32,000 nt of DNA from Geopsychrobacter electrodiphilus DSM 16401. Its GTDB lineage: Bacteria > Desulfobacterota > Desulfuromonadia > Desulfuromonadales > Geopsychrobacteraceae. The translations under genes and the position numbers were made by a program. Of this stretch, positions 1 through 32,000 are shown piece by piece. Positions within the stretch are counted from its first letter, which is position 1; each line of letters begins with the position of its first letter. The DNA lies in the NCBI RefSeq assembly GCF_000384395.1, contig NZ_ARWE01000001.1:1668894-1700893 (forward strand). The letters run 5' to 3'. The notes under the pieces are model-generated. The model had not been told where the DNA came from, ran no database searches, and saw only the letters and a list, made by a program, of their open reading frames with translations.

Positions 1-1
1 C

Positions 2-922
2 CCCTTCTCCAAGGACGAACTGCAAAATTTGCGCGATATCGCCAGGAAACAGGATTACGATATTGTTTATCTGCCGGGAGAAGAGAAGGGCGATAAAACC
101 TTCAAAGCGTTAATCTCCTCTAATGGCAGTGATAAGTTCTATCAAGATTTTCCCTTCGATATAACACCTACAGATGATAATCGGCCCTTCTTCTACTACA
201 TGCTTAAGCCGGCCTCCTTTATGAACCTTTTCTCCTTTCCAGAGCGGAGTCCGTTTGAAGATCGTGCCATCCTCGTTTTACGTAACCTGTTGCTCGTTAC
301 CGCCTCACTGGTTGGCCTCGTGTTTGGGTTGCCTCTATTGTTGAACCGAAAAAAAGGTGGGACCGGGGTGGTTGCCCTGCGTCGTGCAAGTTACTTTAGT
401 TGTCTTGGCCTTGGCTTTATGATGATTGAAATCGGATTATTACGTCGTTTTATCCTGTTCCTTGGCCAACCGATTTACTCTCTGGCGGTGATTCTTTTTT
501 CATTGTTGATTTTTTCGGGTATCGGTAGTCGCCTCTCGGCGAGTAAATCCGGGGATAGAACCTTTCTTCGCCGGATTTTATTGGCACTTGTCTTGCTCAT
601 ACCAATTTACTGTTATCTTCTGCCAGGTGTCTTATCCAGCATGGTCGGTCTGTCGTTGCTGATGCGTTGTCTGATTGCGATTCTGCTTCTGGTTCCACTT
701 GCGCTGTTGCTGGGTATGCCCTTGCCACTTGGCATGGCCCTGTTGCACCACGATGGAAGTGCCGTCCCCTGGAGTTGGGGGATTAACGGAGCCGCGAGTG
801 TGCTTGGGACGATCCTGGCGGTTATTGTTGCGATGAATTTTGGTTTTAACGTCACGATCCTTATGGGGGCGGGGTTCTATCTGGTCGCCGGTTTTTTGCT
901 CCCACGGAGTCAAGCCCAGTGA
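2..922 (+). CDS. Fused MFS/spermidine-synthase-like membrane protein, C-terminal part (5' end outside window)
   Basis: The frame stays open from base 2 (PFSKDELQNLRDIARK...), so the track's M at 29 is internal. The soluble segment ends in the ...DITPTDDNRPFFYY motif typical of membrane-fused aminopropyltransferase-like proteins. About 5-6 hydrophobic helices follow. The stop overlaps the next start (GTGA). Confidence 0.5.
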   Translation, partial: PFSKDELQNLRDIARKQDYDIVYLPGEEKGDKTFKALISSNGSDKFYQDFPFDITPTDDNRPFFYYMLKPASFMNLFSFPERSPFEDRAILVLRNLLLVTASLVGLVFGLPLLLNRKKGGTGVVALRRASYFSCLGLGFMMIEIGLLRRFILFLGQPIYSLAVILFSLLIFSGIGSRLSASKSGDRTFLRRILLALVLLIPIYCYLLPGVLSSMVGLSLLMRCLIAILLLVPLALLLGMPLPLGMALLHHDGSAVPWSWGINGAASVLGTILAVIVAMNFGFNVTILMGAGFYLVAGFLLPRSQAQ

Positions 923-1983
923 GTTTTTTTATGCGTCTTTTGGTCCTTGTGTTGCTCCTGTTCGTTCAGGCCTGCTCGTCAGGGGAGACTGGCATTGAAG
1001 GGGTTTTGTCGTTTGAGCAGAAACCTGTCAGTCAGGCTCGGGTTGAATTTTATCTGAAAAGTGGTGAAAAACGTTCATCTTCCCCCTTCAGCGTCGCCAC
1101 GACTGATGCTGAAGGGACTTTTCATGCAGCATTGCCACCCGGCGCTTATTATCTGGTGGGCAAGAAGAAGGAACAGGGTGGCGGGGTTAATCGTATGTTG
1201 ATGATTGAGTACCCGAAAAACCCGGTGGTGGTGAAAAAGGGCTACAGTTCCATAGACAACCTTTCACTACGAGAGGTCGGCTTTGAGGGAGCTATTTCTG
1301 CCGATGGCAAGACAGTTGCGCGTGGGCAGCTTATGTATGCGGGTCAACCTCAACCTGATGCCTTTGTATATGTCTATACCCATGGGGGTGCTTTGACCGG
1401 TCCGGCCTATGGTCAGGTAGTACGCGCAGATAGTAACGGGCGCTTCGTACTTAATCTCTCGGCCGGAAGTTACTGGTTGGCAGCACGTAAGCGTGATGAT
1501 GGGTCAAGAGCTGGAGGGTTAAGCGCTGGTGATCTGAATGGGGTGTATGCAGGGAACCCTCTGATTGTTAAAACAGGCGATCACCCTGATTTGGGGAAAT
1601 GGCTTCTCGAACCCGTAACCAGCGCTTCCCGGCAGCGCCGTCTAGCCTTGGGCAAGTTCGCAAAAACGACCACCTGGGTGAGTGGGAGAGTTGTCGATGA
1701 GGATCAGAGGTCTGTTCCAGGGATCTATCTCTTCGCCTATCACGATAGTCGCATGATCGGGAAGCCGAACTATATCTCATCACCTACAACCGCGGATGGC
1801 AAGTTCAGAATTTATCTTGAGCAGGGTGGAGAGTATTTTATCGGCGCACGCAGTACCTTTGGTGGACCTCTGGAGCCAGGAGAATGGGTGGGAACCTTTG
1901 ATCAAAGTCCCGACCATCGGGTGAAGACGACGACCGGGGAAGCAACTGAGCTCGGCGACATCCTGGTGCGTGAGGTTTGGTGA
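919..1983 (+). CDS. A1: secreted lipoprotein with three CarboxypepD_reg-like (transthyretin/Ig-like) modules
   Basis: GTG start 9 nt after GGAG. Signal peptide plus lipobox (LLFVQAC). Three modules show the pattern G.V....G.P......V..Y........TTD.(D/E)G.F...L(P)PG.Y(Y/W)L. Paralog of the genes at 3170-4195 and 5525-6559. Confidence 0.7.
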   Translation: MSFFMRLLVLVLLLFVQACSSGETGIEGVLSFEQKPVSQARVEFYLKSGEKRSSSPFSVATTDAEGTFHAALPPGAYYLVGKKKEQGGGVNRMLMIEYPKNPVVVKKGYSSIDNLSLREVGFEGAISADGKTVARGQLMYAGQPQPDAFVYVYTHGGALTGPAYGQVVRADSNGRFVLNLSAGSYWLAARKRDDGSRAGGLSAGDLNGVYAGNPLIVKTGDHPDLGKWLLEPVTSASRQRRLALGKFAKTTTWVSGRVVDEDQRSVPGIYLFAYHDSRMIGKPNYISSPTTADGKFRIYLEQGGEYFIGARSTFGGPLEPGEWVGTFDQSPDHRVKTTTGEATELGDILVREVW

Positions 1984-3173
1984 TGCGTCTGCTGCTTCTG
2001 TTTCTTATGTTAATCTTTTGGAGTTCGATGGCTGAGGCCCGAATTATTCGAGGGCTTGAACATTGGCAAGGAGTGGTTCGGCTTTCTGAGAGCTTGCACG
2101 TTGAAAAAACCGGACGTTTGATTCTTGCACCGGGAACTCATGTCCAGTCTAACTTTGAGATAGAAGTTTCAGGTGTATTGCAGGCAACTGATGCCGCGTT
2201 CAGTGGTGAGGACTGGCCTGGTCTGGTCCTGAAAGGGACCGGTCCAGAGACCAAGCTGATGAATTGTCGCTTTTCTGGAGCACAAACTGCAATTACGGTC
2301 ATTGGAGGTGCGCCCCAGTTCAGCAGGTTAACCCTTGAAAATAATCGGATCGGCATAGAATTACGTCAGAAGACGGCGGCGTTGGTCGAGAATTCGACTT
2401 TTCGCAAGAATAACCGCGTTGGCCTGTTTTTAAAGGATGGCACCACCGCAACGGTCAAAGGGAACCTTTTTACCCAGCAGGGGAAATTTGGCGCATATAT
2501 TTATCGGGCAAAACCTGCAGTATTTGCGGGTAACCGGTTTACCGAAAATCCAACCGGCTTAATGATCTCTCACTATGGAAGTGATCCGTTGGTTTTTAAT
2601 AATTCTTTTGAAGGGAATTCTCTTGGCATTATGGTGGATCGGTCAGCGAATCCCAGGGTTCAAAAGAATGTCTTTGATGCTAATGTAACGGCCATAAAAC
2701 TTTACCGTCGCTCAGATCCCCTGATCGAAAAGAATCAATTTCAACGAAACCATCAGGCGATCCACATCAGTTTTTCTTCCTATCCCCAGATTCACTACAA
2801 CGATTTTATTTCCAACGGGAAAGCGCTGGTTCTGGAATTTCAGTCTTCCACCTGGGAAACGCAAAAAGGGGCAAGTGCCCGTCAGAAACAGATATCAGGG
2901 CAAGGCGCTTTTGGTGGACAGAAACAGGGGCAGGTTACTGAAGAACAGCGTCGCGCCCGCAATCTTGATGGAACCATTGATGCACGACAAAATTGGTGGG
3001 GGACTACCGAGACGCACGAACTTTTGAAGCTGGGGGCGGCCGCGAATTTACCCTGGATCGTTGATGGGAAAGATACGCCATTTTTTGAAGAGTCCGGCCA
3101 GGAGTTCCCACTTGATCAGGTTCGCTGGAGTCCTTACGGAAGCCATGCCTATTCTTCAGAGGGTTTGCCATGA
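1983..3173 (+). CDS. B1: secreted right-handed parallel beta-helix repeat protein (NosD/PbH1-like) with C-terminal NWWG module
   Basis: ATG at 1983 overlaps the A1 stop (TGATG); the track starts at a TTG at 1977. Signal peptide MRLLLLFLMLIFWSSMAEA. About 9 tandem 22-23 aa repeats of the form N.F..N..G(I/L).....S.P.(I/V).., for example NRFTENPTGLMISHYGSDPLVFN and NSFEGNSLGIMVDRSANPRVQK. NWWG is at 2991-3002. Confidence 0.7.
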   Translation: MRLLLLFLMLIFWSSMAEARIIRGLEHWQGVVRLSESLHVEKTGRLILAPGTHVQSNFEIEVSGVLQATDAAFSGEDWPGLVLKGTGPETKLMNCRFSGAQTAITVIGGAPQFSRLTLENNRIGIELRQKTAALVENSTFRKNNRVGLFLKDGTTATVKGNLFTQQGKFGAYIYRAKPAVFAGNRFTENPTGLMISHYGSDPLVFNNSFEGNSLGIMVDRSANPRVQKNVFDANVTAIKLYRRSDPLIEKNQFQRNHQAIHISFSSYPQIHYNDFISNGKALVLEFQSSTWETQKGASARQKQISGQGAFGGQKQGQVTEEQRRARNLDGTIDARQNWWGTTETHELLKLGAAANLPWIVDGKDTPFFEESGQEFPLDQVRWSPYGSHAYSSEGLP

Positions 3174-4195
3174 GAAAGTTTCTCTTTATTTTTGTTTGTC
3201 TCCTGTTTCTCCCGTCAGTTTTGTTGGCCGCTTCAGGGGTTAAGGGGCGGGTTGCCTGGCGCGGTGAGTTGATCCCCGGAGTGACGATAAAGGCTTATCA
3301 TTCAATTGATGCAATTGCGTTAAAAAAGGTGTTTGCTGTCTCGGGACCAACGGGACAGGACGGTACTTATCAACTTGAACTTCCCCCTGGACGTTATTAT
3401 CTGACCGCCGGTAATGGGTCCCAGCCTGGAGACTACTTCTGTTATTACAGTGGGGCACCGATTGTGGTTCCTGCAACAGGTTTTCGTCAGGTCGGTTTTA
3501 ATCTGATCCGTATTCCCCAACCCATCGAATCACGGACAGGAAAGCGTTCAGGGCTATGGGGTGAGATCAGCTTTCAGGGTCAGCCGCTAGAGCGCACCTA
3601 TCTCTATGTTTACAAGTCAACCGAAACTGACTTTAAAGGACCGGCATGGTTTCTCCAGCCTGTCGCAAAGGGAAAGTTTCGCATGTTTTTGCCCCCTGGT
3701 GACTATTGGCTCCTTGCGCGTAAGCGGATAAAAGGTGGACAGTATGGTCCGATTGAAATCGGGGATTATTTTAATTTCTACTATGGGAACCCGATCCATA
3801 TTGATAAGAACCAGCAACGTAACATCCAGCTGGAGACCATTACCCGGTTGTCGATGTTGGAAGAGGACTCGAGTGCCCCATTTGTCGGCATTTCAGGTCA
3901 AGTTGTCGGTTTTAAAGGTCAGCCCGAGGCCGGATTGAGGGTTTTTGCTTATCGCAGTAATAAAATGACAGGGACCCCGGCTTATATCTCTGCAACTACC
4001 GGCGAAGATGGACAGTTCAGACTTTCGATTCCCGAAACGGGTAAGTACTGGTTGCTGGCCCGTCAGGAACTCGGTGGTCCCGCTAAAACCGGCGAGTTAT
4101 ACGGCAAACTGACAATGAATCATGGGGAAGCTGTGGTTTTATCAGATTCTCAAATGAGCAGAGAGGTGCGAATTAATGTTGTCCCGCATCCTTAA
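3170..4195 (+). CDS. A2: secreted protein with three CarboxypepD_reg-like modules (paralog of A1/A3)
   Basis: ATGA overlap with the B1 stop. Signal peptide MRKFLFIFVCLLFLPSVLLAAS. Shares the motifs YWLLARKR...GP.E.GDYFNFYYGNPI and ARQELGGPAKTGELYG with A1 and A3. Confidence 0.7.
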   Translation: MRKFLFIFVCLLFLPSVLLAASGVKGRVAWRGELIPGVTIKAYHSIDAIALKKVFAVSGPTGQDGTYQLELPPGRYYLTAGNGSQPGDYFCYYSGAPIVVPATGFRQVGFNLIRIPQPIESRTGKRSGLWGEISFQGQPLERTYLYVYKSTETDFKGPAWFLQPVAKGKFRMFLPPGDYWLLARKRIKGGQYGPIEIGDYFNFYYGNPIHIDKNQQRNIQLETITRLSMLEEDSSAPFVGISGQVVGFKGQPEAGLRVFAYRSNKMTGTPAYISATTGEDGQFRLSIPETGKYWLLARQELGGPAKTGELYGKLTMNHGEAVVLSDSQMSREVRINVVPHP

Positions 4196-5528
4196 ACTTC
4201 TGATCGGCTTGCTTTTTCTGCCAGTTTTGGTGATGGCGCAGCCCATGAAGATTGACGCAGACACCCTGTGGCAAGGGACCGTCAAGGTGACAGCCCCAGT
4301 CGAGGTAACGGCTACCGGGACACTGCGCATCGCCCCCGGGACGCATATCGAGGTATCCAATATTGCTGCGACTATCTCGGTACAGGGTCAGCTCCTAGTT
4401 GATGGAACCGCCCAAAAGCCGGTCATTTTCAAGACAGTTAAAGGTTGGCAGGGGATTAGTTTTGTAGAAGCCCGGCCTGGGAGCCGGATCAGTTTTGCAG
4501 AATTTAAAGACTGTGCTCAAGCTCTGGGAATTATCGCCACATCGCCAAAAATTAACAATAATTCATTCACTGATTGTGATGTCGCGATAAAGCTGCTGCG
4601 GGAATCGAGCGCTGAAATCATTAATAATCACTTTGTCGATAATGGCCTGGGGCTGGGGATAGAGATGCGTTCGGCGCCCAGGGTTGTCGGTAACAGTTTC
4701 AGTGGGCAAAAAAAGAGTGGCATTACTGCATCAAATAGTAGTCGCGGGCTGATCGAGAGCAACACCTTTACCAAAAATGAACAGGGTGTAAGCCTTTTAC
4801 AGCAATATCCTGACAAGATCCGCAAAAATAGTTTTCTTGATAATCGGGTTGGTCTCTACTGCTATCAGACGCAAAACACTCCGGTGGTCGAGGAGAATCT
4901 TTTCGTCAATAATGAATACGCTCAGGTTAATTTTTCATTTTCCTTCCCTGTCGTTAAAAATAACCGGTTTATTAAAAACAAGACGGCTCTGCAGAACGAT
5001 CAGTTCGGCTCTGCGCTGGTGGAAAATAATCTGTTTCAAAAAAACGCAACCGCTATCTTTAATAACCGCAAGTCAAATCCCAGGGTTCATTTGAACAGTT
5101 TTGTCGAGAATAAACTTGCACTGTTTGTTGATTATTCGTCCTATCCCCTTGTCCATCAGAATAATTTCGAAAAAACTGGCGAAGGTGCTCACCTTGGGAT
5201 TTACCAGAGTGCCGATTGGGAAAAACGCTCAGGCTCCAAAAAGTTGGTCATGAAAAATGCTCAGGCACGCGGTAGCAAAAATGCCATGCTGGGTAAGGCC
5301 CCGACCGAGTATACCGATATTGTTGACCTTTCTGATAACTGGTGGGGTGACCAGACCAGCGCGCTCAAGAATGCGGCAAACGGTCAAAATTTAAATTTCT
5401 TTTATGATCGCAGGGATAAGCCATCAGTCGTTTATACTGACTTTGGTCCTGACAGTTATCAACTTGATATAATTAAATTCAAACCGATTCTGCTGGAGCC
5501 TGTGCCTGGGGCAGGACTCTTGCCATGA
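4176..5528 (+). CDS. B2: secreted parallel beta-helix repeat protein with C-terminal NWWG module (paralog of B1/B3)
   Basis: ATG 9 nt after GAGAGG, with a 20-nt overlap onto A2. Signal peptide ending VMA-QP. About 11 repeats (NSFTDCDVAIKLL.., NHFVDNGLGLGIE.., NSFLDNRVGLYCY.., NLFQKNATAIFNN..). NWWG is at 5337-5348. Confidence 0.7.
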   Translation: MLSRILKLLIGLLFLPVLVMAQPMKIDADTLWQGTVKVTAPVEVTATGTLRIAPGTHIEVSNIAATISVQGQLLVDGTAQKPVIFKTVKGWQGISFVEARPGSRISFAEFKDCAQALGIIATSPKINNNSFTDCDVAIKLLRESSAEIINNHFVDNGLGLGIEMRSAPRVVGNSFSGQKKSGITASNSSRGLIESNTFTKNEQGVSLLQQYPDKIRKNSFLDNRVGLYCYQTQNTPVVEENLFVNNEYAQVNFSFSFPVVKNNRFIKNKTALQNDQFGSALVENNLFQKNATAIFNNRKSNPRVHLNSFVENKLALFVDYSSYPLVHQNNFEKTGEGAHLGIYQSADWEKRSGSKKLVMKNAQARGSKNAMLGKAPTEYTDIVDLSDNWWGDQTSALKNAANGQNLNFFYDRRDKPSVVYTDFGPDSYQLDIIKFKPILLEPVPGAGLLP

Positions 5529-6559
5529 ACATTATACGTGCAATACTGTTTTTACTTTGTTGTTCAGGTAGCGTCATGGCGACGCAGGTCGAAGGCCGAG
5601 TAGTTTTAAACGAAAAGCCTCTCGCCAGCATGCAGGTTCAAGCTTACTCCGATCTTGACCCCTCGGGGAAACCGCTCGGTTCTATAGCAACAACTGATAC
5701 AGAGGGTTTATTCAGCCTGGACCTTCCCCCTGGTTTTGTCGCGCTTTATGCCCGTTCGAAGGATGGTCGCTACTTCGCCTTTTGTGGGCGGAATCCTCTG
5801 CAGGTCGGCTCTCTGCGGGTATGGGCTGGATTGCAGGCTGTTGAGGTGACTGATCCTGTTTTTTCAGTCTATGATGACCAGTATACGGCTTCCCTTGAGG
5901 GTGTAGTTACTTTTGAGGGTAAACCGATATCAGACGCTTTTGTTTCGCTGTATCTTGATGTCGCAGATGATCTGAAGGGCCAGGGGTATCGGCACTCGGC
6001 TGGTACCGGTGCGGATGGCTTTTTTGCTTTTGATGGCTTGCCGGAAAGTAATTACTTTTTGGTGGTGCGCAAAAGGCAGAATCTCGAACCTGTAGGGCCT
6101 TTGGTTGATGGTGATTTTATGGGTGTTTATGCAGGCAATCCGATAAGTCTGAAATCCGGGAGGACGGCCGTTGTCACTCTGCCGATGGTTGAACGTAAAT
6201 CAGGCTCCCGAAAAGGAGCACTTCCTGATCGCCCAGGCCCGATCAAATTGGCGGGACGCATAGTCGATATTTCAGGGAAGCCTCTGGCCAACCTACATTT
6301 TTTTGCGTATCGCGATCCTGTGATTGGACATCAGCGACCGGACGTTTTAAGTGCACAAACAGGCGCTGACGGTCAATTTGAGGTCAGTTTCCGTGAGCCG
6401 GGTATTTACTATGTTGGTGCTCGTGAAGCATATGGCGATTCGCCCGCTCCTGGGGAACTCTTTGGTCTTTATTCCGGTCGTGCTGATCATGGGTTGCAGA
6501 TTGTCGTTGGAAATAATGATCCGGTCGTGATTCAGGCGACCCCGATCCGTCTTGATTAA
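5525..6559 (+). CDS. A3: secreted protein with three CarboxypepD_reg-like modules (paralog of A1/A2)
   Basis: ATGA overlap with the B2 stop. Signal peptide ending SVMA-TQ. Motifs YFLVVRKR...GPLVDGDFMGVYAGNPI and AREAYGDSPAPGELFG. Confidence 0.7.
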   Translation: MNIIRAILFLLCCSGSVMATQVEGRVVLNEKPLASMQVQAYSDLDPSGKPLGSIATTDTEGLFSLDLPPGFVALYARSKDGRYFAFCGRNPLQVGSLRVWAGLQAVEVTDPVFSVYDDQYTASLEGVVTFEGKPISDAFVSLYLDVADDLKGQGYRHSAGTGADGFFAFDGLPESNYFLVVRKRQNLEPVGPLVDGDFMGVYAGNPISLKSGRTAVVTLPMVERKSGSRKGALPDRPGPIKLAGRIVDISGKPLANLHFFAYRDPVIGHQRPDVLSAQTGADGQFEVSFREPGIYYVGAREAYGDSPAPGELFGLYSGRADHGLQIVVGNNDPVVIQATPIRLD

Positions 6560-6572
6560 CAGGGGAATTCTC

Positions 6573-6872
6573 ATGTCCACTAGTAAATCCAAGCCTGCAC
6601 TTGAAATTCAACTGGAGAACGATGTCGCTCAGGGCATTTACGTCAATCTTGCTGTCGTAAATCATACTGATACCGAGGTCACTCTCGATCTAATTTATGT
6701 TCAGCCGCAAGAGTTGCGGGGCACTGTTCGCTCCCGCGTGATCGTATCACCGAGGCATGCAAAACGGTTGTTACGTGCATTGCAGGAGAATCTCGACCGT
6801 TACGAGCAGACTTTTGGAGAAATTAAAATAGAAAACACCCTCATAAAGCAGGATGTCAGTCCTTACCATTGA
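6573..6872 (+). CDS. DUF3467-like small protein (no signal peptide)
   Basis: ATG at 6573 lies 7 nt after AGGGGA; the track's TTG at 6552 is less likely. The segment ...LEIQLENDVAQGIYVNLAVVNHTDTEVTLDLIYVQP... matches my recollection of the DUF3467 core (E..GVYAN...I.H...EF.LDF). It is the only product in this operon stretch without an export signal. Confidence 0.55.
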   Translation: MSTSKSKPALEIQLENDVAQGIYVNLAVVNHTDTEVTLDLIYVQPQELRGTVRSRVIVSPRHAKRLLRALQENLDRYEQTFGEIKIENTLIKQDVSPYH

Positions 6873-7705
6873 TGAAAAATCTTCTTCTAACCCTTCTGTT
6901 TTTGTCGCTGGCTGTCTCCTGCGCGCCGCTAAGACCCCTTGAAGTTTCCGATCTGGTGATTTCCGACGCGCAGGTCTGGCAGGGGGATATTTATATCTCC
7001 GGGGTTGTTCGGGTTACTCGTGAGGGAAGTTTAACCCTTTTACCCGGAACTAAACTTGTTTTTAAGCGCATGGATCTTGACGGTGATGGGATCGGTGACG
7101 CAGCACTTGTTGTTGAAGGGAGTTTTGAGGCACGAGGAACGATCGAACGGCCCATTTTACTGACCAGCGGTGAGCCTGAGCCTAAACCGGGGGATTGGAA
7201 ATTTTTGTATTTTGATTATGCGCGTCAGGTCGAAATTTCACATTTGGTTTCAGAATATGCTTACAGCGGGGTCCAGATTCATTTTTGTCGCGCGCTAATT
7301 ACCTCGAGTGAATTTCGTAATAATGTGGATGGGGTGCGTTTTTCGACTGCGAATATTACGCTTCGACACAGTTTTCTTCATCACAATCGGCATGGTATTC
7401 GCTTTGAAGAACGAGGAGGACGTGGGATTATACGGCAAAACAGGATCAGTAATAATCAGATCGGGGTCTTTGTCGTCACCCGTGGCGCAGGGCGGACCCA
7501 TTTTGAGCAGAATGATATTGTCGAAAACCGGCCCTATCAAATAAAAATGGGCCTCGAACAAAAACACCCGCTCGACTTTCCTCGCAACTGGTGGGGAGAT
7601 GTCAGCGGTCTCTCGGTTGAGACAGTTTTTGATCAGCGTAAAGATCGTGCGTTAGGCCTGGTTTCTGGGACTGAGCCCTTGAATAAGCCAGTAACGGAGT
7701 TTTAA
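6872..7705 (+). CDS. B3: short lipoprotein parallel beta-helix repeat protein with C-terminal NWWG module
   Basis: ATG at 6872 overlaps the DUF3467 stop (TGATG). Lipobox LSLAVSC. The N-terminal box VWQGDIYISGVVRVTREGSLTLLPGTKLVF is shared with B1 and B2. About 5 beta-helix repeats. NWWG is at 7586-7597. Confidence 0.65.
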   Translation: MKNLLLTLLFLSLAVSCAPLRPLEVSDLVISDAQVWQGDIYISGVVRVTREGSLTLLPGTKLVFKRMDLDGDGIGDAALVVEGSFEARGTIERPILLTSGEPEPKPGDWKFLYFDYARQVEISHLVSEYAYSGVQIHFCRALITSSEFRNNVDGVRFSTANITLRHSFLHHNRHGIRFEERGGRGIIRQNRISNNQIGVFVVTRGAGRTHFEQNDIVENRPYQIKMGLEQKHPLDFPRNWWGDVSGLSVETVFDQRKDRALGLVSGTEPLNKPVTEF

Positions 7706-7726
7706 GGAAAAGGAGTCGGTAAGGTT

Positions 7727-8323
7727 ATGAAAATTGTGAGCTCGGTATTGGTGTTGCTCCTGTTATTGTTTTGCTCTGTCGTAAACGTTTCGGCCTGTGT
7801 CGGAAAAACGCTTAAAATTGGGACCTCCGGTACGGTTCAACAGGAGGTTCTTGCCAACATTATCGCTGAGCTGATCAGCGAACGAACCGGTACGACAGTA
7901 AAGGTGGTGCCCTTTAAGGACAGCGCTGATGCGCATGCAGCCTTGCTGAAGGCCGATATTGACATGTTTGTTGAATACACCGGAGTCAGTCAAACACAGA
8001 TTCTGCAAGCACAACCGCTGAAGGATGCAACCGCCCTTTATAACTCCGTTAAGGATCGCTACAATCAGGATCTGAATCTTATCTGGCTGAAACCTTTTGG
8101 TTTTGATGCAGCGCAGAGTCTGGGCGTCTCCTTGCCGGCTGAAGCGGCCCCAGTTGTCCGCAAAGACACCCTGAAAAAGTTCCCGGCTTTGGCCCGCTTG
8201 ATTAATAAACTCGGTGGTAAAATCGACTTGCAGACTATTGCGCTGTTAGAAAAGGAGTCTGCCTCGGGAGTCCAGCCGAAGCAGGTCGCTCATGGTTTTC
8301 TCAAGAACAATCGCCTGATTTAG
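7727..8323 (+). CDS. Minimal OpuAC (glycine-betaine-type) substrate-binding-like lipoprotein
   Basis: AAGGAG-type RBS. Lipobox NVSAC. The N-terminal lobe pattern GKTLKIGTSGTVQQEVLANIIAELI...ALLKADIDMFVEYTGV...LIWLKPFGF resembles OpuAC/OsmX binding proteins. At 198 aa it is roughly two-thirds of the usual length. No ABC permease or ATPase gene is nearby. Confidence 0.5.
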   Translation: MKIVSSVLVLLLLLFCSVVNVSACVGKTLKIGTSGTVQQEVLANIIAELISERTGTTVKVVPFKDSADAHAALLKADIDMFVEYTGVSQTQILQAQPLKDATALYNSVKDRYNQDLNLIWLKPFGFDAAQSLGVSLPAEAAPVVRKDTLKKFPALARLINKLGGKIDLQTIALLEKESASGVQPKQVAHGFLKNNRLI

Positions 8324-8332
8324 GTATTGTCT

Positions 8333-9244
8333 ATGCTCGACCGTCGTCAGTTTATTTTCCAGTCCTTACGCAGTGCATGCCTGGCCGCGGTGGCCGGTTC
8401 TATCCCGCAACTTATTTTGCCAAGGGCCGTCTATGCTGCTCAGGATCGCGTTCTGGTAGTGCGAACCGGGGAAGATATCCCCCAACTTGTGCGTCAGACA
8501 GTCGCCGCCCTCGGAGGGATGGAGCGTTTTGTCAAACCAGGTGAAACCGTGGTGGTCAAGCCGAATATTGGCTGGGACCGCGGGGTTGACCTGGCGGCAA
8601 ATACACATCCGCTTGTCGTCAAAACGGTTGTGAGTCTTTGTCTTGAAGCTGGAGCTAAAAAGGTTCAACTTTTTGATCGCACTTGTAATGACCCACGCCG
8701 CTGTTATGTCAGTAGTGGCATTCAACAGGCCATTTCAGACCTCAATTCGATACAGGCAGAGCTTGTATATATGGACCGGCGCGCGTATAAAGAACTCGAA
8801 ATTTCCCAAGGTAAGGCTATCAATCGGTGGTCATTTTATCTGCCAGCGCTTGAGGCCGATCGGCTAATTAACCTTCCGATAGCCAAACATCACTCCATTT
8901 CAACCCTGACTCTTGGAATGAAAAACCTGATGGGAGTCATTGGCGGGAATCGCGGTATGCTGCATAGCAAGATCGCCGAAGCTCTCGCGGATATCAATAC
9001 CGTCATCCACTCTGATTTAACCTTGATCGATGCGACCCGTATTCTTGTAGCAAACGGACCGCAGGGCGGGCGTCTTGAGGACGTTGAAGTGAGAAACACT
9101 CTGATCGCATCGCCTCAGGTAGTGACAGCCGATGCATTTGCCTCAACCCTCTTCGGCTATCAACCAGATCAGATCGAAACGATCGTTGCTGGTTATCGGA
9201 GAGGTCTTGGCGAAATCGATCTGAGCCGGGTTCAGCGGCTCTGA
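8333..9244 (+). CDS. DUF362 domain protein with twin-arginine (Tat) signal
   Basis: ATG at 8333 (track: TTG at 8327). Tat motif MLDRRQFIF followed by an h-region and AxA (VYAAQ). DUF362-like blocks VVVKPNIGWDR, INLPIAKHHSISTLTLGMKNLMG and LIDATRILVANGPQGG. Confidence 0.6.
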   Translation: MLDRRQFIFQSLRSACLAAVAGSIPQLILPRAVYAAQDRVLVVRTGEDIPQLVRQTVAALGGMERFVKPGETVVVKPNIGWDRGVDLAANTHPLVVKTVVSLCLEAGAKKVQLFDRTCNDPRRCYVSSGIQQAISDLNSIQAELVYMDRRAYKELEISQGKAINRWSFYLPALEADRLINLPIAKHHSISTLTLGMKNLMGVIGGNRGMLHSKIAEALADINTVIHSDLTLIDATRILVANGPQGGRLEDVEVRNTLIASPQVVTADAFASTLFGYQPDQIETIVAGYRRGLGEIDLSRVQRL

Positions 9245-10770
9245 TGTCTCTCAGTCGTAAATGGCGAATTTTAGTTCAAAGCCTGACTTTATTGGGTTTT
9301 TGTTGGCTTTTCCTGCAAACAGAATATCGTGGGACAGACGAACTAGCCTATCCCGTCAGCCTACTCTTTCGTCTCGATCCTCTGGCTCTTGTATCCGCGT
9401 TTTTTGCTTCAGGTAAAACCGACTTTATTCTGCTATGGCCAGCATTTCTGTTGCTTGTCTTGACGATTATTTTCGGACGATTTTTTTGCGGTTGGCTCTG
9501 TCCTTTAGGTTCTTTGCTCGACTTTTTAGGGGCTCCTTTACGCCGTTCTCAAAGTCGATTCTCTGGTTGGCCGAAGTTTAAATACTACCTGCTCTCGGCT
9601 TTGACTTTAGCGAGTCTTTGCGGCCTGCAACTGTTTGGCTTGTTTGACCCTCTGAGTATCTTTTTACGTAGCCTTACATTAGCTATTAATCCGGTGTGGA
9701 ACCTCCTGGCTAACACGACCTTTGATTGGCTCTATCAAGCGAAACTTCCGCTGATAAGCTCCACAGCTGATGTTGTTTATCCCTTCTTTCGTGATCATCT
9801 GCTGGCTTTCAGACAACCTGTTTTTCTGCTCACGATTTTGACAGCCTTCGTCTTTTTAGCGGTTATTCTACTCGAACGATTACAACCTCGTTTCTGGTGT
9901 CGCAATCTTTGCCCGCTCGGCGCTTTGCTCGGTCTTTGTTCGCAACCAAGCCGATTGCAACGAACTCCTCAGTCCGATTGTTCCGACTGCAAGCAATGTT
10001 CTCTTCAGTGTTACATGGGGGCATCGGCCGCAGATTCAAGTCATGCCGCAGAATGCATCCGCTGTCTCGACTGCCTCGATTTTTGCCCGAATCAGCGGGT
10101 GAAATTTCACTTCAGCAAGAGGGGGGAAAAGCGTTTTGACCTGTCTCGGCGCACCTTGCTGGCTGCTTCAGTTGGTGGGGTTATGTTAGCACCTCTCGCT
10201 GCCGCGGCACCGCTGAGCGCAAGCTATCGCAATGATTTAATCCGCCCTCCAGGGGCTACTGGAGAGTCCGAGTTTTTACGTCGTTGTATCCGTTGTGGTG
10301 AATGCATGAAGGTTTGTATTGGCGGGGCATTGCACCCGGATTTATTGCGAGGCGGGGCTTTTTCGCTTTGGTCGCCTGTGGTTGTGGCGCGACTTGGATA
10401 TTGTGAATATGACTGTACCCTGTGCGGGCAGGTCTGCCCGACAGGGGCAATCAAATCGTTGGAAATTAAGCAAAAACGCCAAATAAAAATCGGTTTGGCC
10501 GTTATTGATAAAAATCGTTGTCTGCCATTTGCGCGTGGTCAGGAATGTCTGGTTTGTGAGGAGCACTGTCCCACCGGTAAAAAAGCGATCACGTTTGATC
10601 GCCACAAGGACCTTGTTGAAAGTGAAGCGCGGGACCTATTGCAACCGCGTGTGCTAAAAGAGCTCTGTATCGGATGTGGCATCTGCGAAACCCGTTGTCC
10701 TGTGGCCGGTCGTAGCGCAATTATGATTATCAGTGAAGGTGAAAGCAGAGCTCCGCAGGGCCTTTTGTGA
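9244..10770 (+). CDS. Membrane polyferredoxin: NapH-like N-terminal half fused to a NapG-like four-cluster ferredoxin half
   Basis: TGATG overlap with the DUF362 stop. Several TM helices and two CX3CP motifs (FFCGWLCPLGSL, FWCRNLCPLGAL). Cys clusters: CSDCKQCSLQC, CIRCLDCLDFCP, then an internal SRRTLLAASVGGVMLAPLAAAA segment, then LIRPPGA..E.EFLRRCIRCGECMKVC, CTLCGQVCP, CLVCEEHCP and CIGCGICETRCP. Confidence 0.7.
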   Translation: MSLSRKWRILVQSLTLLGFCWLFLQTEYRGTDELAYPVSLLFRLDPLALVSAFFASGKTDFILLWPAFLLLVLTIIFGRFFCGWLCPLGSLLDFLGAPLRRSQSRFSGWPKFKYYLLSALTLASLCGLQLFGLFDPLSIFLRSLTLAINPVWNLLANTTFDWLYQAKLPLISSTADVVYPFFRDHLLAFRQPVFLLTILTAFVFLAVILLERLQPRFWCRNLCPLGALLGLCSQPSRLQRTPQSDCSDCKQCSLQCYMGASAADSSHAAECIRCLDCLDFCPNQRVKFHFSKRGEKRFDLSRRTLLAASVGGVMLAPLAAAAPLSASYRNDLIRPPGATGESEFLRRCIRCGECMKVCIGGALHPDLLRGGAFSLWSPVVVARLGYCEYDCTLCGQVCPTGAIKSLEIKQKRQIKIGLAVIDKNRCLPFARGQECLVCEEHCPTGKKAITFDRHKDLVESEARDLLQPRVLKELCIGCGICETRCPVAGRSAIMIISEGESRAPQGLL

Positions 10771-10812
10771 TGGCAATTAGTTCTCTGGCCTTGATTTGCG
10801 GGATCGTGAAAG

Positions 10813-10834
10813 AGTGCCAATCTGGGTACTTTTT
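10813..10834 (+). terminator. Weak candidate intrinsic terminator after the 11-gene operon
   Basis: AGTGCC (10813-18) pairs with GGTACT (10825-30) as a 6-bp stem containing one G-U pair, and is followed by TTTTT. It lies 43 nt after the stop. The stem is short, so the call is tentative. Confidence 0.25.
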
Positions 10835-10983
10835 GAACAAGATCTCAGGCAATGTCGGGGGTGGAGATTTGGGGAAATTCCACTCATTAAAGCTGCCGCC
10901 CTCATGAATTAAAGTGACGATATCGGTGAATAAGGGCCTGTTTCGTTCGACTATTCTGAAGTTATTGCGGGGGACAGTTTGTC

Positions 10984-11913
10984 TCAGGGGCAGGGGGATT
11001 GAATTGTTTCAACCCTGTTGCGGCCATTATTTTTAGCGAGATAGAGAGCTTCATCTGCCATTCTGATTAACTCATCTTCAGATTTTAATTTATCTCCTGA
11101 AACGGCGGCAACGCCTAGACTAATTGTCAACTTGAGCGGACCGAGGTTGCCGCTGAAATGGTAATTTTCAATGCGCTGGCGGATCCGGTCAGCGACCTCG
11201 GCGGCATGGGCAAGATTCGTTTCTGGAAGAACCAGGCAAAACTCCTCTCCTCCATAGCGTGCCGCCAGATCGTAGGGGCGCAAATGCTCCCTCAGCAAAT
11301 CAGCGACAAGAATCAGGACCTCATCCCCGGCTTGATGACCATATTTATCATTCACGTTCTTAAAGTGATCAATGTCGCACATGATCAGGGCGCAGGGGGA
11401 TAGATTCCGTTGGCAGCGGTTGAGCTCATTTTCAAGCATCTCTGTTAATGAACGTCGATTGCACAGGCGCGTCAGGGGGTCTGTTTGAGAAAGTTCAAGC
11501 AGCAGGCGATTGCTGCGGCGTAATTCATCCTGCAATGTTTTGAGTTGCAGATGTACTTTGAGCCTGGCGATAAGCTCTGCTGGTTCGAACGGTTTTATAA
11601 TATAATCACTTGCGCCACTCTCGAGCCCACGGACTTTAGAAGCAACATCGTCATGGCTGGTGAGCATGATCACAGGTTTGTCATTTAAATCCTCACGAGA
11701 CTGGAGCAGGGCAAGAAACTTCAAGCCATCGATTCCGGGCATTTCAATGTCACACAATATAACATCGACATGATTATTGACCAGCAGCTTGAACCCCTCA
11801 ACACCGCTGTTCGCCTGCAAGACCCTTTGGAACAGGTGGTTTTGGGTTATGGTTTCCATTACTTGCTGACGAATAGCTGCAGAATCATCGATAATCAGAA
11901 GTGTGCGTTCCAT
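10984..11913 (-). CDS. Response regulator receiver + GGDEF diguanylate cyclase (PleD/WspR-like)
   Basis: Preferred start is MERTLLIIDDS at 11913 (track: 11949). Receiver residues DD, CDIEMPGIDG, MLTS and KPF are present. A coiled linker leads to the GGDEF domain, which has an active GGEEF and an RxxD I-site exactly 5 residues upstream (RPYDLAARYGGEEF). Confidence 0.85.
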   Translation of the reverse strand: MERTLLIIDDSAAIRQQVMETITQNHLFQRVLQANSGVEGFKLLVNNHVDVILCDIEMPGIDGLKFLALLQSREDLNDKPVIMLTSHDDVASKVRGLESGASDYIIKPFEPAELIARLKVHLQLKTLQDELRRSNRLLLELSQTDPLTRLCNRRSLTEMLENELNRCQRNLSPCALIMCDIDHFKNVNDKYGHQAGDEVLILVADLLREHLRPYDLAARYGGEEFCLVLPETNLAHAAEVADRIRQRIENYHFSGNLGPLKLTISLGVAAVSGDKLKSEDELIRMADEALYLAKNNGRNRVETIQSPCP

Positions 11914-12009
11914 ATCTGGCCTTAATTTAACGTTATGCGTAAATATCAATAGGACGCGAAGAATAAATAGAGATTATTTTAATAAAAAAGTTAAGCAAAG
12001 TACGCCTAG

Positions 12010-12303
12010 TTAGCAGTTGCCACCTCCACCGCAATCGCAGCTGGGTTCGTCTCCGGTGAGCCAACTATGAATAATGGCACTGGCACAACCAACACCAGCG
12101 TGGACCGTTATTGCTCCAACGGGGCAGTTGCCGACGCAGGCACCGCATTCCATGCAGTTATCCAGTGCGGTGATCCAGGCTAAATCATCTTCGATCTTGA
12201 AAACGGCCCGTGGACAAACGATAGCACAAAGCCCACAACCGACGCATTTCTCCTGCTCAAGTTTGAGGGTCACAACGTTCTTTAAGTATTTTTGATGAGC
12301 CAT
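12010..12303 (-). CDS. hgcB: HgcB, 2x[4Fe-4S] ferredoxin of the mercury methylation pair
   Basis: Lies immediately downstream of hgcA. ATG at 12303 is 8 nt after AGGGA (track: 12309). MAHQKYLKNVVTLKLEQEKCVGCGLCAIVCP plus CMECGACVGNCP give two CX2CX2CX3CP motifs. The tail is Cys-rich (SCDCGGGGNC). Size is about 97 aa. Confidence 0.85.
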   Translation of the reverse strand: MAHQKYLKNVVTLKLEQEKCVGCGLCAIVCPRAVFKIEDDLAWITALDNCMECGACVGNCPVGAITVHAGVGCASAIIHSWLTGDEPSCDCGGGGNC

Positions 12304-12318
12304 CGTCATTATCCCTGT

Positions 12319-13503
12319 TTAAAAGGCGGTCCACAGCCAGAGTCCAAGTGCGATAACAACCGCAATTAACTGGCAGGGGATTGCGATTCGCATCTCTTTT
12401 TCGACTCCAGAGGGCGATGTGTAGGTCGAGGAACCGGTGAAGTTCATTGCCGCATAACTTGAGATAGCCGTCACCTGTAATAGTAACGCGATATGGATCG
12501 TGCTCCCGGCATCGGGGAGAAGACTGCCGCCCAGAAGAATGGCTATCGCCAATCCTGTCCAAATACCTTTGAGGGAGAATGCCCGGCCCGGAAGCCAGGG
12601 CAGCAGAACCGGAGTGATGACTGCTCCAGCGACAAGCCCCGAAAATCCCGTCGCGATGGCGCTACCACCACGAATCAAAGCCGCGGAGGTAGAAAAGACC
12701 TGACTACCGATGCCCCCCAGCAGCAGGAGAGCTAATGCTGTATAGAAAATTTGACGGTAAAGAATTGTAATTTCAACCGGAGTTAAAACAATGCGGTCCA
12801 AAAGAGTGAAGTTGACGCGTCTCATCGCCGGTGTCGCCTGCCGGTTGTACGTGAAAAAGGCAGGAAGATCCTGAGCCCTGACCGGGCCGTAAACAACATT
12901 GAAATCGCACCCATTTTTTACCAGATGGGCAGCAACTCCCGGGGCGCCTAACTGAGGAACGATCAGGCGTCGGTGGGTAACCAGTTTTGTGAGGTGAAAT
13001 TTTTTAACGCAGCGGATAATCTCATCGGTGCCAAACGTTCCCTTGCCGGCAGCGCACCAGACGTTAATCCCTTTGGTATCAATTACCAGGATCCAGGCAT
13101 TGATGCTGCCCAATGATCTACGCAGAACGTCGAAACTCAGTTTATAGTTGGCCGAAATCAGAACTTCAGCTTCCGCATCTGGTGTGCCGACGGCATAAAT
13201 TCCGGGAGCGACAGCATAATGGTTACGACCAATGCCCCAACGCATGGCAATGCGTCCAAACTGATCAACCCGGTTGAGTTTGCGTGCAACGACCGGGATC
13301 TCTCCAATGGGCGTATCCAGCCAGTTTTCTATAAACCCTTCAAGCTTGTACTCTGGTTTCCTGTGATCAGCCACAGGCGGACAGCAGGATTGTTTACCGG
13401 ACTTCGGGGGGCAGCAGTTTTGCACGGTGTCGGGCGCATTTACAGGACAACAGCTGTCGGTGGGTGCTACTTTTGGAGTGCAACAGTTTTCTGTTTCAGT
13501 CAT
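12319..13503 (-). CDS. hgcA: HgcA, corrinoid protein of the mercury methylation pair
   Basis: The diagnostic cap-helix motif GINVWCAAGKGTFGT is present (NVWCAAGK encoded at 13042-13065). The C-terminal half contains about 5 TM helices. Paired with the ferredoxin gene 9-15 nt downstream. Confidence 0.9.
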   Translation of the reverse strand: MTETENCCTPKVAPTDSCCPVNAPDTVQNCCPPKSGKQSCCPPVADHRKPEYKLEGFIENWLDTPIGEIPVVARKLNRVDQFGRIAMRWGIGRNHYAVAPGIYAVGTPDAEAEVLISANYKLSFDVLRRSLGSINAWILVIDTKGINVWCAAGKGTFGTDEIIRCVKKFHLTKLVTHRRLIVPQLGAPGVAAHLVKNGCDFNVVYGPVRAQDLPAFFTYNRQATPAMRRVNFTLLDRIVLTPVEITILYRQIFYTALALLLLGGIGSQVFSTSAALIRGGSAIATGFSGLVAGAVITPVLLPWLPGRAFSLKGIWTGLAIAILLGGSLLPDAGSTIHIALLLQVTAISSYAAMNFTGSSTYTSPSGVEKEMRIAIPCQLIAVVIALGLWLWTAF

Positions 13504-13513
13504 GTTGCTGCCT

Positions 13514-14563
13514 TCAGCGGGTGGCCAGACGCTGACGCGCAGATCTCAGCATCTCTTCAGTGGTTGCCCAATCAACACATTTGTCCGTTATAGAGACCCC
13601 GTAGCGCAACTGACTTAAGTCTGCCGGAATTGATTGGTTGCCAGCCTCAAGGTTACTTTCAATCATAACCGAATTGAGGGCTGGATTGCCGGCAAGAATC
13701 TGGTCAATGACGTCACTTAAAACGGCTCCCTGACGGGTATGGTCCTTGTTAGAATTAGCGTGACTGCAGTCGACCATAATTGAAGTTGGCAGATTGCTTT
13801 TTTGGAGTAGTTCGGTAGTTTCGGCGATAGCCTCGGGATGGAAATTGGGCCCACTGTTCCCGCCGCGTAGCACGATATGGACATCCGGATTACCGCGGGT
13901 ATGAACGATTGAGGTGCGCCCATCAAAGTTAATCCCGAGAAAACTGTGCTCGTGCAAAGAGGCACTCATGGCATCGGTGGCAACATTCAAGCCACCATCA
14001 GTGCCATTTTTAAATCCAACCGGAAAGGAGAGACCGCTGGCCATTTCACGATGAGTCTGTGATTCCGTTGTACGAGCGCCAATAGCGCCCCAGCTGATCA
14101 TATCCGAAAGGTATTGAGGGGTGATCGGGTCGAGCATTTCACTCGCAATCGGTAAACCGAGTTCAGTGATGGCACAAAAAAGCCTGCGCGCAACTCCCAG
14201 GCCCTTTGAGATACGGTGACTGCCGTCGAGGTCTGGGTCGTTTATCAATCCCTTCCAGCCAATCGTTGTGCGTGGCTTTTCAAAATATACGCGCATCACG
14301 ATGAAGATCTGATCTTCAACTTCTTTGGCCAAGACGGCCAGGCGACGGGCATATTCTATGGCAGCTCGCGGTTCATGAATTGAGCAGGGGCCAACAACTG
14401 CCATAAGACGTCGATCCTGGCCATGGAGAATGGCTTTGACCTTCTCCCGTGAAAAGTACACAAGTTGAGCACTCTTTTCCGTTAAGGGGAAGACCTGCTT
14501 CAGATCCGAGGGTGCGATAATAGGAGTCACTTTATGAATATTGAGATTGTTGGTCTGTACCAT
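13514..14563 (-). CDS. aroG: 3-deoxy-7-phosphoheptulonate (DAHP) synthase, class I (AroF/G/H type)
   Basis: 349 aa. Blocks GPCSIHE, FEKPRTTIGWKGLINDP, MVDCSHANS and PVGFKNGTDG are typical of class I-alpha DAHP synthases. Which isozyme or feedback specificity applies cannot be decided from sequence by eye. Confidence 0.85.
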   Translation of the reverse strand: MVQTNNLNIHKVTPIIAPSDLKQVFPLTEKSAQLVYFSREKVKAILHGQDRRLMAVVGPCSIHEPRAAIEYARRLAVLAKEVEDQIFIVMRVYFEKPRTTIGWKGLINDPDLDGSHRISKGLGVARRLFCAITELGLPIASEMLDPITPQYLSDMISWGAIGARTTESQTHREMASGLSFPVGFKNGTDGGLNVATDAMSASLHEHSFLGINFDGRTSIVHTRGNPDVHIVLRGGNSGPNFHPEAIAETTELLQKSNLPTSIMVDCSHANSNKDHTRQGAVLSDVIDQILAGNPALNSVMIESNLEAGNQSIPADLSQLRYGVSITDKCVDWATTEEMLRSARQRLATR

Positions 14564-14799
14564 TTGGTCACTCCGTCAAGGATATGAAAATTTAAAGGCG
14601 CGACAGATTAGCTCTTTTTGTGGGTCAAAGTCAAAACTACCCGGCAGATTTTAACGGGAATAGTTGAGTCATTCCGGTCGATTCTACTATTTTTATAAGC
14701 TCAAGCTGTTGCTTCTAAATACCTGATTTGACTAAACGCTCCAATCTCAGTATAAACTCAAGGGATTACAGCAACTTTCAGTGGATGGAGTTTGATCGA

Positions 14800-15087
14800 A
14801 TGAATACCGTTTTTATTGCTTTGGCACGACTGGTCGACCTTGTTTTCAACCTCTATATTTTTATAGTGGTTGCCCGTGCACTGGTCAGCTGGGTTAGCCC
14901 TGACCCCTATAACCCGATTGTGCGTTTTTTGCATAATGCCACAGATCCTGCGCTTTATCGGCTGCGCAAATTACTCCCTTTTTCGACTGGCGCCATCGAT
15001 TTTAGTCCGATGATACTTATTTTTTTACTTTATCTTCTGCAGGGGTTTTTGGTGAACATGCTGATTAGCCTCGGCAACACCTTTTAA
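14800..15087 (+). CDS. yggT: YggT family membrane protein
   Basis: MNTVFIALARLVDLVFNLYIFIVVARALVSWVSPDPYNP..., the YggT signature. ATG at 14800 is 9 nt after GGAG. The track's TTG at 14728 adds an implausible 24 aa leader. Confidence 0.75.
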   Translation: MNTVFIALARLVDLVFNLYIFIVVARALVSWVSPDPYNPIVRFLHNATDPALYRLRKLLPFSTGAIDFSPMILIFLLYLLQGFLVNMLISLGNTF

Positions 15088-15106
15088 CGCGAAATATGAG
15101 CCTGCA

Positions 15107-15628
15107 ATGAAGATCACTCCGATAGAAATTCAGCAACATCGATTTAAAACCCGCGTCTTTGGTTATGACTCGAGCGCGGTTGATCAATTCCTTGAGATGA
15201 TCGCTGATGAACTGGAGTCCCTGCATAAGCAGAATAACGAATTAAAAGAAGCTCTCGCTCGGACCCGAACGGTTCTTGACCAGATGAAGAGTCGTGAGCA
15301 GGCGCTGCAACAGACCCTGATGACCGCGCAGCAGGTGACAGAAGAGCTTAAGAATACCGCCCGAAAAGAAGCTGAGCTGGTCATGGTCGATGCCCGTATG
15401 CAGGGTGAGCAGATTGTCCGTAGCGCCGATGAAAGGCGTCTTCAGCTTATACGTGAAATCCAGGAGATTAAACGTCAGAAAATCTCTTTTGAAAGCAGTT
15501 TGCGGGCGATGGTTGATGGTCATCTTAAATTACTGGACATGGAGACCTTCACCGTTGAGGAATGCGAAGAAGATGCGCCGCTCCTCGCAACTCAACGCAT
15601 GCAGCGACCCCTTGAACTTGATCGCTGA
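15107..15628 (+). CDS. divIVA: DivIVA domain protein
   Basis: The N-terminus MKITPIEIQQHRFKTRVFGYDSSAVDQFLEMIADELESL is the canonical DivIVA lipid-binding domain. A coiled coil follows. Confidence 0.85.
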   Translation: MKITPIEIQQHRFKTRVFGYDSSAVDQFLEMIADELESLHKQNNELKEALARTRTVLDQMKSREQALQQTLMTAQQVTEELKNTARKEAELVMVDARMQGEQIVRSADERRLQLIREIQEIKRQKISFESSLRAMVDGHLKLLDMETFTVEECEEDAPLLATQRMQRPLELDR

Positions 15629-15933
15629 TGCTAGACTGTCTTAAGGCACATGCCAAAGGAACGGTTCTTAGCCTGCATGTTCAGCCTCGTTCCAGCCGCA
15701 ACCAGATCGTCGGATTGCATGGCGAAAGGCTCAAACTGAAATTAACTTCCCCTCCGGTGGAGGGTTCTGCAAACAAGTGCTGCTGTGACTATCTGGCAAA
15801 ACTTTTCAAGTTGTCCAAGTCGGATATTGAGCTGATTTCTGGGGACAAGGCGCGTCAAAAGCGCATCTTGTTACATGGGCTCGATCCACAGAGTGTTGCC
15901 GTTATTTTAATGGCCGAACTTTCCAGTTCTTGA
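15628..15933 (+). CDS. yggU: DUF167/YggU family protein
   Basis: ATGA-type overlap with the divIVA stop. LHVQPRSSRNQIVGLHGERLKLKLTSPPVEGSANK...ISGDKARQKRI matches the UPF0235/YggU pattern. Confidence 0.75.
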   Translation: MLDCLKAHAKGTVLSLHVQPRSSRNQIVGLHGERLKLKLTSPPVEGSANKCCCDYLAKLFKLSKSDIELISGDKARQKRILLHGLDPQSVAVILMAELSSS

Positions 15934-15958
15934 CTTTTTGATGTCAGAGCCGTAACAT
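15930..15958 (+). promoter_or_regulatory. Candidate sigma70-type promoter for the zinc-ribbon gene
   Basis: TTGACT (15930-35), 17-nt spacer, TAACAT (15953-58). It lies 43 nt upstream of the ATG at 16001. Pattern match only. Confidence 0.25.
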
Positions 15959-16000
15959 CCCGCCGCTGTATAGAAGATTCTTGAGTCGGAGGATATTGAA

Positions 16001-16246
16001 ATGCCCATATATGAATACGAATGTGAATCCTGCGGGATCGTTTTCGAGGCCCGTCAAAAGTTTTCTGATGCCCCACTTGTTGCCTGTCGTGAGTGTGGAG
16101 GACGGGTTAGCAAGCAGATTTCCCGCGCCGGTTTCGCTTTGAAGGGTGGCGGCTGGTATGAGCAGGGATACAATAATACCGTCCCCAGTTGCTCAGGAGG
16201 TGAGGGTGGTGGCTGTAGCGGTTGCCCCAAGTCGTCAAATGGATAA
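16001..16246 (+). CDS. FmdB-family putative regulatory zinc-ribbon protein
   Basis: MPIYEYECESCGIVFEARQKFSDAPLVACRECGG is the CxxC...CxxC zinc-ribbon signature of the FmdB family. The tail is Gly/Cys-rich. Confidence 0.75.
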   Translation: MPIYEYECESCGIVFEARQKFSDAPLVACRECGGRVSKQISRAGFALKGGGWYEQGYNNTVPSCSGGEGGGCSGCPKSSNG

Positions 16247-16266
16247 TGGTCTTTTTTGATAAAAAA

Positions 16267-16305
16267 AGCCCCAAACAATATCAAATTGTTTGGGGCTTTT
16301 TTTAT
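16267..16305. terminator. Strong intrinsic terminator (potentially bidirectional)
   Basis: Perfect 12-bp stem: AGCCCCAAACAA (16267-78) pairs with TTGTTTGGGGCT (16286-97) around a 7-nt loop. It is followed by a T-run and preceded by an A-run. Confidence 0.85.
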
Positions 16306-16442
16306 TTTAATCTGGAGTGCTGAACATCCCGGGTACAAAAGCTGCCCGAGACGCTTTACATGATGGCTGCTATCCTATATTTTTTCTAGCGTCATCCAGA
16401 TTTAGGTGGTTCTACTTACTCAATATAATTAAAGGAGACGAC

Positions 16443-17297
16443 GTGGCAGCAAAGATAATTGATGGTAAAGCGATCGCATCAAAGATGCGTGCTGCGATCA
16501 AGGCTGAATCAGCAGATTTGCGCGCAAAAGAGATCATCCCGGGTTTGGCTGTTGTTTTAGTGGGGGACGATCCCGCCAGCCGGGTTTATGTCTCAATGAA
16601 AGAGAAGGCCTGTACTGAATGCGGTATTTTCTCGGATGAATACAAGCTGCCCGCCGAAACATCTGAAGCCGACTTGCTTGCCGTAATTGAAAAGCTTAAT
16701 GACGATCCGCAGATCGACGGTATTCTGGTGCAACTTCCGCTGCCAAAACATATCAATGAAAATAATATTCTTGAGGCGATTTTACCGGCTAAGGATGTCG
16801 ACGGTTTTCATCCTTATAATGTCGGCCGCCTGGTAACCGGAAATCCACTGTTTAGACCCTGTACCCCTTATGGTGTTATGAAGATGTTGGAAGAGACCGG
16901 GGTTGATTTAAACGGGAAAAATGTTGTGGTTGTTGGTCGTTCTAATATCGTTGGTAAGCCAGTGGCCTTGATGTGTCTTGCCGCACATGCCACTGTGACA
17001 ATCTGTCACTCTCGGACGCTTGATCTGCCGGCTAAAGTAGCAGATGCCGATATAGTGATTGCCGCCGTAGGGATTCCCGCAATGGTCAAAGGGGATTGGA
17101 TCAAAGAGGGTGCTGTGGTTATTGATGTCGGGGTGAACCGGGTCGGTGACAAGAAATTGGTTGGCGATGTCGATTTTGAAGCTGCTAGTAAGCGGGCTTC
17201 GGCGATCACTCCTGTTCCTGGTGGGGTCGGTCCTATGACGATCACCATGCTACTCTTCAATACACTGGAAAGCGCCAAACGGCGCGCTAATGGCTGA
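16443..17297 (+). CDS. folD: Bifunctional methylene-THF dehydrogenase / methenyl-THF cyclohydrolase FolD
   Basis: GTG at 16443 follows [24 protein letters not shown]...[13 protein letters not shown]...GI...LVQLPLP...DVDGFHP.N.G..GVGPMT is canonical FolD. The track's 42-aa N-terminal extension (from 16317) begins right after the terminator and has no FolD-like sequence. Confidence 0.9.
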
Positions 17298-17412
17298 GGT
17301 TGATTGACAAAATCTCTGTTGTTGAAAAAACTTCTTTGGTCCTTCATTGGTGGACTGATAGTCTGTCTTCGCAGAGTTTGATTTTTTTTTACGATTAGGA
17401 GGGTAGGTCCGC

Positions 17413-18495
17413 GTGAAAAAGACAGTACTGAACCAGGTACATCGCGATCTTGGAGCTCGGATGGTCGAATTCGGCGGATGGGATATGCCGGTGCAGTACA
17501 CCGGGGTGATTGCTGAACATCTGGCAGTGCGCAGTGCTGCTGGTCTTTTCGATGTATCCCACATGGGTGAGTTTGAAGTCAGCGGCCCCGACGCCTTTGC
17601 TTTTTTGCAGTATGCCAGTATCAACGATCTGTCCGTGCTCGTTGATGGTCAGGTGCAGTACAGTGCCTTGTGTTATCCCGACGGCGGGATTGTCGATGAT
17701 ATAACGCTTTATCGGTTCGCCGCTGAAAAATATATGCTCTGTGTCAATGCTGCCAATATTGATAAGGATTTTGCCTGGCTGCAGAGCCTCGCGGCTCAAA
17801 AAAACGGTAATTTTCAATTAACTAACCGCAGTGCTGATTATGCCCAGTTAGCCCTGCAGGGCCCCACCGCCGCGGTAATCCTGAGTTCCCTGACTTCTGC
17901 TGACCTGCTTTCACTCAAGACTTATCATTTCTGCACTGCGGATGTCGCCGGGCTGTCTATGCTGATCTCACGCACGGGTTATACCGGTGAGGATGGCTTC
18001 GAACTTTATTGTCAGCCGAAAGATGCTGAATCGCTCTGGCAGAAGTTGATGGAACAGGGGACACCCTATGGGCTGGTTCCTGTCGGTTTGGGAGCCCGAG
18101 ATACTCTGAGGCTTGAAAAAGCCTATGCCCTTTATGGACATGAACTGAGTGCAGAGGTTCTGCCACTTGAAGCAAGACTCGGATGGATCACCAAGTTGGA
18201 AAAGTCCGATTTTTGCGGGAGAAGTGCGCTTCTCAAAGCGAAGTCTGGAGGAATCCGCCGCCAGTTAATCGGCTTGCGTTTAACGCAACCCGGGGTCCCT
18301 CGGGAACAATATGTTGTGCGTCTTGCCGGTCGGGATGTCGGTGTCGTTACGAGCGGCACCATGTCGCCGAGTTCACGACAGGGGATTGCTCTGGCGCTGG
18401 TTGACACCAATGTTGCTGCGAGCGATGAATCTTTTTCGATTGTGATCCGTGGGCGTGAAGTCTCTGCTGAAAAAGTTAAACTCCCTTTTGTCTGA
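17413..18495 (+). CDS. gcvT: Glycine cleavage system aminomethyltransferase (T protein)
   Basis: GTG 9 nt after [31 protein letters not shown]....EH.AVR...GLFDVSHMG and [13 protein letters not shown] are GcvT signatures. Confidence 0.9.
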
Positions 18496-18522
18496 TACCC
18501 CTAAATTTGCATGGAGGAGAAA

Positions 18523-18906
18523 ATGGATTTTCCTGAAGAGTTAAAGTACACCGAAGAGCATGAATGGGTTCTGCTGGAAGGGGATCTCGTCAGTATCGGT
18601 ATTACCGATTTTGCCCAGGATCAACTTGGTGATGTGGTATTTGTTGAGCTCCCAGAAGTTGGCGATCGGGTTGAACTCGGCAAAGCGTTCGGTGTAGTTG
18701 AGTCGGTCAAGGCCGTCTCGGATATCTATGCGCCGCTTGCCGGCGAGGTTGTTGAAGTGAATACTGAATTGCCTGATGCGCCGGAAATGATTAACACCTC
18801 TCCCTATGAAGACGGCTGGATGATTCGAATCAAGCCTGATGATCCCTCCGAGCTTGAAGAGTTAATGGATGCCTCCGATTACCAGGATTTTGTCGAAGAA
18901 GAGTAA
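18523..18906 (+). CDS. gcvH: Glycine cleavage system H protein (lipoyl carrier)
   Basis: ATG at 18523 follows GGAGGAG (track: 18511). [10 protein letters not shown]...[22 protein letters not shown]...[13 protein letters not shown] contains the lipoyl-lysine motif ESVK. Confidence 0.9.
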
Positions 18907-18923
18907 TGGGTCAAGACATAAAC

Positions 18924-18958
18924 CCGGCGGTGCATGCAAGCGCCGCCGGTTTTTTTTT
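18924..18958 (+). terminator. Intrinsic terminator between gcvH and gcvPA
   Basis: 10-bp GC-rich stem: CCGGCGGTGC (18924-33) pairs with GCGCCGCCGG (18940-49), including one G-U pair, around a 6-nt loop. A run of 9 T follows (18950-58). Confidence 0.8.
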
Positions 18959-18983
18959 GCGCTACCTTCAGTGAGGAACTTTC

Positions 18984-20336
18984 ATGCGTTATCTCCCACA
19001 CAGTGACCTCGAAATTCAATCAATGCTTAAGACCATAGGTGTTGAGCAGCTTGAAGAACTGTTTATTGGTATCCCGGAAAATTGTCGTCTTCCGCGCGCT
19101 CTTGATTTGGATGGCCCACTTGCCGAAGCGGAACTGTTGCGTCGCTTTCAGAGTATGGCCGCAGCGAACGCTGCGGATGACAGTTGGAGTCAATTTTTAG
19201 GCGGTGGTTATTACGATCATCATATTCCTGCGGTTATCGATCATCTGATCAGCCGAAGTGAATTTTATACCGCTTACACCCCTTACCAACCTGAAATCAG
19301 TCAGGGGACGTTGCAGGCTATTTACGAATTCCAGACACTGATTTGCCAGTTGACGGGGCTTGATGTCGCAAATGCTTCCCTGTACGACGGCGCTTCAGCC
19401 TGTGCTGAAGCGGTCCTGATGTCGCTACGCTGTGGACGTAACCGCACCAAAATACTTCTATCGCGCGGAGTCCATCCACGCTACCGCGAGGTTATCGCGA
19501 CATATGTGCGTTATTTAGACGTTGAGTTGATAGAAGTTCCACTAAGGGCTGACGGTCAAACTGATGAAAAATTGGTCGCTGAATTATTAGCTGCTGATGT
19601 CGCGGCCCTGGTGGTCGGTTATCCAAACTATCTGGGTGTGGTCGAAGAGATAGATGCCCTGGCTAAATTAGCGCACAGCTCAGGCGCACGGATGCTCGTT
19701 GCTGCTGCAGAGCCTCTGGCTATGGCGCTTTATCGTTCTCCCGGTGAACTGGGTGCTGACATTGTCGTCGGCGAAGGGCAGAGTTTCGGTCTGCCTCTCA
19801 CCTATGGTGGGCCCGGTGTTGGTTTTATCGCCGCACGCCAGCAGGATATGCGTTCTCTACCGGGGCGTTTGGTCGGCGAAACGGTTGATAAAGATGGTGA
19901 ACGCGGATTTGTTCTGACCCTGGCCACTCGTGAGCAGCATATCCGCCGCGAAAAGGCGACTTCAAATATTTGTTCAAATCAGGGGATCTGTGCAGTCATG
20001 GTCAGTATCTACCTTGCGCTGCTGGGGAAAAACGGGCTGCCTCAGCTGGCGCGGGATAATTATTCTCGCGCAGCCTATCTGCGCGAACAGATTGCCGCTC
20101 TTCCCGGGTATTCTCTTCCTTTTTCAGCCCCATTTTTCAATGAGTTTGTTGTTTCCTGCTCACAGCCTGCTGCCGAAGTTTTGCAGCGTCTTGAACAGCA
20201 AAAAATTCTGGCAGGAATCAGTTTGCTGGATGATTATCCCGAAATCAAGAATGGTCTGCTGATTTGCGTCACCGAGCAGAATGACAGGGCTCAGCTTGAT
20301 GGACTTGTTTCTGCGCTTAATGGAGGTGCCGCATGA
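18984..20336 (+). CDS. gcvPA: Glycine dehydrogenase (decarboxylating) subunit 1
   Basis: MRYLPHSDLEIQSMLKTIG...SRSEFYTAYTPYQPEISQGTLQAIYEFQT is the canonical P-protein alpha-subunit N-terminus. 450 aa. Confidence 0.9.
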   Translation: MRYLPHSDLEIQSMLKTIGVEQLEELFIGIPENCRLPRALDLDGPLAEAELLRRFQSMAAANAADDSWSQFLGGGYYDHHIPAVIDHLISRSEFYTAYTPYQPEISQGTLQAIYEFQTLICQLTGLDVANASLYDGASACAEAVLMSLRCGRNRTKILLSRGVHPRYREVIATYVRYLDVELIEVPLRADGQTDEKLVAELLAADVAALVVGYPNYLGVVEEIDALAKLAHSSGARMLVAAAEPLAMALYRSPGELGADIVVGEGQSFGLPLTYGGPGVGFIAARQQDMRSLPGRLVGETVDKDGERGFVLTLATREQHIRREKATSNICSNQGICAVMVSIYLALLGKNGLPQLARDNYSRAAYLREQIAALPGYSLPFSAPFFNEFVVSCSQPAAEVLQRLEQQKILAGISLLDDYPEIKNGLLICVTEQNDRAQLDGLVSALNGGAA

Positions 20337-21796
20337 GTGCCATAGGCAGCAAGGGATTAATTCTCGACGAAAACCTGCTCTTCGAGCGTTCAACCGTCGG
20401 TCGCTGTGGTTATGACCTGCCAGTGCTTGATGTGCCGGCGACCCAACCCGAGAGTGGCCTGTTGCGCAATTCAATTGAGGGCTTCCCCGAACTCTCCGAA
20501 GTCGACGTGGTTCGGCATTATACGCGCTTGTCAACCTGGAATTACGGGGTTGACAGCGGTTTCTACCCCTTGGGTAGCTGTACGATGAAATATAATCCGA
20601 AAATCAATGAAGTTGTGGCGCGATTACCAGGTTTTGCTCACCTTCACCCCGCAACACCAGACCATCTGTCACAAGGATCGCTACGGTTGATGTATGAATT
20701 GCAGCAAGCCCTTTGCGAAATTTCCGGGTTCCCGGCCCTGACCCTGCAGCCTTCGGCAGGCGCTCATGGTGAATTTGCCGGGATGCTGATGGTTCATGCC
20801 TGGCATCATGCGCGAGGTAATAAACGGCACAAGGTGTTGATTCCGGATACGGCGCACGGAACAAACCCCGCCACGGCAGCGCTCTGCGGCTATGAGGTGG
20901 TGCCGATCGCATCGGATGGTGTGCTCAGCGTTGAAGCGGTGGCCACGGCTATGGATGATGATGTCGCTGCGCTGATGGTGACAAATCCGAATACCTTGGG
21001 GCTTTTTGAAACAAATATCCGAGAAATCTGTGAACTGGTCCATAGCCGAGGGGGGTTGGTCTATTGCGATGGCGCCAATCTCAACGCGCTGTTGGGTGCG
21101 TGTCGTCCGGGCGATCTGGGGATCGATGTTATGCACTTTAATCTGCATAAAACCTTTTCCACCCCTCATGGAGGCGGCGGCCCCGGTGCGGGTCCCGTTG
21201 GCGTAAGTGAGTCCCTTGAGCCCTTTTTGCCGATCCCGGTAATCGTTAAAGAGGGGACGTCATACCGGCTCGAGACCGATCGAGCACATTCGATTGGCCG
21301 CTTGCGGACCTTTGCCAGTCAGTTCGGAATTCTTGTGCGTGCTTACGCTTATCTTTTGGCAATGGGGCCTCGGGGACTTAAAAAAGCAACCCAATTGGCT
21401 GTTCTCAACGCCAACTATATCCGAGCACGTCTCGAAGGGAGTTATCATCTTCCGTACAAACAGCGGTCATTACATGAGGTCGTTTTCAGTGACGCAGGGC
21501 TACCGAACGATTGTCATACGCTGGATATCGCAAAGCGTCTTTTAGATTACGGGTATCATCCTCCGACGATTTATTTTCCTCTGGTGGTTCATGGTGCATT
21601 GATGATTGAGCCGACAGAGACTGAGAGCAAACAAGAGATCGATGAGTTTTGTGACGCGCTTATTGCCATTGCCGAAGAGGCAAAGACGAACCCTCATCTG
21701 TTACACGAGGCGCCGATCAATGCGCGAACCCGAAGACTTGACGAGACCCAGGCAGCTCGAAAACCGAAATTGAAGTGGGATAGCCGGGTTGGGTGA
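20333..21796 (+). CDS. gcvPB: Glycine dehydrogenase (decarboxylating) subunit 2
   Basis: ATGA overlap with gcvPA. PLGSCTMKYNPK and the PLP-lysine block HFNLHKTFSTPHGGGGPG are present. 487 aa. Confidence 0.9.
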   Translation: MSAIGSKGLILDENLLFERSTVGRCGYDLPVLDVPATQPESGLLRNSIEGFPELSEVDVVRHYTRLSTWNYGVDSGFYPLGSCTMKYNPKINEVVARLPGFAHLHPATPDHLSQGSLRLMYELQQALCEISGFPALTLQPSAGAHGEFAGMLMVHAWHHARGNKRHKVLIPDTAHGTNPATAALCGYEVVPIASDGVLSVEAVATAMDDDVAALMVTNPNTLGLFETNIREICELVHSRGGLVYCDGANLNALLGACRPGDLGIDVMHFNLHKTFSTPHGGGGPGAGPVGVSESLEPFLPIPVIVKEGTSYRLETDRAHSIGRLRTFASQFGILVRAYAYLLAMGPRGLKKATQLAVLNANYIRARLEGSYHLPYKQRSLHEVVFSDAGLPNDCHTLDIAKRLLDYGYHPPTIYFPLVVHGALMIEPTETESKQEIDEFCDALIAIAEEAKTNPHLLHEAPINARTRRLDETQAARKPKLKWDSRVG

Positions 21797-21808
21797 GGTG
21801 CCTCGATT

Positions 21809-22705
21809 TCAGGGCTGGCCGTAAATAAAAGACCGGCTCAGATTATATTGGAAATGCGCATATATTTTTAGCTGGTCATACTTGTAGTAGCTCGGTAACG
21901 CACCAAACGGGGCAGCGCGGTAAATGGCTTGAATCGCTTCGTAGTCGAGAATATCAGAGCCTGAACTCTCCAGGGGGAGCGCATCAAGCAGCTCCCCCTT
22001 TTTATTGACGACTATCTTGATCAGAAGGGTCCCTTGAATTCCTTTGCTCGCAGCCTCAGCCGGATAGTTCCATACAGCCTCGATCCGATCTCGGAACCTG
22101 CGGAAAAATGAGATTAATTTATCGTCCTCGCGCAGATTAAGCCAGACCTCATCGCCTTTTAGTTGAATCTCGGGGCGGTCTTGCTGCCGGTCCAGTCGTG
22201 CTTGAGTCAGGGGCGAGAGATTCGTCAAACTCTTTAAATCGGGTAAATTTATTTCTGGGCGTAGCATGGGTTTCGCTGCAGTTAGAGGGATATCTCCAGT
22301 CCGGTTGTCCTGCGGAAATGGCTGTGTCTCCTTGACCTGAGGTTGTTGTTTTTTAGGTGAAGAATGAGCTGGTTGTTCTCTTTGCGAGATGACTCGTTTC
22401 TGATCACGATGGTCGGTCGCCTTGGGGGCAGTCTCCTGCTTAACCTGCTGGTTGGCTTCGGCGATATGAGTTGCTTCTTTAGGGGGGGCTTCCGCAACTT
22501 TCAGCGGTTTCTGATCTAATTCGAGCCAATTTTTGCGTTCTTGCAGCGCAACGAGGGTCTCATCGGTTTTTTTCTCGGGGTGGGGGGTAAATAAATTATT
22601 CTGCAACACGAATCCTGCAAGTAGGTGCAGCAGCATCGATACGAGCAGGAATAAGCCAAATAAATTCGATTTTTTACGCAATGGTTTGCTGAAGTTGGTT
22701 TTCAT
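21809..22705 (-). CDS. TonB-family protein (N-terminal anchor, Pro/Gln/Lys-rich spacer, TonB_C domain)
   Basis: TM anchor LFGLFLLVSMLLHLLAGFVL, a low-complexity spacer, and a C-terminal block AVWNYPAEAASKGIQGTLLIKIVVNKKGELLD typical of TonB C-terminal domains. No exbB or exbD gene is adjacent. Confidence 0.65.
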   Translation of the reverse strand: MKTNFSKPLRKKSNLFGLFLLVSMLLHLLAGFVLQNNLFTPHPEKKTDETLVALQERKNWLELDQKPLKVAEAPPKEATHIAEANQQVKQETAPKATDHRDQKRVISQREQPAHSSPKKQQPQVKETQPFPQDNRTGDIPLTAAKPMLRPEINLPDLKSLTNLSPLTQARLDRQQDRPEIQLKGDEVWLNLREDDKLISFFRRFRDRIEAVWNYPAEAASKGIQGTLLIKIVVNKKGELLDALPLESSGSDILDYEAIQAIYRAAPFGALPSYYKYDQLKIYAHFQYNLSRSFIYGQP

Positions 22706-22761
22706 GTTTGTCGAGTATACCCGTGTTGATATGCATCTTCCAGCGGCATTATAGCCTCTTT

Positions 22762-22786
22762 ATGACTTAGGGGAAGATTAAGTCAT
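22762..22786. promoter_or_regulatory. Perfect inverted repeat ATGACTTA-N9-TAAGTCAT (candidate operator)
   Basis: ATGACTTA at 22762-69 and TAAGTCAT at 22779-86 are exact reverse complements. The right arm abuts the predicted -35 element of pta, overlapping it by 1 nt at 22786. Confidence 0.35.
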
Positions 22787-22815
22787 TGACCCCTGAAGGG
22801 GGCTTTGGCTATAAA
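22786..22815 (+). promoter_or_regulatory. Candidate sigma70-type promoter for pta
   Basis: TTGACC (22786-91), 18-nt spacer, TATAAA (22810-15). It lies about 100 nt upstream of the pta ATG. Pattern match only. Confidence 0.3.
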
Positions 22816-22914
22816 CGACGCTATCTGGCAGAATTTGAACGTGATCATTTTTTGATGTCGCCTTTTTCAGGCATAAGGTTGAGACATTTTTAGTACGCGA
22901 ACGGAGGTTAGAAA

Positions 22915-23916
22915 ATGCATCTTGTTGACCAAATTAAAGCGAAGGCAAAACAAAACCTGCAGACCGTGGTGCTGCCTGAAGGTTATGATGACCGCATGGT
23001 GGAGGCGGCAGAGCAGATTGCGGCAGAAGGCCTGGCAATCCCTGTCCTTCTTGGAGATGTCGCAAAATTAGAGGCTAAAGCTATCGAACTTAAGGTGTCA
23101 CTTGAAGGTGTCACACTGATTGACCCAACGAATTCTGCTCTGCTGGATAGCTATGCGGATGAACTGGTCGAGATTCGTAAAAAAAAGGGTTTAACCAGGG
23201 GGCAGGCGCTGGAACTTTTAACCGGCACGGATAACCTTTTTTTTGGTGCCATGATGGTGCGTAAAGGGGACGCCGGGGGGGCCGTCGCCGGTGCGTTCAA
23301 TACTACCGGAGATGTATTGCGGGCAGCCTTTCAGGTCGTCGGCACCGCTCCGGGGATGAAGACCGTTTCCTCAGTCTTTCTGATGGTTACCCAAAACCCT
23401 GATTTCGGTGAAAATGGCGTACTCTGCTTTGCCGACTGCGCTGTCAATCCGAATCCTGATGCTCAGGCTCTGGCCGAGATTGCTATTAGTACCGCCTCCA
23501 GTTGCAAAAGTTTTCTGGGGGTTGAAGCTCGGGTCGGAATGCTCAGTTTCTCCACTAAAGGAAGTGCCAGTCACGAAGATAGCGACAAGGTTATAAAAGC
23601 TCTCGCGATTGTCAGGCAACTGGCCCCGAATTTAGCGATAGATGGTGAATTGCAGGCGGACGCTGCTCTTATGCCCAAGGTTGGCCAAAAGAAAGCCCCG
23701 GGCTCCCCTGTCGCGGGAAGGGCAAACACCTTGATATTTCCTACTCTGGATGCCGGGAATATCGGTTACAAGCTGGTCGAGCGGATTGCCGGTGCTGAAG
23801 CAGTTGGACCTATCATTCAGGGGTTGGCCAAGCCGGTTAATGACCTGTCACGGGGTTGCTCGGTCATCGACATTGTTAATGTTGCTGCGATAACCGCTGT
23901 GCAGGCACAAGGTTGA
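22915..23916 (+). CDS. pta: Phosphate acetyltransferase (short PTA_PTB form)
   Basis: 333 aa. VVLPEG.D.R...A....A.EGLA.PVLLG, ...[14 protein letters not shown] and [17 protein letters not shown] are typical short-form Pta blocks. Confidence 0.9.
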
Positions 23917-24164
23917 TTTTTCGCATTTTGACGCCTGGATTTATATTCGGCGCTTTGACGTAATGGAATGGCATATTGATCATCCCCCGCTCCTACCATA
24001 GGCGGGGCTCTGTTTCGGGAAATCTGGAATGGATTTATCAACTTTGAGCTCTGTTTGAGCTTAAAAAAATATCACCTGACGAAAAGGGAGGTCTGTAAAA
24101 AACACTGTCATCTTCTTTAGTTAAGAGATTCTTTTTTTTATGGATTATGGTAATATTCGAGGCT

Positions 24165-25373
24165 ATGGCGAATTTCTTTTGTAAAATAGGCACGGCCGAT
24201 GGGCGTATCGTAGAACGGTCTTTCGACGCCTCGAGTCGTGAGGCCCTGCGTCAAAACCTCGAAGAACAGGGTTTTTTCGTCTTTCATGTACGTCGTCAAT
24301 TTTTTGGCCAGACGATTGGCTCCGGACATCGGCATGGCCGCATGACAGGGGCTCGTTTTTTGTCGTTCAACCAGGAATTGTTGGTCTTGATCCGTTCGGG
24401 CTTGCCGATCCTGCAGGTGATTGAAACATTGATTGAACAGATGGAAGCCTGCAGCCTGCGAGACGTTTTAGGTGAGGTTCGAGAAGACATAAAGGCGGGG
24501 AGCGTGCTCTCCGAGTCTTTTTCCAAGTATCCCCAGATATTCAACCATCTTTATATTGCTTCGATACGCGCGGGGGAAAAAACCGGTGACCTGCCGGTAA
24601 CGATCAGTCGGTTTATTGATTATCAAAAGCGGGTTGAAGTGATCCGCAACAAAATTCGTAGTGCCGCGTTTTATCCGATCATGCTGACAACGTTAGCCAG
24701 CTTTGTTTTATTTTTCATGTTGCTGTATGTGGTACCAAACTTCACCAAGATATTTGCTGATGCCAATATTGAGCTCCCCCTCTTAACTCGCTTACTAATC
24801 GCTTTTGCTGATGGTTTGTCCAGCTTCTTACCGTTGCTGATTTTATGTGTGATCATAGGGGTCTTTCTTTTCCGGCGATTTATGCGTTCAATGGGTGGTC
24901 GATATTTTATAGATCGTCTCCTTTTGCGGCTCCCCTTTTTTGGTTCATTAGCTCGTGATTATGCGATCTCCAGCTTTACCCGCACGCTTGGAACGACCCT
25001 GGCGAGCGGGACCCCCCTGGTTCCTTCCATGACCATGTCGCGCGGAACCTTGAATAATCGTTGCCTTGAGAAGGAACTGGCTGTTGCTGTCCAACGTGTT
25101 GAGGAGGGGACGTCGCTTTCAGAATCATTGACGCGTACCGAGTTCTTTCCGCCGATCGCCCTGCGCATGGTTGCCGTGGGTGAAACAACAGGGTCTTTGA
25201 ATGAAATGTTGCGAGATGTTGCCGATTATTATGAGTCCGAGGTTGAGAAGCGACTGATTAAATTAACTACTATGATTGAACCAATCCTTATGATGGTTAT
25301 GGGGGTTATGATTGGTTTGATTGTGTTGGCCATGTATATTCCCATCTTTCAGATGGGGCAGACGGTCAGGTAA
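24165..25373 (+). CDS. Type II secretion / type IV pilus platform protein (GspF/PilC family)
   Basis: Preferred ATG at 24165 (MANFFCKIGTADGRIVE...; track: 24147). The T2SSF domain is duplicated (LSFNQELLVLIRSGLPILQ... and ISSFTRTLGTTLASGTPLV...) and there are 3 TM segments. About 402 aa. Confidence 0.85.
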   Translation: MANFFCKIGTADGRIVERSFDASSREALRQNLEEQGFFVFHVRRQFFGQTIGSGHRHGRMTGARFLSFNQELLVLIRSGLPILQVIETLIEQMEACSLRDVLGEVREDIKAGSVLSESFSKYPQIFNHLYIASIRAGEKTGDLPVTISRFIDYQKRVEVIRNKIRSAAFYPIMLTTLASFVLFFMLLYVVPNFTKIFADANIELPLLTRLLIAFADGLSSFLPLLILCVIIGVFLFRRFMRSMGGRYFIDRLLLRLPFFGSLARDYAISSFTRTLGTTLASGTPLVPSMTMSRGTLNNRCLEKELAVAVQRVEEGTSLSESLTRTEFFPPIALRMVAVGETTGSLNEMLRDVADYYESEVEKRLIKLTTMIEPILMMVMGVMIGLIVLAMYIPIFQMGQTVR

Positions 25374-25388
25374 GGACAACCACTGGCG

Positions 25389-27107
25389 ATGAAATTCGAA
25401 CGAAAAAAAATTGGGCATATCCTGGTTGAGATGGGGACAATCACTTCAGCTGAAGTCGACATGCTGCTTGAGAAGCTTCCGATTACCGGGAAAAACTTTG
25501 GTGAAACCGGGCTCGTGGAAGGGTTTTTCACTGAAGACGAGCTTGCACAGGCGCTGGCCAAACAATTTGGTTTTGAATACATTAATCTCAAAGATATTAC
25601 CCTTAACCTGGACTTGATGGCGTCTCTTCCTGCCGGGTTGCCTTTGAAGAAGAAGCTGATTCCGCTTGAGCGCGTGGGCGACACATTGTCGATTGCCGTG
25701 TCAGATCCGACGGACGTTTTAATGCTTGACGCTCTGGAAATGCAGCTGGGTCTTACTCTTACGCTCAAGATTGCAGCACGCACCCAGATCGAAAAACTGC
25801 TCGAAAGGGGGGAGGGCTCTCAGAGGGTTCTGCGTGAGGCATCAGAAGACTTCAAGCTGCAGTTGATCAAGGAGACAGACAAGGGAGACGAAGTCCTTTC
25901 GATCGAAAAATTAACGGCCGATACCAGTCCAATTATTCGTCTGATTGATTCGACGCTCTACGATGCGTTGGTGAAACGTGCCAGCGATATTCATATTGAA
26001 TCAACTGGTGACGGTGTCGTTATTAAATATCGGGTTGACGGTGTTCTATATCAAGCAAACGAAACTATTGATGGTCGTTTCCAATCGCCGATAATCTCGC
26101 GGATCAAGGTCATGAGCGAACTGGATATATCAGAACGGCGAGTTCCGCAGGATGGTCGCTTTAAGGTTCGTCTGGGTGATAAATCGATCGATTTTCGGGT
26201 TTCAATCATGCCAACCATTTTTGGCGAAGATGCCGTAATCCGGATTCTCGATAAAGAATCCATTGCAGCTGACATGAAGGGTCTGACCCTGGAAGTTCTG
26301 GGCTTTGAGGAGCGTGAGCGGGTAAGAGTCAGAGCCAGAATCCGTGAGCCTTACGGTATGGTGCTGGTCACCGGGCCGACCGGTAGCGGCAAAACTACGA
26401 CCTTGTATGCCGCTCTTTCTGAAATTGACGCCAGCGAAGAGAAGGTTATAACGATTGAGGACCCGGTCGAATATCAAGTCAAAGGCGTTGTCCAGGTCCC
26501 GGTCAATGAGAAAAAAGGGCTGACATTTGCCAAAGGGCTGCGTTCAATTTTACGCCATGACCCTGACAAGATCATGGTCGGCGAGATTCGTGACCCAGAA
26601 ACCGCCCAGATTGCGGTACAGTCTGCGTTGACCGGACACTTGGTCTTCACCACGGTTCATGCCAACAACGTGTTCGATGTCCTTGGCCGTTTTATGCACA
26701 TGGGGATCGACCCCTATAGCTTTGTCTCATGTCTGAACTGTGTCATGGCTCAACGTTTGATCCGAAAGATATGTACGCATTGTCGTCATGAGGTCAGCTA
26801 TAGTGATGAGCAGTTACGTGAAGCCGGACTTAATCCTGCACGTTTCGTGGGGAAAAAGCTTTATGAAGGGGCAGGCTGCAAGGAATGTAATGGCCTCGGA
26901 TATCACGGCCGGAGCGCTATTGTTGAACTGCTTGAAATGAATGATATTCTGCGTGAAATGATTGTTAATAAACGTCCTGTTTCCGAGCTTAAGAAGAAAG
27001 CGTTGGAGAACGGCACGATCTTCCTTCGGCAGGCAGCAATCAACAAGCTACTTGCCGGCGAAACGACTGTTCGCGAGATTAATCGTGTGACCTTTGCGGA
27101 GGACTGA
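25389..27107 (+). CDS. Type II/IV secretion ATPase (GspE/PilB/MshE family) with T2SSE_N-type N-terminal domain
   Basis: Walker A GPTGSGKTTTLY, Asp box, Walker B IMVGEIRD, His box. Tetracysteine site CTHC...CKECNGLGYHGR. The N-terminal helical domain is KKIGHILVEMGTITSAEVDMLL...FGETGLVEGFFTEDELAQALAKQFG. Confidence 0.9.
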   Translation: MKFERKKIGHILVEMGTITSAEVDMLLEKLPITGKNFGETGLVEGFFTEDELAQALAKQFGFEYINLKDITLNLDLMASLPAGLPLKKKLIPLERVGDTLSIAVSDPTDVLMLDALEMQLGLTLTLKIAARTQIEKLLERGEGSQRVLREASEDFKLQLIKETDKGDEVLSIEKLTADTSPIIRLIDSTLYDALVKRASDIHIESTGDGVVIKYRVDGVLYQANETIDGRFQSPIISRIKVMSELDISERRVPQDGRFKVRLGDKSIDFRVSIMPTIFGEDAVIRILDKESIAADMKGLTLEVLGFEERERVRVRARIREPYGMVLVTGPTGSGKTTTLYAALSEIDASEEKVITIEDPVEYQVKGVVQVPVNEKKGLTFAKGLRSILRHDPDKIMVGEIRDPETAQIAVQSALTGHLVFTTVHANNVFDVLGRFMHMGIDPYSFVSCLNCVMAQRLIRKICTHCRHEVSYSDEQLREAGLNPARFVGKKLYEGAGCKECNGLGYHGRSAIVELLEMNDILREMIVNKRPVSELKKKALENGTIFLRQAAINKLLAGETTVREINRVTFAED

Positions 27108-28044
27108 AATTATCGTGTTCGGCAGAAATTTTATCGGGCTTGAGGTCCGCCGTCAGGGTTTACGATCAGTCTCCTTGAGGCGTAAGGGGAGACGACGTGT
27201 TCTTGTCGGAGGCCAGACGCTGCGCTTCAGTGAAGAGGTCATATCTCCGACGGCCCGCGAGCTTAATGTGCTCGTACCACAGGTTTTCATAGATGGGGTC
27301 AAGGAAGTCCTGCTCCCCCTTGCAGGGCGTGAAGAGCGAATAGCCCTCTGTTTACCTGATGCGACAGGGCATATTTTTTTGCTCGATGTTGAAACCCCGT
27401 TTAAAAATCGCCAACAAGGGATCGATATAGTACGCTGGCAACTTAAAGAAAAACTACCTGATAATTATCGGAACATTGAACTTGATTTCCAGATTATTGG
27501 CGAGCGTGAGCCTGGTAGCCGTCGGGTACTGGTCTCGGTGATTGATACGCAGATCCGTAATCAGTATGAAGAACTATTGGCAGCGGCCGGGTTTTCAGTT
27601 TCCTTAATTGATTTTCAATCCCTTCAAATATACAACTGCTACCGATCCAAGGTTGATCTTGGGGCCGATTTTATTTTCGTTGCGCTTCATCAGCAGCAAA
27701 TGAGCATCTTGACGGTTCAAAATGGGGTACTTGATTTTCATCGCGCCAAAGCTGGCATGACTGATGCCGAAACTGTTTTTAGAGAGATCAATCGTTCGCT
27801 GGTGACTTATCGTAGTGGACATATTGTTTTTTCTCGTTCGGTGCTTTATTTGCAATCGGATTGGGAAGATCAAAAATCTCTAAATGATGCAATCTCTTCG
27901 GCGTTTGATCGGCAGATTCAAAACTTACCCTCACCCCTTACCACTCTTTCAGGGCAGGAGAACTTGATTTTGTCCAGCGCTGAAGCTGCAGGGATGGCCG
28001 CTGCAATTGGTTCCGCCGAAAGCCTGATGTGGGATAAAGGATGA
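27094..28044 (+). CDS. pilM: PilM-like actin-fold pilus assembly protein
   Basis: The pattern FIGLEV....LR.V.L......V....TL.F.E.VI......LNV, then LCLPD....I.LLDVE.PF...Q....VRWQLKE.LP, then L.AAGF.V.LID.Q.L resembles PilM_2. The track start is a TTG overlapping the ATPase stop. An alternative GTG at 27115 lies 11 nt after GGAGGA. Confidence 0.6.
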   Translation: MRRTEIIVFGRNFIGLEVRRQGLRSVSLRRKGRRRVLVGGQTLRFSEEVISPTARELNVLVPQVFIDGVKEVLLPLAGREERIALCLPDATGHIFLLDVETPFKNRQQGIDIVRWQLKEKLPDNYRNIELDFQIIGEREPGSRRVLVSVIDTQIRNQYEELLAAAGFSVSLIDFQSLQIYNCYRSKVDLGADFIFVALHQQQMSILTVQNGVLDFHRAKAGMTDAETVFREINRSLVTYRSGHIVFSRSVLYLQSDWEDQKSLNDAISSAFDRQIQNLPSPLTTLSGQENLILSSAEAAGMAAAIGSAESLMWDKG

Positions 28045-28601
28045 AACTGACTCTAAATCTTGCAAGTCGGAGTTATCTCAATAGACGCGCTTTAAATAGT
28101 GGATTTATTGTTTTCCTGTGCATTCTTCTGCTTTCGGTTGGTTGGGCAGCAAATACCATGATAGAGAGCAACAAAATGTTGCACCTCATTCAGCAACAGG
28201 TTCAAGAGACTCAACAAGAGCTGCTGCGGTTACAAGGAGGCCCCAGGAAAACACTTACGAGCGCTGAACGGGGTTTTCTTGAAAAGGAACACGAAATCGT
28301 TGGAGAGCTTCTTGCGCAGGACGCTTTCCGTTGGACCGCGCTTTTGGATCGCATGGAGAAATTACTCCCGGAGGGTGTCAGTCTTACGGATTTTCAGCCC
28401 AATTATAAAAAGAAAAGCCTCAGTCTTCGTGGACAGGCAGTGGATCTTAAAGCGATGCGTCTTTTTCTTGATCGTTTACTAAAGAAAAGTGAGTTTGATC
28501 AGGTTTATCTTCAAAACCATAGCCGAATTAAAGTACGTGATTATGCAGACGTAGAACGTGAAGCGATCTCCTTTTCTCTTCAGATTGAGGGGGTCTTTTG
28601 A
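28041..28601 (+). CDS. PilN-like bitopic pilus assembly protein
   Basis: ATGA overlap with pilM. Short cytoplasmic N-terminus (MKLTLNLASRSYLNRR), one TM helix, a coiled coil, then a periplasmic alpha/beta domain. Position and topology fit PilN. Confidence 0.5.
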   Translation: MKLTLNLASRSYLNRRALNSGFIVFLCILLLSVGWAANTMIESNKMLHLIQQQVQETQQELLRLQGGPRKTLTSAERGFLEKEHEIVGELLAQDAFRWTALLDRMEKLLPEGVSLTDFQPNYKKKSLSLRGQAVDLKAMRLFLDRLLKKSEFDQVYLQNHSRIKVRDYADVEREAISFSLQIEGVF

Positions 28602-29164
28602 TGTTGCGTGAACAATTCATACGGGCTTTCTGGGAGGAGAATCGGCGTAAGATTTTTCTGCTTTCGGCCCTTATTTTACTGGTTTTTGCTTTTCATTTTA
28701 TTCAGATCTTCTGGTTTGATCAGAAAATTGTGGAGATAAATACTCAGCTCCAGACAAATCAGAGCGAATTACAAATTGCACAGCAGCGCCTGGAAGAAGG
28801 CGGTGGTGAAAAAATTACTGGAATTGCTGAAGACCTTGAACATTTTTACCAGATTATCCCTCAGCGAAGCGGGCTCGGTAATTTTATCGGGCGGATCTAC
28901 TCTTATGCTGGGGATGCCGGTATTGATATTGCTCAGATTTCATATGTGGCCAAACCGGTAGAGACAACAAAATTGCTGAGTTATACGCTTAATTTTGGGG
29001 TTAGTGGCAGCTATCCTCAATTGAAGAAATTTATATATCTGCTCGAAAATTCTCCATCAGTGCTGATACTCGATAAAATTTCCCTGAATAGCCACCATCA
29101 GGAAAAGAATGACGTTGTCGGTTTGCAAATAGAATTGAAGACGTTTTTTCAGGGAGGGGAATGA
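28601..29164 (+). CDS. PilO-like bitopic pilus assembly protein
   Basis: TGATG overlap. One TM helix (IFLLSALILLVFAFHFIQIFWF), a coiled coil (QTNQSELQIAQQRLEE), then a periplasmic domain. Assigned by position and topology only. Confidence 0.45.
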   Translation: MLREQFIRAFWEENRRKIFLLSALILLVFAFHFIQIFWFDQKIVEINTQLQTNQSELQIAQQRLEEGGGEKITGIAEDLEHFYQIIPQRSGLGNFIGRIYSYAGDAGIDIAQISYVAKPVETTKLLSYTLNFGVSGSYPQLKKFIYLLENSPSVLILDKISLNSHHQEKNDVVGLQIELKTFFQGGE

Positions 29165-29994
29165 TGAAAAATTCCCGAGCTCTTCTCGTCCTATTTATTC
29201 TGGGGGCTGGCTTCTCGCTGTATTACCTCTGGCAGAACATGCCGCATGAAGAACATGTCCATGCCCTGCTACAATCTGAGGCTAAAGCTGGGACAGGTAA
29301 TGGTCGAGACGCTAAGCAGCAGTTTGATTTTAGTGGTGGAAGCCATCTTAAGTTTAGTCAGCCAAAAATAAATTTATTTAGGCAGTTGTTTCCACCCCCT
29401 CCAGTAAAACAAACGCCAAAAATAATTGTGGCGCCAGTGGTGCCACCCGCGCCTGTTGTTATTGTTCAGGCACCACCTCCTCCCGTACCCGTACAAAATG
29501 TCAGCTCTCCTATGCCTGGTTTTCGAGTTCTTGGCTTTTTGCAAAAAGGGGGAGAGTTAACTGCCTTTGTTTCGCTGCAGGGGAAGATTTATCTACTAAA
29601 GAAAAACCAGCAATTTGCTGGTGAGTTTCGCGTCACTGAACTTGATAGTCAGCAGATTACCATTGGACGCTTAAATGGAGCAGGGGAGGTTAAAATCCCT
29701 CTGACGGAAGCCAAAGTTAGAAATGTTTTTTCCTCAGGAAGAAACTCTCGCACAGTGGGCAGGTCGACGATGAGGGTTGTACGCCCAGTACCGGTTGAAA
29801 CTTCACCATTCCTCTTGCCGACTACACCAGAGACCGAACCATCATCTTCCGGGGTTGAACCACCATCTTCCGGGGTTGAACCACCATCCCCCGGGGTTGA
29901 ACCACCATCCCCCGGGGTTGAACCACCATCCCCCGGGGTTGAACCACCATCCCCCGGGGTTGAACCACCATCCCCCGGGGTTGGTGCAAACTGA
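29161..29994 (+). CDS. PilP/GspC-HR-like protein with Pro-rich linker and C-terminal heptapeptide repeats
   Basis: ATGA overlap. N-terminal TM anchor. Pro-rich PPPPVKQTPKIIVAPVVPPAPVVIVQAPPPPVPV. Beta-sandwich-like block FRVLGFLQKGGELTAFVSLQGKIYLLKKNQQFAGEFRVTELDSQQITIG. Tail of seven EP(P/S)S(P/S)GV repeats. Confidence 0.5.
   Translation: MMKNSRALLVLFILGAGFSLYYLWQNMPHEEHVHALLQSEAKAGTGNGRDAKQQFDFSGGSHLKFSQPKINLFRQLFPPPPVKQTPKIIVAPVVPPAPVVIVQAPPPPVPVQNVSSPMPGFRVLGFLQKGGELTAFVSLQGKIYLLKKNQQFAGEFRVTELDSQQITIGRLNGAGEVKIPLTEAKVRNVFSSGRNSRTVGRSTMRVVRPVPVETSPFLLPTTPETEPSSSGVEPPSSGVEPPSPGVEPPSPGVEPPSPGVEPPSPGVEPPSPGVGAN
29836..29982 (+). repeat. Seven in-frame 21-bp tandem repeats (last five identical)
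   Basis: Units start at 29836, 29857, 29878, 29899, 29920, 29941 and 29962. The last five are all GAACCACCATCCCCCGGGGTT. The first two differ by 1-3 nt. They encode EPSSSGV, EPPSSGV and 5x EPPSPGV. Confidence 0.95.
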
Positions 29995-30041
29995 TATATG
30001 TGGGGTTGATAATGAACAATAGACAGCGAGGTTCAGAATTA

Positions 30042-32000
30042 ATGAAATTTTTTTCAATGGGACTTCTGTTCCTGATGCTGACTGGTTGTGCCGGCTCTGC
30101 CGCTTTCAGCCGAGCCCAAAAACTCTATGCTGTCGGTGATTATGATAATGCTGTGCTTGCTTATGCCGAAGCCGTCGATGATAGTCCTACAATTGCGGAA
30201 TATCGCATGCGCCTGCAACTTGCGCGTCAGAGTGCCTCTCTGGTTCACGAAAAAAAGGGTAGTGACCTGCTGGAGGCCAATGATTTTCAGGGCGCACTCC
30301 AGGAGTTCCAACTTTCAAAAGGTTTAGATGCCTCAAACGAAACGAGTCAGATCAAGGCGCATCAGGCTGAATTGCATATTGAAGCCGAAAAGATGGTTAC
30401 TGAAGCAAAAAAAATGATGAGGGATCGCCATTTCAAGCAGGCAAATCAGTTGGTGAAAGATGCATTGGGGATATTAACTGATTATCAACCTGCACTCGAT
30501 CTGCAAAAAGAACTTATGCGGCACTCTTCTACAATGATTGATGGGATTGAACTCGAAGTAACCTCGAGTGAGCCGATCACCTTAAATTTCAAAGCAGCCA
30601 ATTTACCAGATGTTTTTGACATCCTGACTCAGCTGTCGGGCATTCGTTTTATTCTTGATGACGATATACGGACTCAAACCACGACACTTTTCCTTGAAAA
30701 GGCCACTTTCGCTCAGGCTTTAGAGCTTTTGCTGCGCATGAACAATCTCGATAAAAAGATCTTGAATTCCAAGACGATTATCCTCTTCCCAAACTCTAAA
30801 GCTAAACAGAAACAGTTTGGAGACCAGGTCATTCAGACTTTTTATCTATCAAATATTGATGCCAAAAAAGCGGTTAATCTCTTGCGGACCATGCTGCAAG
30901 TTCGCAAGATTTATGTTCATGAGGAATTGAATGCCATAGTTCTGCGGGATACTCCTGAGGTTATACGTCTGGCTCAAAAAATTATTGAAGCCAATGATCG
31001 CCCAACCTCCGAGGTGGTTTTTGACCTTGAGCTGGTTGAGGTCAGCCATACAAAAAATCTTAAAATCGGGGCAACGCTCCCATCAACCATTTCGGCGGGA
31101 TTGAAAGTTCCCGGGGGCGCTGACGCAATTGGTTCTGTAATCACAAGCAGTTTCAATAATATGAAATTTTTATATCAGATTCCTTCGGCATCTTTCGATC
31201 TGAGCAAAAAAAATGGTGACGCTGAAATTCTGGCCAGTCCTAAAATCAGGGTTAAGAATAAGGGTAAGGCGAAAGTCCATATCGGTAGTCGTGAGCCCGT
31301 AGTCACAGTGACAACCAGCGGCACGAACGGTGATCAGCGCTCCGACAGTGTTCAGTATGTCGATGTCGGGGTCAAGCTTGACATCGAACCGACAATTCAA
31401 CTGGACGACACTATCGTGACCAAGATCGGATTGGAGGTCAGCAATGTTTCGAACCGCGACACCATCAACCAAGGGACAACCGTTCTGACCATCTCGACCA
31501 CGAATGCCAACACGGAACTGATCCTTAAGGATGGTGTGCAGACGATCATTGGCGGTTTGCTGCGTGATGACAATAGCAAGTCAAAAACAGGAATTCCGAT
31601 ACTCAGTGATATCCCCGTGTTGGGAGCTCTCTTTTCAAATTATGCCAAGGATAAAACTAAACGTGAAATTCTGCTGTCAATAACTCCGCACATCGTGCGT
31701 TCACTTAAATTACCCGAAGGTGAAACAGCTACTATCTGGTCTGGTGGCGAGGACGATCTTAGGGTTGGTCGTAATTTCGGCTCCTTCGCAGATGAGTATC
31801 TTGAGGGGCAGGGGAATACACCTATTAAAGTAGTGCCTTCACAAACCTCAACGGCTATTATTCCATTTCAACCTCAATTCTCAAGCAAGCCTGTATCTGT
31901 AAATTCAACTCCCGTATCTGGCGATAAACCGATGGACCAACCGCAGCAAATTCCAGCTCCTGTGGCGCCGGTGAAACCGATAACCAAGAGTGAACTAAAG
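30042..32000 (+). CDS. Secretin (PilQ/GspD family) lipoprotein with TPR-like N-terminal region; 3' end outside window
   Basis: Not in the supplied ORF track because it has no stop in the window. I translated it by hand and it is open for 653 codons. Lipobox LMLTGCAG. Three TPR-like units (LYAVGDYDNAVLAYAEAV.., LLEANDFQGALQEF.., MRDRHFKQANQLVKDAL..). N0/STN-like ITLNFKAANLPDVFDILTQLSGIRFILDDD. Secretin_N-like VIQTFYLSNIDAKKAVNLLRTML. Secretin core ...ILASPKIRVKNKGKAKVHIG...GIPILSDIPVLGALFS......REILLSITPHIV. Confidence 0.85.
   Translation, partial: MKFFSMGLLFLMLTGCAGSAAFSRAQKLYAVGDYDNAVLAYAEAVDDSPTIAEYRMRLQLARQSASLVHEKKGSDLLEANDFQGALQEFQLSKGLDASNETSQIKAHQAELHIEAEKMVTEAKKMMRDRHFKQANQLVKDALGILTDYQPALDLQKELMRHSSTMIDGIELEVTSSEPITLNFKAANLPDVFDILTQLSGIRFILDDDIRTQTTTLFLEKATFAQALELLLRMNNLDKKILNSKTIILFPNSKAKQKQFGDQVIQTFYLSNIDAKKAVNLLRTMLQVRKIYVHEELNAIVLRDTPEVIRLAQKIIEANDRPTSEVVFDLELVEVSHTKNLKIGATLPSTISAGLKVPGGADAIGSVITSSFNNMKFLYQIPSASFDLSKKNGDAEILASPKIRVKNKGKAKVHIGSREPVVTVTTSGTNGDQRSDSVQYVDVGVKLDIEPTIQLDDTIVTKIGLEVSNVSNRDTINQGTTVLTISTTNANTELILKDGVQTIIGGLLRDDNSKSKTGIPILSDIPVLGALFSNYAKDKTKREILLSITPHIVRSLKLPEGETATIWSGGEDDLRVGRNFGSFADEYLEGQGNTPIKVVPSQTSTAIIPFQPQFSSKPVSVNSTPVSGDKPMDQPQQIPAPVAPVKPITKSELK

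Follow-up and report, generated by a model that had tools for sequence, protein, structure and literature searches.

The 32,000-nt stretch of the genome of Geopsychrobacter electrodiphilus, a metal-reducing marine bacterium, that was analysed in this study (referred to as the window) carries, at positions 919-7705, seven consecutive genes in the order A1-B1-A2-B2-A3-DUF3467-B3, of which six encode exported proteins of two mutually unrelated families, A and B. In other bacteria, the A and B kinds of protein occur fused to each other, which makes it probable that they cooperate in the cell envelope. The array is not self-contained: it is the middle of a conserved cluster of 14-16 genes, a predicted operon that also encodes a membrane protein and a quinol-linked redox module. 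The first-pass annotation had missed this larger cluster, as well as the lipoprotein nature of A1 and B3, the two B subfamilies and the A/B fusions. The explanation that we favour, tentatively and at slightly less than even odds, is that the A and B proteins form the exported structural core of an undescribed Desulfuromonadales-type envelope system, namely a lipid-anchored periplasmic scaffold for an extracytoplasmic redox process.

Organization of the A/B gene array

All seven ORFs of the array are present on the + strand of the window. The array and the genes adjoining it are as follows.

2..922, +, membrane protein, C-terminal 306 aa of ~785-830 aa (cut by the window edge); orthologues lie upstream of A1
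919..1983, +, A1, lipoprotein with three transthyretin/CarboxypepD_reg-like domains, 354 aa (PF13620, 51.7 bits)
1983..3173, +, B1, secreted right-handed beta-helix, 396 aa (Beta_helix E 3e-28, NosD E 2e-26)
3170..4195, +, A2, secreted protein with three beta-sandwich domains, 341 aa (AlphaFold2 pLDDT 90.7)
4176..5528, +, B2, secreted beta-helix, 450 aa (NosD E 1e-30)
5525..6559, +, A3, secreted protein with three beta-sandwich domains, 344 aa (PF13620, 52.4 bits)
6573..6872, +, DUF3467 protein, 99 aa (PF11950 E 2.5e-26)
6872..7705, +, B3, short beta-helix lipoprotein of the B0/B3 subfamily, 277 aa (Beta_helix E 1e-8)
7727..8323, +, OpuAC-like half-size binding protein, 198 aa (PF04069 E 7.5e-24)
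8327..9244 (probable start ATG 8333), +, Tat-exported DUF362 protein (PF04015 E 7.5e-45)
9244..10770, +, NapH-NapG-like fusion, membrane polyferredoxin (NapG E 2.6e-30, NapH E 2e-21)

The ORFs, their domains and the signal peptides, which are present on all six A/B proteins, agree with the earlier description of six of the seven genes as alternating between two secreted families. In profile searches, A1, A2 and A3 each exceeded the gathering threshold of PF13620 (CarboxypepD_reg; 51.7-54.8 bits versus 32.3), and B1, B2 and B3 each exceeded the thresholds of both PF13229 (Beta_helix) and PF05048 (NosD). The A proteins share 29-30% full-length identity (E 2e-36 to 4e-35), and B1 and B2 are 24% identical over 426 columns (E 1e-33); B3 is a weaker paralogue (E 3e-4 to B1 and 6e-9 to B2). 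Judged from these alignments, the paralogy within the two families is far beyond chance. Profile searches, structure searches and the literature assigned the array to no known system, as the first-pass annotation had supposed.

Features of the A proteins

Each A protein consists of three transthyretin-like/CarboxypepD_reg-like beta-sandwich domains, and three such domains are seen in the AlphaFold2 model of A2. The family motifs that had been pointed out earlier are conserved: R184-K185-R186, N207-P208, A297-R298 and E309 (A2 numbering) are invariant in the orthologues of A1, A2 and A3, and G206 is invariant in one A alignment and nearly so in another. None of the invariant positions common to the A paralogues is Cys or His. 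A2 is 100% identical to a G. electrodiphilus protein, and its orthologues are 54-74% identical. A1 starts at GTG 919 (alternatively at ATG 931), and its signal peptide ends in a lipobox Cys in 45 of the 48 orthologues; A2 and A3 have plain signal peptides.

The three consecutive prealbumin-like beta-sandwich domains of the A2 model are similar to those of tandem CnaB/transthyretin-like proteins, such as Gram-positive pilins and adhesins and the carboxypeptidase D regulatory domain. The best PDB matches of A2 were BcpA, TIE and RrgB-type multidomain pilins (E 1e-7 to 1e-4), and single A2 domains match carboxypeptidase D. However, the whole-protein TM-scores to these pilins and adhesins are ~0.2, and A2 therefore matches them by individual domains only. 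The A proteins also differ from Gram-positive pilins in having no sortase signal, and their loops RKR, GD..Y.GNP and AR....G..GE..G are family-specific, without counterpart in pilins or carboxypeptidase D.

Two subfamilies of B proteins

The B proteins are right-handed beta-helices, which comprise two old subfamilies, (B1,B2) and (B0,B3). B0, encoded upstream of the array, is a NosD-type helix fused to a beta-propeller, and the B3 profile scores ~200 bits on its N-terminal domain. An N-terminal box (W..G / PGT) is invariant in B1/B2, and the DxDxDGxGD motif, a loop encoded at nt 7073-7099 in B3, occurs in 35 of 40 B3 and 27 of 32 B0 proteins and in no B1/B2 protein. B1 starts at ATG 1983 (its longest ORF begins at TTG 1977) and has a signal peptide without a lipobox; the signal peptide of B2 is plain, and that of B3 carries the lipobox Cys in 33 of 40 orthologues. 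The AlphaFold2 model of B2 (pLDDT 92.5) is a beta-helix with strands across residues 24-340 and a C-terminal helical cap; B2 also contains an NWWG motif. The array had been attributed to co-amplification of a two-gene unit. When the trees were compared, the B split was clear (191 of 200 bootstraps) and the A paralogues formed a star; since the A tree is a star, co-duplication of an A-B unit is not supported.

Foldseek searches with B2 returned only generic beta-helix matches (TM 0.27-0.45), and among the top ones were the periplasmic alginate epimerase AlgG (E 4e-4), lyases of family PL6 and depolymerases of phage tailspikes. These matches bear on a possible periplasmic polymer-processing scaffold of the AlgG/AlgX/AlgK type, in which the B proteins would be glycan epimerases, lyases or binders, the A proteins carbohydrate-binding beta-sandwich partners, the lipoproteins tethers and the membrane protein a polymer translocase or modifier. 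Both systems combine a periplasmic beta-helix protein, a beta-sandwich-module protein and lipoprotein tethers, and the CarboxypepD_reg fold is carbohydrate-binding-like. Furthermore, B3/B0-type proteins have, besides the Ca-binding-like DxDxDG loop, a conserved polar ladder (H138, R150, D154, R157, R178, E180, E181 and R182); this ladder could form a catalytic or ligand-binding groove, and a purely structural role is therefore not established. However, the TM-scores of only 0.27-0.39 at 10-14% identity represent generic beta-helix similarity, and the likeness to AlgG (TM 0.27-0.37, 13% identity) is at the fold level only. The AlgG-type DPHD motif is absent from the B proteins, no invariant catalytic-type residues common to B1 and B2 were seen within the helix, and the positions invariant in the B2 orthologues and B1 include neither Cys nor His. 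Unlike the alginate system, the conserved cluster contains no glycosyltransferase, polymerase, Wza/porin or sugar-nucleotide (sugar-activation) genes, its conserved neighbours are redox proteins and its components are iterated paralogues. We consider this alternative unlikely. The exclusion of Cys and His from these invariant positions, the absence of the DPHD motif and the purely generic fold matches speak for a non-enzymatic character.

Conservation of the array and its gene junctions

A search of other genomes revealed that the alternating array is kept, in the same gene order and with the same flanks, in 54 Desulfuromonadales-type loci (species-representative genomes) and on several metagenome contigs. 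Since the array is orthologously kept in these 54 loci, its duplications are ancient. Orthologues are 42-75% and paralogues 24-30% identical, and the six paralogues remain distinct orthologous groups in >50 species, with order and overlaps retained. Pairing is not obligate, contrary to the earlier notion of diversified A-B pairs: a distant lineage lacks B1, and its A1 and A2 are immediate neighbours; A0, which lies upstream of the array in other loci, is missing in the Geopsychrobacter clade, where B0 is retained; and ~12 orthologous loci lack DUF3467, with B3 following immediately after A3. DUF3467, a protein without a signal peptide, is an optional insertion at the A3-B3 junction.

The start/stop overlaps described previously are conserved and compatible with translational coupling. 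They comprise GTGA between the SpeE-like membrane protein gene and A1, TGATG between A1 and B1 (kept as -1 or -4 in most loci), ATGA between B1 and A2, a 20-nt overlap between A2 and B2 (kept as -20 to -26 in 45 of 53 loci), ATGA between B2 and A3 and TGATG between DUF3467 and B3. Four core junctions overlap in 85-91% of ~50 orthologous loci. The claim that every junction overlaps does not extend to A3-DUF3467, which is most likely a 13-nt gap with DUF3467 starting at ATG 6573; this codon is preceded by a GGGG Shine-Dalgarno-like sequence and is the start in independent gene calls, here and on orthologues. An overlap would need the start TTG 6552, and none was found at this junction among ~50 orthologous loci. 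Each array start has its own Shine-Dalgarno-like sequence, and matches to internal promoters or terminators are no commoner than in shuffled sequence.

Fusions of A and B proteins

Eight proteins, each representing its own 50%-identity cluster, are fusions of A to a B3-type protein, and three others, likewise separate cluster representatives, are fusions of a B1/B2-type protein to A. An additional protein fuses A to a methyltransferase. The A/B fusions have hydrophilic linkers, some of the clusters contain several members or contigs, and no internal signal peptides were found in these proteins. Fusions in both orders without internal signal peptides strengthen the proposal that A and B work together. 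They depart from the discrete A-then-B pairs first envisaged, because they bridge both junction types, from B1/B2-type to A and from A to B3-type; 'A then B' is therefore too simple a description of the functional unit, and the fusions support physical cooperation as a chain.

If the proteins were instead independent, interchangeable paralogous binders or adhesins, adjacent through tandem duplication only and with neither an A:B complex nor a link to the flanking genes, the loss of single members (B1 and A0), the adhesin-like folds and the net charges of mature A and B proteins, which show no complementary pattern, would all be in keeping. However, the six orthologous groups retain their order and overlaps despite 70% paralogue divergence, the alternating families are unrelated, fusions arose independently in both orders and the flanking genes are conserved as well. 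This is the least probable of the alternatives that we weighed, and we give it little credence.

Genes flanking the array and the redox neighbourhood

The upstream part of the cluster consists of genes for FmdE, an ArsP-type permease, an FG-GAP protein, A0 where present, the B0 helix-propeller and the spermidine-synthase-like membrane protein. Full-length orthologues of the last lie directly 5' of A1 in at least 37 loci and contain ~7 transmembrane helices, a spermidine-synthase-like soluble domain and 6-7 more transmembrane helices, as placed by hydropathy. The soluble domain, which would be periplasmic according to the positive-inside rule only, matches spermidine synthase 1INL (E 8e-10) and retains GPGGG; the catalytic D-S-T-D segment is replaced by Q-A-S-A.

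Downstream of the array are the OpuAC-like, DUF362 and NapH-NapG genes. The OpuAC-like protein has an invariant N-terminal A-C-V-G-K-T, and no ABC transporter genes accompany its gene, which follows B3 in 29 loci; L059 and L066, two distant loci, likewise have it together with A/B genes. In DUF362, the twin-arginine motif is conserved in orthologues, and the invariants include KPNIGWDR, C103, C118, K185, H187 and H211. DUF362 and the LarA N-terminal domain belong to the same Pfam clan, CL0471 (PMC11770544).

The NapH-NapG-like fusion, a putative quinol dehydrogenase, overlaps the DUF362 gene by TGATG, a junction kept in 80% of loci. The N-terminal half of this 508-aa protein aligns to NapH and the C-terminal half (residues 301-498) to NapG of the periplasmic nitrate reductase system. 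It has four hydrophobic segments and four CxxCxxCxxxC clusters, and an internal Tat-like segment, SRRTLL at aa 301, which is homologous to the NapG Tat signal, marks the junction before the NapG-like half. Unlike in NapGH systems, both halves are one polypeptide, and both scores are under the equivalog cut-offs (105 versus 269 and 77 versus 213). In addition, NapA, NapB and NapC genes are absent, and the Tat-exported neighbour is DUF362.

In clade II nos clusters, electrons are donated by NapG/NapH-type proteins, and the fusion gene is located directly 3' of DUF362. The cluster might be a nos-like maturation and electron-supply system, in which DUF362, with its conserved Tat signal, would be a periplasmic metallo- or cofactor enzyme fed by the NapGH-like fusion, as NosZ is by NosGH/NosR. 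The NosD-like B proteins, their A partners and the lipoproteins would deliver metal or sulfur species for DUF362 assembly, and the ArsP-type permease, which matches the SO_0444 Cu/Zn efflux family (E 2e-21), and the FmdE protein would supply metal. NosD profiles are the best named match of the B proteins (PF05048 E 1e-30, TIGR04247 E 8e-19), and NosD is among the Foldseek matches (TM 0.34-0.45). Both kinds of cluster thus share periplasmic right-handed beta-helix proteins with NosD-profile similarity, a NapG/NapH-type membrane polyferredoxin next to a Tat-exported periplasmic protein, and lipoproteins. However, the B proteins reach only 28-68 bits against the TIGR04247 cut-off of 300, nosZ, nosF, nosY and nosL are absent from every locus, and the Tat protein is a LarA-clan DUF362 protein, not a copper enzyme. 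Unlike nos clusters, this one encodes three or four B paralogues, each accompanied by an A protein of three domains that has no nos counterpart, and 6-8 accessory proteins seem too many for one 300-aa enzyme. Moreover, Geothermobacter and loci L038 and L045 keep the whole array without adjacent OpuAC, DUF362 or NapGH genes, and the distant A-B fusion loci contain no DUF362 gene. A nos-like role is, in our view, improbable, to the same degree as the alginate-type one.

The NapGH-like and Tat-DUF362 proteins are encoded beside the array in most loci. In L038 and L045, the corresponding place downstream is taken by multihaem cytochromes, and Geothermobacter has, divergently upstream, genes for an EB_dh haem protein, an A-like protein, a HEAT protein and a Fer4_5 protein. 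In L058, L059, L061, L065, L067 and L068, giant multihaem cytochromes and/or giant fn3/SBBP surface proteins are found beside A-B fusions. No multihaem cytochrome gene was detected within 10 kb in 54 of the 56 Desulfuromonadales-type loci. Since the A and B proteins have no redox-active residues, the suggested link to electron transfer is drawn from the gene neighbourhood only.

Proposed role of the A and B proteins

In the scaffold explanation that we favour, a single operon would extend from the gene for the spermidine-synthase-like membrane protein to that for the NapH-NapG fusion, and the A and B proteins would be exported by Sec. A1 and B3, the products of the first and last array genes, would be lipid-anchored, and A2, A3, B1 and B2 would be soluble periplasmic proteins. 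A and B proteins may bind head-to-tail, with the C-terminus of a B1/B2-type protein adjoining the N-terminus of A and the C-terminus of A adjoining the N-terminus of a B3/B0-type protein. Instead of a set of enzymes, the A and B proteins would thereby constitute a hetero-oligomeric scaffold or chain, and this scaffold may serve an extracytoplasmic redox process. In Geopsychrobacter, the process would be driven by the quinol-oxidising NapGH-like polyferredoxin and the Tat-exported DUF362 (LarA-clan) protein; in other lineages, this part would fall to multihaem cytochromes or to a module of haem-b (EB_dh) and Fer4_5 proteins. The substrate or partner that the scaffold holds might be an electron acceptor that is insoluble, a polymer of the cell surface or the enzyme itself.

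Protein families encoded in the array

Seven ORFs occupy positions 919-7705, all in one direction and in the order A1-B1-A2-B2-A3-DUF3467-B3, the inserted sixth gene being assigned to DUF3467 by Pfam. A1, A2 and A3 share 29-30% pairwise identity over their full lengths (E about 1e-35) and B1 and B2 share 24% (E 1e-33), while B3 is a shorter and more distant relative (E 3e-4 to 6e-9). The domain content proposed in the first-pass annotation was borne out for all three members of each family: A1, A2 and A3 scored 51.7, 54.8 and 52.4 bits with CarboxypepD_reg (PF13620; gathering threshold, 32.3), and B1, B2 and B3, all of which Pfam places in Beta_helix/NosD (PF13229/PF05048), scored 98.8, 88.2 and 35.2 bits with PF13229 (threshold, 25.9). 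The motifs described there are also invariant in the orthologues of A1, A2 and A3 and, for the B family, across B1 and B2. In contrast, an assignment of the A proteins to DUF4198 (PF10670) was rejected; their scores (43-52 bits) exceed the 34-bit threshold, but the matches are confined to positions ~146-208 of the 209-position profile, which correspond to its C-terminal transthyretin-like part.

The AlphaFold2 model of A2 consists of three consecutive beta-sandwich domains (pLDDT 90.7). In that of B2 (pLDDT 92.5), for which Foldseek returned many beta-helix structures at probability 1.0, a regular beta-helix ends in a helical C-terminal cap. Likeness to PDB entries is that of generic folds: for B2, the hits were to tailspikes, AlgG, PL6 lyases and NosD (TM 0.27-0.45; identity about 12%), and for A2 to multidomain pilins (TM about 0.2). 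No NCBIfam model matched A, and B obtained only sub-threshold NosD matches.

Gene junctions and localisation signals

The junctions of the array are of the types GTGA, TGATG, ATGA, 20-nt overlap, ATGA and TGATG. The earlier claim that every junction overlaps holds for these but probably fails for A3/DUF3467, where translation from ATG 6573, the start that matches independent gene calls and orthologues, leaves a 13-nt spacer containing a Shine-Dalgarno-like GGGG. With orthologue start codons set according to alignments with the window proteins, the overlaps A1/B1 (-1 or -4), B1/A2 (-4), A2/B2 (-20 to -26) and B2/A3 (-4) were found to be kept in 85-91% of the related loci, and an A3/DUF3467 overlap was present in no locus. 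A promoter and terminator scan inside the block gave counts not above those of shuffled sequence, and Rfam matched no RNA element when the window and three related loci were searched. The block is probably transcribed as a single unit.

Signal-peptide features of the array proteins among orthologues
A1: Cys ending the signal peptide in 45/48, strict lipobox in 36
B1: Cys at this position rare, 6/48
A2: plain signal peptide, strict lipobox in 1/56
B2: plain signal peptide, strict lipobox in 4/55
A3: Cys at this position rare, 4/49
DUF3467: no signal peptide
B3: Cys ending the signal peptide in 33/40

This pattern predicts that the first and last genes of the array, A1 and B3, encode lipoproteins and that the middle four products, B1, A2, B2 and A3, are soluble in the periplasm. 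The DUF3467 protein (6573-6872), although encoded between the exported A3 and B3, carries no such signal and may be a cytoplasmic chaperone or regulator.

Conservation and duplication history

A2 and B2 are 100% identical to G. electrodiphilus proteins. A scan of one genome per species, using A2 orthologues only as the query, identified 54 loci, nearly all of Desulfuromonadales type (Geopsychrobacter, Geothermobacter, Desulfuromonas, Malonomonas, Trichloromonas and many MAGs), and BLAST and profile annotation revealed the same order A1-B1-A2-B2-A3-(DUF3467)-B3 in these loci. The conservation in related genomes on which the earlier interpretation depended is thus present. Every array gene forms its own orthologous group, with 42-75% identity; because these groups are separate and the order is kept, the duplications are older than this radiation. 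DUF3467 is missing in about 12 orthologous loci, where A3 directly precedes B3, and is also absent from a distant lineage (L053, L055, L057, L062 and L063; L numbers denote related loci in other genomes or contigs), in which B1 is lacking and A1 overlaps A2.

Two further paralogues, A0 and B0, are encoded upstream of the array in other loci. In a bootstrapped neighbour-joining tree, the B proteins were split into (B1,B2) and (B0,B3) in 191/200 replicates, and profile cross-scores gave the same division, which indicates that B comprises at least two ancient lineages. The A0-A3 tree is a star with equidistant groups, any pairing split being recovered in no more than 20/200 bootstraps. The first-pass annotation had suggested co-duplication of a two-gene unit, for which congruent A and B trees would be expected; the B tree is resolved, but since no pairing of the A groups is supported, congruent duplication of A-B units is not demonstrated.

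A Ca-binding-like DxDxDGxGD loop (7073-7099; aa 68-76 of B3) is specific to the B3/B0 subfamily, with 35/40 B3 proteins, 27/32 B0 proteins and 0/104 B1/B2 proteins carrying it. Downstream of it, a polar ladder is conserved in B3 (H138, R150, D154, R157, R178, E180, E181 and R182).

The conserved gene cluster

The array is part of a fuller cluster of 14-16 genes that is conserved in >50 species. The order in most loci is FmdE, ArsP_1 permease, (FG-GAP/UnbV_ASPIC), (A0), B0, membrane protein, array, OpuAC-like protein, DUF362 and NapH-NapG fusion.

Features of the window outside the array
2-922: C-terminal 306 aa of the membrane protein
7727-8323: OpuAC-like protein, half-size (198 aa)
8327-9244: DUF362 protein
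9244-10770: NapH-NapG fusion
10984-14563 (-) and 16317-21796 (+): flanking genes unrelated to the array (response-regulator diguanylate cyclase, CdhD-like corrinoid-protein homologue with a small ferredoxin, DAHP synthase, DivIVA, FolD and a complete glycine cleavage set: T, H, P1, P2)
21809-29994: TonB-like protein, phosphate acetyltransferase, then a block of T2SS/T4P-type F and E and PilN/PilO-like genes
27094-28044 and 29161-29994: ORFs without a Pfam match

The cluster begins with the FmdE-domain protein and the ArsP_1 permease (L002, 262-1625; L003, 53-1485); among named families, the permease matches SO_0444 Cu/Zn efflux best. In L030, this pair and A0-B0 form an inverted block at the opposite cluster end. 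B0 (580-630 aa) combines a B3-type N-terminal beta-helix and a PQQ/BamB-like beta-propeller in one chain. Some genomes have A0 immediately before the B0 gene, with which it overlaps:

L031, 2312-3409: A0
L030, 18537-19571 (-): A0
L055, 3891-4886: A0
other loci: A0

A0 is absent in the Geopsychrobacter clade; in L002, only 79 nt separate the FG-GAP gene from B0.

The membrane protein has ~785-830 aa in full-length orthologues (e.g. L002, 5399-7753), with about seven transmembrane helices, a soluble domain and six to seven further helices. The soluble domain aligns with the spermidine synthase 1INL (E 8e-10), retaining the nucleotide-binding GPGGG but carrying 'IQASAVFG' in place of 'IIDSTDP' (D-S-T-D to Q-A-S-A), and scores 22.2-23.2 bits with PF01564 (threshold, 22.9). 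A canonical spermidine synthase or aminopropyltransferase was rejected, because the score with NF002010 is 27.8-33.8 against a cut-off of 260 bits, the catalytic D-S-T-D is gone and partner genes are missing. By the positive-inside rule, the sole basis for this orientation, the domain would face the periplasm, a compartment in which neither SAM nor dcSAM is expected.

The OpuAC-like protein has an invariant A-C-V-G-K-T at the end of its signal peptide, and no ABC transporter genes are found near its gene. This small protein is also encoded with A/B genes in L059 and L066, two distant loci. The DUF362 protein matches PF04015 over positions 1-198 of 200 (153.9 bits; threshold, 24), with a conserved twin-arginine signal and invariant KPNIGWDR, C103, C118, K185, H187 and H211; DUF362 and the LarA N-terminal domain belong to one Pfam clan (PMC11770544). 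Its gene overlaps that of the NapH-NapG fusion (TGATG), which has a NapH-aligned N-terminal half, a NapG-aligned C-terminal half, membrane segments, four CxxCxxCxxxC motifs and, at aa 301, where NapG's own Tat signal would be, an internal Tat-like SRRTLL segment. This is not a true NapGH, as the scores are 105.4 versus 269 bits for NapG and 72.5-76.6 versus 213-234 for NapH; napA and napB are found neither in the window nor in related loci. The two proteins resemble a periplasmic cofactor enzyme and a quinol dehydrogenase dedicated to it.

Comparison with known systems

Given this pair and the Beta_helix/NosD assignment of the B proteins, the cluster could be a nos-like maturation system that serves the DUF362 enzyme. 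The B proteins, however, are not NosD: their TIGR04247 scores are 67.5 (B1), 53.9 (B2) and 28.1 (B3) against a cut-off of 300 bits, and the matches are partial, covering the repeat region only. Moreover, nosZ, nosF/nosY and nosL are absent from the 32-kb window and from within 10 kb of ~60 related loci. We consider such a system unlikely. A scaffold for processing an alginate-like polymer, to which the AlgG and PL6 hits of the B2 model might point, seems improbable to a similar degree: these enzymes align at TM 0.27-0.37 and 11-14% identity, B1, B2 and B3 contain neither a DPHD nor a D.HD motif, and the conserved cluster contains no glycosyltransferase, polymerase or porin genes.

PDB sequence searches with A, B2 and DUF362 yielded no meaningful match, and a literature search revealed no description of this arrangement. 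With the cut-offs for NosD, spermidine synthase and NapGH all missed, the earlier view that this is not a recognised characterised system still stands.

Natural A/B fusions

When 1.84 billion representative proteins were searched exhaustively by profile, 194 A relatives were identified at E<=1e-30 and 966 at E<=1e-10. The best 150 include eight A-to-B fusions (668-911 aa), three B-to-A fusions (770-794 aa) and one A-to-methyltransferase fusion. Typing with family profiles revealed an A3-like A followed by a B3-type helix in the A-to-B fusions, and in the B-to-A fusions either B1 followed by an A2-like A (P0278 and P0299, individual homologous proteins) or B2 followed by an A3-like A (P0305); both kinds of array junction, B to A and A to B3, are thus spanned. 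In the A/B fusions, the linkers are hydrophilic and the downstream parts have no signal peptide; the 11 A/B fusions represent separate 50%-identity clusters and several of these contain more than one member or contig. Therefore, the fusions are genuine, and artefacts of assembly or gene calling across overlapping genes can be dismissed.

The fusions are the strongest evidence in this analysis that A and B physically act together. The first-pass annotation had proposed discrete A-then-B pairs; cooperation of A and B is supported by fusions of both orders, but the pattern is chain-like rather than pairwise. Mature A and B proteins display no pattern of charge complementarity. That the array genes are independent paralogues is difficult to reconcile with these fusions and is considered very improbable.

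In P0312, a full A module is fused directly to a methyltransferase domain without a transmembrane segment, and L059 (12036-12698), a distant relative of the cluster, encodes a class I methyltransferase that carries a signal peptide itself. Together, these two proteins imply the existence of an exported methyltransferase-fold protein.

Neighbourhoods of distant relatives

Upstream of the A-B fusions there are typically giant multihaem cytochromes, giant fn3/SBBP surface proteins or both, and downstream a two-domain A-like protein of 264-281 aa. In L059, L061, L065, L067 and L068, which are several unrelated metagenome contigs, the giant genes lie immediately upstream.

Giant genes beside A-B fusions
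L058: adjoining protein with 8 haem motifs
L059, 1-9873: at least 15 haem motifs; surface protein of 2303-2354 aa
L061, 1-10010: giant surface protein
L065, 1-8522: 5 haem motifs in the visible end of a 1514-aa cytochrome; surface protein of 2468 aa
L067, 1-5361: 32 haem motifs
L068, 1-9387: surface protein, >3100 aa visible at the locus edge

The cytochromes contain up to 32 CxxCH motifs in their visible parts, with Geobacter-type C4xC/C2xCH repeats, and the fn3/SBBP/DUF2341 proteins have about 2300 aa when complete and >3100-3400 aa where cut by a locus edge. L059 and L066 also encode a large B protein, more A-like proteins and the OpuAC-like protein.

Two loci of Desulfuromonadales type, L038 and L045, have multihaem cytochromes directly after B3, in the position usually taken by OpuAC-DUF362-NapGH. 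The Geothermobacter hydrogeniphilus locus (L014) contains no OpuAC, DUF362 or NapGH gene; upstream of its membrane protein gene is a divergent operon (599-5264, -) for a protein with an EB_dh haem-b domain, an A-like protein of two domains and 246 aa, a protein with HEAT repeats and a membrane Fe-S protein of Fer4_5 type. A-like ORFs also lie upstream on the opposite strand in L030 (247 aa) and L047 (251 aa), with comparable A-like matches in L033 and L050. The A/B core is thus repeatedly accompanied by electron-transfer modules, which differ between loci.

Proposed function and significance

All functional statements made here are based on comparative genomics, namely on the observed gene content, conservation, signal types, fusions and neighbourhoods. 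The most likely mechanism, which we put forward tentatively, is an operon-encoded envelope assembly. A and B would be exported via Sec, tethered by the lipoproteins A1 and B3 and joined head-to-tail, as the natural fusions indicate, into a scaffold that would cooperate with the membrane protein, presumably on its periplasmic side, and with a quinol-linked redox module in the periplasm. Explanations outside those considered here account for the remaining probability.

A more specific reading, possible but doubtful, is that of a new envelope machine in which a lipid-anchored A/B chain links an inner-membrane module to an extracytoplasmic target, which would provide metal- and sulfur-respiring bacteria with a new periplasmic or extracellular redox route or scaffold. 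That module would comprise the 13-14-helix protein with its periplasm-facing spermidine-synthase/methyltransferase-fold domain, the NapGH-like quinol-oxidising polyferredoxin and the LarA-clan DUF362 enzyme exported by Tat; the redox module would be replaced by giant multihaem cytochromes in other lineages.

Desulfuromonadales are model organisms for the respiration of insoluble minerals and electrodes, and to our knowledge, much of their envelope machinery beyond cytochromes is still without assignment. In this cluster, scaffold-type proteins that are exported and iterated stand alongside three unusual components: a quinol-linked Fe-S module, a LarA-clan protein exported by Tat and an apparently periplasmic spermidine-synthase/methyltransferase fold. 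Even on a conservative reading, two new orthologous protein families are defined, and the fusion variants render the proposed A/B interaction directly testable. Should redox modules truly be tethered by the A/B chain to an extracytoplasmic partner, extracellular electron transfer would gain a non-cytochrome structural component, and the question would arise of what role a SAM-enzyme fold plays outside the cytoplasm.

Follow-up and report, generated by a model that had tools for sequence, protein, structure and literature searches.

The operon found in a 32,000-nt stretch of Geopsychrobacter electrodiphilus DNA (the window) raises the question of how a set of exported beta-sandwich (A) and beta-helix (B) proteins relates to the DUF362 protein and the membrane polyferredoxin (PFD) encoded further downstream, and in particular whether the latter two deliver electrons to the former. 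The ORF layout, with coordinates set by ATG starts, showed 11 genes on the + strand in one tightly packed string (Table 1). The junctions in gene order were +8, -1, -4, -20, -4, +13, -1, +21, +9, and -1 nt, and start/stop overlaps recurred along the entire operon. This agreed with the original prediction, made from the sequence alone, of one tight operon with gaps of 21 nt or less. The gene order was also as predicted, except that the DUF3467 gene had been overlooked and that the operon runs on upstream past the window edge, as seen in relatives. Searches in Pfam and NCBIfam upheld the predicted A/B, OpuAC, DUF362, and polyferredoxin assignments. Promoter-like and terminator-like matches were at background level in the window (13 vs. 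11.2+/-3.5 and 18 vs. 14.9+/-3.9, respectively), and neither kind was predicted in any intergenic gap of the operon. Signal, lipoprotein or Tat sequences were present on all products bar DUF3467, ORF0, and the membrane/cytoplasmic part of PFD, in line with the predicted extracytoplasmic assembly. A single operon, in which the linkage of the A/B array to the DUF362/PFD pair is non-random, is supported. No experimental data on any operon gene or on DUF362 were found in a literature search.

Table 1. Features of the operon and its 3′ side, with positions in the window.
Feature	Position	Strand	Basis
ORF0, C-terminal ~306 aa (multi-TM part) of a polytopic membrane protein	2..922	+	5′ end beyond window
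A1, exported, three tandem transthyretin/CarboxypepD_reg-like beta-sandwich domains	931..1983	+	CarboxypepD_reg 1.1e-13, DUF4198 1.4e-13
B1, secreted right-handed parallel beta-helix	1983..3173	+	Pfam Beta_helix 3e-28, NosD 2e-26
A2, paralogue of A1/A3	3170..4195	+	Pfam CarboxypepD_reg/DUF4198
B2, secreted parallel beta-helix, helical/beta C-terminal region with NWWG motif	4176..5528	+	Pfam NosD 1e-30
A3, paralogue of A1/A2	5525..6559	+	Pfam CarboxypepD_reg/DUF4198
DUF3467, small protein without signal peptide	6573..6872	+	Pfam DUF3467 2.5e-26
B3, short beta-helix lipoprotein, DxDxDGxxD calcium-type motif	6872..7705	+	Pfam Beta_helix/NosD
OpuAC-like lipoprotein, 198 aa	7727..8323	+	Pfam OpuAC 7.5e-24, 85 bits; lipobox Cys24 conserved
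DUF362, Tat-exported, predicted LarA-like fold, candidate catalytic subunit	8333..9244	+	Pfam DUF362 7.5e-45
PFD, polytopic polyferredoxin, NapH-NapG fusion	9244..10770	+	Fer4_5 twice plus 4Fe-4S domains
DUF3047 C-terminus remnant, lost gene, 3′ of polyferredoxin	10823..10960	+	tblastn

The core of this locus is a widespread two-gene unit of an Fe-S membrane protein and an exported protein with a modelled LarA-type fold, to which the A/B genes are a lineage-restricted add-on. Of 80 PFD loci from more than 10 phyla, 74 had DUF362 adjoining, frequently with no other neighbour. Outside the A/B-bearing clade, the same strand was free of neighbours for 200 nt in about half of the loci, and no neighbour family was recurrent. 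The A/B array was present in nine of the 80 PFD loci, and the pair occurred without A/B in the other 71, which shows that A/B cannot be the obligate electron acceptor. DUF3467 adjoined the pair in three loci where A/B genes are absent (L008, L012, and L014). Besides, some PFDs without DUF362 were fused to DUF6599 instead, so DUF362 is not the sole possible partner. A reverse neighbourhood test with A2 as a probe showed that metagenome contigs reaching far enough downstream nearly always run into DUF362 and PFD; the exceptions among A/B contigs were L099, without PFD, and L119, with nothing recognizable past B3. Thus, the co-occurrence across genomes envisaged in the original prediction was found from the A/B side and mostly failed from the side of the pair: the dependency is one-way, and the pair stands without A/B in most lineages.

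Within the Desulfuromonadales, synteny of the operon was kept down to 44% A2 identity, and the remodelled Geothermobacter locus retained A, B-PQQ, DUF3467, OpuAC, DUF362, and PFD. Extra genes in relatives were shown to encode a B-PQQ-propeller fusion, an FG-GAP/ASPIC protein, and DUF3047. The chromosomal surroundings (GGDEF regulator, hgcAB, DAHP synthase, yggT/divIVA) were syntenic in relatives too, which indicates that gene order is strongly inherited here. This inheritance and the self-sufficiency of the pair elsewhere would agree with two unrelated systems, an exported beta-helix/beta-sandwich cluster with the cell surface or glycans as its target and an independent PFD-DUF362 redox module, that came to share one transcription unit and were kept together by descent. 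We consider this unlikely, however, because the start/stop overlaps extend through the entire operon, because the order held over the divergence given above and through the cluster remodelling in Geothermobacter, and because the A family, although small (306 matches to A2 at E<=1e-5), recurs in three distant lineages (L022, L052, and L057), where A/B homologues lie close to the pair. In these, A-family genes lie 3–9 kb from PFD, in L022 inside the same gene string. The evidence that ties A/B to the pair comes mostly from one order, and shared ancestry could partly account for the synteny.

The original prediction recognized no catalytic partner in the operon and thereby overlooked the DUF362 protein. 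This protein scored 153.9 bits against Pfam DUF362 (PF04015; gathering threshold 24), with profile positions 1–198 of 200 covered. Its predicted Tat export was borne out by a DRRQFIF motif and by an RR motif, which 61 of 69 orthologues carry and which was also present in 115 of 131 distant representatives. The LarA superfamily (PDB 5HUQ, 9Q3J, 9EIA, 6D6Z, and 4NAR) comprises lactate racemase and other nickel-pincer-nucleotide 2-hydroxy-acid racemases/epimerases. Structural matches of the DUF362 AF2 model (pLDDT 87.8) at E<1e-3 were exclusively LarA-family enzymes, and the best 19 matches in the Foldseek PDB search all belonged to this family (E 6e-9 to 6e-6; probability 1.00, TM about 0.5 normalised to query). 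DUF362 and LarA_N are also placed in one Pfam clan, CL0471 (PMC11770544). The model thus points to a LarA-type fold, and DUF362 is a candidate catalytic partner within the operon.

The invariant residues of DUF362 were K76, P77, N78, D115, K185, H187, K197, H211, D233, and R236. Four of these, K185, H187, K197, and H211, sit in a strand-loop-helix region, and K197, H211, and H187 are spaced similarly to the LarA residues that tether the cofactor (Lys184), bind Ni (His200), and act in catalysis (His108/His174). One weak hhalign alignment (E 0.3) paired H187/K197 with LarA H174/K184; the other profile alignments were equally weak, non-significant, and mutually conflicting. DUF362 differs from LarA in length (about 263 aa in the mature form vs. 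424 aa) and gave no significant match to it by sequence or by profile. LarA enzymes work in the cytoplasm and are redox-neutral overall; DUF362 is instead exported via Tat and has an Fe-S protein as its partner. No larB, larC or larE was found within the window.

The best NCBIfam match of PFD was NapH for the N-terminal half and NapG for the C-terminal half, with scores far under the cutoffs (NapH/MauN, 75.5 vs. 213 and 73.5 vs. 234 bits; NapG, 109 vs. 269, E 2.3e-31). Its layout agrees with both families: four predicted TM helices, two CX3CP motifs, and two cytoplasmic 4-Cys motifs, as in NapH/MauN, are followed by a twin-arginine motif (SRRTLL), TM5, and four periplasmic 4-Cys [4Fe-4S] motifs, as in NapG/MauM. 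Hydrophobic segments were found at 38–89, 115–148, and 185–215. All 28 Cys residues were 100% conserved in 82 homologues, as were both CX3CP motifs noted in the original prediction (C82-C86-P87 and C219-C223-P224) and the NapH-half Cys motifs at 246–256 and 271–281; those of the NapG half are located at 348–358, 387–398, 426–442, and 475–485. The internal SRRTLL at 301–306 (R302 90% and R303 100% conserved in the same 82 homologues) is followed by the Ala/Gly/Pro-rich TM5 (about aa 304–326) and then by R331 and R336. Of the predicted NapH/NosR likeness, the NapH part therefore stood. NosR was rejected, since the match reached 37 bits vs. a cutoff of 1000 and was confined to the ferredoxin part at the C-terminus of the model, and since PFD has no FMN_bind domain, which NosR carries at its periplasmic N-terminus.

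The same two building blocks make up the NapGH/NosGH quinol dehydrogenases of E. coli and Wolinella succinogenes: NapH sits in the membrane and has two CX3CP motifs plus Fe-S clusters on the cytoplasmic side, and NapG is a periplasmic, Tat-dependent protein with four [4Fe-4S] clusters. In contrast to these, both parts of PFD are fused in one polypeptide. The partner adjoining it is DUF362; NapA/B/C, NosZ, and a cytochrome c partner are absent, and neither nap nor mau genes were found near PFD in the window. By its architecture PFD fits the 'PFD' family described by Tooke et al. (2017, eLife, PMC5449189), in which dual Sec/Tat insertion was shown experimentally for the homologue from delta proteobacterium MLMS-1 (Q1NSB0). 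The members of that family are likewise NapH-NapG fusions with a conserved RR motif immediately before a weakly hydrophobic TM5, positive charges after it, and four Cys motifs on the periplasmic side, and the taxa reported (Nitrospirae, Caldithrix, Desulfobulbaceae) overlap with those of the full-length homologues found here. By analogy with its topology, the four [4Fe-4S] clusters would be periplasmic, beside the Tat-exported DUF362. The study deals with membrane insertion alone, assigns no function, and never mentions DUF362.

For the A and B proteins, the original prediction was that the polyferredoxin and DUF362 pass electrons to them in an extracytoplasmic redox or cofactor/metal-handling assembly; acting like NosD, A and B might then handle copper, sulfur or another cofactor or metal. 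Nos systems of Epsilonproteobacteria do pair NosD with a NapGH-like NosGH. Moreover, the B proteins score above the Pfam NosD threshold and resemble NosD (NosDFY, PDB 7OSF/7O0Y) as periplasmic right-handed parallel beta-helices, and the A/B genes share an operon and conserved synteny with the redox pair. We nevertheless regard such electron delivery as very unlikely, given the many loci with the pair and without A/B and given that conservation analysis of homologues showed no conserved Cys/His/Met clusters in A or B proteins and, in the B proteins, no conserved metal ligands. The same absence leaves a role of A/B as electron acceptors or copper binders unsupported. The functional sense of 'NosD-like' could not be maintained either, and for the B proteins it is a fold label only. 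Scores against NCBIfam NosD (TIGR04247) were 67.5, 53.9, and 28.1 bits for B1, B2, and B3, respectively, vs. a cutoff of 300. The best Foldseek PDB matches to the B2 AF2 model (pLDDT 91.9) were AlgG (4.7e-4), inulin lyase, and PL6 lyases, with NosD (7osf_A) in 14th place (1.6e-3), so that alginate epimerases and polysaccharide lyases rank above NosD, and B2 resembles AlgG, PL6 lyases or phage tailspikes at least as closely as it does NosD. As had been stated for the operon, nosZ, nosF, nosY, and nosL were absent from the window, and the same was found for the 10 kb flanks of the loci of relatives (L001, L002, L083/84, and L138); the B proteins are thus without a NosF/NosY ABC partner, unlike NosD.

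A1 showed 29–30% identity to A2 and A3 and is possibly a lipoprotein. In B1 conservation was limited to the Asn-ladder, and for B2 187 homologues were found. The B3 motif residues D68/D70/D72/G73/D76 were conserved, and the B-PQQ-propeller fusions of relatives have a beta-helix part to which B3 is homologous (tblastn 4e-33 for the L002 fusion).

We propose, with about an even chance of being correct, that DUF362 and PFD form an autonomous periplasm-facing redox module and that the array is an accessory exported set. The NapH-like half of PFD would lie in the membrane, with the CX3CP and two Fe-S motifs facing the cytoplasm, and the internal twin-arginine and weakly hydrophobic TM5 would cause Tat to place the NapG-like half and its four [4Fe-4S] motifs on the periplasmic side. 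DUF362 would be exported folded by Tat, which implies that its cofactor is received in the cytoplasm. By analogy with NapGH/NosGH, the Fe-S chain may let DUF362 exchange electrons with the quinone pool (or with a cytoplasmic donor), and DUF362 may act on some periplasmic substrate. We infer the PFD-DUF362 interaction from adjacency and a shared compartment; electron transfer between the two and the direction it takes, the cofactor, the substrate, and the A/B role are likewise proposals. The accessory set would comprise the three A/B pairs, DUF3467 (presumably cytoplasmic), B3, and the OpuAC-like lipoprotein, together with the extra genes of relatives named above; it occurs mainly in Desulfuromonadales and is nearly all exported. 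These proteins have neither redox nor metal motifs. Their most likely role is in binding, presenting or processing the substrate and not in taking electrons, and this substrate is possibly a polymer or a surface-bound compound.

A more specific form of this proposal, in which DUF362 is a Tat-exported LarA-type enzyme with a nickel-pincer-like or other organometallic cofactor, quinone-wired via PFD, and in which Desulfuromonadales recruited the exported set to it, is unlikely as it stands. If true, it would define a previously unrecognized class of periplasmic oxidoreductase in more than 10 phyla of anaerobes, and the Desulfuromonadales would have recruited a roughly 15-gene exported beta-helix/beta-sandwich/beta-propeller set, possibly for an acidic polysaccharide or surface-bound substrate. 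That PFD-DUF362 is instead a maintenance or maturation system, supplying reducing power for the repair or activation of exported proteins like MsrPQ, with A/B as its clients in this clade, appears highly improbable: a stand-alone two-gene form without conserved substrate-specific neighbours is typical of housekeeping repair modules of the periplasm, and Tooke et al. liken dual-targeted fusions to MsrPQ-type pairs (PMC5449189), but the LarA fold belongs to small-molecule 2-hydroxy-acid enzymes, and neither A nor B shows conserved Cys or Met sites open to oxidation.

The part of ORF0 inside the window had no Pfam match; homologues are ~804–815 aa in full length, and the position of ORF0 in the operon was kept among relatives. 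A polytopic membrane protein was confirmed, and the predicted MFS/SpeE-like character has as its sole basis the sub-threshold spermidine-synthase matches of a full-length homologue (L001:165-2579; Pfam, 18.2 vs. 22.9; NCBIfam, 25 vs. 260). The OpuAC-like protein had been described as an orphan minimal lipoprotein: its best stretch covered profile positions 1–92 of 257, short of a full two-lobe binding domain, its score against the NCBIfam OsmF model was 37.5 (cutoff 400), and no ABC permease or ATPase genes for it were found in the operon. Its gene was confined to Desulfuromonadales versions of the locus. The DUF3047 gene was intact behind the polyferredoxin in L001, L002, L083/84, and L138, and the remnant found in the window showed 45% identity over 47 aa (tblastn, E 7e-5) to residues 158–204 of DUF3047 from L001.

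DUF362 and the polytopic polyferredoxin (PFD) encoded by the last operon gene almost always adjoin one another, and do so in many anaerobic phyla. A PFD-alignment scan covering one genome per GTDB species gave at least 546 relatives, and the best 80 of these (full-length, 37–78% identity) came from Desulfobacterota, Nitrospirota, Acidobacteriota, Verrucomicrobiota, KSB1, Ignavibacteria, Bacteroidota, Omnitrophota, Firestonebacteria and others. Within these best 80 loci, DUF362 was located directly upstream of PFD in 68 and downstream in 6 (the call for L009 was corrected by eye); of the remaining loci, one was at a contig end, two had no DUF362 and three had PFD fused to DUF6599. About half of the loci outside the clade bearing the A/B array, i.e., the genes for exported beta-sandwich (A) and beta-helix (B) proteins, had no same-strand gene within 200 nt of the pair, and no recurrent neighbour family was detected when about 1,240 neighbour ORFs were clustered and 68 operon-mates compared with Pfam. 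A-family proteins were encoded at 9 of the same 80 loci. Since the A/B array is rare at PFD loci and the pair is without recurrent neighbours, DUF362/PFD is a self-contained module and the A/B array is not its obligate partner.

No conserved third partner emerged from these neighbours: they gave response regulators, TPR, GGDEF and MCP proteins of a generic kind, and otherwise CbiX in three related Desulfobacterales-like loci, encoded by a small CbiX-type chelatase gene immediately 3′ of PFD; this neighbour is possibly relevant if DUF362 carries a metal cofactor. The C-terminal fusions to DUF6599, with no DUF362 nearby, were found in Brocadiaceae and one Thermodesulfobacteriota MAG, and in Acidobacteriota PFD is followed by a separate DUF6599 gene and two Tat-DUF362 genes. 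DUF6599 may take the place of DUF362 as a periplasmic partner or act beside it.

The dependency is one-way: A/B implies the DUF362/PFD pair, but the reverse does not hold. When metagenomes were scanned with A2-type sequences only, 53 loci (44–73% identity) were obtained, and the contigs reaching far enough downstream continued with A3, DUF3467, B3, OpuAC, DUF362, PFD and DUF3047, two others (L096 and L133) ending at OpuAC. The same downstream order was found in L083/L084, reached via the A homologue P0220. One exception, L099, had DUF362 directly after B3 without a DUF3467 or OpuAC gene, followed by unrelated minus-strand genes with the polyferredoxin missing, which reflects a rearrangement or else an artefact of assembly; in the other, L119, nothing recognisable followed B3, and this contig contains Ns. 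The full cluster, in the order FG-GAP/ASPIC, A0, B-PQQ-propeller fusion, ORF0 (the first operon gene), the order of the window and DUF3047, was present in the cultivated relatives Desulfuromonas carbonis and Desulfuromonas sp., and a reduced one (A, B-PQQ, DUF3467, OpuAC, DUF362, PFD, DUF3047) in Geothermobacter. Outside Desulfuromonadales, A and B homologues followed the pair at a distance of 0–9 kb in L022, L052 (Rokubacteria) and L057, and in L022 PFD is followed by a 1090-aa beta-propeller protein and A with gaps of 0–15 nt. The association of A/B with the pair in the original prediction therefore stands in one direction, A/B contigs mostly leading into the pair, and fails in the other, the pair mostly occurring without A/B. 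That the two are together by inherited synteny, with no functional coupling, agrees with the frequent occurrence of the pair on its own and has the A/B contigs that lead into it on the other side; we consider this reading possible but rather unlikely.

In the window, 11 successive ORFs (2–10770, plus strand) are joined, with ATG starts, at +8, -1, -4, -20, -4, +13, -1, +21, +9 and -1 nt. Promoter-like and terminator-like matches were about as frequent as in shuffled sequence, and not one fell inside an operon gap, including those between the array and the pair, in agreement with the single tight operon described earlier. The gene order was also as described, except that the DUF3467 gene had been left out. 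A search 3′ of the polyferredoxin gene gave neither an inverted repeat nor a terminator-like hairpin. The next gene, convergent with the operon end, encodes a GGDEF response regulator (diguanylate cyclase), and all Desulfuromonadales relatives examined (L001, L002, L083 and L138) have it in the same place. Between the polyferredoxin gene and this one lies a remnant of a DUF3047 C-terminus (45% identity over 47 aa to the DUF3047 of L001, E 7e-5); because an intact gene comes after the polyferredoxin in relatives, DUF3047 was lost by G. electrodiphilus. Relatives have additional genes 5′ of ORF0, encoding a fourth A protein, a beta-helix/PQQ-type beta-propeller fusion (611–617 aa) and an FG-GAP/ASPIC protein, joined in two lineages by FmdE-domain and ArsP_1 permease genes. 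Given these genes, the start of the operon is probably located well beyond the 5′ edge of the window.

Features of the window and of homologous loci
Feature	Location	Strand	Remarks
ORF0		+	First operon gene; C-terminal 306 aa of a polytopic membrane protein, truncated by window edge
Genes after ORF0		+	A1, B1, A2, B2, A3, DUF3467, B3, OpuAC-like, DUF362, polyferredoxin
B3	6872–7705	+	DLDGDGIGD at aa 68–76
OpuAC-like gene		+	Short lipoprotein, between B3 and DUF362
DUF362	8333–9244	+	
Polyferredoxin	9244–10770	+	508 aa, last gene of operon
DUF3047 remnant	10823–10960	+	
GGDEF response regulator	10984–11949	-	
hgcA/hgcB	12010–13503	-	1.2 kb past operon end
hgcB	12010–12309	-	128.5 vs 99
hgcA	12319–13503	-	NCBIfam HgcA 422.7 bits vs cutoff 275; NVWCAAGK motif
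Housekeeping and pilus genes	14728–29994		
Genes upstream of ORF0 in relatives	L083/L084:53–5304; L002:4600–8986; L138:1–4291		
Order through DUF362/PFD	L094/95, L104, L108, L109, L127		A2-type metagenome contigs
DUF362 directly after B3	L099:4565–6551		
PFD-DUF6599 fusions	L077:9842–12337; L078; L071:1335–3872		
Separate DUF6599 gene	L062:11542–12033		Acidobacteriota
CbiX-type genes	L032:6550–6909; L036:11521–11880; L039:11585–11980		

The A proteins were shown to be triple CarboxypepD_reg/transthyretin-like proteins (Pfam), and the B proteins right-handed beta-helices above the Pfam NosD and Beta_helix thresholds. With the NCBIfam NosD model, the B proteins scored 28–68 bits compared to a cutoff of 300. 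Structure predictions were made on database proteins. NosD ranked 14th among the matches to the high-confidence B2 model (pLDDT 91.9), all of them weak (E ~1e-3), and the model was no closer to it than to the alginate epimerase AlgG, inulin lyase, PL6 lyases and phage tailspikes. Since the NCBIfam scores are far below cutoff and NosD is no better a structural match than these other proteins, "NosD-like" is a fold label only. Family alignments of A1–A3 and B1–B3 (20–48 sequences each) showed conserved Asn ladders, Gly, Pro and aromatic residues, and conserved Cys/His/Met clusters were absent from them. The A2 and B2 families are small (306 and 187 matches). As reported before for the window, nosZ, nosF, nosY and nosL were absent, and they were likewise absent from the flanks of relatives. 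Delivery of electrons to NosD-like A/B proteins, the original prediction, has the shared operon on its side and these alignments and NosD scores on the other, and is regarded as improbable. B3 contains a DxDxDGxxD motif of the type common in calcium-binding loops of extracellular proteins, and this motif is more than 90% conserved in 20 B3 orthologues.

The N-terminal half of PFD, with hydrophobic segments, two CX3CP and two 4-Cys motifs, matched NapH best; an internal SRRTLL motif and an Ala/Gly/Pro-rich helix (304–326) follow, and the C-terminal half, with four 4-Cys motifs, matched NapG best. The NosR model gave 37 bits compared to a cutoff of 1000, and the NosR-like assignment was not upheld. 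All 28 Cys were 100% conserved and the RR pair 90%/100% among 82 PFD homologues, and searches of PDB sequences (sequence and profile) gave no meaningful match. This architecture is the same as that of the PFD family described as a NapH-NapG fusion (Tooke et al., 2017, PMC5449189), in which Sec inserts the first four helices of the MLMS-1 homologue and Tat then translocates the fifth helix and the C-terminal domain. No PFD function is given and DUF362 is unmentioned in that paper. The family and the NapGH principle are already known, the family hitherto only as a model of combined Sec/Tat membrane insertion.

The DUF362 protein of the window is 100% identical to a G. electrodiphilus protein. 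It carries a twin-arginine signal (DRRQFIF), and an RR motif was present in 61 of 69 orthologues adjoining PFDs and likewise in 115 of the 131 full-length representatives at 33–54% identity. The DUF362 family is large, with 5,289 clusters at 50% identity (E ≤ 1e-3). Searches of PDB sequences (sequence and profile) gave no meaningful match. At E < 1e-3 the AlphaFold model (pLDDT 87.8) matched only LarA-family nickel-pincer enzymes in PDB (19 chains, E 6e-9 to 6e-6), and DUF362 and the LarA N-terminal domain belong to one Pfam clan (PMC11770544). Invariant residues include K76-P77-N78, D115, K185, H187, K197, H211, D233 and R236, with no Cys among them, and the H187/K197/H211 spacing recalls LarA H174/K184/H200. 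A weak hhalign alignment to a single sequence identical to 5HUQ_A (E 0.3) paired H187/H174 and K197/K184, and those to a three-sequence LarA profile (E 0.17–0.36) were weak and differed from it. Because these alignments are weak and mutually inconsistent, residue-level equivalence is not claimed. The operon was earlier said to have no recognisable catalytic partner; judged by its predicted fold, DUF362 is a plausible one.

We propose, at about even confidence, that PFD would be a NapGH-like electron conduit fused into a single Sec/Tat-inserted protein, that electrons through it would serve a Tat-exported LarA-fold DUF362 enzyme in the periplasm, and that the exported accessory set in Desulfuromonadales would handle the substrate. 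Weak hints suggest that this substrate might be a sugar acid or polysaccharide: B2 structural neighbours act on uronate polymers, LarA relatives on 2-hydroxy acids (PMC11770544), 4NAR, a DUF362 fold match in PDB, is annotated as a putative uronate isomerase, and DUF362-CBM9-dockerin fusions occur in cellulolytic communities (PMC5742341). A periplasmic maintenance role of DUF362/PFD would suit a self-contained pair and less so a LarA-type enzyme fold, and is given little chance.

In the literature searched, the near-universal pairing of PFD with Tat-DUF362, the LarA fold of this partner and the Desulfuromonadales accessory cluster were not described, and no functional study was found for DUF362, PF04015, DUF3467, DUF3047, DUF6599 or nickel-pincer combined with twin-arginine. 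The pairing and the LarA fold together turn two families into one testable hypothesis of a quinone-linked periplasmic enzyme, and if DUF362 uses a nickel-pincer-type cofactor, this chemistry would be widened to include the periplasm and net electron transfer. In Desulfuromonadales the version with the accessory set is found in metal- and electrode-respiring bacteria, with G. electrodiphilus, Desulfuromonas carbonis and Geothermobacter as cultivated hosts.

The mercury-methylation genes hgcA and hgcB follow past the operon end. Adjacency of HgcA to the cluster is limited to close relatives in Desulfuromonadales (L001, L003, L004, L007, L008 and L009) and is therefore treated as inherited synteny; a functional link was rejected, HgcA being adjacent in none of the other phyla. 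The region further downstream, where no lar, nos or cytochrome genes were found, contains housekeeping genes (yggT, divIVA, yggU, folD, gcvT/H/P1/P2, a TonB-like gene and pta) and a type IV pilus/T2SS-like cluster (PilC/T2SSF, T2SSE ATPase, PilN and PilO).
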